Below are positions 1 through 40,806 of a DNA stretch of 40,806 nucleotides, piece after piece. Source of the DNA: Candidatus Iainarchaeum sp. (GTDB lineage: Archaea > Iainarchaeota > Iainarchaeia > Iainarchaeales > JAZDDZ01); the NCBI GenBank assembly GCA_043809245.1, contig JAZDDZ010000016.1, positions 1-40,806 on the forward strand. The letters are read 5' to 3'. Every line of letters starts with the position of its first letter. The stretch's first letter is position 1. The notes beneath the pieces were generated by a model. That model searched no databases. It was given only the letters and a program-made list of their open reading frames with translations, and was not told the DNA's origin. The translations under genes and the position numbers were made by a program.

Positions 1-1002
1 CCTTCCGTGAAGCTGCTGCGGCATTTTTTCCGCGGGAGTGTTCGGGCGGGCTCCAAAACGCGAAATGTTGCAGATGCCCGGCTTAACTTTTTCCAGCAAA
101 GAAACGGTTGCATTGAAATCTTTTTCCGTTTCCCCTGGAAAACCCACAATCACGTCTGTTGAAAGAGTTAAGCCCTTGACCTTTGAACGGAATTTTTTCA
201 CAAGCAAGAGAAAATCTCGCGGGGAATAATCGCGCTTCATTGCCTTTAGAATTTTGCCTGAGCCCGATTGCACAGGCAAATGAAGGAACTTGTAAAGCCT
301 TTTGTCCTGAAAGCATTCAAGCATTTCATTCGCAATGGGCTTGAGGTGCGCGGGATTCATCATGCCCAAGCGCACGCGGTAATTGCCTTCAACTGAGAGA
401 AGCTCCTGCAAAAGCTCGGGAAGGCTTGAGCCAATGTCTTTTCCATAGCATGCAAGGTCCTGTGCGGTGAGCCACACTTCAGGCGCTTCCTTTACTGCCT
501 GCGCAAATTTTTTTTTCAGCGAAGCGATTGAATAGCTTTTCAGTGGACCGCGCGCCTGCTTCACGGAGCAATAGGTGCAGGAACCCAAACAGCCCCTGCA
601 TATTGGGATGATTGAAATGAATCTGTTTGAGCGCGCCTGCGCAATGGAGGGAGAGAAAGGCTGTTCAGGCAGATGAAAAAATTTTGAGAGCGATTCAAGC
701 GACGGAGGCAGCTGCACAATTTTTTTTGAAATCTCTGAAATTTTTTTGCCGCTGATTTTTGGAAGGCAGCCGAAAACAATCAATCGGAATTCCTTTTTTT
801 TGGAGAGCGCGTGCAGTTCGCGGATGCGCTTCAGCATCCTGTTCTCCGTCTGCTCTTTAACGGCACAAGTGTTAACTACTACATAATCAGAATTGTTTAT
901 TGTGCCCTGCGTGAAGCCGTTCTGCTGCAGGAATCCCTTAATCGCTTCAGTGTCCGCCTTGTTCAGCGAGCAGCCATATCCTTCAACAAAAAACCTTGGC
1001 AA
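1..1002 (-). CDS. MiaB-like tRNA methylthiotransferase (archaeal MtaB/CDKAL1 type), truncated at the window edge
   Basis: Not in the ORF track because it has no stop inside the window. Manual translation from TTG at 1002 gives MPRFFVEGYGCSLNKADTE...VVVNTCAVK...IVFGCLP (UPF0004 N-terminal cysteines), with an in-frame radical-SAM motif ICRGCLGSCTYC at about 570-600. Confidence 0.9.
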   Translation of the reverse strand, partial: MPRFFVEGYGCSLNKADTEAIKGFLQQNGFTQGTINNSDYVVVNTCAVKEQTENRMLKRIRELHALSKKKEFRLIVFGCLPKISGKKISEISKKIVQLPPSLESLSKFFHLPEQPFSPSIAQARSNRFISIIPICRGCLGSCTYCSVKQARGPLKSYSIASLKKKFAQAVKEAPEVWLTAQDLACYGKDIGSSLPELLQELLSVEGNYRVRLGMMNPAHLKPIANEMLECFQDKRLYKFLHLPVQSGSGKILKAMKRDYSPRDFLLLVKKFRSKVKGLTLSTDVIVGFPGETEKDFNATVSLLEKVKPGICNISRFGARPNTPAEKMPQQLHGR

Positions 1003-1046
1003 AAAAACCACAAAAAAAATTTGGATGCGAAAGGAATAATAGGCAT

Positions 1047-3524
1047 TCAGGAATTGAACTGCAGCATGCCCGAGGCATTGGTGCTGGCGGTTTTGTTTTG
1101 CGTTGCCCCTGTTGTCGTGTTCTCTATTTTGATGTCGTATGCTTTGCTTGCCTGCAGTCCGTTCACTGCATGGTTTATTGGGCTTGTCGTGTTATACTGG
1201 TAGATGAGGTTTTGCTGTGAACAGGCGTTAATGCTTCCGCCCGCCAAAGAGATTGTGCACGGGTTTGCAACGTTAACCGTGCACTGCACTGCGGGTGTGC
1301 AGCTTGGTGTTTGCCAGGAGCCATTGCAGCAGTAGCCTGAATCAACTATTCCTTCGCAAGCAATGGAGTTTGTTGGAATACACTCACCATCCCAAGCATC
1401 TGCAGTACAAGAATGTGAAGTATCTGCACAATTAAGATCTGGCTGTCCGGTCCCACAATAACAAACCCCAACAGTCTCAGGGGTTATTTTAACTGAATCG
1501 GGGCAAGCAGGAGGGCCTTGATATGAAGTTGAGACAGACGCATCATCAAGTAAAATTGTCCACTCATCCGGGGCAGTAAGCTCTAATGCCGGATTTACTT
1601 GGTCGCGAATGATGTTGTCAAGTCCAACTTGCCACGAAACAAAAGTGCTATCCGAAGTCCTTTCAAGCAATCCTGTTTTTTGTAAAACATGACGCCCATC
1701 AATCCATGCATCCCATCTACCATCAGACTCTCCAACTGTATTAAGTTTTATATGAACCTCGTATAAAATCCATTTTCCAGGACCATAATCAGTCCAGAAA
1801 ATATTAGGGTTTGCCTTCCATGGAATATGGGACGAAAAAGTTGTATATATGTTAAAGGATGAAAACACGCCAGGGATATATTCAGTACCATCAGAAAGGT
1901 CTATTCGACCAAGTTTTTGTGCTATTATATTAGGATACCATGTCCAGTCAGGATCATATTTTAGATACCATTGAAAGTATAAGTCTGTCTTAGTTGAATC
2001 AGCAAATGTTCCTCTTGCTCCAGAGGAGGGTTGCGTTCTTCCGCCCTCAAAATTGGCTTGAAAACAAGGCCCATTATCGCTACGCCCTCCATGCTCTGCG
2101 ATTGTTGAATCAGGTAGCCCATAGCCCGACCAATTATTAATGCCAGTATAATCCATACCGACACTACTTGCACTTGGTTTGCTAGTAGACAAATCAGAAG
2201 GATATGCCAAGAAGAGAGGATCACTTGGCCTTGCATCGGTCCAAGTAGAAAAATTATCTTTGAATATCACTCCTGTGCCAGGAACAGCGCAGCTTTGTGT
2301 TTCCACGGGTTTTGGGAGTGCTGGGCAGTTTGTTGTTGCAGGGTTTGGGTCTGTGCAGGTGCGGGTTTGTGTTCCATTTAAGCAAGTGCTCCAAGTGGTG
2401 CAACTCCATTGCTCTGTGCAAGGGCATACTGCGTCTGACCCATCGCAGTTTTCGTCCACTTCGTTTCCGCAAATCTCTGTTGTTGGAAAAACTGTTTGCG
2501 TGCAAGAACCCCAAGAACCATTAGAGCAGAACTGTGTTCCCACAGCACAAATGCCCTGCAATCCGGTTGAACAGCTTTGGTTTGCATCGTTAGTGCAGCC
2601 AGAGGAAGGGCTCCAAACCCCGTTGTTGCAGTAACCCGAGTCAACTACTCCAGTGCATGCTGTTGTGTTTGTTGGCGAGCACGCAGGGTTTGGCGTGGCG
2701 GTTCCACAATAACAGGCGCCAACGTTTTCCGGAGTAATTTCGGTTCCATTCGGGCATGGCTCCGGGCCTAAATATGTGGTGCTGACTTTCACGTCATCCA
2801 ATCTGACCCACCATTCATCCGGTGCAATGCCTTCCAAGGCATGATTGTTTGTGTTGTCGCCTATGTTGAAATAATCAACTAAAGCCGCTTCATTAATCCA
2901 TCTGACATCGTTGAAATCCTGCCGCAGTTCTCCGTTAATCCATGTCTGAAGTATTCCATTTGCTTGCCCCATAGTATTGGCAACCATGCGCCACTCTATG
3001 CTGTACCAGTTGCCAGCGCCGTACTCTGAGAAATGTGTCGGGGGATCATACTGGCGTTCCCAGGATTCCACTGTGTTCCCGCCTGTTAAAGCGACATCAG
3101 GCCAGGACCAATTCGGGACAAAAACAAAATACTTTGTGTCATGCCCCCAAAACATCCTTCCCATTTTGAAAAAAGTCAGGTTCTGCCAAACCCATCTTGG
3201 GTCGAATTTGGTGTACCACCTGAAGTAGATTTCAGATTGCCCGGGAACAGATTTACTTAACCTCCCAGATGGTTCTCCTCTATCTTCGTAGTTTACTTGA
3301 AAGCACCCTGAATTAAGCCTTCCACAGGAGTCGCCAAAAATTTCTCCATCGGCGGCGCCGTAAGTGCTGTAGTCAGTGTAACCATTCCAGTTTGGGGGAT
3401 TTGTTCCCATTTTTGAATTCCAGTAAGGCGAACCATCAAAGTTATCCTGGAAAATGACTGCAGCCGAGGCAGTATGCATTAATGCGGTTGCGAGAATTAA
3501 AGCAAGGGCGATTTTTCCATTCAT
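1047..3524 (-). CDS. Secreted Cys-rich surface protein with two tandem polysaccharide-lyase/ConA-like beta-sandwich modules
   Basis: Likely start is ATG 3524 (MNGKIALALILATALMHTASA signal peptide; TATA-like element about 25-35 nt upstream). Two homologous ~280-320 aa units (VIFxDNF...YFxWYxKxDPxWxW...WIxG...LDDxxVS...CYCGT...VDSGYC). The linker has EICGNEVDENCDG (Cu-binding_MopE-like) and WSCTTWSTC..GTQTRTC (TSP1-like) motifs. Confidence 0.75.
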   Translation of the reverse strand: MNGKIALALILATALMHTASAAVIFQDNFDGSPYWNSKMGTNPPNWNGYTDYSTYGAADGEIFGDSCGRLNSGCFQVNYEDRGEPSGRLSKSVPGQSEIYFRWYTKFDPRWVWQNLTFFKMGRMFWGHDTKYFVFVPNWSWPDVALTGGNTVESWERQYDPPTHFSEYGAGNWYSIEWRMVANTMGQANGILQTWINGELRQDFNDVRWINEAALVDYFNIGDNTNNHALEGIAPDEWWVRLDDVKVSTTYLGPEPCPNGTEITPENVGACYCGTATPNPACSPTNTTACTGVVDSGYCNNGVWSPSSGCTNDANQSCSTGLQGICAVGTQFCSNGSWGSCTQTVFPTTEICGNEVDENCDGSDAVCPCTEQWSCTTWSTCLNGTQTRTCTDPNPATTNCPALPKPVETQSCAVPGTGVIFKDNFSTWTDARPSDPLFLAYPSDLSTSKPSASSVGMDYTGINNWSGYGLPDSTIAEHGGRSDNGPCFQANFEGGRTQPSSGARGTFADSTKTDLYFQWYLKYDPDWTWYPNIIAQKLGRIDLSDGTEYIPGVFSSFNIYTTFSSHIPWKANPNIFWTDYGPGKWILYEVHIKLNTVGESDGRWDAWIDGRHVLQKTGLLERTSDSTFVSWQVGLDNIIRDQVNPALELTAPDEWTILLDDASVSTSYQGPPACPDSVKITPETVGVCYCGTGQPDLNCADTSHSCTADAWDGECIPTNSIACEGIVDSGYCCNGSWQTPSCTPAVQCTVNVANPCTISLAGGSINACSQQNLIYQYNTTSPINHAVNGLQASKAYDIKIENTTTGATQNKTASTNASGMLQFNS

Positions 3525-3559
3525 CTTAGGTAAAAGAAGGTTCAAACTTGTATATATGC

Positions 3560-4048
3560 TTATTTTTTCGCGTTCTGCTGCGGCGTGGTTTTTAGGATTA
3601 TCACGCGTGACGCCCAGCCGCAGACCGCGGCTAAAACGAATACAAGGAAGGCTGAATCCAGCAGCATTGGAAGGAAATCAAAGTCAAAGTAAAGGCAATA
3701 GCCAACCTTTTGCCCGCTTAACTGTGCCGCGTTTGAGATATAGCAGGAGATTGCGAAATAGTATGCGATGACTGAAATCAGGATTAGGAGCAACGGCATC
3801 CAAATAGAGTAAGCGGCTTTTGTTTCAAAGTACTCGTTAACCCAGTCAAGCAAAAAGTACATGAAGAAAAACCCGGAAATCGGAATCAGGAAAAACATGT
3901 AGTCAAGCTGGTCTAGCTTGCCTGTCCAGCCCCAGTCATGCATGCTTAAGCCGAGATTGAATGAATTGAAAATCAGCGGAAGCAGGTAAAGCAATGCGTA
4001 GAATACAAGGAATAGGACAATTATTTTTGCAGCGTCATTCCTGTTCAA
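3560..4048 (-). CDS. Hypothetical integral membrane protein (about 4 TM)
   Basis: 162-aa ORF with four hydrophobic segments, co-oriented with the downstream gene. Confidence 0.75.
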   Translation of the reverse strand: MNRNDAAKIIVLFLVFYALLYLLPLIFNSFNLGLSMHDWGWTGKLDQLDYMFFLIPISGFFFMYFLLDWVNEYFETKAAYSIWMPLLLILISVIAYYFAISCYISNAAQLSGQKVGYCLYFDFDFLPMLLDSAFLVFVLAAVCGWASRVIILKTTPQQNAKK

Positions 4049-4113
4049 ATAGGCTCACTTAACATTTATGGAAGTGGTTTAATTTAAAACCCTTATTAAG
4101 GCAAGGTTTTATT

Positions 4114-5085
4114 ATGGATCCTTTAACGCTGGATTTGCCTTGGGTTGAGAAATACAGGCCCGCTAAGCTAGAGGAAGTTGTCGGGCAAACTGAAGCGGTA
4201 AGGCATTTGAAGAGCTATGTGAAGAACCGAAACCTGCCGAACCTTTTGTTTTCAGGGCACGCGGGAGTCGGAAAAACAAGCGCTTCGGTTGCGCTTGCAA
4301 AAGAACTGTACGGCAATGAATTCGGGCAGAACTTCATGGAGTTAAATGCCTCTGATGACAGGGGAATAGATGTTGTGAGAAAAACCATCAAGGAGTTTGC
4401 GAGGACTCTGGCGTTCAATTCCTCTTTTAAGATAATTTTTCTGGACGAATCAGACGCATTGACTTCTGATGCGCAGCAGGCATTGAGGAGGACAATGGAA
4501 AGGTACACTAAAACATGCCGTTTTATCCTTTCGTGCAATTTTTCTAGCCGTATTATCGAACCTATTCAGAGCCGCTGTGTTGTTTACCGCTTCAAGCCTT
4601 TAAGCGCCAAGGAAATCACTGACAAGCTTTTGGACATCGCAAAAAAAGAGTCAGTGAAAATTGATGAAAAGGCATTGAAGGCAATTGTTTACGTTGCGGA
4701 AGGCGACTTAAGGAAAGCAATAAATGTTCTGGAGGCAAGCGCTTCCTTGGGAAAAGAGGTAAACGAGGAAACAGTTTACAGCGTTTCCTCCCGCGCAAGG
4801 CCTGAAGAAGCAAAGGAAATAATCAGGCAGGCGCTTGCCGGAAAGTTTTTGGAGGCAAGGCAACTGCTGGACAAGCTTTTATACGAGCACGGAATGAGCG
4901 GAGAAGATGTTTTGCTGCAGATTTACCGTGAACTGGTTGACTTGCCTGAAAGCGAACTGGACGGAAAAACAAAAATCGCTTTGCTGGACATCATAGGCGA
5001 TTACAATTTCAGAATAGTTGAAGGCGCCAACGAAAGGATTCAGCTGGAAGCACTGCTTGCGCAGTTCGGGAAATTCAAGAAGTGA
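4114..5085 (+). CDS. rfcS: Replication factor C small subunit
   Basis: PWVEKYRP, Walker A GHAGVGKT, ELNASDDRG, Walker B FLDESD, SRC motif; no intein. Confidence 0.97.
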   Translation: MDPLTLDLPWVEKYRPAKLEEVVGQTEAVRHLKSYVKNRNLPNLLFSGHAGVGKTSASVALAKELYGNEFGQNFMELNASDDRGIDVVRKTIKEFARTLAFNSSFKIIFLDESDALTSDAQQALRRTMERYTKTCRFILSCNFSSRIIEPIQSRCVVYRFKPLSAKEITDKLLDIAKKESVKIDEKALKAIVYVAEGDLRKAINVLEASASLGKEVNEETVYSVSSRARPEEAKEIIRQALAGKFLEARQLLDKLLYEHGMSGEDVLLQIYRELVDLPESELDGKTKIALLDIIGDYNFRIVEGANERIQLEALLAQFGKFKK

Positions 5086-5090
5086 GTGAA

Positions 5091-5438
5091 ATGGCTGAGA
5101 AAATGTTTAAAGTGAATTGTGACTGGTGCAAGAAAGAGATTGAGTGCCCTGAGGGAATGATGAACGCGGAAAAACACGCCTGCTTTGACTGTTTTATGGC
5201 GTTGCAGGGTGAATTGGGCAAAATGCATCCTGCAAAACTTCACATTGATGCTCCTAGAAAAGAGCTCGAAGAAAAAATGCCTGAAATGCTTTCCCTGGAG
5301 CTTACCAACGAGGTTTTTCCAAAAATATGGGGTGAAGAAAAAGAAAACCTGAAAAAAATGCAGAAAAAAGAATTGGCAAAGACAATGTTTGCAACGGGTG
5401 CGGCAATAATGCTGGAATCCTTAAAAAAAAATGGATGA
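5091..5438 (+). CDS. Hypothetical protein with N-terminal Zn-finger-like Cys motifs
   Basis: CDWC..ECP...HACFDC; follows rfcS directly (GTG 5082 or ATG 5091). Confidence 0.7.
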   Translation: MAEKMFKVNCDWCKKEIECPEGMMNAEKHACFDCFMALQGELGKMHPAKLHIDAPRKELEEKMPEMLSLELTNEVFPKIWGEEKENLKKMQKKELAKTMFATGAAIMLESLKKNG

Positions 5439-5467
5439 AAACGAAGAAGAGGATGAAGCAATTTAAT

Positions 5468-6700
5468 TCACACGAATTCGCTTATCTTTCTCTGGTTTTT
5501 AATCAAATCCAACAGCTTGCTTTCTTTTTTGTAGCGCTGCATTGGAATTTTGAGCTTTTGTTCCAAGAATTTCAGGGACAATTCAAGCGAGGAAAAGGAA
5601 AGCGGTTTTTTCTGCATTGCTTTTCTCACGGTTTCGCGAATAACCCACACGCCTAAGGGAACGCCGTATCCTTCCCCTACTTCGCGGAAAACAATCGCTC
5701 CGCCCTGGCGCTTTTCTTTCGCAAAATATTCCGCAACCGCAAGCCTTGCACTGTAATAGGCGCCGGAAATGTTTTCCGCGTAAGTTTTTCTTCCGTTAAA
5801 GAATTCGTGGTCCTGCGCAATCGTTGGCTCTTTTGCATTCATTGCCCAGCTTGCGCCGGGAAGCCAGGCCTCCAATTGCTCAAAGCACCATGAACTCGGA
5901 AAAAGCAAAACCCAAAAATTGTTGTCCAAGTAAGAGGCATTGAATAAAAGCGTTTCACCTAACTGCGGGAATTTTTTCACTTTTTCGTTGACAATTTTTT
6001 TTGAAATTATGTCATCGGTTGCTGCAATGGACCAGCGCGTTGGAACAAACCTGCGCTGCTTTTTCACTCCAAGGAGGCCAGAGGATAGAAGCTTGTAGAG
6101 GTATGAAACATTGAAGCGCTCGGAGTAAAGCTCGGACAAGGCGGTTTCCGCTTTCACTTCCCCGTCTGAAACCAAATAATCCACTTTTTGCGGAATCGTG
6201 GGGTTGCCTGTTAGCTGAAAGCTTTTCATTTCCGCGCTTGGACCCATTGGCGCAACTGATTCGTGAAATGAAAGCCTTGCAGTCGGCTTTGAACGCAGCT
6301 CCACTTCAACTTCCACTGGCCGTTCAGCCATTGCAAGCTCCTGCATTTCGGAAACCTTGTATGATGGGTTTGCCGCATCGGAAACCAAAATTTTTTTTCT
6401 CGCACCAATCAATTGCTCGCGCATTGAGAGGATTTTCTGCTGAGAGAAGCCAAACCATTGTTCCGGGGAGTCAAAGGAATCAATTCCTTCAGGCAAAGGC
6501 GAGGAAAGCGGCGCAAGGGAGACATCAGGATAATTGCGCCATGAAATGAAAAGCGAGGGAGGCGTGCTTCCCTCAAAGGAGGTTCCGTCAATTTGTTTAA
6601 CTGCATTGGAGACAGTTGAATAGCGGTCAAGTATAACACAGCTGCTTAAGCCGCAGAAAAGGCGGCCTTTGCATTTAATGCAGAGCTTGGGGGAAATCAT
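5468..6700 (-). CDS. nreA: Nre family PCNA-interacting DNA repair protein
   Basis: N-terminal CxxCKG..CG...C, PTRWSIAATDD, GAYYSARL, PLGVWVIRE, and C-terminal PIP-box-like QRKISEF. Confidence 0.92.
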   Translation of the reverse strand: MISPKLCIKCKGRLFCGLSSCVILDRYSTVSNAVKQIDGTSFEGSTPPSLFISWRNYPDVSLAPLSSPLPEGIDSFDSPEQWFGFSQQKILSMREQLIGARKKILVSDAANPSYKVSEMQELAMAERPVEVEVELRSKPTARLSFHESVAPMGPSAEMKSFQLTGNPTIPQKVDYLVSDGEVKAETALSELYSERFNVSYLYKLLSSGLLGVKKQRRFVPTRWSIAATDDIISKKIVNEKVKKFPQLGETLLFNASYLDNNFWVLLFPSSWCFEQLEAWLPGASWAMNAKEPTIAQDHEFFNGRKTYAENISGAYYSARLAVAEYFAKEKRQGGAIVFREVGEGYGVPLGVWVIRETVRKAMQKKPLSFSSLELSLKFLEQKLKIPMQRYKKESKLLDLIKNQRKISEFV

Positions 6701-6724
6701 AAGGGAATTGGAGTGGAAAATGGT

Positions 6725-6744
6725 TAAAACAGTTCCATTTAAAA
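6725..6744 (+). repeat. 20-bp direct repeat, copy 1 (TAAAACAGTTCCATTTAAAA)
   Basis: Identical to 7302-7321. Confidence 0.9.
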
Positions 6745-6812
6745 AAAATTTAAATGTGACGCGGCAACGGAAATTTATTAAAATTAGGCACCCTATATTT
6801 TATCAGGTTTAG

Positions 6813-7304
6813 ATGGGTAATAGGGCAAACATTCCAAAAAACAGGGCAGCAGCCAAAATGCCTGAGAGATTCGCGGGCAGAAGGCTTGTTGATAAGAGAA
6901 CCGCATTAGGATATAAGTTGACTAATGCTTTTTTGAGGCGAATCTATGATCCTAAAATCGAATCCTTTCTCGCATACCACATAACAGTTGAGCCTAAGCC
7001 AGTTGCTCCAAAAAAGATTAAGAACGGGATAAATGCTATAATTCAAAATAGGCGCGGAGAGCAGGCATTGGGTTTTTTTAAAACGGTAAATGGAGTCAGG
7101 GTTTTCATACCTGTTTTTACGAAACCCGCTGGAGGCAATACATTCCATAAAACGATTCCCTATTCCAATGGAGCCCATATTAACCGTCGCCCTGTGAAAG
7201 ATGAAAAGATATCGACCAAGTTTGACCAATTGGGGTCTGCAACCGAAGAATGGATTTTTAATGACCAAAGCGGTTTAAGTCTGTATAGGTTTAAAGCAAC
7301 CTAA
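6813..7304 (+). CDS. Orphan basic protein (163 aa)
   Basis: Full ORF with ATG and an AT-rich upstream region; R/K-rich N-terminus; no recognisable family. Confidence 0.65.
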   Translation: MGNRANIPKNRAAAKMPERFAGRRLVDKRTALGYKLTNAFLRRIYDPKIESFLAYHITVEPKPVAPKKIKNGINAIIQNRRGEQALGFFKTVNGVRVFIPVFTKPAGGNTFHKTIPYSNGAHINRRPVKDEKISTKFDQLGSATEEWIFNDQSGLSLYRFKAT

Positions 7305-7321
7305 AACAGTTCCATTTAAAA
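7302..7321 (+). repeat. 20-bp direct repeat, copy 2 (overlaps the orphan's TAA stop)
   Basis: Identical to 6725-6744; partial third copy AAACAGTTCC at 7375-7384. Confidence 0.9.
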
Positions 7322-7465
7322 GATTAAAAGTGCAATAATTTTTCGGGTTTTGTGCATGAATAGAAGGGATTTACAAACAGTTCCGCAGTGAATGCCCTGA
7401 TTTGTTTAGCGGTTTCTTTTGCGCTTATTTTGATTCACAAGCTTTAAATTCCCTTTTAACCTTTA

Positions 7466-9391
7466 ATGGAAGTGATTGCAGTGGCTAGTGAAAAGATTCA
7501 GCTGACTTTTCCTGATGGCGCAAAAAAAGAGTTCAAAAAGGGCATCACAGGCATTGAGGTTGCGAAAAGCATTGGGAGAAGGCTGGCTGAGGATGCGTTA
7601 GCGGTTAAGTTGAATGGAAAGCAAAAGGACTTGAGTGCTTTGCTGAATGAAGGCGGCAGCTTTGAAGTTTTGACCTGGAATTCAAAGGAAGGGAAAAGCG
7701 TTTTCTGGCACAGCGCTTCGCATTTAATGACACAGGCAGTGTTAAGGGTATTCAAAGGCCAGAATATTGGTTTGGGCGTTGGCACTGCAATAGATGATGG
7801 TTTTTACCAGGATTATGATTTAAAAGAACTGCATCCCGAGGACCTGGAAAAAATTGAGAAAGAAATGCAAAAAATTGTGAATGAAAAATTAAGGGTAACC
7901 CAAAGGGATGTTCCAAAAAAAGACGCGCTCAACTTCTACAAAAAAGACCCCTACAAAACCGAGCTGGTTAACGCGGTTGCCGGGGAAAAAGTCAGCATGT
8001 ACAGCCAGGGCGAATTTGACAACTTATGCAAGGGGCCGCATGTTCCAAACATGGATTATATCAGCGCATTTAAATTAACAAAAATTGCAGGGGCGTATTG
8101 GAGGGGGGACTCAAAAAATAAAATGCTTACAAGGATTTACGGAATCGCTTTCCCTGAAAAAAAATTGCTTGACGCGTGGCTGCACTTGATTGAAGAGGCG
8201 GATAAAAGAAACCATTTGAAGCTGGGAAAAGAGATGGATTTGTTTTCAATGCAGCCCGAGGCCCCTGGATGCGTGTTCATGCACCCAAAGGGAATGGTTA
8301 TCTGGAATGATTTGATTGATTTTTGGAGGCAGGAGCACTTCAGGCGCGGTTACTCGGAAATAAGCACGCCCCTGATTTTGAAAAAGGATTTGTGGATTAG
8401 GTCAGGGCACTGGGACCATTACCGCAACAACATGTATTTCACGAAAATAGATGAAGAGGATTTTGCGGTCAAGCCAATGAACTGCCCTGGGGGAATGCTT
8501 GTGTATAAAACGAAGAGGCACAGTTACCGCGAGCTGCCGATAAGGATGGCTGAGCTTGGCACAGTCCACAGGCATGAATTATCCGGGGTGCTTAACGGAT
8601 TGTTCCGCGTGAGAAAATTCACGCAGGATGACGCGCATATTTTCTGCACTCCCGAACAGGTTGAAAAAGAGGTCATGGGCGTGATTGAATTGATTGACTT
8701 CATTTACAGGGCAATTGGGTTCAGGGATTACAATGTTGAATTGAGCACCAGGCCCGAGAAGGCAATGGGTTCACTGGAGCAGTGGAATAAAGCGGAGAGC
8801 GCGTTAAAGCATGCGCTTGAGGGAAAGGGAATCAAGTACAAAATCAATCCGGGTGACGGAGCGTTTTACGGTCCCAAAATAGATTTCCACGTTAAGGACG
8901 CTTTGGGGAGAACCTGGCAGTGCGCGACAATCCAGCTGGATTTCCAGATGCCTGAAAAATTCGGCTTAAAGTACATCGGCGCTGATGACAACGAGCATGT
9001 GCCTGCAATGATTCACCGCGTTATATTCGGCTCAATTGAGAGGCTCATTGGCATATTGATTGAGCATTTTGGCGGAAAATTTCCATTATGGCTTGCGCCG
9101 GTTCAGGTTAAGGTAGTCCCGGTAAGCGAAAAATTCAACGCTTTTGCGGCAAAGGTTTTGGCGCAGCTGAGGGAAAAAGGGATTAGGGCTGAATTGGATG
9201 AAAGGAATGAAACTGTTTCACACAAGATAAGGGACGCACAACTGGAAAAAGTGCCGCTGATTGCTGTTGCAGGGGAAAAAGAGCAGAAAGATGGAACGGT
9301 TAACGTTAGGGATCGCGAGGGAAAGCAAAGGGAACTGAAGCTGGATGAATTCGTTGCGGACTTGCTGAAAAAAATCAGGGAAAAGGCTTAG
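7466..9391 (+). CDS. thrS: Threonine--tRNA ligase (bacterial-type, TGS plus N2 editing domain)
   Basis: TGS-like N-terminus (LTFPDG), WHSASH and LCKGPH editing motifs, KPMNCP, FTQDDAH, GAFYGPKID, IHRVIFGSIER. Start may be GTG 7481. Confidence 0.97.
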   Translation: MEVIAVASEKIQLTFPDGAKKEFKKGITGIEVAKSIGRRLAEDALAVKLNGKQKDLSALLNEGGSFEVLTWNSKEGKSVFWHSASHLMTQAVLRVFKGQNIGLGVGTAIDDGFYQDYDLKELHPEDLEKIEKEMQKIVNEKLRVTQRDVPKKDALNFYKKDPYKTELVNAVAGEKVSMYSQGEFDNLCKGPHVPNMDYISAFKLTKIAGAYWRGDSKNKMLTRIYGIAFPEKKLLDAWLHLIEEADKRNHLKLGKEMDLFSMQPEAPGCVFMHPKGMVIWNDLIDFWRQEHFRRGYSEISTPLILKKDLWIRSGHWDHYRNNMYFTKIDEEDFAVKPMNCPGGMLVYKTKRHSYRELPIRMAELGTVHRHELSGVLNGLFRVRKFTQDDAHIFCTPEQVEKEVMGVIELIDFIYRAIGFRDYNVELSTRPEKAMGSLEQWNKAESALKHALEGKGIKYKINPGDGAFYGPKIDFHVKDALGRTWQCATIQLDFQMPEKFGLKYIGADDNEHVPAMIHRVIFGSIERLIGILIEHFGGKFPLWLAPVQVKVVPVSEKFNAFAAKVLAQLREKGIRAELDERNETVSHKIRDAQLEKVPLIAVAGEKEQKDGTVNVRDREGKQRELKLDEFVADLLKKIREKA

Positions 9392-9460
9392 CAAACATTC
9401 AACTTTTCAGGGCGCAAAGCTTTAAATAATCGAACAGCGTTTTTTTATTGGCGTGTTTTA

Positions 9461-12400
9461 ATGGGTGACCCTCTAGCCGAGTTAATGAACAAGCTCAAGA
9501 AAGAGAAGGGCTTTGCTGTCAAGGAAGAGCCGAAGGCAGGGCCTAAAAAAGAGGAGAAAAAGGGCGCTGAAGGCAAGGAACGCATAAGGAAACAGCTTGA
9601 AATGGATTTGAAAAAATTAAAGGAAAGCGAGAAAAAGGGAGCAGAGCAAAAACCGCAGAAAAAAGAGGGGAACGAGAAACCGTTTAAGGAACCGGTTTGG
9701 GAAAAAACCGAAACAAGGAAAGACGCGGAAGAGCCACCCATAAAGGAGTTGCTTGCCGAAAAATTCGCTGAAAAAAAAGAAGAGCCAAAGGAGGATTTGG
9801 GATTCAGGGTTTTTGAAAGGAAGGACTTTAAGCAGAATGCGGGGGCAAAGGAAAAAGCAAAAGAGCCTTTTTTTGCAAATGATGTGGGCGCAGGGGAACT
9901 GATTCCCCCTGAGCCAAAGGAACTGGCTGCAAGGCTTGTTGAAGCCGGCGCAATTCCCAAAGAACCGGTTGTTGCAGTTCCTGAAAAATCCGAGGCAGAG
10001 GTTGAGCTTGACAAGTCGAAAAAAACCGAAATAGAATCTTATGGCGATACGAAGATTTACAGCCTTCCTGGAAAGCCAATGCTTTACTATTTCACGCCTG
10101 TGCCAAGGCCAACAGCTGCTGAAAAGGGAATAATCAACACAATAAAGGAGGCTGCAACGAGAATCATTTCAATTGCACCCTACAAGATAAGGGACCCGGA
10201 GCAGAGAAGGAACACTTATTACCAGAAGGTAATGGAGATACTGCAGGCAACGCCGGAACTTAACATTCCCCAGAGAAGATACCAGTTTTATGCCGACGCA
10301 GTCATAAGGGAAATGGTTGGCTATGGAATGATTGATTCGCTGATAAAGGACGACAGGCTTGAGGAAATAATGATTATCGGCCCCACTGCCCCGGTTTATG
10401 TTTTTCACAGGCAGCATGAAATGATGGTTACAAACATTGAATTCTATTCCGACAGCGAAATACAGGACCTAATAAACAAGGTTGCAAGGCAGGTTGGCAG
10501 GCGCGTGGACATTTCAAGCCCGTTGCTTGATGCAAGGCTTCCTGATGGAAGCAGGGTCAATGCAACCATTCCCCCTGCATCTGTTATTGGCTCAACGCTC
10601 ACCATAAGGAAGTTCAGGAAAGACCCTTACTCCATAATTGACCTCATAAAGCTCAACACTGTTGACGCTGATGTTGCGGCATTCATGTGGCTTTGCGCTG
10701 ACGGAATTGGCGTCAACCCCGCGAACATATTGATTGCCGGTGGCACTGGTTCAGGCAAAACAACGACATTGAATATTCTTGCCTCATTTATCCCGGAAAG
10801 GGAAAGGATTATTTCAATTGAGGACAGCGTGGATGGGGATGAAGAAGTGTTTGTTTTTAACAAAAACAAACCCAAAAAAATAAAAATCAAGGAGCTTGTG
10901 GATAAAAAAATAATTGAAAACGGGTGCAGTTATTCAGGCGGAGGCCATGAAATAAGCCAAAATTTTGAAGACCTTGAAACAATCTGTTTTGATGAAAGTG
11001 GAAAAATAAAAAGGGCGGTAATCGGTTCATTTATCAGGCACAAAACGAATAAAAAAATGTATGAAATTATTTTCAGAAGCGGGAGAAAAATAAAAGTCAC
11101 GGAAGACCACTCGCTTTTTACCATTAATGGCGAAGCAAAAATTTGCCCGGTTAAGACAGGCGAATTAAAAGCGGGGCACTTTTTGGCGGTTCCTAGAAAG
11201 CTTTCTTTTGACTGTGAAGGTGTAAAGGAAATGAACCTGGTTGGCCACCTTGACAGGCTAAAAGGCCTTTTTGTGGTTGGGGAACCTATTTCAAATGGGT
11301 TGAGAAAAATAAACCGGTCTTTGCTTGAAAAATATTGCGGGGGAAAAACAGCACAGGGAAGAAAATGCTCTGCAAACTATTGGAAGAGAAAGGGGCTGCT
11401 GCCTGCAGCTGTATTGGATAGCCTGCGCAGAAAAGGCCTCATCGACTTAAGTGAAAACAGCGGCATTTTCTTTAAGACAAAGGTTAACTCAAAAAAGATT
11501 CCTGCAACCGTGAAGCTGGACAAGGCGTTCCTGGAATTCATCGGATTCTGGATAGCGGATGGATGCTATGACAAGAACAGCGTTATCCTCTCAACACAAG
11601 ACAAGGAGGTCATTCCGCTGATAAAAGAAGTTGCTGAAAGGTTTAATGCCAATGTTACGATGCATTCCGATGAATTCAGTTGGATGGTTAATTCAAGCAT
11701 ACTAAAAAAAGTAATGGTCCATGCATTGGGGCTTTATGGAAACGCATATACAAAAAAAATCCCTGATTGGGCCAATGAATTAAGCGACAGGCAGGTTTGC
11801 TGGCTTTTAAGGGGATATTTTTCCGGGGACGGCACGTCCGGAAAACACGAAATTGAATGGACTTCATGCTCAGAACAATTGATGAAAGACATCCAAACAA
11901 TGCTGCTGAGAAACGGAATAACGGCAAGAATTGCAACAAAAAGATTTAGAAAAGACAAATCCTTCAAAGGCAGGATATCCTCCCGCCCAAATGTTCCGGA
12001 ATTCATGGAAAAAATTGCATTCCTTCAGGATGAAAAAAACGAGAAAGCAATGAAAATTTTATTAAATGGCGAGGCTACCCACGACATTACTGACCTGATA
12101 CCATTGCCTGCAAGCTTTCTTAAGCGCCAAAGGCACGAGCTTAAGCTCCAGCACGAATACTATTCAGGGCGCTCAATGCTTGGAAGAAGGTTTCTCAACA
12201 AAGTGGTGTCATTCACTGAAAACAACGAATTGGAATTACTTGCCAACTCAGACATATTTTGGGACGAAATTAAAAAAATAAAGCGGGTTCCGCAAAAAGA
12301 AAGATTCGTTTACGATTTTTCAGTGCCGGGCTATGAGAATTTTGTATGCTCAAATGTTTTTGTGCATAACACAGCAGAATTGAACCTTCCATTAAAGCAC

Positions 12401-13003
12401 TGGATCAGGCTTGAGGCAAGGCCGCCTGGATTGGAGGGTTCTGGGGAGATAACGCTTGACATTCTGACAAAGAACTCGCTGAGAATGCGCCCGGACAGGA
12501 TAATTGTGGGAGAGGTAAGGCATGATGAGGCATTCACGCTTTTCACTGCAATGAACACAGGCCACAAGGGAAGCATGGGAACCGTGCACTCAAACAGCGC
12601 GCAGGAAACAGTTGTAAGGATTACAAGCCCGCCTATGAGCGTGCCTGTGATAATGATGAGCGGCCTTGACATTGTATTGGTGCAGAACAGGATTCACGAC
12701 AAGAAAAAAGGGACAATCAGAAGGGTGACGGAGATAGCGGAAGTCACTGGTGCGCTTGAAGGCCATGCAAGCGCGCAGACAATTTACAATTGGGACCCTG
12801 TAACAGACACATTAAAGCAGACAAATGTCCAGTCAAATTACCTGAAGGAAATTGAAAGGTTCACTGGAATGAACAGAAAGCAGATTGCCACGGAGTTATC
12901 GGAAAGGGCAAAGTTCCTGAAAAAGCTTTTGGATAAAAATATAAGGAGAATAGATCTTGTTTCAGCGGAATGCCATAAGTTCCTGCTGGAAAGAAAGGGG
13001 TAA
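9461..13003 (+). CDS. Type II/IV secretion (CpaF/TadA/VirB11-family) pilus ATPase containing an intein
   Basis: DARLPDGSRVNA, LTIRKF, Walker A GGTGSGKTT, IED|TAEL Asp box split by the intein, LRMRPDRIIVGEVR, TGHxGxxGTVH; Lys/Glu-rich N-terminal extension of about 190 aa. Confidence 0.95.
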   Translation: MGDPLAELMNKLKKEKGFAVKEEPKAGPKKEEKKGAEGKERIRKQLEMDLKKLKESEKKGAEQKPQKKEGNEKPFKEPVWEKTETRKDAEEPPIKELLAEKFAEKKEEPKEDLGFRVFERKDFKQNAGAKEKAKEPFFANDVGAGELIPPEPKELAARLVEAGAIPKEPVVAVPEKSEAEVELDKSKKTEIESYGDTKIYSLPGKPMLYYFTPVPRPTAAEKGIINTIKEAATRIISIAPYKIRDPEQRRNTYYQKVMEILQATPELNIPQRRYQFYADAVIREMVGYGMIDSLIKDDRLEEIMIIGPTAPVYVFHRQHEMMVTNIEFYSDSEIQDLINKVARQVGRRVDISSPLLDARLPDGSRVNATIPPASVIGSTLTIRKFRKDPYSIIDLIKLNTVDADVAAFMWLCADGIGVNPANILIAGGTGSGKTTTLNILASFIPERERIISIEDSVDGDEEVFVFNKNKPKKIKIKELVDKKIIENGCSYSGGGHEISQNFEDLETICFDESGKIKRAVIGSFIRHKTNKKMYEIIFRSGRKIKVTEDHSLFTINGEAKICPVKTGELKAGHFLAVPRKLSFDCEGVKEMNLVGHLDRLKGLFVVGEPISNGLRKINRSLLEKYCGGKTAQGRKCSANYWKRKGLLPAAVLDSLRRKGLIDLSENSGIFFKTKVNSKKIPATVKLDKAFLEFIGFWIADGCYDKNSVILSTQDKEVIPLIKEVAERFNANVTMHSDEFSWMVNSSILKKVMVHALGLYGNAYTKKIPDWANELSDRQVCWLLRGYFSGDGTSGKHEIEWTSCSEQLMKDIQTMLLRNGITARIATKRFRKDKSFKGRISSRPNVPEFMEKIAFLQDEKNEKAMKILLNGEATHDITDLIPLPASFLKRQRHELKLQHEYYSGRSMLGRRFLNKVVSFTENNELELLANSDIFWDEIKKIKRVPQKERFVYDFSVPGYENFVCSNVFVHNTAELNLPLKHWIRLEARPPGLEGSGEITLDILTKNSLRMRPDRIIVGEVRHDEAFTLFTAMNTGHKGSMGTVHSNSAQETVVRITSPPMSVPVIMMSGLDIVLVQNRIHDKKKGTIRRVTEIAEVTGALEGHASAQTIYNWDPVTDTLKQTNVQSNYLKEIERFTGMNRKQIATELSERAKFLKKLLDKNIRRIDLVSAECHKFLLERKG
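10826..12370 (+). mobile_element. Intein (515 aa) with LAGLIDADG (DOD) homing endonuclease
   Basis: Begins with Ser (SVDGDEEV) and ends VHN followed by Thr+1. Block B TEDHSLF, block F VYDFSV..ENFV, endonuclease motifs FIGFWIADG and LLRGYFSGDG. Removal restores IED-TAEL, matching IEDTLEL in the paralog at 33519-35072. Confidence 0.95.
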
Positions 13004-13005
13004 AA

Positions 13006-14154
13006 ATGCCGGGAATACAGGACCTGAGGAAAAAAATCGAGGAAAAAAAAGCCGCAGAATCCGAAGGCTTGAAGACCGCTAAAGACCAGCCGGCAGAATC
13101 CATTGACCTTGACCAGGTTGAAAAAATTGTCGCAAGAATGAAGAAAAAATACAGCCAGGAAGGAATGGAATTCGAGGAAGTAGGCGGAAAGCTAAAGGAA
13201 TTAAGGGGAATTATCACAAGCGGCGAATACCAAAAAGTCGAAGTTCAGGGCCCGGAGGAACTTATAGCGTTCAGGTCGCCTGCAATCAAATCACTTGGCC
13301 AGGTTTACATCACGCTCCAAAGCATTTTAAAGCCAGTCTCGGAAATGCTGCGAAAAATCCCCATAACAAAAAAGCTTGACTGGAGCCTTTACAGCGCAAA
13401 CATGAAGTACTCTGTGCAGCAATGGCTTGCATTGACTGCAGCAGTCGCATTCATCGCCTTTGTCGCAGGCGCAATCATATCCCTTGCAGTTGTTTTGCTG
13501 TTAAAGCTTGCATTATGGATCGTTCCGCTTGTGGCAATCCTTTTCCTGCTTTTTGGCGCAGCAATGATGCTTATCGTTCCATACAATAATGCGAAAAAAC
13601 GCGGAGACCAGTGCAGCATTGAACTGCCTTTCGCGTTAAGGCACATGGCAACAGAGCTCAAGGCAGGCATAGGGCTTTACAAAACCCTGCAGGTCATTGC
13701 GGCATCGGATTACGGGGTGCTGAGCGAGGAGTTTGCGCGCACAATAAGCGAAATAGAGGAAGGCACTGATGCAAAGGACGCACTTCACCACTTTGCTTTA
13801 AGGACCTATTCAAAGGCCTTAAGGGATTCGCTTTTCCATATGATTCGCGCAATGAAAACAGGCGGAAGCCTTTCAACCATAATGAATTCCATTGCCGAAG
13901 ACGTTTCATTTGAATTAAGGATGAACATAAGGGATTTCGGGGAAAAAATGAACTTCTTCGGGGTAATCTATATTTTTGCAGCAATAGTTGTGCCTGTGTT
14001 TGTCGGAATAATTGGCGGGGTTACAAACGCGCCGCTTGGAATAGGGATAATGACTCTGCCGCCGATGATGATATTGCTTTTTTACACTATAATGATGCCG
14101 TTAATAATGGTTTTGCTGACATTCTACCTTTACGCAAGCCAGCCGAAAATATAG
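13006..14154 (+). CDS. Type II secretion system F / TadC-like pilus platform protein
   Basis: TM helices plus ELPFALRHMATELKAG, YGVLSEEF and KTGG motifs; follows the ATPase by 2 nt. Confidence 0.9.
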   Translation: MPGIQDLRKKIEEKKAAESEGLKTAKDQPAESIDLDQVEKIVARMKKKYSQEGMEFEEVGGKLKELRGIITSGEYQKVEVQGPEELIAFRSPAIKSLGQVYITLQSILKPVSEMLRKIPITKKLDWSLYSANMKYSVQQWLALTAAVAFIAFVAGAIISLAVVLLLKLALWIVPLVAILFLLFGAAMMLIVPYNNAKKRGDQCSIELPFALRHMATELKAGIGLYKTLQVIAASDYGVLSEEFARTISEIEEGTDAKDALHHFALRTYSKALRDSLFHMIRAMKTGGSLSTIMNSIAEDVSFELRMNIRDFGEKMNFFGVIYIFAAIVVPVFVGIIGGVTNAPLGIGIMTLPPMMILLFYTIMMPLIMVLLTFYLYASQPKI

Positions 14155-15090
14155 GTGAAAAAAATGATTGAATACAGAAAATACCTGAAGGCAGCCAACC
14201 TTAAAGTTTCCCCTGCGGCATGGATTGGAATGGCTGTAATAGTTTCATTGGTTGTCGGCACCTTTGTCTATCTTTTAAGCTCGGACTTCCTTGCAAGGGA
14301 CGGAAACATTATTTTAAGCGCGGTTTTCTCGCTTGCAATAGCAGACCTCATTGTAGGTTTCCCTTACCTGCTTGCTTCAAGGAGAATCGACGAAATAGAG
14401 GACGCGTTGCCAGACGCACTTAAACAAATGGCTGACACGCTTAAATCAGGCGGAACATACGAGTACGCATTGCGCGAAGTTGCAACAGCTGAATACGGTG
14501 CCCTTAAGGACGAGATGGCAAATGTATTAACGAAACTGGAGGAAGGGGAAAACTTTGAAACCGCATTAACCACGCTCTCAGATAATATTGATTCAAGAAT
14601 AGTGAAAAGGACAGTTACAATAATCGTGGACTCTGTACGCGCGGGAGCAGGCCTTGCGGACATACTTGAAGACATAGCAGAGGATGTAAGGGCAATCCAC
14701 AGGATAAACAGGGAAAGGAAAAGCCGCACGCTCATGCAGGCTGCATTCATGTTCACCGCAGGGGGAATAGTTGCACCCGCAATTTTTGGCTTCGTTGACA
14801 CAATCATTAAAGTGCTTACAACTGCTGCAAGGGGTGTCGGGTCAGCGGAAATAGCAGCAAGGATTCCGCTTGCAATTGACGCTGCAAGCAAAATAAACCT
14901 TGGAATACAGATTTTCATTGTGGCTCAGGCAGCAATCACAAGCGTGATGATTTCATTGATGCGCGAAGGAAAGCCAAGCAAAAGCATTATATACTTCCCA
15001 TTGCTTTTATTTATAGCGTACTCCGTGTACCTGGTTGCACAGGTCGTATCGGTTTGGCTCATTGGAAGCACAGGGGGCATGGCATTATGA
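14155..15090 (+). CDS. Second type II secretion system F / TadC-like protein
   Basis: LPDALKQMADTLKSG, YGALKDEM, RAGAGLADIL; multiple TM helices. Confidence 0.9.
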   Translation: MKKMIEYRKYLKAANLKVSPAAWIGMAVIVSLVVGTFVYLLSSDFLARDGNIILSAVFSLAIADLIVGFPYLLASRRIDEIEDALPDALKQMADTLKSGGTYEYALREVATAEYGALKDEMANVLTKLEEGENFETALTTLSDNIDSRIVKRTVTIIVDSVRAGAGLADILEDIAEDVRAIHRINRERKSRTLMQAAFMFTAGGIVAPAIFGFVDTIIKVLTTAARGVGSAEIAARIPLAIDAASKINLGIQIFIVAQAAITSVMISLMREGKPSKSIIYFPLLLFIAYSVYLVAQVVSVWLIGSTGGMAL

Positions 15091-15254
15091 AAAAATTGTT
15101 GGCTGAAAAAAAAGCGCAGACATCAATTGAAATGCTCCTTATTCTGGGGGCGGCAGTAGTAGTGGCAACCACGGTAGGCCTGCTGTTCAAGCAACTCACG
15201 CAGGAAAACATCTCGCCGGCAGTGCACGGCGCAATAAACGGCGCATTGCAGTAG
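15087..15254 (+). CDS. Small pilin with class III signal peptide (55 aa)
   Basis: ATGA overlap with the upstream stop; MKKLLAEKKA|QTSIEMLLILGAAVVVATTVGLLF. Confidence 0.85.
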   Translation: MKKLLAEKKAQTSIEMLLILGAAVVVATTVGLLFKQLTQENISPAVHGAINGALQ

Positions 15255-15264
15255 GAAGGCAAAA

Positions 15265-15302
15265 TTTAAATATAAGTTAAATGTTATAAGATAAAAGGAG
15301 GT
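15265..15302 (+). promoter_or_regulatory. Internal TATA box and strong ribosome-binding site for the putative major pilin
   Basis: A-rich BRE-like stretch, TTTAAATATAA at 15265-15275, and AGGAGGT at 15296-15302, 7 nt before ATG 15310. Confidence 0.7.
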
Positions 15303-15309
15303 AACTGAA

Positions 15310-15471
15310 ATGGACAATAAAGCACAAGGAGCACTGGAATACCTGTTACTGATAGGCGGAGCAGTTGTAGTGGCGGTTATAGTCATAACATTCATGATCA
15401 GCCTAAGCGGAAACAGCACGGGCCAAATCGGTAATGCAACAAATAACGCACTACAGCATATAGTAGTATAA
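15310..15471 (+). CDS. Small pilin, probable major pilin (53 aa; below ORF-track cutoff)
   Basis: Manual translation MDNKA|QGALEYLLLIGGAVVVAVIVITFMISLSGNSTGQIGNATNNALQHIVV*. Confidence 0.88.
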   Translation: MDNKAQGALEYLLLIGGAVVVAVIVITFMISLSGNSTGQIGNATNNALQHIVV

Positions 15472-15487
15472 TAAATCGGCGAATAAT

Positions 15488-15658
15488 ATGGACTCCAAGG
15501 CGCAGGTTTCATTTGAGTACTTGTTAACGGTGGGCTTCGCGATAATCCTCGTGATTGCCGCGATGGTCCTCACCCTTAACTTAACGGCTATTGCTGACAG
15601 CGCCCAGGCAAAAATATTGCAGTACAGGGATTCAACAATAGGCTCTTTGATGGGCTGA
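15488..15658 (+). CDS. Small pilin (56 aa; below ORF-track cutoff)
   Basis: Manual translation MDSKA|QVSFEYLLTVGFAIILVIAAMVLTLNLTAIADSAQAKILQYRDSTIGSLMG*. Confidence 0.85.
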   Translation: MDSKAQVSFEYLLTVGFAIILVIAAMVLTLNLTAIADSAQAKILQYRDSTIGSLMG

Positions 15659-15664
15659 TGGCCC

Positions 15665-16690
15665 ATGCTGCAATCCCTCCTGTTTCTTGTTTCTTTAATC
15701 GCATTAGCCATAGCCACTTACACTGATTTAAGGGAAAGGATTGTATCAGACAAACTGACCTATGGCCTGATTGCGTTCGGGATAATTGTTGCTGCAATAG
15801 AATCAATTCAGGCAAACGATGCGGGAATAATTGCGTTAGTGCTTGCGGTTACAGCAGGAACGTTTTTCTGCAGCTATCTTTTGTGGAAAATGGGGGTATG
15901 GGCTGGAGGCGATGTAAAGCTTTTCACAGGAATCGCGGCATTGAACCCGGTGAACTACGCCGCGATTGGCGCGTTTTTTGGCTTTGGAAAAGGGCTGCTT
16001 GCGCCAATAGCTTTTCCCCTTTTTCCATTGTCGCTTTTCATTTTCTCGGTTTTCTCAATGCTCCCATACAGTGCAATCATTTCCTTAAACGGAATAATGA
16101 AAAAGGAATCATTGCGGAAGATTTTTTTCAGCGGAATCAAAAGCGATTTGCTGAATGTTCTGCTGCTTGGAATCGCGGCAACCGCCATAATAAAGGGGCC
16201 GGAATTTTTTGCGGCTGAAAGCTTTCCGCTGCAGGAAGCGGTTTTCTCATTCATTGCATTTCTGTTTGCGGCTTTCTTTTTTTACTTTGTTGTCAAGCTC
16301 TGGATTAACTCGAAAAGCGCTTTAAGGAAAGAGGTAAGCGTGAATGAACTGCAGGAGGGAATGATTCCCGCTGAAACAATCGTTGAAATCAATGGCATGA
16401 TTGAAAAACCAGAGCAAATCAGCCTAGGAAAAATTATTAAACTGGTAAAGGATAATAATTTAGGCGCACTCAATGAATTAGTGCAGCCAAAGGGAAGGAT
16501 TCTGGCTGATGCAAGGAGCGCCGCAGGATTGACGCAGGAACAGGTGGATGAATTGAAGGGGTTAAGCGCGGGAAAAAAAATAGGCGAAACAATGACAGTC
16601 AAGGAATCAGCGCCATTCGTGCCCGCAGTGCTAATCGCCTACATTCTGCTGCAGATAGTTGGAGACATTTTGTGGAACGTGGTGCTATGA
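15665..16690 (+). CDS. Prepilin peptidase, A24 family (EppA/FlaK-like)
   Basis: TYTDLRER and WAGGDVK aspartyl motifs, many TM helices, C-terminal LQEGMIP...APFVP domain; lies among QxSxE-type pilins. Confidence 0.9.
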   Translation: MLQSLLFLVSLIALAIATYTDLRERIVSDKLTYGLIAFGIIVAAIESIQANDAGIIALVLAVTAGTFFCSYLLWKMGVWAGGDVKLFTGIAALNPVNYAAIGAFFGFGKGLLAPIAFPLFPLSLFIFSVFSMLPYSAIISLNGIMKKESLRKIFFSGIKSDLLNVLLLGIAATAIIKGPEFFAAESFPLQEAVFSFIAFLFAAFFFYFVVKLWINSKSALRKEVSVNELQEGMIPAETIVEINGMIEKPEQISLGKIIKLVKDNNLGALNELVQPKGRILADARSAAGLTQEQVDELKGLSAGKKIGETMTVKESAPFVPAVLIAYILLQIVGDILWNVVL

Positions 16691-17142
16691 AAAAAGGGCA
16701 GGTCACGGTTGAATTCCTTTTGCTTTTGCTTGTAATGCTTTTGTACGTGCAGACAATAATCCAGCCAAACATTCAGATAACCGCGGCTGCGGCACAGGAT
16801 GTCTCAAATGTCGGCAGGGGCGTTGCGGAACTGCAGAAATTTTATAACGCGGTGCTTGATGTCAGCAATTCAGGCGGTGACGCGAAAAGAACCGCGACAT
16901 TGTTCATTCCGCCTGAAACTACTTTCACATGCAGCGACAGCTCGGCAAAAGTTGAAATACTGCTGAGCGATACACTTAGCAGCTATCCTGTAAGCTCGCT
17001 TTCATGCAATTCGGGAACAAATGCCTGCACCAAGGAAATTTCTTTAACCAGCCTAGGGGTCATCTGCAGTGAAAGCATTACAGGGCCGGTTGCGAAATCG
17101 CTGAAAATTGAAAAAACCGGCAACACGGTGAATGTTTCGTGA
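16687..17142 (+). CDS. Minor pilin-like protein, class III signal peptide
   Basis: ATG 16687 overlaps the peptidase stop; MKKG|QVTVEFLLLLL. Confidence 0.85.
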   Translation: MKKGQVTVEFLLLLLVMLLYVQTIIQPNIQITAAAAQDVSNVGRGVAELQKFYNAVLDVSNSGGDAKRTATLFIPPETTFTCSDSSAKVEILLSDTLSSYPVSSLSCNSGTNACTKEISLTSLGVICSESITGPVAKSLKIEKTGNTVNVS

Positions 17143-17522
17143 ACAAGAAAGGCCAAAGCGCTTTTGAAGTCGCATTCCTGCTTGGGGTGCTGCTTATTTT
17201 GGTGATGGTTTCCGCTGGCAGATACCTTTCAATACAGGACCAGAACACGGCAATGGTTTACACTAAATTAAAGGCACTTGAAAACCTTGAGGCAGAAAAT
17301 TCTTTTTATTACCTGAAATCAATCGATGTGGCGGAGGACAGTGGTGCGCTTAAGCTGTCCATTAACACGCAGCCGGCAACAAAGCCAAATGGCTCTCCCC
17401 TAGGGTTTTCATCGCCTTCACTTGATGAAATTGCCAAAGAAATAAAGTGCAGGACAGACTATTCGACAGTGATAGTGTCACTTAACGGAACAGAAACCGC
17501 AACTTACAATGGTGCCTGTTGA
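17139..17522 (+). CDS. Minor pilin-like protein, class III signal peptide
   Basis: GTGA overlap; MNKKG|QSAFEVAFLLGVLL. Confidence 0.85.
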   Translation: MNKKGQSAFEVAFLLGVLLILVMVSAGRYLSIQDQNTAMVYTKLKALENLEAENSFYYLKSIDVAEDSGALKLSINTQPATKPNGSPLGFSSPSLDEIAKEIKCRTDYSTVIVSLNGTETATYNGAC

Positions 17523-18102
17523 AGGTGTTTTTTTGCTCAAGGCTTTTTTGGAGAAAAAGTTCAAGGACTTTGACGAGCGCAGCTATGTGCTGATAAAGCT
17601 CCAGGTGCTGATTGTCGCAATGCTTTTGGCGCTTTTTTTGCGCGGCGCAAGCTTTTATGCATTCATTGCATTGGAGGGAATTCTTGCCGCATACTACCTG
17701 TTTGAAATTTTTGTGGAACTCCGGAAACTTGAGAAAGAAGATTTCGGGAAGTACGCGCTGTTCTTCATTGGCTTGTTCCTTTTCATTCAAGGAGCCTGGC
17801 TTCCGTTTGTTTTTGTTGGCGGCTTCCGGCAGGTTTTTGCGCTCGGCATTTCGGAAATAATCGGGCTGCTGCTTTTCACAGTGCTTTTCAGATTGCTCCT
17901 CGGAAGAAATTACACTTATGGAAAAGTGGTTTCAAGCGATGGAAAGATAGCGGTGGTTGAAACCAATTATGACCTGCTGGCTTTCACGCAGAAAGGCAGA
18001 TTTGTAGTGGATTCCGCTGGAAAAATTGAACCCGGGAAAAAGGTCAAGGTTGCGGTTAAAAGCTTTTTTTTGGCAAGAAAGCCCTACAAAATAGCAGAAT
18101 GA
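17509..18102 (+). CDS. DUF2101-like membrane protein (pilus-associated)
   Basis: Four TM helices followed by GRNYTYGKVV...YDL...GKKVKV.V...KP, a pattern I recognise from DUF2101. Confidence 0.65.
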   Translation: MVPVEGVFLLKAFLEKKFKDFDERSYVLIKLQVLIVAMLLALFLRGASFYAFIALEGILAAYYLFEIFVELRKLEKEDFGKYALFFIGLFLFIQGAWLPFVFVGGFRQVFALGISEIIGLLLFTVLFRLLLGRNYTYGKVVSSDGKIAVVETNYDLLAFTQKGRFVVDSAGKIEPGKKVKVAVKSFFLARKPYKIAE

Positions 18103-18156
18103 ATAGTTCGTTGATTGACGAATATATTCTTATTTGTTTTTCTGCCTGTTTTAGTA

Positions 18157-18519
18157 ATGCTTCTTGATGATTTCACTGCAAGAAAAATCGCTTTATGCAT
18201 TTCTTTGGCGGGAATTGCATTAATCCTTTTTCTAAGCACAACTGTAAAGCCAATTGAAGTGAAGGTTTCTGAAATCAATGAATCGCTTGAAAACAAAAGA
18301 ATTGCAACAAGCGGAATAATCCAGAACCTGGCAAAAACAGATAAAGCGGTTTTTTTCTCCCTGGTTGACGGAAAAAAAATCAGGGCAGTTATTTTCTCGC
18401 CGAAAAAAGAGGCAATGGAGGTCATTGATGAAAACAGGCTTGTGAAAGTCAAGGGCGCTGTCGCGAAATACAGGGGCGCGCTTGAAATAATTGTGGAAAA
18501 AGTGATTCCGATTGATTGA
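18157..18519 (+). CDS. Membrane-anchored OB-fold nucleic-acid-binding protein
   Basis: N-terminal hydrophobic helix (IALCISLAGIALILFL), then an OB-like pattern ISEI...IATSGII...FFSLVDG...VKVKGAVAKYRGALEIIVEKV. Start is ATG 18157 or TTG 18115. Confidence 0.75.
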   Translation: MLLDDFTARKIALCISLAGIALILFLSTTVKPIEVKVSEINESLENKRIATSGIIQNLAKTDKAVFFSLVDGKKIRAVIFSPKKEAMEVIDENRLVKVKGAVAKYRGALEIIVEKVIPID

Positions 18520-19711
18520 ACTGTTCTTATGGATTGCTGCTGGATGCGTGCTTGGAGTTTTCACTGGCCTGACTCCAGGCATCCACCTGAACACAATGGC
18601 ATTGTTTGTGGTTTTTTTTGCTGAGAAAGGGAACTTTCCCGCAGTGCTGCTGATTGTTGCGATGAGCGTAATGCATTCATTTATGGATTTCATTCCAAGC
18701 GTTTTTCTAGGGGCGCCAAGCGAAAAATATGAAAATGAGCGCCTGCTCCCAGGACATAAGCTGCTGCTCAAAGGCGAGGGGTTAAAGGCAGTGAAAATTT
18801 ACTCGCTCGGGGGATTGTTCGGCATAATTTGCGCGCTATTGCTCGTGCCTGCCTTGGCAGCCGTGTCATTGAAGTGGTTTGAATTTATTTACGCCGCAAT
18901 TCCTTTCCTGCTGCTTTCATTGATTGCCTTGATGGTTTTTTCAGAGAAAGGCGCGAACAGGAAAATCTGGGCTTTGGCGGTTGTTGGGCTTTCCGGTGTG
19001 CTTGGGTTCATTGCATTGAAAAACACTTCAACCGAGAACGCGCTGTTTGCCTTGATTTCGGGTTTTTTCGGCGCGGCAACAATCGCATATTCCTTCAAAA
19101 AAAATCCGCAGATAAAAAGGCAGAAAAAATGCAGCGGAAAATATCCTGCGGGAAAGGTTTTAAGGGCAAGCCTTGCGGGAGCTGTTGCAGGAAGCCTTGT
19201 CTCCCTTTTTCCAAGCATCAGCTCAAGCCAGGCCGCGTTTGTTGCAGTTAAGTTTTTGAAAAAAATTTCAACAAAAAGCTATATCGTTTTGCTTGGCGCG
19301 ATAAATTCAAGCAACATGTTTTTCGGGTTCTTAGTGCTTTTCCTGCTCGGCAAGGCAAGGAACGGCGCGGTTGTCGCGGTAAAGCAGATAATTGAAGTTA
19401 ACGCGGAGCAGCTGCTGCTAATCATCGCAACAGTTCTTTTCTGCTCAGGCATTGCGGCAATCGCCTCGGAATTTTTTGCGGAAAAATTCGCTGAAAAAAT
19501 CGCGGGCTTTGATTACAGGAAGGTGAACCTTGCCGTGCTTTTATTCCTTGCTTTTTTCGTTATGTTTCTCGCGGGATTGAACGGCCTGCTGCTGTTTGTA
19601 ACCTCTTCCGCGCTTGGAATTGTCGCATTGACTTCTAATGTGAAGCGAAGCCACTGCCTTGCTTTCCTGATGGCGCCGACAATTGCATTCTATCTGCATT
19701 TGGGCTTTTGA
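18512..19711 (+). CDS. TctA/DUF112-family polytopic membrane protein
   Basis: GVFTGLTPGIHLN, HSFMDFIPSVFLGAP, LLPGH, ARNG; about 12 TM helices; overlaps the upstream OB-fold gene. Confidence 0.85.
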   Translation: MIELFLWIAAGCVLGVFTGLTPGIHLNTMALFVVFFAEKGNFPAVLLIVAMSVMHSFMDFIPSVFLGAPSEKYENERLLPGHKLLLKGEGLKAVKIYSLGGLFGIICALLLVPALAAVSLKWFEFIYAAIPFLLLSLIALMVFSEKGANRKIWALAVVGLSGVLGFIALKNTSTENALFALISGFFGAATIAYSFKKNPQIKRQKKCSGKYPAGKVLRASLAGAVAGSLVSLFPSISSSQAAFVAVKFLKKISTKSYIVLLGAINSSNMFFGFLVLFLLGKARNGAVVAVKQIIEVNAEQLLLIIATVLFCSGIAAIASEFFAEKFAEKIAGFDYRKVNLAVLLFLAFFVMFLAGLNGLLLFVTSSALGIVALTSNVKRSHCLAFLMAPTIAFYLHLGF

Positions 19712-20112
19712 TGCCCCTTTTATTTTTTTCCGGGCAGCAATTAATCGTGTTAATCAAGAAAAACCTGCTGCTTGACTTGCTTGAGGCTGCAAAAAACACT
19801 TTTCCCGACGAGTTTTTCGCATTGCTTGCGGTAAAGGAAAAAAATGGCACAATAGAGGAATTTGTCGTTGTTCCCGCGGTTTACGGAAAAGCCCACACGC
19901 TTTTTCGCTCGGACTTGATTCCATTTGACAAAAAAATCGTTGGCTCAATGCACTCGCATCCCTCGCCAAACGCATTTCCATCTGAAGCCGACCTTCAGGC
20001 ATTCAGGCGTTTGGGGCAAATACATTTAATTGTTGCAGCGCCATTTAATTTAGGCTCGATAAGGGTTTTTGACGGAAAAGGGAAGAGAACGCAGTTAACG
20101 GTGGTTGATTGA
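19708..20112 (+). CDS. JAB/MPN (Mov34, JAMM) metalloprotease
   Basis: PDE (catalytic Glu) and GSMHSHPSPNAFPSEAD JAMM motif. True start may be a few codons downstream. Confidence 0.88.
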   Translation: MMPLLFFSGQQLIVLIKKNLLLDLLEAAKNTFPDEFFALLAVKEKNGTIEEFVVVPAVYGKAHTLFRSDLIPFDKKIVGSMHSHPSPNAFPSEADLQAFRRLGQIHLIVAAPFNLGSIRVFDGKGKRTQLTVVD

Positions 20113-21317
20113 ATAAAAAAATAATTTTCATTGTGTGCGATGGCCTTGGCGACAGGCCTGTGAATTCGCTTGGCGGGAAAACGCCGCTCGAGGCAGCCAA
20201 AACACCAAACCTTGATTTGCTTGCTGAAAAGGGAATCACTGGATTGATTGATGTAATCGACAAAAGCATTTACCCTGATTCGGATATAGCGCACCTCGCG
20301 CTCTTTGGTTTAACGCCGGAGCAAAGCAAAATTGAACGCGGCCCAATCGAGGCACTCGGCATAGGCATGGATTTGGGAAAAGAAGATGTTGCATTCCGGT
20401 GCAATTTTGCAACAGTGAATGAGAAAATGGAGATAATTGACAGGCGTGCGGGAAGAATTGACGGAACTGAACCATTGGTAAAGGCACTGAATGGCATTGA
20501 AGTGCAGGGAATTAAATTTCTTGCGGCAAAGGGAACAGGGCATCGCCTTATTCTTGTTATGAAAGGAAAGGGGCTTTCGGGAAATGTTTCCTCAAATGAC
20601 CCGAAAGCCATTGGGGTGAAAAGCCCTGAAGTTAAGGCGCTTGATGCATCTGATGAAGCAAATCTATCTGCAGGCGCATTGAATGAATTCCTTGCAAAAG
20701 CTCGCGAAATCCTTTCAGCGCACCCGTTCAACAAAAAAAGGGAAATGAAAGGGCTTTTGCCAGCGAACTATCTTCTCTGCAGGCACGGCGGAAAAATTGC
20801 ATTGATTCCTTCAATGAAGCAAAGGTTTGGAGTTAATTCCGCTTGCATTGCGGGTGCGGGATTGTATAAAGGAATCGGAAGGCTTTTGGGGATGCGGTTA
20901 ATTGAAGTGAAGGGCGCAACAGGCCTGCCTGATTCGGATTTGAATGCAAAAATTTTTACGGCAATCAAGGCGCTCAAGGAATTTGACTTCGTTTTCGTTC
21001 ACATTAAGGCTGCTGACAGCCTTGGCGAGGACGGAAACGCGGAGGGAAAGAAAAAATTCATTGAAAAAATCGACAAGGCAATGGCGCCACTGGTTTCGCT
21101 CAAGGGCTCGCTTGTGGTTGTCACTGCAGACCACTGCACTCCATGCGAATTGAAAAAGCACTCAAGCGACCCTGTTCCTGTGCTTGTTTCATGCGAGGGG
21201 GCAGAGGCAAATGGAGTGAAACGTTTCTCAGAAAAGGATTGCTCAAAGGGAAGCCTCGGGAGAATTAGGGGAATTGAACTGATGCCTCTGCTAATGCGCC
21301 TCGCAAGCAAAAGGTAG
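20109..21317 (+). CDS. apgM: 2,3-bisphosphoglycerate-independent phosphoglycerate mutase
   Basis: DGLGD, KTPLEAAKTPNLD, AFRCNF, DRRAGRI, HIKAAD, TADHCTP, HSSDPVP. Confidence 0.93.
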   Translation: MNKKIIFIVCDGLGDRPVNSLGGKTPLEAAKTPNLDLLAEKGITGLIDVIDKSIYPDSDIAHLALFGLTPEQSKIERGPIEALGIGMDLGKEDVAFRCNFATVNEKMEIIDRRAGRIDGTEPLVKALNGIEVQGIKFLAAKGTGHRLILVMKGKGLSGNVSSNDPKAIGVKSPEVKALDASDEANLSAGALNEFLAKAREILSAHPFNKKREMKGLLPANYLLCRHGGKIALIPSMKQRFGVNSACIAGAGLYKGIGRLLGMRLIEVKGATGLPDSDLNAKIFTAIKALKEFDFVFVHIKAADSLGEDGNAEGKKKFIEKIDKAMAPLVSLKGSLVVVTADHCTPCELKKHSSDPVPVLVSCEGAEANGVKRFSEKDCSKGSLGRIRGIELMPLLMRLASKR

Positions 21318-21356
21318 TTTTAAATATAAATAATTTGTAATAATAAAAGACTGATT

Positions 21357-21791
21357 ATGAAAGCGATTGGAAGAAAAGGGCAGCTGAGCTTTGACCTGTT
21401 CTTTGCAGTGATTGTTGTTGCAATCGTTGCACAGGTTTTCACGGCATACACACTTGACATTGCGGGCAGCCAGCAGGTCATTTCCATTAAAAGCCAGGAA
21501 AAACAAATTGCAATGGATTTGAAGGCATTGCTTGAATCCACAAAAGCGTTAAGCGACGGAACTTATAGCATTGAGTATACTCCTGAAAAGATTCACGCAA
21601 TCGGGACAAAGAACCGGATTAACTGCACTATCGACATAGCTGGTTCGCCGCCAACAATAACTGTCTCAGCCCCTGAGGAGTTTGGCGGCACTTCAACCGC
21701 TGTTGAACTGACTGCACTCCCCGCTGGAACAACTTTCTCCCCGACTCTGCCAGCGCCGTGCAGCCAAAAGCTTACAATAAGCAAACCCTGA
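21357..21791 (+). CDS. Pilin-like protein, class III signal peptide
   Basis: RKG|QLSFDLFFAVIVV; TTTAAATATAA box upstream at 21319-21329. Confidence 0.8.
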   Translation: MKAIGRKGQLSFDLFFAVIVVAIVAQVFTAYTLDIAGSQQVISIKSQEKQIAMDLKALLESTKALSDGTYSIEYTPEKIHAIGTKNRINCTIDIAGSPPTITVSAPEEFGGTSTAVELTALPAGTTFSPTLPAPCSQKLTISKP

Positions 21792-21809
21792 CATTTGTTG
21801 TGATAAAGC

Positions 21810-22373
21810 ATGAATGGAAAAGAAAAAGGCCAGATTTTTTCATTGGACTTCATTCTCTCAATGGTTTTGGTGATGCTTGCATTGGGCCTGATGTTCCAGT
21901 TCATGGAGGCAAACGCATACAGCTTCAAAAAAGCCGAACTGGACGAAGAGCTTAACGCGGTAGGGGAAACCGCGGCGTATTTGCTTGTGACGAATCCTGC
22001 AATCACCTGTGATTTGGTTGATGCTTCCGATTTAAAAATTGGCGAGCTTAACAACTGCCTTGCAAGAAACAATAACCTGCAGATAACCGGTGAAAAACTC
22101 GGATTGCCGACTTCGTTCAATTATTGCCTAACCAGCGATGGTGTGCCGGGAGACTCCATTCATCCCTCATCATACACTGACTGCACAGCCTCAAGCCTGC
22201 CTCCAAGCGGCGTAAAAGATGTTTTTTCAGCAAAAAGGAAAATAATAGTGTACAAGCCCAACGGCGAAAACAAGGATTCATTTCCAAAAAGTGAACTGCT
22301 TGACTGCCGGATAAATAGGAACTGCCAGAAAATTTATTTCAGGACATTAACTTTAAAGGTGTGGCGCTCATGA
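21810..22373 (+). CDS. Pilin-like protein, class III signal peptide
   Basis: EKG|QIFSLDFILSMVLV; paired cysteines in the C-terminal domain. Confidence 0.8.
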   Translation: MNGKEKGQIFSLDFILSMVLVMLALGLMFQFMEANAYSFKKAELDEELNAVGETAAYLLVTNPAITCDLVDASDLKIGELNNCLARNNNLQITGEKLGLPTSFNYCLTSDGVPGDSIHPSSYTDCTASSLPPSGVKDVFSAKRKIIVYKPNGENKDSFPKSELLDCRINRNCQKIYFRTLTLKVWRS

Positions 22374-22699
22374 AAAAAAAAGGCTTTGTTTTCACTATTG
22401 ACTCCATTGCCGCAATTGGCGCTGTAATCATCCTGATGGGCGCTTATCTTTTTTTCACGCAGTCAGCGCAAGGAGGATTGACTGCAAAAAGCACTGTGGA
22501 TGCCGATACATTTGATGCCTCAATGGTTGGCTTTTATCTGGACAAGGAAGCGAGCGAGTTTTCCCCGCTAACGGATTCGCCAAGCGCATTCTCGGCAAAC
22601 AAATTCGGCTACTGCAGCTTTAGAATTGATTATCCGCTCAACACCAACACAAGCCAATCGGCTTTTTCATTTATAAAATACTGCGGGGGCTCGGGATGA
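22370..22699 (+). CDS. Pilin-like protein, class III signal peptide
   Basis: ATGA overlap; MKKKG|FVFTIDSIAAIGAVIIL. Confidence 0.78.
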   Translation: MKKKGFVFTIDSIAAIGAVIILMGAYLFFTQSAQGGLTAKSTVDADTFDASMVGFYLDKEASEFSPLTDSPSAFSANKFGYCSFRIDYPLNTNTSQSAFSFIKYCGGSG

Positions 22700-23232
22700 A
22701 CGGAAAAGGCGTTTACACGGCAATAATCGCGGTAATTGCATTGGTTGTGCTTGCGTCTTTCGCTTACCAAGCGGTTAATTTGGTGAACGAGCAGAAAACA
22801 ATGGATTTGCCTAAAAAGGTTTACGAACTGAAAAGCGTTTGGCTAAAGGCAAAGTTCGCATTGGACAGCGCGACAGGCGACGCGGCATATGATGAAACAG
22901 CAGCGGGCTGCACTGAAAGCCTTTCAGCAGTTGTGCTTCAAAATTCATATTACCAAAAAGTAACAGACGCCATTAATGATTCCACTGGTTTCGAGTGCAG
23001 TGCACAACCAGTCTCTGTAAACCCTTTGGGTGGAGGCGAATACTCTGTATCGGCTACCCTGGACTGCAGGAAAACTTTTTCAGAAAACGAAATCAGCTAC
23101 AATAACACGGTTACTTTCGGAAAAATAATACAGAAGTTTGAAAACCCCCCTGGCATATGCAATGTGAACATAGTGGATACGCAGGCGGATTACTGTGAAA
23201 TAAGGGAATTCGATGGCGATCCTCCCTGCTGA
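22696..23232 (+). CDS. Pilin-like protein, class III-like signal peptide
   Basis: ATGA overlap; MNGKG|VYTAIIAVIALVVL; six cysteines. Confidence 0.72.
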   Translation: MNGKGVYTAIIAVIALVVLASFAYQAVNLVNEQKTMDLPKKVYELKSVWLKAKFALDSATGDAAYDETAAGCTESLSAVVLQNSYYQKVTDAINDSTGFECSAQPVSVNPLGGGEYSVSATLDCRKTFSENEISYNNTVTFGKIIQKFENPPGICNVNIVDTQADYCEIREFDGDPPC

Positions 23233-23245
23233 AGAAAAAAAATGC

Positions 23246-24565
23246 CTAAAACAGCTTGACAATTTCTTTCCCTATTCCCGAACCGTATTGAATTGCTTTT
23301 TTTTGGCGCAAATATGCCGCTGAAGACAGGCCGAGTGCTTGCGCGATTTTTCTGATTGGATGCTTTCTTAATTCGTCTTTTGGGGAGAGGATTTTTTCTT
23401 TCGCGGGAAAAGCAAGAGCTGAGCGCAGAAAACCGCGCTCGAGGAACGGAGCGCTTAAATCAAGGAAATGCCTTGAAGCGATTGCCTCGTCGCGGTAAAA
23501 ATTGCGCGACCACATCTGCTGAAGCATTGAATGAATTTCTGTTTCAACGCCCTTTAATCCCTTTTCAGCCAGCGTTTGCTTGAACGAAGAATAGCCGCAG
23601 AACAATTCATCCGAGCCCTGGCCTGAGAAAAGAATTTTTTCCCCGTGCTTTTTTGCCTCTGCGCACGCAATGAATTCAGGAACAGCGATTGTCAGCTGCA
23701 TTTCATCGAAAAAGCAAAGCGTTTTCAGCGCCGCAAGTGCAAAATCTTTTAGTTCGCTTTTTTCAACTATGCGCAAATGGAGCTTTAACCCAAGCTCTTG
23801 CGAGGTTTTTTCCGCTTCCTTCACATCCGGAGAGCCCTGCATTCCGACAGTGTAAAGGGAAACGTTTTTCACTTTTTCAGAAACCGCTTTCGCTATGGCG
23901 CTGGAGTCGACTCCGCCGCTGAAAAGGACGCCGGCGCGCTTCAAGCCACTGGTTGAAAGGGAAATGGATTCGTTAAATGAATCAAGCAATTGTTCGAAAG
24001 ATGTTTTTGCTGGAACTGTTTTAAGGAAATCGTTGAGGTCAAAGATTTTTTGCGCGGAAATTGCCTTTTCATTCAATTGAACTGCATGGCCTGGCGGCAA
24101 TGGCTCTGGAAAAGTTATGTTCAGCTTCTTCAAGGCGTTTGGTTCAGAGGCAAATGCATTAAAGCGCGGGTTTGAGCCAAACCATATTGGCTTCAGGCCC
24201 AGAAAGTCCCGGAAAGCAAGGAATGAATCGGTTTCATTTAATGCGATTGCATATCCCCCATTTGCCTTTGAAACGAATTCGCGCAGGTTTTCGGCGTTTG
24301 GCATAGGAAGCTCTTCTTGGTTGAGCAATGCACCGTCAAGTATTGTGGCTTTGGATTCATTTGAATAAGAAAACGCAATGCCCTTTGAGCCTTCAATTGA
24401 TTTTTCCTGCATTTCCTTGAGGGAATCGGCTTTTGCCTCGCCTTTATCCGTCAGAATAACGATTTTGTTTTGCCCGCACCTGTGCTTCATTGAGTAAAGC
24501 AGGTCAAGAAGCAGGCAGAATACGGGCTCATCCTGCTTTGATGCGATTGATGCTATTGCATTCAT
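23246..24565 (-). CDS. Asparagine synthetase B-like protein with degenerate glutaminase domain
   Basis: RDFLGLKPI, FASE, PP-loop LFSGGVDSS, SGQGSDELFCGY, APFL; the N-terminus MNAIASI lacks the Ntn Cys. Confidence 0.85.
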   Translation of the reverse strand: MNAIASIASKQDEPVFCLLLDLLYSMKHRCGQNKIVILTDKGEAKADSLKEMQEKSIEGSKGIAFSYSNESKATILDGALLNQEELPMPNAENLREFVSKANGGYAIALNETDSFLAFRDFLGLKPIWFGSNPRFNAFASEPNALKKLNITFPEPLPPGHAVQLNEKAISAQKIFDLNDFLKTVPAKTSFEQLLDSFNESISLSTSGLKRAGVLFSGGVDSSAIAKAVSEKVKNVSLYTVGMQGSPDVKEAEKTSQELGLKLHLRIVEKSELKDFALAALKTLCFFDEMQLTIAVPEFIACAEAKKHGEKILFSGQGSDELFCGYSSFKQTLAEKGLKGVETEIHSMLQQMWSRNFYRDEAIASRHFLDLSAPFLERGFLRSALAFPAKEKILSPKDELRKHPIRKIAQALGLSSAAYLRQKKAIQYGSGIGKEIVKLF

Positions 24566-24579
24566 CCAGACACCCTCAA

Positions 24580-26361
24580 TTAAACAGTGTAATAGTATTC
24601 GCCTTTCTGTTTTTGCTCTGTATCCTTGACTGAATCCTGCTTGTTTGCCCTTGGCCTGCCGCTTGATTCGTCGCGCCTGAAGGTAATGCCAAGGTTTTTG
24701 AGGAAAAGGTTCATTCCCTCATGCATTGATTTTGGGGCCAAGGCATGGCCTTTTTTTCCCGGTTCCCCTTCAAAGACAATGAGCCTTTCACTCACATAGT
24801 CCTGGAACAAGATGTCGTGGTCCACGACTAGCGCTGGCTTTCCAGTGGTGTCTGCAACGCCTTTAATCGCTTCAGCTACTTTCAAGCGGTCCTCTGCGTC
24901 AACGAAAGCGCTTGGCTCGTCCAAAAGGAAAATGTCAGCGTCATTCATGCATAGCGCCAATGAAACAGCCACTTTCTGGAGTTCGCCGCCACTTAAATCC
25001 GCGGCGTTTTTTTCCATTAAATCCGAGACATTCAGGCGCCTGTCAACCTCAAGCTTGAATAATTCGCGGTCAATGCCTGCCTTGTTAAGAAGCTCTTCTA
25101 CTGTAAAATTTTTCTGAGCCGCAATGTGCTGTGGCTTGAAAGCAATCTTAAGGGTTTTGTCAACCTCGCCTTTTGTCGCGGGTTCAAGGCCCGCGAGCAT
25201 TTTAACAAAAGTAGTTTTGCCTATAGCGTTCGGGCCCAAAATGCCTACAACTTCTCCTTTGCGCAAATGCCCTGCATCTGTTGAAAGGGAAAACGAGGGA
25301 AAAGTTTTTTCAAGCGCGCCATATTCAATTACAACGCTTCTTTTGCTTTCCTCAACCGGGGGCCTGACTGCGAACTTGATTGCGTGGTCCCTGAAGCGCA
25401 GATTTTCATCTGAAATAAAGCCTTCCAGGAATTCGTTTATGCCTGCGCGGACTGTTTTAGGCGAGGAGACAACCCCGTAAACCGCGGGGGTTCCAAAAAA
25501 GATGTGCGTGAAATCACTTAAATAGTCAAGGACTGCGAGGTCGTGTTCAATAACCAAAACACCTTTCCCTTCAGCTGTCAAAGCGCGGAGTGCTTTCGCC
25601 ATTTTCAGGCGCTCTGAGACATCAAGGAAAGAAGAGGGTTCGTCAAAAGAGTAAATCTCTGCGTCCTTCAGCCATGCCGCGGCGATTGCAACCCTTTGTA
25701 GTTCACCTCCGCTTAACTCGGAAAGGCTTCGCTCAAGGGAATTCTCAAGGTTGAAAAAATGCACGGCTTCACTGAATTTTTTTCTTTCATCCACTTTTTT
25801 CAACAGCTCTTTTACTTTTCCTTTTGCAATGCGCGGCAACTCCTCAATGTTCTGTGGCTTGAATGAAACAGTTATGCCCTCAGATTTAAGGTTTTTGAAG
25901 AATGACTGAATCTCTTTTCCCTTGAAGAAATCAATCACCTTATCGAATGAAGCGGGCTCAGCGTAATCGCCTAAATTGGGTATAAGCTTTCCGGAGAGGA
26001 TTTTCAATGCAGTTGTTTTGCCAACCCCGTTTTTTCCAACCAAGCCAAGCACTTCGCCTTTGCGCGGAAATGGAAGCCTGTAAAGCCTGAAGGAATTCTG
26101 TGAAAACTGGTGGATTGGCTCCTTCAAGGAGACTGAGAGGTTGATTACGTGTATTGCGTGGAATGGGCATTTTTGCACGCAGATTCCGCAGCCAGTGCAG
26201 AGGTCTTCGGAAATCAATGGCTTCTGTGTCAATTCGCTTTTGACAATGCATTCCTTGTCCATTTTGTTTATCGGGCATACTCTAATGCATAAGTAATTGC
26301 ATTTTTCCGGCTGGCATTTGTCATAGTCAATTACCGCTATCCTGGTTTTCTGTTCCTTCAT
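24580..26361 (-). CDS. rli: Ribosome recycling ATPase ABCE1/RLI
   Basis: Two Fe-S motifs (CQPEKCNYLCIRVCP, CTGCGICVQKCP), two ABC domains with LSGGELQ, C-terminal GRPRANK...GEYYY. Confidence 0.97.
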   Translation of the reverse strand: MKEQKTRIAVIDYDKCQPEKCNYLCIRVCPINKMDKECIVKSELTQKPLISEDLCTGCGICVQKCPFHAIHVINLSVSLKEPIHQFSQNSFRLYRLPFPRKGEVLGLVGKNGVGKTTALKILSGKLIPNLGDYAEPASFDKVIDFFKGKEIQSFFKNLKSEGITVSFKPQNIEELPRIAKGKVKELLKKVDERKKFSEAVHFFNLENSLERSLSELSGGELQRVAIAAAWLKDAEIYSFDEPSSFLDVSERLKMAKALRALTAEGKGVLVIEHDLAVLDYLSDFTHIFFGTPAVYGVVSSPKTVRAGINEFLEGFISDENLRFRDHAIKFAVRPPVEESKRSVVIEYGALEKTFPSFSLSTDAGHLRKGEVVGILGPNAIGKTTFVKMLAGLEPATKGEVDKTLKIAFKPQHIAAQKNFTVEELLNKAGIDRELFKLEVDRRLNVSDLMEKNAADLSGGELQKVAVSLALCMNDADIFLLDEPSAFVDAEDRLKVAEAIKGVADTTGKPALVVDHDILFQDYVSERLIVFEGEPGKKGHALAPKSMHEGMNLFLKNLGITFRRDESSGRPRANKQDSVKDTEQKQKGEYYYTV

Positions 26362-26416
26362 GAAAAAATCTGGGTCGGGATTGTTTTTAAACCTTTAACG
26401 CATTTAACGCTATTAT

Positions 26417-27454
26417 ATGCGCATACTGAAGGTTGACCGCGAGAACAATTTTTTTGAAGTGGTTCCGGAAAGCCTGGACGACCTATGGCACCTGGAGAAA
26501 GTGCTGGAAAAAGGCGACATTGTAAGCGGGAAAAGCGAGAGAAAGATAAAGCCGTCAAAGGAAGGCGAGAAAACATTCAGGGAAACGATTTTTGTTGAAA
26601 TAAGCGTGGAAAAGATTGAATTCCACAAATTTTCCGGCATGTTAAGGCTGAATGGGGTTATTGTCGGGGGAAAGCCCTTAGAGCTGATTGAATTGAAGGC
26701 GCACCACGCGCTGGAGGTTTTCGAGGGGCATAAAATAAAGGTGCAGAAGCAGAGGCTGAAAAACTACCAGGTTGAAAGGCTGGAGAAGGCAAAGAACGCG
26801 AGCGCGAGGGAAAAATTCCTCTTGGTTGTTTTGGATGACGAGGAAGCAGAGCTTGCATTGCTAAAGGACTTTGGCTTTGAATTCAAGGGAAAAATTTTCG
26901 CGGGAAAAGAAGGGAAAAGATACAAGAGCGAGAAAAAGGGAAACGATTATTTTGATGAACTGCTGAAAAAAGTGCACGAAATTAAGGCTGAAAAGGTTTT
27001 GTTTGCAGGCCCTGGTTTCACAAAGCAAAACCTGCAGAAATACCTCGGGGGCAAGGGAGTGAAGCTAAAGGCGTTCTTTGATTCAACGAATTCGATTGGA
27101 AGCACTGGCCTGAACGAATTAGTGAAAAGCGGTGCTGTTGACAAAATAGTGAAAGACTTGCAGTTAAGCAAGGAAACCATGCTGGTTGAACGCTTGTTCC
27201 TTGAGATTTCACGCAACGGCAACGCGGTTTACGGTGCAAGCGAAGTGAAGCGCGCAGTTGATTTCGGCGCGGTTGAAGTGCTGCTTGTTTCAGAGGAAAG
27301 ACTGCTTGAGGAAAGGGAGGAAATAGAGAAATTAATGGATTCAGCGGAAAAAAACAGGGCAGAAGTGCACTTAATCGGCTCGGAAAACGAGCCGGGAAAA
27401 AAATTAAAAGGGATTGGTGGAATAGCTGCTATAACGAGATACAAAATTGGGTGA
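26417..27454 (+). CDS. pelA: mRNA surveillance / ribosome rescue protein Pelota (aDom34)
   Basis: PESLDDLWHL, LRLNGVI, AGPGF, YGASEV, GAVEVLL, GGIAAITRY. Confidence 0.95.
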   Translation: MRILKVDRENNFFEVVPESLDDLWHLEKVLEKGDIVSGKSERKIKPSKEGEKTFRETIFVEISVEKIEFHKFSGMLRLNGVIVGGKPLELIELKAHHALEVFEGHKIKVQKQRLKNYQVERLEKAKNASAREKFLLVVLDDEEAELALLKDFGFEFKGKIFAGKEGKRYKSEKKGNDYFDELLKKVHEIKAEKVLFAGPGFTKQNLQKYLGGKGVKLKAFFDSTNSIGSTGLNELVKSGAVDKIVKDLQLSKETMLVERLFLEISRNGNAVYGASEVKRAVDFGAVEVLLVSEERLLEEREEIEKLMDSAEKNRAEVHLIGSENEPGKKLKGIGGIAAITRYKIG

Positions 27455-27461
27455 TGAAAAA

Positions 27462-27995
27462 ATGGCTAGATTTTCTCCGTCAATGTGGAAAAGGTGGTGG
27501 ATGCTGGAAAGAAGGGGGGTTTACAAAGACGCAGGAGGAAAACTGGAAATTATCTCCCCCAAAAGACTTAGATCAAGGAAGTACGCTGCGATTAAAGCAA
27601 AAGCAGGGGAATTCTGGAACAATCCAATAAAATTATTTGAAATAGGCGGAAATAAAATTCCAGGAATAACTATCACTGTTGGAAAAACAACCTATGCTCT
27701 GCTCCTCTCGCCTAAAGAAAATGCAAAATTAGAAGCCGCCAGGAAAGCCCACACTTTTGAAGAAAAGGTTTTACCGCCCAAAATATTTAAAAAATTGGAG
27801 CGCGCACGAAAAAAAGCCGAAAAACTAGACAAGAAAGTTGCACAACAAAGAGGTGCGCAGCAAAAAAAAGGCGCTCCACCGGGCGCTATTGGGAGCGGCC
27901 AGCAAAGAGGCAGGAGCCAACCGCCACAAGGTTCGCCGCAGCAAAAAAGGGGAACTCCGCCTACGAAAGGCACGCAGCAAAAAAAGAAAAGTTAG
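27462..27995 (+). CDS. Orphan, very basic protein with Q/G/P/K low-complexity tail
   Basis: ATG 27462 after a GGTGA RBS; no family recognised; five QQ(K/R)-type units at the C-terminus. Confidence 0.65.
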   Translation: MARFSPSMWKRWWMLERRGVYKDAGGKLEIISPKRLRSRKYAAIKAKAGEFWNNPIKLFEIGGNKIPGITITVGKTTYALLLSPKENAKLEAARKAHTFEEKVLPPKIFKKLERARKKAEKLDKKVAQQRGAQQKKGAPPGAIGSGQQRGRSQPPQGSPQQKRGTPPTKGTQQKKKS

Positions 27996-28357
27996 CCTTT
28001 TCTGACTTCAGCCCATTCTACTTTTTTTCCTTCAACCAAATGCTTGATGTGTTTTTGTTTTTTTGAAAGCTGGGAGTCCGCGGTTTTGAATTCGCAGAAA
28101 ATTATCCTGTCGGATTCGAATGCCATTCCGTCAATCGGCGAGCCGATGAAGCGGAAGTTTGAGGCGTTAAAGGGAAGGTCCGAGGCAAAGGGAATGAATT
28201 GCTCCGTGATTTTGCCGTATCTGACTGACTGGCTTGATTTCTCAAAGTTAATGTCTTCCAGGTCTTTTTTTAACTGCATTATCTTCATTGCAAGGATTGT
28301 GATGATTATTACGAACAGGAAAAGCAGGCCTAAAATCATTGGAAGAAGCAAATCCAT
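27992..28357 (-). CDS. Membrane-anchored Holliday-junction-resolvase-like PD-(D/E)xK endonuclease (Endonuc_Holl)
   Basis: N-terminal TM helix, then S.SVRYGKITEQFIP, FRFIGSPID, EFKT..SQLSKKQ...VEW. Confidence 0.85.
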   Translation of the reverse strand: MDLLLPMILGLLFLFVIIITILAMKIMQLKKDLEDINFEKSSQSVRYGKITEQFIPFASDLPFNASNFRFIGSPIDGMAFESDRIIFCEFKTADSQLSKKQKHIKHLVEGKKVEWAEVRKG

Positions 28358-28378
28358 TCAAAAACACTTTTTTGCGGT

Positions 28379-28729
28379 TTAATATGTTTTTGTGCCGCTG
28401 CCAGTGATTACAATAAGCGAATAATCGAGGTTTGCTTCTTTTAGCGCTGCAAGCAATGCAATGTGCTCTTTTCCGGAGCCGGAAATCAATGACACGGATA
28501 TTTCCCCGTTTTTCGGCAGCTTTGCCTTAATTTCATCCTTTAAAATTTCAAAGCCAGCGCGGTTGTTGACTATAATCCAGTCGCATTCCTTTGAGGGAGA
28601 AAACTTTTCCTTGCCCCAGTCGTTTGAAATTAAGACAATTTTGCCCCATTCCTGTTCTTGGATGAGCCTTGCGACATGGCCCCAGCTGCCTTTTCCCATG
28701 CCCAAAACAGCGATAAAAGTCTTAGCCAT
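28379..28729 (-). CDS. Hypothetical small Rossmann-like protein (possibly CARF-like)
   Basis: MAKTFIAVLGMGKGSWGHV...ISVSLISGSGKEH; beta/alpha alternation. ATG 28729 follows an AT-rich promoter. Confidence 0.7.
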   Translation of the reverse strand: MAKTFIAVLGMGKGSWGHVARLIQEQEWGKIVLISNDWGKEKFSPSKECDWIIVNNRAGFEILKDEIKAKLPKNGEISVSLISGSGKEHIALLAALKEANLDYSLIVITGSGTKTY

Positions 28730-28808
28730 AACAAGCCTTAGTAAAATCAATTATATATATAATATTTATATAAATAAGTAGGTTTTTTGCCTTTGGGAAA
28801 AAGCAGTT

Positions 28809-29117
28809 TTATTCCGTGGAAAGCGCCTGCTTTGCGTCTTTAAGCCTTTGCAGCAAAAGCATTCCGTTGTCGTTTGCCTTGAACAACAGCTGCGCGGTTG
28901 TCTTTATCTCTGAAACAAGCTTCAATGAAACAAGGGACTGCACCACAAGCTGTATGTCCTTTTGCTCTATGTTCAAATACTTTGACTGAATGTCCGTAAG
29001 GCTTTTCGGGCTTTGGGCAATAAAGTTGAGAATCAGCAGGTAAATGCTTGAACTGACAATCGGATACCATTCGGGGTGCTCTTCAAGGAAAACCACAAAG
29101 GGGTCAAACGAAGACAT
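28809..29117 (-). CDS. Small winged-helix-like protein
   Basis: ILNFIAQSPKSLTDIQ...IQLVVQSLVSLKLV...FKANDNG resembles an ArsR/HxlR-type wHTH. Confidence 0.65.
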   Translation of the reverse strand: MSSFDPFVVFLEEHPEWYPIVSSSIYLLILNFIAQSPKSLTDIQSKYLNIEQKDIQLVVQSLVSLKLVSEIKTTAQLLFKANDNGMLLLQRLKDAKQALSTE

Positions 29118-29160
29118 AACGTATAAAGTAAAAGCGCCTTCTAATTAAAATCTCTTACTG

Positions 29161-30753
29161 TTAAAGAGTTTTACACATAAAAGCGCCTTTCCTTGCATAA
29201 CCAAGGAATTTTCGATAGTATTCCCTTGCGCCGATTCCGGAAATCACTGCTATTTTCTTGAAGCCGAATTCAAGCGCGGTTTTCTCGGCTTCATCCATCA
29301 GTTTTTTGCCCAGGCCGCGGTGCTGGAAGTCAGTTCCCAAAGGCAAAGCACCCAATGGAAGCGAATGAGAGAAAACATGGAGTTCACGCACAAGTGCAGT
29401 TGAGGAGCCAAGCTCTTTCCTGAATGGCTTGAAGGGAAAGCGCAGCCTGCAAAAGCCAAACAATGCGTTTGCCTTTCTGTCATCAGCTGAAATGAATGCC
29501 TCCAGGCCATTGCTTGCGGAATAAAATTCTTTGAATAGCCGTGCCTTTCCAAGCAAGGGCTTTTTTTTGCCGAGGTATTCGCTTAAGCCGGCTTCCCTGC
29601 AGCGGATGCAATTGCACTCAATGCCCTTTCCCTTGAGCTTTTCCTCCACTAACTGGCGAAGATTGCCCTTCTTTACGCCTGCCTCAATTGCAATGGCCGG
29701 AATGTCCCTCTGCACGCGCATAACTCTAACCCACTTTGGAACAAAACGCTTGAATTCGGAGATGAATTCAGCGGCATCATCATTGGAGAAAGGCGAAAAT
29801 TTTCCGTTCAGCCACTGCCTGTGCAGCCTTGTGCCTTTCACCACAAGGCAGGGGTAAAGCTTGAGCATATCTGGCCTGAAATCCAGGGATGAAAAAACTT
29901 TTCCAAACAATTCCAGTTCCGCTTCAATGCCCTTGCCGCTCAGGCCAGGCATCAAATGATAGCAGACCTTGAATGCAGAGTCCTTTAACAGTTGCGTTGC
30001 ATTAACGACATCCTTGACTGAATGCCCCCTGTGGACTTTTTTGTAAACCGAATCATCAGGGCACTGCACGCCCAATTCAACGCGCGTGCCGCCGAATGAA
30101 AGAAAGCGGCTGATTTCCTTTTCCCCGCAAAAATCAGGCCTTGTTTCAAAAGTTATTCCAATGACTCTACGGCTGCTTTTCTCCGCAGCTGCAATTGATG
30201 ATTCAAGCGAGCGCGTTTTTTTTTCAGTTATTGCGTCAAGGCATCCTTTGACGAATTTTTTTTGGTAGGAAACGGGAGTACAGGGAAAAGTTCCACCCAT
30301 TACAATGAGCTCTATTTTATCAGTGCCGTGGCCAATCTGCTCCAATTGCCCCAAACGGCTTTTCACCTGCAAAAAAGGGTCAAAGCCGTTCATCAGTGCG
30401 CGAAGCGAAGCGGGCTCAAGGCCAGTGTAGCTTTTAGGCATCTCTTCTTCAATGCCATTGGGGCAGTAAATGCATTTGCCAGGGCACTTGTGAGGCTTAA
30501 CCATTGCGGCCACGACCGCAACCCCTGAAAGCGTTCTAACCGGCTTTATTGAAAGAAAGGAGAGAAGCGAACGCGAAGGGCTTTTTGAAAAAGAAAGCAC
30601 AACGGAATTGCGCGGAATTTCCCGAAAGCCGAATTTTTTGCACAAGCTGATTTTAAGGCGGTTGAGTTCCCTTTTGTCCCTTACTTTCTTTTTTTCAATT
30701 GCGCCAATTATTTCGCGTGAAAACAATTCTTCTTTCTGCAAAAAAACCAACAA
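29161..30753 (-). CDS. elp3: Elp3 tRNA uridine(34) acetyltransferase (radical SAM plus GNAT)
   Basis: KPVRTLSGVAVVA, CPGKCIYCP, PKSYTG.EP, MGGTF, ETRPD, RVQRDIP, CIRCRE, QHRGLG, ISGIGAREYYRK. Exact start uncertain. Confidence 0.95.
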   Translation of the reverse strand: MLVFLQKEELFSREIIGAIEKKKVRDKRELNRLKISLCKKFGFREIPRNSVVLSFSKSPSRSLLSFLSIKPVRTLSGVAVVAAMVKPHKCPGKCIYCPNGIEEEMPKSYTGLEPASLRALMNGFDPFLQVKSRLGQLEQIGHGTDKIELIVMGGTFPCTPVSYQKKFVKGCLDAITEKKTRSLESSIAAAEKSSRRVIGITFETRPDFCGEKEISRFLSFGGTRVELGVQCPDDSVYKKVHRGHSVKDVVNATQLLKDSAFKVCYHLMPGLSGKGIEAELELFGKVFSSLDFRPDMLKLYPCLVVKGTRLHRQWLNGKFSPFSNDDAAEFISEFKRFVPKWVRVMRVQRDIPAIAIEAGVKKGNLRQLVEEKLKGKGIECNCIRCREAGLSEYLGKKKPLLGKARLFKEFYSASNGLEAFISADDRKANALFGFCRLRFPFKPFRKELGSSTALVRELHVFSHSLPLGALPLGTDFQHRGLGKKLMDEAEKTALEFGFKKIAVISGIGAREYYRKFLGYARKGAFMCKTL

Positions 30754-30758
30754 CTTGC

Positions 30759-31556
30759 TTATTGCATGAAATAGCTTAAAAACGAGTTAAGCAGCTGGAA
30801 GGGAAGAAGCCCCGGGGAAAAGAAAGGATAGCCGTTCAAAGCCGAGGCGAATTCGCCTTTAAGGCTTGGCCTGGCTTTAAGGCGCGCGTTAAAAGAGGCA
30901 AGCAGGGAATCGTTTTCCCTCGAGTAAATATTGAATGAAAAGCTTTTTTCGCCGGAATACGCGGGTGTGACAACAAGCTCTTCTTCGATTGTCTGGCCCG
31001 CGGGAATCACTGCCTCAAATGGCGCAAACAATTTGTTTGAAAGCGTTGAATCAACTAAAACCCTGTGCGCGGCAATTGATTCGTTGGAAATTATCAGGCC
31101 GAATTTTGCGTTATCGCCAATTGAAACGTCTTCCGCAAGCGTTGAAATGCCTGCCTTTATCAGCGAATTCCTTACCTCCAGTTTTGCATTGAATGATTCG
31201 CTTCCAAAGCCTTCCTCTGGATTTGAAACCGCCACAGTGAAAGAATAAGTGCCCTGCGAAGCGTTTTTCGGAATGGTTAATGCAAGCACAAGGGTTTTTT
31301 CCTTTTTAACCGCGTCAACTCCCTTCCAGTCGGTTGGAAGCGAAACAAGCGCTGCCCTGCTCCAAATCGTGTCAGCATAGCCCCTTTGGTTTGTCACAAT
31401 TATTTCAACTGTTTGCCCTGGTTGCGCCGCACCCAATAAAACCTGCTGTGCGTCCTTTAGCTTCAAGTCAATGGGCTTGACAAGCGAAATGTCGGCTGAA
31501 GCGCTTGCAGCAAAAAACAAAATTACCAGGCTCAAAAATAAAAGGCTTTTAAACAC
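30759..31556 (-). CDS. Secreted/membrane-anchored protein with probable Ig-like beta-sandwich domains
   Basis: Signal peptide (LLFLSLVILFFAASASA), beta-rich body (LTIPKNASQGTYSFTV), hydrophobic C-terminus; GGGGTGA RBS before GTG. Confidence 0.75.
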   Translation of the reverse strand: MFKSLLFLSLVILFFAASASADISLVKPIDLKLKDAQQVLLGAAQPGQTVEIIVTNQRGYADTIWSRAALVSLPTDWKGVDAVKKEKTLVLALTIPKNASQGTYSFTVAVSNPEEGFGSESFNAKLEVRNSLIKAGISTLAEDVSIGDNAKFGLIISNESIAAHRVLVDSTLSNKLFAPFEAVIPAGQTIEEELVVTPAYSGEKSFSFNIYSRENDSLLASFNARLKARPSLKGEFASALNGYPFFSPGLLPFQLLNSFLSYFMQ

Positions 31557-31593
31557 GCTTTCACCCCAAATGAATAATAGTTAATTGTACTTA

Positions 31594-31683
31594 TATCAAA
31601 AGACAGTATATAGGGTAATTTTTAAATGTCTTTTGATAGCTATCAAAGGGCATTATTTGCAGCAGTATTTATGCCCTTTGATA
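31594..31683. repeat. Two tandem perfect inverted repeats built from a TATCAAARGRCA unit
   Basis: TATCAAAAGACA (31594-31605) pairs with TGTCTTTTGATA (31627-31638); TATCAAAGGGCAT (31641-31653) pairs with ATGCCCTTTGATA (31671-31683). Confidence 0.9.
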
Positions 31684-31698
31684 TTAAATGATTTAAAG

Positions 31699-32367
31699 AT
31701 GATTGTTGTGGCTGGCTTTAAATTGGCTTTTGCAAGCGACGCGCATTCCTCAACAGGGAAAGCGGAAAGCCTCGGGGAAAAGCTTTTAGCGCGAGGAATA
31801 GGGGTTTTGTTTTACTGCGGCGACTTCACCAATGAAGGCAGTACAAGGCTAGCGGGGGAAATACTGGACGCATTCAAGGGCTTAAAGGTGCACGCGGTTC
31901 CTGGAAACATGGATTCAAAGGAAATAATTGAATTGCTTGAGAAAAGGGGGGAAAGCATTCACAGGAAAAAAATTGAATTAGGCGGATACACTTTCATTGG
32001 ATTGGGGGGAGCAAAGCCAGTGCACACTTTTTACCGCGTGAATTTAGGCGAACTGGAGGCGAAAAAATGCCTGGAAAAGTTAATGGATGGGGCGGATGCG
32101 CGAAAAACAGTTATTGTAACGCATTGCCCGCCAAGCAAATGCGACGGGTTAAGCAAAACGCATTCCGGAATTGATTTGGGATTGGATGCATTGAGGGAAA
32201 TGATTGGTGAAAAGCAGCCGTTGCTTTCGGTTTTCTGCCATGTGCACGAATCAATGGGTGAGGCATTCATTGGAAAAACAAAATGCGTAAACACGGGGGC
32301 GCTAAGGGAAGGGAACGCGGTTATAGTTGATCTTCTATCGCTGGAAACAGAATGGCTAAAGGTGTGA
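31699..32367 (+). CDS. Calcineurin-like metallophosphoesterase
   Basis: SDAH, CGDF, PGNMD, THCPP, HVHE motifs. Start is ATG 31699 or GTG 31708 rather than 31585. Confidence 0.88.
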   Translation: MIVVAGFKLAFASDAHSSTGKAESLGEKLLARGIGVLFYCGDFTNEGSTRLAGEILDAFKGLKVHAVPGNMDSKEIIELLEKRGESIHRKKIELGGYTFIGLGGAKPVHTFYRVNLGELEAKKCLEKLMDGADARKTVIVTHCPPSKCDGLSKTHSGIDLGLDALREMIGEKQPLLSVFCHVHESMGEAFIGKTKCVNTGALREGNAVIVDLLSLETEWLKV

Positions 32368-32987
32368 TGATGGAAAAGAAAAAAGGGAAAAACGAGTCTC
32401 TTGCGGATTCGCGTTTTGCAATGGTCAAGAAAATGCACCGCGGAACATTCGAGAAAGCCGAGGCAGAAGGAAAAGCCGACAGGCAACTGCTTCCCTTGTG
32501 CAGGTTTGTTGCGAAAACAAATGGCTTTTTCACTTCAAGCGGCTGTGCAGGAAGGATACTGCTTTTGGGGCTGAAAAAAGGCGAGGACAAAAAGGGAAGC
32601 TATTTTCACAGGAAATGGCACAGGGCAGTTTCTCTGAAAGAAGTGCTTGAAGGAATCAACGAAAAAACACAGGGAGAGCTTTGGTTCAGGCTCGACCCAT
32701 TCATTCTGCACATCGGCGCAAAAGATTTGGATGGCGCGGAAAGAATACTGAAGGCAATGAAGCTCGCGGGAGTGAAACGCGGGGGCATAACAGTCGCAAA
32801 GCCTGGAAAATTTTTAATCGAGCTTCAGGGAAGCCAGTTCATGGCTTTGCCAGTGAAAAAAGGGAAAAAAGTTTTAGCGGAAAAAAGCCTGATGAAGTTC
32901 ATTGTGGAGAAATCAAACAAAAAGCTCAAATGGAATTATGAAAGGCTCAAGGCATTGGAAAAGCAATTCAGGAAGGAATTGAATTGA
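32367..32987 (+). CDS. taw3: tRNA wyosine-derivative methyltransferase Taw3/TYW3
   Basis: FTSSGCAGRI (TTSSCSGR-like), KWH, PFILH, AGVKRGG; TGATG coupling with the upstream gene. Confidence 0.82.
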   Translation: MMEKKKGKNESLADSRFAMVKKMHRGTFEKAEAEGKADRQLLPLCRFVAKTNGFFTSSGCAGRILLLGLKKGEDKKGSYFHRKWHRAVSLKEVLEGINEKTQGELWFRLDPFILHIGAKDLDGAERILKAMKLAGVKRGGITVAKPGKFLIELQGSQFMALPVKKGKKVLAEKSLMKFIVEKSNKKLKWNYERLKALEKQFRKELN

Positions 32988-33517
32988 ATGGATTGCAAAG
33001 GGTTTTCATCGCAATTAATGTGCCTGAGGCAGTTAAAGAAAGAATTTTTTCTGAATTATCCGCGCTTATTCCCGCAAAGGGATGCAAAAAAGTGGAGAAG
33101 GCAAATTTGCACATAACAATGCGTTTTCTCGGCTATCTGAATGAAGAAAAAATAATGGAAACGAAAAAGGCACTGGAGAAAATTTCATTGAAAAAATTTG
33201 AAGCGGAATTGTGCGGAGTGAACCACTTCAATGGAAGGGTTATCTGGTTAGGGGTTGCAAAAGGAAGCCAAGAATTTAACGAATTAAGCGGGCAGCTCTC
33301 TGAATTGGCGGAATTGCCGGATGAAAGGTTTCACGCGCACTTGACTCTTGCAAGGAACAAATCGCTTGAAAGAAATGAAGTCAAGGAAATTGCGGAAAGG
33401 ATGAATGAAAAGAATTTTTCGGAAAAAATCGCAGTGGAAAGCACGGATTTAATGGAGTCGGTTCTTTCGCATGAAGGGCCTGTTTACAAAAAGCTGTTTG
33501 AAAAAAAACTGCAGTGA
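32984..33517 (+). CDS. thpR: RNA 2',3'-cyclic phosphodiesterase (2H family, '2'-5' RNA ligase')
   Basis: RVFIAI, two 2H motifs LHITMRFLG and AHLTLAR, ESVL...GPVY. Confidence 0.92.
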   Translation: MNGLQRVFIAINVPEAVKERIFSELSALIPAKGCKKVEKANLHITMRFLGYLNEEKIMETKKALEKISLKKFEAELCGVNHFNGRVIWLGVAKGSQEFNELSGQLSELAELPDERFHAHLTLARNKSLERNEVKEIAERMNEKNFSEKIAVESTDLMESVLSHEGPVYKKLFEKKLQ

Positions 33518-33518
33518 A

Positions 33519-35072
33519 TTATTCCAGTGCCTTGCTGACCTCTTCCAGAACAGTCTGCGGCTCATAGTAGTAGCGCTGGATTACTGTTTCAACGTCAGGG
33601 TTTCTCCTAATTCCTTGCTTTAACAGCCATTCAAGTATTGTGCGCCTGATGTTTATCTCCCTCATGACGTCTTTCTTTGAGCGCCCGACCTTTTCCCCCA
33701 GTGTTTCAATTATGTGGCTCGGGGTGTTTGTTCTCTCGAGTTCGTCTTTTTCGCGGTTCCATTCAAAGACGTTTGCGACAAGCGCCTGGTTCTCCATTGC
33801 GGACACCTCTGAAATCTGTGTTACGCGCCTCAGAATGCCTTTTCCTTTAATGTACATTTTGTACTGCACTAAAACTAGGTCAAGCAAGGGAAGCATCTGC
33901 TCAGGCACTCCCATGGGGTCGGCTTTCAGGCGCAAAAACATTTCCTTTGCGCTGTTCGCGTGCAGTGTTCCCATGCACCCTTCATGGCCCGTGTCCATTG
34001 CAACGAAAAGCGTTTGCGCCTCCGGGCCTCGTACCTCTCCAACTATTATCCTGTCAGGGCGCATTCTCAATGCGTTTCTCAACAAGTCATCCATTGAAAC
34101 CTCGTGGCTTTCCCTTAACGCGGGCTTTGACTCCATTTGAATCCAGTTCTCCCTTCCACCCAAATCAAGCTCAAGCGTGTCCTCAATTGTTACAATCCTG
34201 TCCTGGAAGCGGATGAATGATGCAAGGACGTTAAGCGTTGTGGTTTTGCCTGTGCCTGAGCCGCCGGTAACAATCAGGCTCATTGGCTGGATGTTCATTC
34301 CCTCAATTGCAACCCATAGGAACGCGGCGACCTCGCTTGTAAGCGTGTTGTTTGCAATGAGGTCCACTATGGAGAGGGGAATTTTCGTGAACTTCCTGAT
34401 TGTAAGCGTTACCCCATTAGGGGTGACAAGGCTTTCCGTTGCATTTGCCCTGCTTCCATCGGGAAGCCTTGCGTCAAGCAAGGGGTGGTTTGAATCAAAC
34501 CTTCTCCCAACAGTGTTCGCAATCCTCTGCACAAGGTTTGGCATGTAATTCCTTTCATCTAGGGAAAGGTTTGTCTTGCACATGCCGTACTTTTTGTGGA
34601 AAACAAAAACAACCCTTTTTTCGCCGTTAACCATTATTTCTTCAAGCGACTCGTCGCGCATCAAGGGCGCAAGGTAACCGAAACCTATGGAAGCATCAAG
34701 GACATACGCCGCAAATTTAAGCGCATCCTTAACAAAGCCCACTGGCTTTAGGGCATTTGCGAGTTCTGATGAAAAAGCGAAAAACTTTTCCGGAATGAGG
34801 AGCTTTGAATTGGCTTCGCTTAATGCAAGTGACTGCAGGAATTTCCTGTTAAGATAGTCAACCACGCCCTGCGGCACCTGGCCTTTCTCGCTTGGCTCCA
34901 TCTCCACTTTTTTCCCTATAATGAATCTTTTCAGTTTTTCAGCCAAATCCAGCTCTTCCTTTGAAAACTTGGGTTTCTGCACCTCGTAGAAAAAATAGGG
35001 AAATCCCTCGAAAATAACTATGTCATTATACGAGTCAATCTGTCCAAGCCTTGTTTCCTTTATCGGGCGCAT
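33519..35072 (-). CDS. Second CpaF/VirB11-family secretion ATPase (no intein)
   Basis: EEIMVNG, DARLPDGSRANA, GGSGTGKTT, TIEDTLEL, LRMRPDRIIVGEVR, GTLHAN. Confidence 0.93.
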   Translation of the reverse strand: MRPIKETRLGQIDSYNDIVIFEGFPYFFYEVQKPKFSKEELDLAEKLKRFIIGKKVEMEPSEKGQVPQGVVDYLNRKFLQSLALSEANSKLLIPEKFFAFSSELANALKPVGFVKDALKFAAYVLDASIGFGYLAPLMRDESLEEIMVNGEKRVVFVFHKKYGMCKTNLSLDERNYMPNLVQRIANTVGRRFDSNHPLLDARLPDGSRANATESLVTPNGVTLTIRKFTKIPLSIVDLIANNTLTSEVAAFLWVAIEGMNIQPMSLIVTGGSGTGKTTTLNVLASFIRFQDRIVTIEDTLELDLGGRENWIQMESKPALRESHEVSMDDLLRNALRMRPDRIIVGEVRGPEAQTLFVAMDTGHEGCMGTLHANSAKEMFLRLKADPMGVPEQMLPLLDLVLVQYKMYIKGKGILRRVTQISEVSAMENQALVANVFEWNREKDELERTNTPSHIIETLGEKVGRSKKDVMREINIRRTILEWLLKQGIRRNPDVETVIQRYYYEPQTVLEEVSKALE

Positions 35073-35101
35073 AAAAAAGATCCAACCATTTTGCAGGTAT
35101 A

Positions 35102-35125
35102 TTTATATATTTCCGAATATATAAA
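35102..35125. promoter_or_regulatory. Palindromic back-to-back TATA boxes (bidirectional promoter)
   Basis: TTTATATATT-tccg-AATATATAAA between the divergent ATPase and cca genes. Confidence 0.6.
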
Positions 35126-35142
35126 ACTGATGGTGCGGTTCT

Positions 35143-36540
35143 ATGGTGAAAGCAAATGACAGCAGGAAAAGTAAAACCCTGCTAAACCGGGTTCTGGGCC
35201 GGATAAAGCCCTCCAAGAATGAAAAGGCACGTGAGCTTGCATTTGCAGTAGAGCTGGTTAAAAAAATCAATGCAATAGAGGGAAAGCACGCAGAGGTAAT
35301 GCTTGCCGGCTCGCTTGCACGGGGAACAAACCTGAAGGGCGACAGGGACATAGACATATTTGTCCTTTTCCCGGAAAAAATGCCTGAAAAGGAATTCGAA
35401 AAAGAAGGCCTGAGAATCGGGAAAACTGCTTTCAAGGGGCACAAATGGGAGGAGGCGTTCTCGCAGCACCCGTACATTCGCGGAGAAATAAACGGTTTCG
35501 ATGTGGAGGTTGTTCCAAGCTATAAAGTGGAAAGCGCTTCAATGCTTAAAAGCGCAGTTGACCGAAGCCCTTTTCATTCCGCTTACCTTGAAAAAAAATT
35601 AAGCGAAAAGCAAAAAGAAGAGGTTCTTCTTCTCAAGCAGTTTTTGAAAGGCATCAGGGCCTATGGCGCGGAGCTGAAGACAAGCAGTGTTCCCGGTTAT
35701 GTGACTGAACTGCTTATCCTTGCGTACGGGGATTTTTTGGGTTGCATGAAAGGGGTAAGCGGATGGCATGAGGGAAAAATAATCGACCTTGAAAAGCATT
35801 TGGCGCCTGAGGAAGCGCGGAAAAAATTCCACCATTCCCCGCTTATAGTGGTTGACCCTGTTGACGAAAACAGGAATGTTGCCGCTGCGCTTTCCGAACA
35901 GCAGTTCGCAAGACTTGTCGCGGCGGCAAATGCTTTCCTGAAAAAGCCGTCAAAAATATTTTTCTTTCCGAAAAAAACAAAGCCAATGGCGATTGCAAAA
36001 CTTAAGAAAAAATTAGTTGAAAAAAATTTCCTAGGGCTTTTTTTGCTTTTCCCGAAAGGGCTTTTGCCTGACATCTTTTGGGGGCAATTGAAACGCATTG
36101 AAAGGAAGGCATCAAACCAGTTAAGGGAAGGGGACTTCACTGTTTTAAGGCATGTTGCCTGGACTGATGAAAAAAAGGACACGGCAATTATTTTCGAGCT
36201 TGAATCGCTTGAAATTGAGCAAACAGAGCAGCGCATTGGGCCAATGGTTTCACAGAAAGAGCACAGCGCGGCATTCCTTGCGGCTCACAAAAAGCCCTTG
36301 AGCGGGCCGAGGGTGGAGAACGGAAGATGGGTTTTGGAGGAAAAACGAAGCCACTGGCACGCGGAAAAATTATTGAAAGACGCGCTTGAAAAACTGAAAA
36401 AAACAGAGAAAGGGATGAGGAAAGCGTTTTCAAAAGCAAAGGCACTGGATGAAAAAGCCATTAGCGTGCTTTACCGGAAAAACAAATTGTTCGCGGAATT
36501 CTTAACTGAGTTCATTGAAGGAAAAGAAATTTGGGAATGA
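35143..36540 (+). CDS. cca: CCA-adding enzyme (archaeal class I)
   Basis: GSLARGTNLKGDRDIDIF, HPY, SAVDRSPFH, LLKQFLKG, GYVTELL, DPVDENRNVAAA. Confidence 0.95.
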   Translation: MVKANDSRKSKTLLNRVLGRIKPSKNEKARELAFAVELVKKINAIEGKHAEVMLAGSLARGTNLKGDRDIDIFVLFPEKMPEKEFEKEGLRIGKTAFKGHKWEEAFSQHPYIRGEINGFDVEVVPSYKVESASMLKSAVDRSPFHSAYLEKKLSEKQKEEVLLLKQFLKGIRAYGAELKTSSVPGYVTELLILAYGDFLGCMKGVSGWHEGKIIDLEKHLAPEEARKKFHHSPLIVVDPVDENRNVAAALSEQQFARLVAAANAFLKKPSKIFFFPKKTKPMAIAKLKKKLVEKNFLGLFLLFPKGLLPDIFWGQLKRIERKASNQLREGDFTVLRHVAWTDEKKDTAIIFELESLEIEQTEQRIGPMVSQKEHSAAFLAAHKKPLSGPRVENGRWVLEEKRSHWHAEKLLKDALEKLKKTEKGMRKAFSKAKALDEKAISVLYRKNKLFAEFLTEFIEGKEIWE

Positions 36541-36559
36541 TTGCGCAGAAAAAGGCAAA

Positions 36560-36585
36560 TCGGGCCCAGAGGGATTTGAACCCCC
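36560..36585 (-). repeat. Duplicate of the tRNA-Arg 3' end (att-like core, 26 bp)
   Basis: TCGGGCCCAGAGGGATTTGAACCCCC is identical at 36560-36585 and 36740-36765. Confidence 0.92.
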
Positions 36586-36739
36586 CGCAACCTTTTCTAA
36601 AGAAAAGCTTGACCAAAAAAATTTAATTTGATTGAATTCTGCGAAGCAGAATTCCCGTTTTTGATGACCTTGCAAAGAAAAAGCTTTGCGAGGTCTTGAA
36701 AAGCTACTAGCTTTTCCAGAACCTTTTTTTGAAAAAGGT
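36586..36739. mobile_element. Miniature hairpin-rich element or island scar between tRNA-Arg and its 3' duplicate
   Basis: 154 bp flanked by att-like repeats and filled with five consecutive inverted repeats; no convincing ORF. Confidence 0.6.
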
Positions 36740-36740
36740 T

Positions 36741-36814
36741 CGGGCCCAGAGGGATTTGAACCCCCGTTAGCCGGTCCGAAGCCGGCTGGTCTATCCAGGC
36801 TAGCCTATGGGCCC
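36741..36814 (-). tRNA. tRNA-Arg (anticodon UCG), no intron, CCA not encoded
   Basis: GGGCCCA/TGGGCCC acceptor stem, GCCGG-CTTCGGA-CCGGC anticodon arm, GGGGG-TTCAAAT-CCCTC T arm, discriminator G. Confidence 0.93.
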
Positions 36815-36873
36815 TGAACAATAATTATCTTCATCCAAAGGATTTTATAGGAGTTCGAATAAATCTTATTAAA

Positions 36874-37341
36874 ATGGCGAAATTAAGCGAGTCGTTTTTT
36901 TCATTGCGCGGGCTTTTGGTTTTCATAGTTTTCAGTGTCGCCGTGTTCCTGTTCTTCAACCTGCAAAACCTTCCTTTGATTGGAACAGGGTTGCTTGTTT
37001 ATTCCGCAGAGTCAACGCCGAGCGCGCTTGTATTGGAGGTGTTGCTGTTCATGTGGGGCGTTGTGTGCGCTGGGCTGTGCTTTCTTGCAGCAAAAATTTT
37101 TGTAAAAGAATTAAAGGGCGGGTTAACGCTTGTTTCGCTCGGGATAGCGATTATTGCCTTGGGCTTTTTCCTTGAAATAGAGTACATCAGCGGAATCACG
37201 CTTGTAATCGAGATAACGCCTGCGCTGAGAAACCTTGTGACAGTTGCGGGTTTTGCGATAATTTTCTTCGGGCTTTACAGCATTTACGCTGCCTCCTTGA
37301 AAATCCAGACGACCTATCACCCCTACAAGAAGGACGAGTAA
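36874..37341 (+). CDS. Hypothetical membrane protein (about 4 TM)
   Basis: 155 aa, four hydrophobic segments. Confidence 0.72.
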   Translation: MAKLSESFFSLRGLLVFIVFSVAVFLFFNLQNLPLIGTGLLVYSAESTPSALVLEVLLFMWGVVCAGLCFLAAKIFVKELKGGLTLVSLGIAIIALGFFLEIEYISGITLVIEITPALRNLVTVAGFAIIFFGLYSIYAASLKIQTTYHPYKKDE

Positions 37342-37410
37342 GCGGGTTTTTTAATTGTTTTTCTTTAAGGAATTCTTATCCTTATTTTTTACGGATTGGG
37401 GGAATTAAAT

Positions 37411-37566
37411 TTGAAGGTATGCAGCACGTGCAACAGGGAAGTCACAAGCGAGTTCGTTGAATTCAAGTGCCCTGAATGCGGCAAGGGAAAAATAGTCAGG
37501 TGCCAGAACTGCAGGGTGAATTCAAGGCTCTACACCTGCAAGGAATGCGGTTTCACAGGACCATAG
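37411..37566 (+). CDS. Small Zn-ribbon protein (DUF1610/HVO_2753-like; 51 aa, below ORF-track cutoff)
   Basis: Manual translation from TTG: MKVCSTC...FKCPECG...IVRCQNCR...YTCKECGFTGP*; conserved position upstream of EF-1beta. Confidence 0.88.
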   Translation: MKVCSTCNREVTSEFVEFKCPECGKGKIVRCQNCRVNSRLYTCKECGFTGP

Positions 37567-37594
37567 CCCGCTTAAAGCTTGAAGGCGTTTTTTT

Positions 37595-37855
37595 ATGGGA
37601 AAAACACTTGTAGTGTTCAAAATCTATCCCGAGGAAGTGGAAGCCGTTGGAAAAGTTGAGAAAGCGGTTAAGGAATTGAAGGGCGTTGAATTAAGGGACA
37701 TGAAGCGCGAGCCGATTGCATTCGGATTGGAATTGATTAAAGCGGCTTTCACTTTGCCTGAAAAAGAGGAAAACGCATTGGAAGAGCTGGAAAAAAAACT
37801 CAGGGCAATCAACGGCGTGAACCAGATTGAAGTCGAAATGATGACACTGGTTTGA
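37595..37855 (+). CDS. ef1b: Translation elongation factor 1-beta
   Basis: FKIYPE, EPIAFGL, 86 aa, follows the Zn-ribbon gene. Confidence 0.92.
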   Translation: MGKTLVVFKIYPEEVEAVGKVEKAVKELKGVELRDMKREPIAFGLELIKAAFTLPEKEENALEELEKKLRAINGVNQIEVEMMTLV

Positions 37856-37877
37856 ACTAAAAGCCAAATTTAAAAGG

Positions 37878-38930
37878 CTAGTAGCGGTCGGATTTGTCGT
37901 AGAAGATTATCAGCAGGTTTTTCTTCTTTACTTTTTTTGCCAGCCTCATTGCAGCTGAAAATGATGCCGCTGAGGTCTGCCCCACATTGAAGCCAAGTTT
38001 TGCAAGTTTTTTCTGGGCACTTTTCCATTCCTTTTTTCTGACTAGGAAAATATCACTGGTTATTTTTGCCGCGGAATGGAGATGGGGAAAGTCAATTCCT
38101 ATCGCTCCGCTTCCAGGCATGAAGAATTCCTTGCCCTTAAAGTCCTTCAGCCCGGGACGCTCGCCGAATTTTTTTTCATACTTTCCGGGAAAAACAAGTG
38201 GATAAAGCACGGGCCTTTCGAAAGGCTCAACCGCGATTATCTTTGCTTTTGGAAAATATTTTTTTATGGGCCTCCCAACGCCGTAGGCAATTGTGCCGTT
38301 TCCCGCAACCGGAAGAAAATAGTCCAGTTTAACCTTTTTTGCTTTTAATTCATCGCGAACCTCTTTTGCGAGCGGCTTTATTGCAGCAAGGGTTTCTATA
38401 ACCTGCGAATGGTTTGGGGAAAAAAATTTTTTCACTCCCGGGTTTTTCTCCCTTGCCATTTTATTCTCTAAAAGCGCCTCAACCAGCCTGTCCCTTGCGC
38501 CAGCCACAAAAGGCAGGCTGCCCTTTCTTGAGAGGACGACAATTGCGCCTTCTTTCCTTGTCGCTGCCAGCCGCCGCCTGCTCAACTCGCGGGGCATGAA
38601 CGCGATTGTTTTATAGCCTAGAATTTTTGCGTAATGCGCGAAAGCCACAGTCGCGTTCCCGGAGGAAGTCTCTACGAGAACATGCGAAGAAGGTGAGATG
38701 CCTGTCTTTTCCAAAGCACTCAATAAAAGAGGGTAAACCCTTGCATAATGGCTTCCAGTGGGGTTATCATATTCAAGCTTTACAAAAATCCTGTTGCCGT
38801 TGGGGGCAACTCCATTCAATTCTATTAAAGGTGTGTTGCCGGGCTCGGAAATGATTTTTTTAAACAATTTTTCCCGCGTGGAATTCAGCTTGACAACAGG
38901 TTTGCCTTTTGCAATGCTTTTATGCCTCAT
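37878..38930 (-). CDS. Cysteine-synthase-like fold-type II protein lacking the Schiff-base lysine
   Basis: GNTPL, KLE..NPTGSHYAR, ETSSGNA, AGNGT, IAVEP, GQTSAA, YD..DRY. Confidence 0.85.
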   Translation of the reverse strand: MRHKSIAKGKPVVKLNSTREKLFKKIISEPGNTPLIELNGVAPNGNRIFVKLEYDNPTGSHYARVYPLLLSALEKTGISPSSHVLVETSSGNATVAFAHYAKILGYKTIAFMPRELSRRRLAATRKEGAIVVLSRKGSLPFVAGARDRLVEALLENKMAREKNPGVKKFFSPNHSQVIETLAAIKPLAKEVRDELKAKKVKLDYFLPVAGNGTIAYGVGRPIKKYFPKAKIIAVEPFERPVLYPLVFPGKYEKKFGERPGLKDFKGKEFFMPGSGAIGIDFPHLHSAAKITSDIFLVRKKEWKSAQKKLAKLGFNVGQTSAASFSAAMRLAKKVKKKNLLIIFYDKSDRY

Positions 38931-38973
38931 CCTAACCAGAAAATTAATTTACCGATAAAAATATTAACAAAAA

Positions 38974-39384
38974 CTATTTGGATAACGCGCCCGCAACAAC
39001 GTTTAAAAGGCGCTCATTGGAAAAAGGCTTTTTTAGGAATCCGACTGCAAGGCGCTTGTCTATTTCATTGAAGCGCAGTGAAATCGGGTCAATGACATAG
39101 TTTTTTCCGTCGCTTTTCTCTCCCGCCAAGGACATTGCGCTCACGTAAACTATTTTCATTTTAGCGGTTTTAGGGTTATCCGCGAGCTTTGAAACGAATT
39201 CCTTTACAGGCATGCCAGGCATCATTATGTCCAAAAGAATTAGGTCAAAGTTCTGCTTTTCAATTTTCTTTAATGCATCATCGCAGTTTTTCGCGGCGTC
39301 AACCTTGTAGCCGCCTGCCTTCAACAGGTCCTTCATTGCCTCTGAAACATTCTCTTCATCGTCAACAATCAGGATGTTAGCCAT
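38974..39384 (-). CDS. Single-domain response regulator (receiver)
   Basis: ILIVDDE, LLDIMMP (phospho-acceptor Asp), VSA, KKPF. Confidence 0.92.
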   Translation of the reverse strand: MANILIVDDEENVSEAMKDLLKAGGYKVDAAKNCDDALKKIEKQNFDLILLDIMMPGMPVKEFVSKLADNPKTAKMKIVYVSAMSLAGEKSDGKNYVIDPISLRFNEIDKRLAVGFLKKPFSNERLLNVVAGALSK

Positions 39385-39414
39385 TTTTTTCTCCTAAAGA
39401 ATAAAGGCGGTGAA

Positions 39415-40599
39415 TTATTTAATTGTTACCCTTAATGGAATGCTGAAGAAAACCGTTACGCCTTTGCCTTCCCCTGATTCAATCCAGATGCTTCCACGCA
39501 TTGTTTCAACCAATCGCTTGCAAATGCTCAAGCCAAGCCCAACTCCGCCTGTTTTCCTTGTGGCAGAATCCCCCACCTGGTAGAATTCCTCGAATAGCCT
39601 GTCCATTGCATCCTGTGGAATGCTTGGGCCATCATCGCTGACGCTTACAAGTATGTCGTCATCTTTTTTTACCGCTTTAACTTCAACCAGGCCTTTATTT
39701 GGAACGAATTTCAATGCATTGTCCACAAGGTTGTTCAAAACAATGACAAATTTTTCCCTGTCGTTTAAGAGCTTAATGCCCTTTGGAATGCTTTCAACCA
39801 GCTTGACTGCCTTTGATTCCCTTATTGGCTGCGTTATCAAAAGGCACTCGCCAACAGTTTTATCAAGCGAGAATTCGGATATGTTCAGTTCCTGTGCCTG
39901 TGCCTGTATTTTAATGGTCTGCAAAAGCTTTTCAATAAGGGAAGCCAGGCGCTTTGAATCAGAGAGAATCACGTTAAGGGCTTTCTTCTGGCCGTCCCTT
40001 ATTTCCTTGCTTCCCGCAAGCATTTCAGCGTAAATGTTTATTGAAGTGATTGGCGTGCGCAACTCGTGCGCAAAAGCGTTAACCATTCGCTGCTTGAAGA
40101 AATTAAGCTCCTCGGTTTCACGCATTTTTGCCTCAAGCAACTGCGTCTTTTTTTTCTCTTCATCCTGCCGCTTAATGACTTCCTCCGCCGCCCTCTTGTC
40201 CCTCAAATCCCTGCCGATTACCTGAATGCCGACAACTTTTTCGTCCTTTTTTATTCCAATGCCGTTAATCTCAATCGGAATGACTTCCCCATTTTTTGCC
40301 CTAATCTCAAGGCTGAACATAACTGGTTTTTTGCCCCAAATCAGCCTTTGAATCAAAAAAACGCATTGAGGGAGATATTTTGGCAAGACAACTTTTGAAA
40401 AATGCCTTCCCAGAAGCTCTTCGCCTGAATAGCCAAGAAGGTCGCAGGTTTTCTGGTTCACAAAGCGAAAATTTCCAAGCAAGTCAAGGGAAAGAATCGC
40501 GTCATTTGAATGCTCGACCAAACCGCGGTACTTTTCAAGCTCTGATTGAAGCTCCGAAACCTGCTTCTCCAAAGCGACGATCTTCTCAGTTTCCGCCAT
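39415..40599 (-). CDS. Cytoplasmic PAS-domain sensor histidine kinase
   Basis: PAS (FVNQKTCDLLGYSGEELLG...RD), H-box AHELRTP, N-box NLVDNALKF, DDG, GGVGLGL; no TM segment. Confidence 0.93.
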   Translation of the reverse strand: MAETEKIVALEKQVSELQSELEKYRGLVEHSNDAILSLDLLGNFRFVNQKTCDLLGYSGEELLGRHFSKVVLPKYLPQCVFLIQRLIWGKKPVMFSLEIRAKNGEVIPIEINGIGIKKDEKVVGIQVIGRDLRDKRAAEEVIKRQDEEKKKTQLLEAKMRETEELNFFKQRMVNAFAHELRTPITSINIYAEMLAGSKEIRDGQKKALNVILSDSKRLASLIEKLLQTIKIQAQAQELNISEFSLDKTVGECLLITQPIRESKAVKLVESIPKGIKLLNDREKFVIVLNNLVDNALKFVPNKGLVEVKAVKKDDDILVSVSDDGPSIPQDAMDRLFEEFYQVGDSATRKTGGVGLGLSICKRLVETMRGSIWIESGEGKGVTVFFSIPLRVTIK

Positions 40600-40732
40600 A
40601 ACAGCACCGCAAAAAAAAGGCTATAATAAAAAGGCGTTTTCGGTTAATAAAGGTTAACCTGAAGCGTAACTGCTAACGGTTTTTGAGTGTTTTTGTGTTG
40701 TTTTGGCTGATAGATATGTTTAAACGCATATT

Positions 40733-40751
40733 GTAGCTACAAAGTAGCTAC
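40733..40751. promoter_or_regulatory. Tandem palindromic operator GTAGCTAC-aaa-GTAGCTAC
   Basis: Two copies of an 8-bp palindrome 11 bp apart, between a TTTAAAC box (~40719) and ATG 40753. Confidence 0.7.
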
Positions 40752-40752
40752 T

Positions 40753-40806
40753 ATGAAAAAGACAATTTCTCTGCGCATGGAGGGTTTTGAGGTTATTGAG
40801 AAGGTT
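40753..40806 (+). CDS. 5' fragment of a small protein, possibly DUF2080/AbrB-like or RHH DNA-binding
   Basis: MKKTISLRMEGFEVIEKV... runs off the window edge; preceded by a TATA box and operator. Confidence 0.45.
   Translation, partial: MKKTISLRMEGFEVIEKV

Follow-up and report, generated by a model that had tools for sequence, protein, structure and literature searches.

Does a pilus gene cluster of a DPANN archaeon, in which genes for an OB-fold protein and a TctA-like permease are embedded, encode a machine for DNA uptake? The window, that is, the whole stretch of DNA analysed here, is the 40,806-nt contig JAZDDZ010000016.1 of Candidatus Iainarchaeum sp. (GCA_043809245.1), from a 1.48-Mb genome that is 91.8% complete; the host is known solely from a metagenome-type assembly. 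We read the region as a gene cluster for an Epd-like archaeal type IV pilus, with two platform genes and tiny pilins, in an Iainarchaeota genome. The cluster carries an embedded OB/TctA-like pair, and we propose it as a probable DNA-uptake (competence) locus, with a probability of roughly 0.55. This reading draws on gene content, order and conservation, on the lack of a ComEC, TctB or TctC match in the genome, and on published methanogen genetics.

Natural transformation of Methanococcus maripaludis depends on two neighbouring genes, MMJJ_13020 for a single-TM OB protein and MMJJ_13030 for a TctA-like protein (11 TM); each is essential, and complementation succeeded for both deletions (Fonseca et al. 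2023, PMC10133366). The same paper describes a TctA homologue as essential for transformation in M. thermophilus. The sequence-only reading had named a role of a TctA-family gene in methanogen transformation, and the published result is stronger than that, with both the OB and the TctA-like gene being essential (PMC10133366). Fonseca et al. 2023 also proposed the TctA-like protein as DNA transporter in place of ComEC (PMC10133366), so the core idea of a ComEC analogue is already in print, and what is new here is the physical linkage of the OB/TctA pair to a pilus cluster.

The same-strand, mostly abutting or overlapping gene run that had been described at 9461-20112 was recovered item by item with Pfam, all on the plus strand and with agreeing coordinates (Table 1). 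Neighbouring genes abut or overlap by 4-14 nt, with the exception of gaps of 55 nt (pilin 1/pilin 2), 16 nt, 6 nt and 54 nt (DUF2101/OB). The run had been taken to end at 20112, but four further pilin-like genes continue at 21357-23232, after the ApgM gene, and therefore the OB, TctA-like and JAB genes lie inside the pilus cluster, flanked by pilin-like genes on both sides. The genome holds at least six T2SSE loci, and it is the 9461-23232 pilus cluster that the OB/TctA pair adjoins. That the open reading frames are chance frames or an annotation artefact has practically no probability; this explanation is refuted by strong Pfam matches and by dozens of genomes in which the homologues follow one another as here, and nothing was found in its favour.

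Table 1. Genes of the pilus cluster and its upstream neighbour, with the matches or N-terminal features that identify them.
Feature	Coordinates	Strand	Evidence and remarks
Threonyl-tRNA synthetase (ThrRS)	7466..9391	+	Pfam tRNA-synt_2b, HGTP_anticodon, tRNA_SAD, TGS; upstream neighbour outside the machine, synteny control
Pilus assembly ATPase (T2SSE/TadA/FlaI-like)	9461..13003	+	Pfam T2SSE 3.1e-41, Intein_splicing 1e-26, LAGLIDADG_3 5e-18
Platform protein 1 (TadC/T2SSF; TadC1)	13006..14154	+	Pfam T2SSF 3.4e-19
Platform protein 2 (TadC/T2SSF)	14155..15090	+	Pfam T2SSF 2.2e-17
Tiny pilin 1, 55 aa	15087..15254	+	Pfam Class_IIIsignal 7e-6
Tiny pilin 2, 53 aa	15310..15471	+	Pfam Class_IIIsignal 1.6e-9
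Tiny pilin 3, 56 aa	15488..15658	+	No Pfam match; N-terminal KAQ motif, then hydrophobic stretch (23 aligned sequences)
EppA-like class III signal (prepilin) peptidase	15665..16690	+	Pfam Peptidase_A24 1.2e-12, Arc_PepC 7.6e-12
Minor pilin-like protein	16687..17142	+	KKGQ motif and hydrophobic N-terminus in 28 sequences; Class_IIIsignal 7.7e-5, slightly under cut-off
Minor pilin-like protein	17139..17522	+	KKGQ motif and hydrophobic N-terminus in 13 sequences
DUF2101 membrane protein	17509..18102	+	Pfam DUF2101 5.7e-11
OB-fold protein, 120 aa, single TM, predicted N-in	18157..18519	+	Pfam tRNA_anti-codon (PF01336) 9e-8, tRNA_anti_2 6.7e-5
TctA-like permease, 399 aa	18512..19711	+	Pfam TctA (PF01970) 2.5e-40, full length
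JAMM/JAB metalloprotease	19708..20112	+	Pfam Prok-JAB 5.7e-13
Archaeal-type phosphoglycerate mutase (ApgM)	20109..21317	+	Pfam Metalloenzyme 2.9e-49, PhosphMutase 1.5e-42; housekeeping gene within cluster
Pilin-like protein	21357..21791	+	N-terminus RKGQ-LSFDL and hydrophobic stretch in 19 sequences; no Pfam match
Pilin-like protein	21810..22373	+	N-terminus EKGQ-IFSLDF and hydrophobic stretch in 28 sequences
Pilin-like protein	22361..22699	+	N-terminus KKKG-FVFTID and hydrophobic stretch in 8 sequences
Pilin-like protein	22696..23232	+	N-terminus NGKG-VYTAIIAV and hydrophobic stretch in 10 sequences

The pilus ATPase is interrupted at about aa 457-972 by an intein of ~515 aa with a LAGLIDADG endonuclease domain, and both its T2SSE match and its NCBIfam FlaI/TadA-like matches fall into two stretches, those of T2SSE flanking the intein. 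All three tiny pilins share their N-terminal motif, while Class_IIIsignal was matched in two of the three; the reading frame of the first opens at 15054, and by family consensus its gene starts with the ATG at 15087. The cluster resembles the Methanococcus Epd pilus (archaeal T4F system 1), for which PMC13705601 describes an ATPase, two genes for platform proteins, several minor pilins and very short pilins that lack a globular domain. That pilus has a dedicated EppA-type peptidase (PMC13705601), and the counterpart here is EppA-like: it matches the NCBIfam EppA equivalog at 8.8e-13 with 48 bits, far under the cut-off of 450. Unlike in Methanococcus, all parts stand in one string, the ATPase carries an intein, and DUF2101, OB, TctA, JAB and ApgM genes lie inside the cluster.

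The OB gene lies upstream of the TctA-like gene and runs into it by 8 nt; no fusion of the two was found in 117 loci examined, which counts against the DNA-uptake reading. Compared at the level of family and architecture, they resemble MMJJ_13020/13030 in the two Pfam families, in an OB gene directly upstream of the TctA-like gene, in the single TM of the OB protein, in the archaeal host and in the absence of TctB/TctC, and the Iainarchaeota pair is presumably orthologous to the methanogen pair; Methanococcus names were absent among the 120 matches listed in a profile search with OB sequences. The two pairs differ in their surroundings: by the locus tags and coordinates in a table of PMC10133366, the M. 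maripaludis pair lies far from the epd pilus loci, whereas the Iainarchaeota pair is embedded in a pilus cluster with DUF2101 and a JAMM protease.

The TctA-like gene exists in one copy in the whole genome, and its product matches the Pfam family with 138.8 bits (gathering cut-off 28.9) over profile positions 2-422 of 423. TctB and TctC, which had been noted as missing from the window, are absent at the scale of the genome: neither TctB (PF07331) nor TctC (PF03401) had a match in the 91.8%-complete genome, while the controls were positive. The ComEC competence domain PF03772 likewise had no match there and was found in 10 of 14 control genomes. With the bacterial TctABC/BctCBA systems, the protein shares the full-length TctA family and the glycine/proline signature motif. 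It differs from them in that TctB and TctC are lacking, the conserved partner instead being a TM-anchored OB protein, and in its shorter length of 399 aa, residue numbers of BctA running up to 507 in the preprint 10.64898/2026.07.27.740893.

We then considered the fold of the permease. The TTT signature G-Hy3-G-Hy3-G-Hy2-P-G, as given in the same preprint (10.64898/2026.07.27.740893), is retained at residues 11-23, with G11, G15, G19, P22 and G23 invariant or nearly so in an alignment of 21 sequences. The top structural match of the AlphaFold2 model (pLDDT 87.7) was the barley YS1 transporter (Z 12.4; rmsd 4.4 over 251 aligned residues), followed by the ion-transporter-superfamily carriers LaINDY (6.9), Pho90 (6.7), the TRAP protein IseQM (6.2), YdaH (5.9) and ArsB (5.6). 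TTT proteins were modelled as elevator carriers in the preprint 10.64898/2026.07.27.740893. Resemblance of the model to secondary transporters and retention of the TTT motif speak for a carrier of the elevator type and against a pore like that of ComEC, and such a carrier would suit a DNA polymer poorly.

The retained motif and carrier-like fold speak for another explanation, in which the two genes encode nothing more than a two-component secondary transporter that takes up a small solute, with the tethered OB protein as its binding protein, and their position in the pilus cluster is an inherited gene order without functional meaning. The pair is also kept in nearly all genomes of the order, as expected of a housekeeping importer. 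However, TctB and TctC are absent, and M. maripaludis needs both genes for transformation; we consider a plain solute transporter improbable.

The start of the OB protein at 18157, as assigned by the sequence-only reading, and its architecture were borne out by a family alignment of 93 sequences, in which one TM helix precedes the OB domain. An extracellular OB domain had been suggested as a feature to look for; over the 93 sequences, the net charge flanking the TM helix is +0.5 before and -1.7 after, and the protein is predicted to be oriented N-in with the domain outward. The domain was assigned to the nucleic-acid-binding Pfam families PF01336 and PF13742; in the DNA-uptake reading it would bind DNA. 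The net charge of the ectodomain is +4 here, but its mean over the 93 sequences is -2.0, and 59% are net negative; as a family, the ectodomain is not generally basic, which counts against the DNA-uptake reading.

OB/TctA adjacency is widespread in archaea, and we compared its surroundings across the TctA tree. The Iainarchaeales side comprises 49 entries besides the window (split support 96%). OB adjoins TctA there in 42 of 47 loci, with an upstream pilin-like gene in 32/42, EppA in 28/37, ATPase/TadC in 22/31 and downstream pilin-like genes in 32/36. A TctA match was found in 38 of the 41 genomes of the order, and of the three misses, one carries a strongly diverged pair at the syntenic position and two have contigs ending inside the operon, so that the pair is nearly universal there; a TadC1 orthologue (E<=1e-50) is present in 39 of the 41. 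This synteny is not specific to function, since ThrRS and phosphoglycerate mutase are equally syntenic, a point that counts against the DNA-uptake reading and again suits a solute transporter in an inherited gene order: of 17 related loci with at least 1.5 kb of sequence, 15 have ThrRS directly 5' of the pilus ATPase, and in some relatives a bacterial-type iPGM replaces ApgM at the same position.

Beyond the order, EppA, pilins, DUF2101, OB and TctA recur as a shorter module in the distant Hydrothermarchaeota, against what a solute transporter would lead one to expect. OB adjoins TctA in 17/17 loci of this clade, upstream pilin-like genes occur in 6/10 and EppA in 5/7; the genes between EppA and DUF2101 have KGQ/RGQ class-III-like N-termini, and in one genome (G041, locus L143) the same strand carries, ~14 kb upstream, genes for an ATPase and two TadC proteins. 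The clade (20 entries) is nested in the TctA tree among lineages without pilus linkage, and its linkage is an independent recurrence. In the other DPANN set (59 entries of Woese-, Nano-, Pace- and Aenigmatarchaeota type), OB adjoins TctA in just 32 of 52 loci, and near TctA we found pilins in 0/48, EppA in 0/40 and ATPase/TadC in 0/28. Conserved adjacency of the pair to pili, as proposed earlier, thus holds on the Iainarchaeales side and in Hydrothermarchaeota but not in these other DPANN loci; the missing linkage in most DPANN lineages counts against the DNA-uptake reading and is also in keeping with a solute transporter.

The same distribution bears on whether the pair and DUF2101 are accessories to the pilus, serving its assembly or anchoring, or small-molecule import for the pilus or its glycosylation, in which case the methanogen transformation defect would be indirect and DNA would enter by another route. 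In two distant lineages the pair is flanked by minor-pilin genes and comes directly after those for EppA and minor pilins, and the fold and motifs of the TctA-like protein are those of a solute carrier. Moreover, the terms 'piliated' and 'electron microscopy' are absent from the main text of PMC10133366, and we saw no report there on the pili of the mutants. However, one relative (G022; 91% complete) keeps EppA-OB-TctA-JAB while an orthologous TadC1 is absent genome-wide, the pair stands apart from pilus genes in the other DPANN loci, and the OB domain belongs to families that bind nucleic acids. A role confined to the pilus is in our view unlikely. The lack of an orthologous TadC1 beside the kept pair in G022 also counts against the DNA-uptake reading.

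In the DNA-uptake reading, the pilus would capture DNA after processing by the EppA-like peptidase that the cluster itself encodes, the outward-facing OB domain would receive it at the membrane surface, and the TctA-like protein would be required for its passage into the cell, perhaps as the conduit itself. The linkage supports the published idea of the pair working with the pilus; it does not reveal a route across the membrane, and the uptake mechanism is accordingly put forward as a proposal. The proposed roles parallel those in bacterial ComEC, with an OB domain at the outer face and a polytopic membrane protein for DNA entry downstream of a type IV pilus. However, there is no homology, the membrane part here resembling TTT/ion-transporter-superfamily carriers, two polypeptides take the place of one, and a nuclease domain is neither fused nor adjacent; no nuclease counterpart was found, SNase having no match in the genome. 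The analogy drawn by the sequence-only reading is partly supported: the lack of a ComEC match, the predicted outward OB domain and the pilus linkage in two distant lineages agree with it, while a ComEC-like pore is not supported.

A bolder version is possible but tentative: one operon would encode a whole archaeal DNA-import apparatus, made of the Epd-like pilus, DUF2101, an outward OB receptor and a carrier derived from TctA, exapted from the transport of small solutes to that of ssDNA or oligonucleotides. If true, a DNA importer would have arisen a second time, independently of ComEC, and would be spread over DPANN and deep euryarchaeal lineages, where it could help both to acquire genes and to supply nucleotides. 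With the carrier-like fold the choice becomes sharper: either a solute-carrier family was converted to polymer transport, or the pair acts indirectly. The methanogen pair has been the only candidate pair so far, based on knockouts in two methanogens. Its linkage to pili in two distant archaeal phyla gives it independent comparative support and extends candidate DNA-uptake machinery to small-genome DPANN archaea.

Finally, DUF2101 and the JAMM protease accompany the pair inside the pilus cluster. DUF2101 adjoins OB-TctA in 13/45 loci on the Iainarchaeales side and 10/11 in Hydrothermarchaeota, and we count it as a further candidate component in both. For the protease, the same can be said of Iainarchaeales alone: JAB lies 3' of TctA in 43/46 Iainarchaeales-side loci versus 0/49 other DPANN loci. 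The AlphaFold2 model of DUF2101 (pLDDT 91.6) begins with a helix at the N-terminus, has four long helices and ends in a five-stranded beta domain. The JAMM active-site motif (E...HxH...S-x-x-D) is intact, with E35, H82, H84, S92 and D95 invariant in 34/34 aligned sequences.

Pfam searches confirmed every gene of the run from the pilus ATPase to the JAB protein on the + strand: the T2SSE ATPase, two T2SSF/TadC genes, three pilins of 53-56 aa, a peptidase (A24 + Arc_PepC), DUF2101, the OB-fold gene, a full-length TctA-family gene and Prok-JAB, together with two larger pilin-like genes, with junctions mostly abutting or overlapping by a few bases. NCBIfam offered no specific model for the OB, TctA-like, DUF2101 or pilin-like genes. 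The cluster proved larger than the sequence-only reading had it, with four further unannotated pilin-like genes 3′ of the phosphoglycerate mutase gene apgM; their N-terminal pattern is that of the upstream pilins and is kept within their families. With nine pilin-like genes in total, the cluster therefore encloses the OB, TctA-like, JAB and ApgM genes; they are not tacked onto its end.

Features of the window, and of other contigs and relatives' genomes (G, genome; C, contig; L, locus fetched around TctA; G000 is the window's genome)
Feature	Position	Strand	Remark
T2SSE ATPase	9461-13003	+	Pfam; split by intein
ATPase intein	~10829-12376		just past P-loop region
OB-fold gene	18157-18519	+	120 aa
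TctA-like gene	18512-19711	+	full length
ApgM	20109-21317		archaeal type
Four pilin-like genes	21357-23232		N-termini: basic residue, G, Q/F/V, then hydrophobic stretch
Holliday-junction-resolvase-related endonuclease	27992-28357	-
Calcineurin-like phosphoesterase	31585-32367	+
LigT-type phosphoesterase	32984-33517	+
T2SSE-family locus	33519-35072	-
Second T2SSE gene	G000:C13:6783-8945		1286-aa open frame, split match
TctA match, L037	G033:C1:491482-492654		six in-frame TAG codons
TctA match, L024	G032:C2:523739-524905		one TGA and one TAA in frame
Divergent TctA-like and OB ORFs, L150	G029:C1 9908-11231		TctA-like 327 aa
Bacterial iPGM (iPGM_N)	L042:11527-13053
Bacterial iPGM (iPGM_N)	L044:11589-13088
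Bacterial iPGM (iPGM_N)	L062:11561-13075

Conservation was followed in three sets of TctA neighbourhoods: 37 loci drawn from 36 genomes within the window's order, 80 named loci that came out of a scan of the genome collection, and 20 loci taken from the phylum to which one Hydrothermarchaeota genome belongs. Every ORF was scored with family profiles built on the first 37 loci. TctA ORFs shorter than 900 nt or weaker than 1e-20, among them the interrupted L024 and L037, were dropped before counting; four duplicated loci each entered the counts a single time (L044=L014, L054=L023, L131=L059, L143=L090), and neighbourhood counts include only loci with sufficient flanking sequence. The matches in L024 and L037 may represent pseudogenes; in G033, recoding of TAG is another possible explanation. 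In a FastTree phylogeny of 132 TctA rows, a split with 96% local support set 50 Iainarchaeales-type rows, including the window, apart from the remaining 82. The closest TctA homologues carry the names Candidatus Diapherotrites/Iainarchaeum, which makes the source a DPANN archaeon of the Iainarchaeota. Some DPANN-type OB-TctA loci lie on contigs binned as Falkowbacteria, Dehalococcoidales, Thermodesulfobacteriota or 'Methanosarcinales' (L049, which has a full pilus cluster, L050, L101, L056/L058/L072 and others); these nest among DPANN rows in the tree, and the bins are probably mis-assigned.

Genes near TctA on the Iainarchaeales side (49 rows, not counting the window), the Hydrothermarchaeota clade (20 rows) and other DPANN (59 rows)
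Gene and place	Iainarchaeales side	Hydrothermarchaeota	Other DPANN
OB adjacent	42/47	17/17	32/52
Pilin-like gene upstream	32/42	6/10	0/48
EppA upstream	28/37	5/7	0/40
ATPase/TadC upstream	22/31	0/6	0/28
DUF2101 near	13/45	10/11	0/50
JAB downstream	43/46	0/17	0/49
Pilin-like genes downstream	32/36	0/1	0/39

The proposed linkage of the OB/TctA pair to a pilus thus held on the Iainarchaeales side and in the Hydrothermarchaeota clade, whereas it failed in the other DPANN, where no pilin, EppA or ATPase/TadC gene was counted upstream. Genes between EppA and DUF2101 in Hydrothermarchaeota have class-III-like N-termini, and in L143 (G041), the longer duplicate of L090, an ATPase gene and two TadC genes, encoded on the same strand, lie ~14 kb upstream. 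All of five other DPANN genomes carrying the pair had paired T2SSF genes at another site (5/5), which is weak evidence because pili are common. That the pair is a pilus accessory, a reading for which its embedding in two groups speaks and against which its neighbourhoods in the other DPANN count, seems improbable to us. Outside Iainarchaeales, OB-TctA often adjoins housekeeping information-processing genes, namely alanyl-, isoleucyl- and Trp/Tyr-type tRNA synthetases, the PolD large subunit and a proteasome-ATPase-like AAA protein (L077, L081, L093, L118, L070, L088). No ORF matched both the OB and TctA profiles in 117 loci; open frames of 523-532 aa were rejected as fusions, being upstream read-through in another frame.

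ThrRS stands directly 5′ of the pilus ATPase in 15/17 loci, and a phosphoglycerate mutase gene invariably separates JAB from the downstream pilins, the archaeal ApgM in the window as well as in many relatives and the bacterial iPGM in others; gene order in Iainarchaeales is therefore conserved beyond functional need. Apparently, one enzyme was replaced in situ by another that is not its orthologue. The stronger argument for linkage is the recurrence in Hydrothermarchaeota, over the Iainarchaeales synteny. One relative (G022:C1, L153/L003) keeps ThrRS-EppA-OB-TctA-JAB with the ATPase, TadC, pilin and minor-pilin genes gone from the locus, and a genome-wide search (91% complete) found no orthologous TadC1, only a paralogue-level TadC match. 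Three genomes of the order initially gave no TctA match; in two of them contigs stop inside the operon, and the third (L150) has very divergent TctA-like and OB ORFs at the syntenic position, matched by the family profiles only (E 6e-5 and 1e-4) with no Pfam match, a pair that may be decaying or fast-evolving.

An alignment of 93 sequences placed the OB start at 18157 and resolved the protein into a short N-terminus, a single TM helix and an OB domain. Net charges flanking the helix (+0.5 before, -1.7 after) favour an N-in protein with the OB domain outside, in line with the extracellular placement that was looked for. Its Pfam families are nucleic-acid-binding OB types, and relatives are named in JGI after YhcR, a nuclease that bears an OB domain. 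Judged from sequence, the ectodomain (~residues 35-120) is not consistently basic, with a net charge of +4 here and a mean of -2.0 over the 93 sequences. A single-sequence search returned only the protein itself; a profile of eight euryarchaeal and Aenigmatarchaeota OB proteins matched 125 proteins, and none of the 120 listed bore a Methanococcus name. The ESM Atlas, as leads only, showed ~120-aa archaeal OB clusters in Iainarchaeota, Nanobdellota, Aenigmatarchaeota and Methanobacteriota.

The AlphaFold2 model of the TctA-like protein was confident (pLDDT 87.7). A profile search against PDB sequences gave no match at E<=1, and Foldseek against the PDB none at E<=0.001. VIA-align ranked the barley YS1 transporter first (Z 12.4, 251 residues aligned, rmsd 4.4), far above the DASS, Pho90, TRAP, AbgT and ArsB carriers that followed (Z 5.5-6.9), with the tool's warning that helical proteins easily reach such Z. 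[quoted passage not shown] By its model, then, the protein has the look of a solute carrier and not of a ComEC-like channel; its role is either indirect, or the family has been converted so that a polymer can pass. We consider it doubtful that the TctA-like protein itself is the DNA conduit. Complex prediction with the OB protein (alignments A1, A2) scored 0.23 against a mark of 0.32 and carries no weight either way.

Nor did we find ComEC competence domains, TctB or TctC anywhere in the genome (1.48 Mb, 55 contigs of which the window is C16, 91.8% complete), with controls giving matches, so that the lack of TctB/TctC seen in the window holds genome-wide; TctA and DUF2101 are single-copy, and no SNase-type nuclease was found. 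An ordinary transporter, which the carrier-like fold would suit and the missing TctB and TctC would not, is in our view an unlikely identity for the pair. At least six T2SSE ATPase loci (among them one at the window's 3′ side and others on contigs C28, C7, C9 and C13) and two A24 peptidases make many filament systems for a small DPANN genome; of its several pilus systems, one is linked to the pair. The endonuclease and the two phosphoesterase genes follow the cluster at a distance of 5-13 kb and do not belong to the conserved string.

The suggested role of a TctA-family gene in methanogen transformation was borne out by Fonseca et al. 2023 (PMC10133366). In M. maripaludis an OB gene with one TM helix and the TctA-like gene next to it are each essential for natural transformation, and M. 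thermophilus likewise needs a TctA homologue; archaea lack TctB, TctC and ComEC, and the TctA-like protein is proposed as a possible DNA transporter. The central inference of the sequence-only reading, a two-gene ComEC analogue, was therefore already published as a hypothesis; it is supported in part. By the locus tags and coordinates in that paper's table, a long distance separates the M. maripaludis pair from the epd and eppA loci, and the paper's main text contains neither 'piliated' nor 'electron microscopy'. Our literature search found no paper that connects pilus loci with TctA or OB; apart from the Fonseca study and its preprint nothing relevant came up, and the 10 papers listed of 179 in a further search concerned CPR or other bacteria; the main texts of two pilus censuses (PMC4858521, PMC13705601) do not mention TctA, OB-fold or DUF2101, while their supplements, including a DPANN-loci figure, may show the arrangement. 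Within the main texts of the literature searched, what appears new is that two distant archaeal phyla conserve the transformation pair inside an Epd-like pilus cluster, where DUF2101 recurs as a third partner. We put the probability that this is a DNA-uptake locus, the pair acting at the membrane step, at about 0.55.

The DUF2101 model has four long helices and a C-terminal five-stranded beta domain (pLDDT 91.6); VIA-align on the whole model gave only generic helical-bundle matches (residues 21-132), and an NfeD-like small barrel is our guess for the beta domain. The JAMM motif of the JAB protein is intact in 34/34 sequences, and its linkage is confined to Iainarchaeales; a RadC-like match (E 0.0049) fell below the cut-off. 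By Pfam, the intein splitting the pilus ATPase carries a LAGLIDADG domain. Relatives' ATPase ORFs are long (~3.1-3.3 kb: L002, L004, L015, L020, L047, L049, L062, L151) or short (1.7-1.9 kb), so that the intein is evidently present in some and missing from others, and the split match in the second T2SSE gene suggests another intein.

Follow-up and report, generated by a model that had tools for sequence, protein, structure and literature searches.

A hairpin array with a duplicated tRNA tail behind tRNA-Arg(TCG) of a Candidatus Iainarchaeum genome: trailer hairpins and a possible att-type recombination joint

The window analysed here is a stretch of 40,806 nucleotides from a Candidatus Iainarchaeum sp. 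genome (1.48 Mb in 55 contigs, 92% complete), in which a tRNA-Arg(TCG) gene and a convergent cca gene enclose a short, hairpin-rich interval (Table 1). The tRNA gene is contiguous and has no intron according to both ARAGORN and Rfam. A repeat search of the window returned an exact 26-nt direct repeat (TCGGGCCCAGAGGGATTTGAACCCCC; 36560-36585 and 36740-36765, spacing 180 nt) that spans the T stem to one base past the discriminator (discriminator +1) of the tRNA; by our own arithmetic, the chance expectation of such a pair in 40.8 kb is about 2e-7. Together with the ARAGORN call, this search confirmed the tail duplication reported in a preliminary description of the locus. Over the 154-bp interval between the copies, the only open reading frames are short ones (43-74 aa), which traverse hairpins, repeat copies, or tRNA sequence, and none encodes an integrase. 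A metagenome scan with the cca protein gave a single relative (49% identity), with no adjoining tRNA.

Table 1. Features of the hairpin-rich interval and its neighbours, in positions of the window.
Feature	Position	Strand	Remarks
cca	35143..36540	+	archaeal-type CCA-adding enzyme, by reading of the translation; ORF; convergent with the tRNA, outside the element
Second tRNA-tail copy AATCCCTCTGGGCCCGA	36560..36576	-	T-loop position 59 to discriminator +1; repeat search, locus comparison
Linker CGGGGGGTTCA	36577..36587	-	mimics T-stem 5' strand plus half of the T loop
Distal hairpin MOTIF, TTTTGGTCAAGCTTTTC-TTTA-GAAAAGGTTG	36588..36621	-	conserved G.G mismatch in stem
Inverted repeat I11	36588-36598/36601-36611		91% complementary
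H4 with conserved spacer CATCAAAAACG	36634..36666	-	hairpin 36634-36654 (I13); spacer 36656-36666, in tRNA sense
Inverted repeat I13	36634-36642/36646-36654		100% complementary
H2 and H3, variable interior hairpins	36666..36716	-	H2 36698-36716, H3 36666-36695; I6, I1
Inverted repeat I1	36659-36677/36684-36702		encloses 36666-36695 of the preliminary description
Inverted repeat I6	36694-36706/36708-36720		
H1, AACCTTTTT-CAA-AAAAAGGTT	36719..36741	-	I7; immediately 3' of the tRNA; T5 run in tRNA sense
Inverted repeat I7	36716-36728/36732-36744		
Repeat copy 1	36740-36765 (+ coordinates)		last 26 nt of tRNA-Arg(TCG); includes 1 base beyond the discriminator
tRNA-Arg(TCG), intact	36741..36814	-	ARAGORN; Rfam tRNA model, 54.4 bits

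Five hairpins lie between the two tail copies. All five inverted repeats named in the preliminary description were recovered by the repeat search, with the small correction that the tRNA-proximal hairpin extends, through its right arm, into the beginning of the repeat and into the tRNA end. The 200-nt interval has a predicted folding energy of -65.3 kcal/mol as minus-strand RNA (z -4.45) and of -61.9 kcal/mol for the plus strand (z -4.58), with none of 200 shuffled sequences folding as well in either case; the earlier impression of an ordered interval, as opposed to random decay, is borne out. Nothing observed singles out the strand antisense to the tRNA, on which the element had been proposed to fold. 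The outermost hairpins yield short terminal inverted repeats (AACCTTTT...AAAAGGTT), which are found at both ends of three of the four related inserts described below; each lies within its own palindrome, the right one 11-12 nt inside the joint. The GC-GAA-GC triloop to which attention had been drawn is not conserved, as the homologous hairpins have TGGC and TTGG loops. Rfam 15 returned only tRNA, RNase P, and weak chance matches at about 80 loci and the window locus, and a scan for sigma-70 promoters, a model not applicable to archaea, returned nothing.

Part of the array resembles ordinary gene punctuation. H1-like hairpins also follow tRNA-Ser(TGA), tRNA-Ser(GGA), and tRNA-Leu(CAG) and occur in the native flank of the attR of an integrase island at tRNA-Ala(CGC) on contig C49, and the H4 module recurs in C31, C3, and C47 and behind the same attR, with one compensatory pair. 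Because H1 and H4 with their T-runs are thus found behind five tRNAs of the genome, including the native side of an attR, they look like an ordinary terminator-like trailer. Directly after tRNA-Arg, within H1, the sequence carries a T5 run, as would be expected of an oligo-T terminator, and on the plus strand H4 is followed by T5, a terminator-like match that faces cca (H4 plus CCGTTTTTGA on the cca strand, in a scan that gave 3 sites against 1.6 expected). The T-runs of H1 and H4 on both strands most likely serve to stop transcription from either side. H2 and H3, in turn, are strain-variable additions. An independent 399-nt contig from run X1 contains the same tRNA and 62 upstream bases with 0 differences, followed by a variant interior, the distal hairpin, and the second tail copy; in that contig, 32 other letters take the place of 77 nt of the H2/H3 region, and X3 omits 53 nt of it. 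Across three genomic copies, the pairing of H3 is kept through three both-sided changes. The interval is therefore not the unitary 154-bp element first proposed, since one part is a trailer common to five tRNAs and another varies between strains. An explanation by convergent terminators, named beforehand as a refuting alternative, applies to a portion of it (the H1/H4 trailer and the H4-T5 unit facing cca).

The distal hairpin, here termed MOTIF (consensus TTTGGTCAAGCTTTT-variable-AAAAGGTTG), is the mark of a multi-copy family. A covariance model, R1, which has its best match in the window (E 4.1e-10), detects five copies in the source genome, the next-best match having an E value of 0.059. 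Four copies lie behind tRNAs (Arg-TCG, Ser-TGA, Ser-GGA, and Ser-CGA), and the fifth directly adjoins the 3' end of tRNA-Ala(TGC). The four loci lie within 36500-36850 of the window, C31:3560-3860, C47:13040-13290, and C49:62630-62820. All four tRNA-trailing copies have the same 31-nt core, and each continues through a T-stem-like linker, which sets the core 11-12 nt from the repeat, into 17 nt duplicated from the tail of the local tRNA. These tail copies begin at the same T-loop position at all four loci, and all four upstream tRNAs are intact. The 17 nt are the locus-specific part common to the four copies; at tRNA-Arg, the exact repeat extends to 36585. Linker CGGGGGGTTCA is identical in the tRNA-Ser(TGA) copy, and the remaining two copies share CGGGTGGTTTGC. 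Linkers that exist in two shared versions (2 + 2), next to tails that are locus-specific on both sides, give the arrangement the appearance of a joint between an element side and a target side. Over about 190 nt, the C16 and C31 inserts share 76% identity, the C49 copy has no left end, and at C47 the upstream tail copy matches the tRNA's own 5' acceptor strand, with a mismatch in the downstream copy. The possibility that the element is single-copy can be dismissed in view of four related inserts at four tRNAs, homologous hairpins behind a fifth, and variants that environmental relatives carry both at this tRNA and at others.

A genuine integrase island in the same genome provides a point of reference for the duplicated tail. 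At tRNA-Ala(CGC), an integrase gene (PF00589, 52.3 bits) adjoins the tRNA, and about 16 kb off a 23-24-nt repeat, from the T arm to discriminator +1, precedes an H1-type trailer. This repeat has the same geometry as the tRNA-Arg tail duplication, in agreement with the earlier view of the latter as att-like; no MOTIF is present at the island's attR. None of the six integrase genes (PF00589 matches) of the source genome adjoins a MOTIF or lies between the tail copies at tRNA-Arg. The integrases of G092, G042, and G009 have no att link to a MOTIF; in G042, the one integrase near a MOTIF simply follows a tRNA-Cys that has MOTIF as its 5' leader.

Searches for Cas1, RVT_1, Y1_Tnp, and PF00589 linked neither a transposase nor an integrase to the interval. 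Cas1 is absent from the source genome and occurs in 11 of the 151 genomes of the order, only 3 of which are among the 53 MOTIF-positive ones; a casposon-derived element was rejected on these grounds. Retro-insertion was rejected as well, there being no RVT_1 in a genome that is 92% complete. Y1_Tnp is found in 15/53 MOTIF-positive and 28/98 MOTIF-negative genomes, which amounts to no co-occurrence, and two 96%-identical IS200-like copies bear other end hairpins; an IS200/IS605 end or PATE was discarded on both grounds. With five copies and no linkage to Y1, the family does not have the properties of a REP/RAYT system. One TnpB was found. An integron attC site was set aside when the R''/R' consensus did not fit by eye, and a viral source when the single IMG/VR match was to a contig that, by our reading of its ORFs, resembles a bacterial phage and was taken as chance.

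Outside the source genome, MOTIF has a wide but patchy distribution. Among the 151 genomes sampled in the order, 53 contain it according to model R1, with 1-22 copies apiece; it is present in 14/16 genomes of family f24 and 12/15 of f30, and in 0/16, 0/16, and 0/13 of f3, f11, and f27. It also occurs in at least 119 stretches of public genomes, including other DPANN-labelled MAGs, with a core that hardly differs among MAGs bearing the labels of several DPANN phyla. The 22 copies of G109 are embedded in T/A-rich low-complexity arrays and are uninformative. Both orientations relative to the tRNA are seen. The stem extension of MOTIF covaries (25 cells changed on both sides, a value reached in 0/500 shuffles), and a CGAGC/GGTCG variant keeps both the pairing and the G.G mismatch. 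As the loop varies from 3 to 30 nt, a fixed-distance promoter is ruled out, and no conserved upstream box was seen. MOTIF matches no described RNA family in Rfam, and literature searches by its sequence (both orientations, as DNA and RNA) and by topic found no paper on the hairpin.

Many copies directly adjoin the end of a tRNA exon, the end of a tRNA, or the tail of a gene. The GGTTG end abuts exon 1 in canonical, T-loop, and D-loop introns, and elsewhere it abuts tRNA 3' ends, tRNA 5' ends, and start codons (1-12 nt). By our reading, about 18 of 81 public instances reside inside tRNA introns, flush with exon 1, and in the complete genome G063 four of the five real copies lie in tRNA introns, the other being inside an RNase P RNA (200.1 bits), at what we take to be P3. 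ARAGORN reports odd 'introns' at several MOTIF loci. Duplicated sequence beyond the hairpin recurs too: 11 of the 81 instances are followed by a copy, at least 13 nt long, of sequence no more than 400 nt upstream, 7 of these copies being same-sense tRNA tails, and repeat lengths across genomes range from 13 to 30 nt. G092 has the same tRNA-tail arrangement at 4/9 loci examined, and its inserts at 3-4 tRNAs have in common a left hairpin type, MOTIF, and the linker. The same composite of roughly 75 nt is found upstream of unrelated genes in four genomes.

Tail pairs in relatives bear on how such arrangements arise. At L057 both tail copies encode MDENGMSNVVSLKV-stop; beyond a 23-nt identical block, the next 24 nt differ at 8 positions, and every change is synonymous. 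Both tails encode IEIELKEGK-stop at L092, with 6 synonymous differences and the same downstream hairpin type, and MTLL-stop at L030, while L062 has two tRNA-Arg(CCT) 3' parts with different but internally paired T arms. Being pairs of synonymously diverged orthologues, the tails point to laterally acquired DNA that was integrated by recombination, and in these relatives the portions beyond the identical block are of foreign descent. The public DNA runs that match the stretch share only small parts of it and contain only variants or relatives of the window locus, and no empty site at this locus, which the preliminary description had proposed to look for, turned up in them or in the genomes compared, all from other families. 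C32 carries a diverged version of the C31 locus, with different genes downstream of tRNA-Ser(TGA), and hence is not a clean empty site. Neither an excised form nor a full-length parent element was found in C32, the metagenome cca relative, or the L103 and L113 genomes, and the orphan MOTIF plus tRNA 3' pieces of L103 and L113 occur only once in the respective genomes.

Taken together, the best explanation of the interval is a composite, in which trailer hairpins are joined at their far end to a recombination joint made up of the 34-nt MOTIF, the 11-nt T-stem imitation, and a second tRNA tail from the T loop to discriminator +1. A plausible if still tentative model, held at somewhat less than even confidence, would treat [tRNA tail + trailer + MOTIF + linker] as one unit, a 'tail-replacement' cassette of att type that lacks an integrase. 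Incoming DNA would carry a tRNA 3' quarter beside MOTIF, and Campbell-like recombination within or close to the T loop of the chromosomal tRNA would produce a functional tRNA at one border and an extra tail at the other. The same two products are left by tRNA-integrating plasmids and viruses. With no gene of its own, the cassette would depend for its movement on functions supplied in trans, either one of the genome's tyrosine recombinases or, once DNA had been transferred laterally, homologous recombination; alternatively, it would be a remnant of a larger element. The anatomy of the unit, the family and its distribution, the foreign tails of relatives, and an island of equal repeat geometry are observations, and the crossover mechanism, the enzyme, the direction of transfer, and the terminator role of the trailer are inferred.

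The model of an att-type cassette is consistent with the four exact MOTIF cores 3' of tRNAs, each with a local tail copy of the same T-loop start, with the shared linkers as against locus-specific tails, and with the geometry of the island at tRNA-Ala(CGC). The foreign tails of L057, L092, L030, and L062, the recurrence of tail copies elsewhere (public instances and G092), and the combination of variability and lack of constraint (the X1 interior, patchy families, the 75-nt composite) also argue for it. Several observations run counter to it. There is no integrase or ORF between the repeats and no integrase of the source genome beside a MOTIF; a circle of ~180 bp is implausible as a tyrosine recombinase substrate; and no empty site, excised form, or full-length parent is at hand. 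A single attP sequence common to all copies was not found, MOTIF and linker being shared and the tails tRNA-specific, and a single fixed attP could not supply the right tails to four different tRNAs, all of which are intact. The tail pair of C47, with its acceptor-strand match upstream and its mismatch downstream, likewise does not conform, and integration leaves the many MOTIF copies in tRNA introns and in RNase P RNA unexplained.

The constant 17-nt repeat of all four copies would be better accommodated as a target-site duplication. The hairpin array that ends in MOTIF and linker might then be a true miniature transposon, cut and pasted or copied by a putative enzyme whose staggered cuts would fall within the T loop and immediately beyond the 3' end of the tRNA, with homologous recombination through the duplicated tail spreading copies between lineages and producing the chimeric tails of relatives. 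Identical repeat boundaries at four loci (position 59 to discriminator +1) around locus-specific sequence, the shared insert ends of C16 and C31 and of the G092 inserts, the identical core, the terminal inverted repeats, and a variable copy number in patchy families fit this view. It is nonetheless rather unlikely, given the lack of any candidate enzyme (Cas1 and RVT_1 absent, IS200-like ends different, Y1 equally frequent in genomes without MOTIF), repeat lengths of 13-30 nt across genomes, the C49 copy with no left end, and the low copy number. A selected punctuation module, active at the RNA or DNA level as a two-way terminator and/or as the intron-side helix next to a bulge cleaved by the tRNA splicing endonuclease, is a further possibility, in which the duplicated tail would be a side effect of recombination between module-bearing and module-free alleles. 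Such a role predicts that MOTIF should directly border the ends of exons and tRNAs and the starts of genes, and indeed its GGTTG end abuts functional boundaries; the apparent P3 position in RNase P RNA, the covariation of the stem extension and of the CGAGC/GGTCG variant, the T-runs on both strands, and the terminator-like H4-T5 unit point the same way. But MOTIF was not found in 98/151 genomes of the order, including whole families, and this patchiness is unlike that of a core processing signal; its occurrence in both orientations relative to the tRNA means that no single RNA-level reading can hold. The loop of 3-30 nt and the missing upstream box also weigh against selection for punctuation, as do T5-T9 runs inside introns, which would hamper transcription, so we regard it as unlikely.

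Four larger integrated elements, or tandem tRNA duplicates, could instead have decayed independently to hairpins. Integrase islands at tRNAs do exist in the source genome, and C31 and C32 differ downstream of tRNA-Ser(TGA) as expected of a hot spot. However, four decays would not leave the same core, the same 11-12-nt distance, and the same repeat boundaries, and the attR of the real island has no MOTIF, which makes this history very unlikely. A truncated tandem tRNA was rejected, since it would require an identical internal deletion four times. Chance similarity or an assembly artefact is scarcely credible. The assembly, in 55 contigs, would leave room for it, but the exact 26-mer, the same architecture at four loci, a fold z score of about -4.5, and the independent X1 contig with the same tRNA, distal hairpin, and second tail all contradict it.

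Comparison with known systems reveals partial likenesses. As in SSV-type and pNOB8-type att repeats, the repeat is a tRNA 3' part that ends just past the discriminator, with the upstream tRNA intact; it begins in the T loop here and in the anticodon arm in one relative, the element-side flank imitates a T stem, and a real island is present in the source genome. In contrast to those elements, the insert is 154 bp long with no integrase and no cargo, and its tails are correct at four tRNAs, which is impossible from one attP. MITEs, REP/BIME, Correia, and Rickettsia palindromic elements are small palindromic repeats. The inserts are similarly short, non-coding, hairpin-forming, dispersed, copy-variable, and patchy, and some, like the Rickettsia elements, occur inside RNA genes; they differ in having few copies (5 here, 1-22 in the order), a core nearly identical across DPANN-phylum labels, long flanking repeats (17 nt here, 13-30 nt elsewhere), a strong linkage to tRNAs, and no cognate transposase found. 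Casposons generate target-site duplications of at least 14 nt at the 3' ends of tRNA and protein genes, and so resemble the present case in target and in the long duplication, but Cas1 was not found in the source genome and only in 3/53 MOTIF-positive genomes. Split tRNA genes with complementary leader and trailer are known from Nanoarchaeum. As for archaeal tRNA introns, MOTIF forms the exon-proximal intron part in anticodon, D, and T loops of relatives, and the tail repeat begins near the relatives' T-loop intron position, whereas the tRNA-Arg of the window is uninterrupted and needs no splicing. In the published model, as outlined by Sugahara et al. (2012; PMC3293823), integrating elements deliver tRNA fragments and tRNA introns together, which would favour an att-type cassette; in likeness to this outline, the tRNA fragments and introns of relatives share one sequence, MOTIF.

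More generally, MOTIF-ended arrays might constitute a tiny selfish-element family of DPANN archaea that colonises structured-RNA genes, a proposal that is possible but doubtful. Its sites would be the anticodon, D, and T loops of tRNAs, tRNA ends, and P3 of RNase P RNA, and the arrays would persist either through removal by host tRNA splicing, as tRNA introns, or through the carriage or duplication of the gene tail, as at tRNA-Arg of the window. If true, this would reveal a sequence-tagged route by which archaeal tRNA introns and fragments arrive. A recent census of Asgard tRNA introns (bioRxiv 10.64898/2026.10.13.758758) describes the question of their arrival as still open. Were the interval merely a terminator and a recombination scar, it would be of local interest only. 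If the broader reading holds, one conserved hairpin of 30-50 nt would join att-type spare tRNA tails, non-canonical tRNA introns, and small palindromic repeats, topics usually treated apart, in the poorly known DPANN archaea. For annotators, MOTIF is a practical flag for tRNA genes that are missed or mis-called. It offers substrates on which the splicing endonuclease and integrases of such archaea could be assayed, and it would be a traceable marker for tRNA-gene interruption and for gene-tail swaps between lineages.

The tRNA-Arg(TCG) gene lies on contig C16, the entire window, of a source genome of 1.48 Mb in 55 contigs with 44% G+C. Its placement among the archaea is based on the genes as read here and on how MAGs of relatives carrying the distal hairpin described below are labeled. 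As the preliminary description had stated, the tRNA 3′ end is duplicated exactly: its last 26 nt, comprising the T stem, the T loop, the 3′ acceptor strand, the discriminator, and one further base, recur at 36560-36585, 180 nt off. The repeat search that located this copy also recovered all five inverted repeats listed for the interval. The impression of an orderly interval was borne out by folding far above that of shuffled sequence on both strands (z about -4.5, 0 of 200 shuffles equal). The GAA triloop stressed at the time did not hold up, being unconserved among homologous hairpins.

Related DNA was found 3′ of other tRNAs when the genome was searched. Four loci, collected from the downstream flanks of every genomic tRNA and a search for the distal hairpin (the one farthest from the tRNA), are listed in the table. 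At all four, a spacer of 14-154 nt separates the tRNA from an identical 31-nt core, TTGGTCAAGCTTTTCTTTAGAAAAGGTTGCG. A short T-stem imitation stands 3′ of the core (CGGGGGGTTCA at two loci, CGGGTGGTTTGC at the other two), and each insert ends in a 17-nt copy of the local tRNA tail, running from T-loop position 59 to discriminator +1, with one mismatch at C47. The interiors at C16 and C31 are also alike, at 76% identity. A covariance model of the distal hairpin, R1, matched the four loci and one extra copy, located on the opposite strand and flush with the 3′ end of tRNA-Ala(TGC); no other match in the genome fell below E 0.05. A fifth tRNA, Leu-CAG on C3, is followed by the interior hairpins but has neither the distal hairpin nor a tail copy. 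C31 (5994 bp) and C32 (3199 bp) are homologous, diverged versions (86-96% identity) of one locus holding tRNA-Ser(TGA) and tRNA-Leu(GAG), with a 2.6-kb insertion and different genes downstream of tRNA-Ser, which reflects either a duplication or a mixture of strains in the assembly.

Features of the source genome and contexts of the distal hairpin in other genomes
Feature	Contig or loci	Position	Strand	Remark
tRNA-Arg(TCG)	C16	36741-36814	minus	ARAGORN
cca gene	C16	ends 36540		ORF; convergent with tRNA-Arg(TCG)
Insert locus, tRNA Arg-TCG	C16
Insert locus, tRNA Ser-TGA	C31
Insert locus, tRNA Ser-GGA	C47
Insert locus, tRNA Ser-CGA	C49
tRNA-Ala(CGC) island, ~16 kb	C49	20791-36799		outside the window
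tRNA-Ala(CGC)	C49	36728-36799	minus	PF00589 integrase directly downstream
23-24-nt tRNA 3′ repeat of island	C49	near 20791-20813
IS200-like element, ~755 bp	C23	36800-38500		Y1 transposase; two copies, 96% identical
IS200-like element, second copy	C8	84200-85277
Hairpin flush with exon 1, start of canonical introns	e.g. L055, L058, L071, L111
Hairpin in T-loop introns	L072, L085, L100
Hairpin in D-loop introns	L114, L127
Hairpin flush after tRNA 3′ ends	L063, L068, L076, L093, L117
Hairpin flush before tRNA 5′ ends	L074, L098, L038, L046

The genome also contains a genuine integrated island at tRNA-Ala(CGC), with an adjoining tyrosine-recombinase gene and, at its other border about 16 kb away, a 23-24-nt repeat of the tRNA T arm and 3′ end. 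A weak TnpB-like fragment with one in-frame TAG lies within it (C49:23189-23341). A tyrosine-recombinase gene also follows tRNA-Cys(GCA) by about 530 nt at C4:40100-41180, an arrangement present in a relative as well (G042, locus L209), and no second repeat for it was found in the source genome. Fragments of the IS200-like element occur on C33 and C2, and a tRNA-Gln with a 1186-nt intron called by ARAGORN (C10:38843-40121) is probably an artefact joining two tRNA-like pieces.

On the native side, beyond the island repeat, stand a hairpin of the type nearest the tRNA (H1), AACCTTTTT-AAA-AAAAGGTT, the spacer TATCAAAAAA, and a second hairpin. The plan H1 ... CATCAAAAACG-H4 at C16, C31, C47, and C3 matches this flank, and because the same plan recurs at these sites, H1 and H4 look, from their sequences, like a trailer recurring behind tRNA genes of the organism. 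Both have T-runs in both directions, and H4 followed by CCGTTTTTGA has a predicted terminator-like score for transcripts from cca, in a scan that yielded 3 sites where 1.6 were expected. H2 and H3 are additions to this plan. A contig from one public sequencing run (X1) carries the identical tRNA and 62 identical upstream bases, yet relative to the window it has 32 different letters in place of 77 nt of the H2/H3 part and an extra 51 letters close to the distal hairpin; another run (X3) skips 53 nt of the H2/H3 part. When the three genomic copies are compared, both-sided changes that keep pairing appear in 4 of the 21 interior pairs predicted.

The distal hairpin extends well beyond this genome. 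The pattern TTTGGTCAAGCTTTT-N3-30-AAAAGGTTG, which grew out of weak hits to other families within the order, was matched by at least 119 stretches from public prokaryote genomes and once in IMG/VR. The matches listed mostly come from MAGs labeled Woesearchaeota, Nanoarchaeota, Micrarchaeota, Iainarchaeum, Parvarchaeota, or Altiarchaeota, or bear less specific or non-DPANN labels (e.g., "uncultured Methanosarcinales"). Within the order, 53 of 151 sampled genomes are R1-positive at E <= 1e-4, with 1-22 copies; families f24 (14/16), f30 (12/15), and f2 (7/9) are mostly positive, and at the same threshold R1 was negative throughout the samples of f3 (0/16), f11 (0/16), and f27 (0/13). In the genome with 22 copies (G109), these stand in T/A-rich arrays of similar hairpins (L190-L199), possibly within low-complexity coding sequence of the other strand. 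A G.G mismatch is conserved at the stem base and is retained in a G092 variant with A-T changed to G-C. The inner stem differs in both length and sequence among copies but keeps its pairing (25 both-sided changes, 0 of 500 shuffles equal), whereas the invariance of the eight outer pairs follows from the construction of the search. No conserved box apart from a T-run was found upstream of the hairpin, no Rfam family matched, and its sequence was not found in the literature text searched.

Of the at least 119 public stretches, 80 were fetched, and 81 instances of the hairpin from public genomes were examined. A perfect T arm lies within 110 nt of 32 of the 81 listed, compared with 203 of 5000 random windows of the source genome, and about 38 of the 81 contact a tRNA gene, as judged from flanks read by eye, Infernal, and ARAGORN. 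The hairpin end abutting tRNA sequence is always GGTTG (CAACC on the other strand). Besides the contexts in the table, the hairpin occurs ahead of partial tRNA 3′ pieces; some copies lie 1-12 nt ahead of start codons, and in four genomes a two-hairpin composite of about 75 nt stands upstream of unrelated genes. A single complete genome, G063, was examined and has five real copies. Four of them occupy tRNA introns (three canonical, one in the D loop), and the fifth lies within the RNase P RNA gene. In this last copy (L106/L188, G063:C1:76300-77300; gene 200.1 bits), the hairpin is immediately 5′ of GAGGAAAGTCC and is taken to occupy the helix P3 position. At L103/L175 and L113/L176 the hairpin precedes a tRNA 3′ quarter (T arm and acceptor strand), for which no second copy in the genome and no 5′ part nearby were found; they may be remnants, or parts of split tRNA genes. 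L115 holds a tandem pair of hairpins, and behind each stands the same tRNA 3′ end piece in reverse complement, which suggests that one tRNA end was the site of repeated events.

Duplicated tails are also found in relatives. In 11 of the 81 instances listed, the hairpin is followed by a repeat of 13 nt or more whose other copy lies within 400 nt upstream; seven of these duplications are same-sense tRNA tails. Nine loci fetched from G092 include four further cases, and the initial 20 loci from relatives include several. Where protein-gene tails are copied, an identical block gives way to synonymous differences only: both copies encode ...NVVSLKV* at L057 (8 differences in 24 nt), IEIELKEGK* at L092 (6 differences, with a separate version of one hairpin type behind each copy), and MTLL* at L030. 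At L062, the two tRNA-Arg(CCT) 3′ parts have T arms that are different yet internally consistent. Judged by their coding, both synonymously diverged copies must once have been real gene ends, and one therefore derives from another lineage. This foreign tail arrived with its own trailer and the hairpin, and a crossover in the identical block would have joined it on.

Several mechanisms might produce such inserts. The constant 17-nt length of the repeat would fit a target-site duplication by a putative transposase, but Cas1, reverse transcriptase, Y1 transposase, and the local IS200 ends lend no support (the order-wide R1, Cas1, and Y1 searches apparently covered the same 151 genomes), and we regard this origin as doubtful. 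A selected punctuation or processing signal would account for the flush placement at boundaries; it leaves both the patchiness and the two orientations unexplained and seems rather unlikely. Decay of larger islands is clearly unlikely, and an artefact highly so. Casposons, MITEs, REP elements, integron attC sites, and split tRNAs served as points of comparison.

Because of the geometry, the linkers shared two by two, and a published delivery model, we tentatively prefer an att-type cassette without an integrase, mobilized either in trans or through homologous recombination following lateral transfer. An intact tRNA, an insert, an element-side T-stem imitation, and a target tail to discriminator +1 are features shared with tRNA att sites, and the geometry is that of the tRNA-Ala(CGC) island. 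Linkers common to two and two loci with locus-specific tails look, at the sequence level, like element/target joints. Against such a cassette, an integrase is neither inside nor beside any copy examined, a circle of roughly 180 bp makes an implausible substrate, and correct tails at four tRNAs go beyond a single attP; no empty site, circle, parent element, enzyme, or transcript was found among the relatives' loci, public runs, and genomes searched. An earlier proposal has integrating elements delivering tRNA fragments and introns together (PMC3293823), and delivery of the kind described there would also account for the presence of the hairpin in introns.
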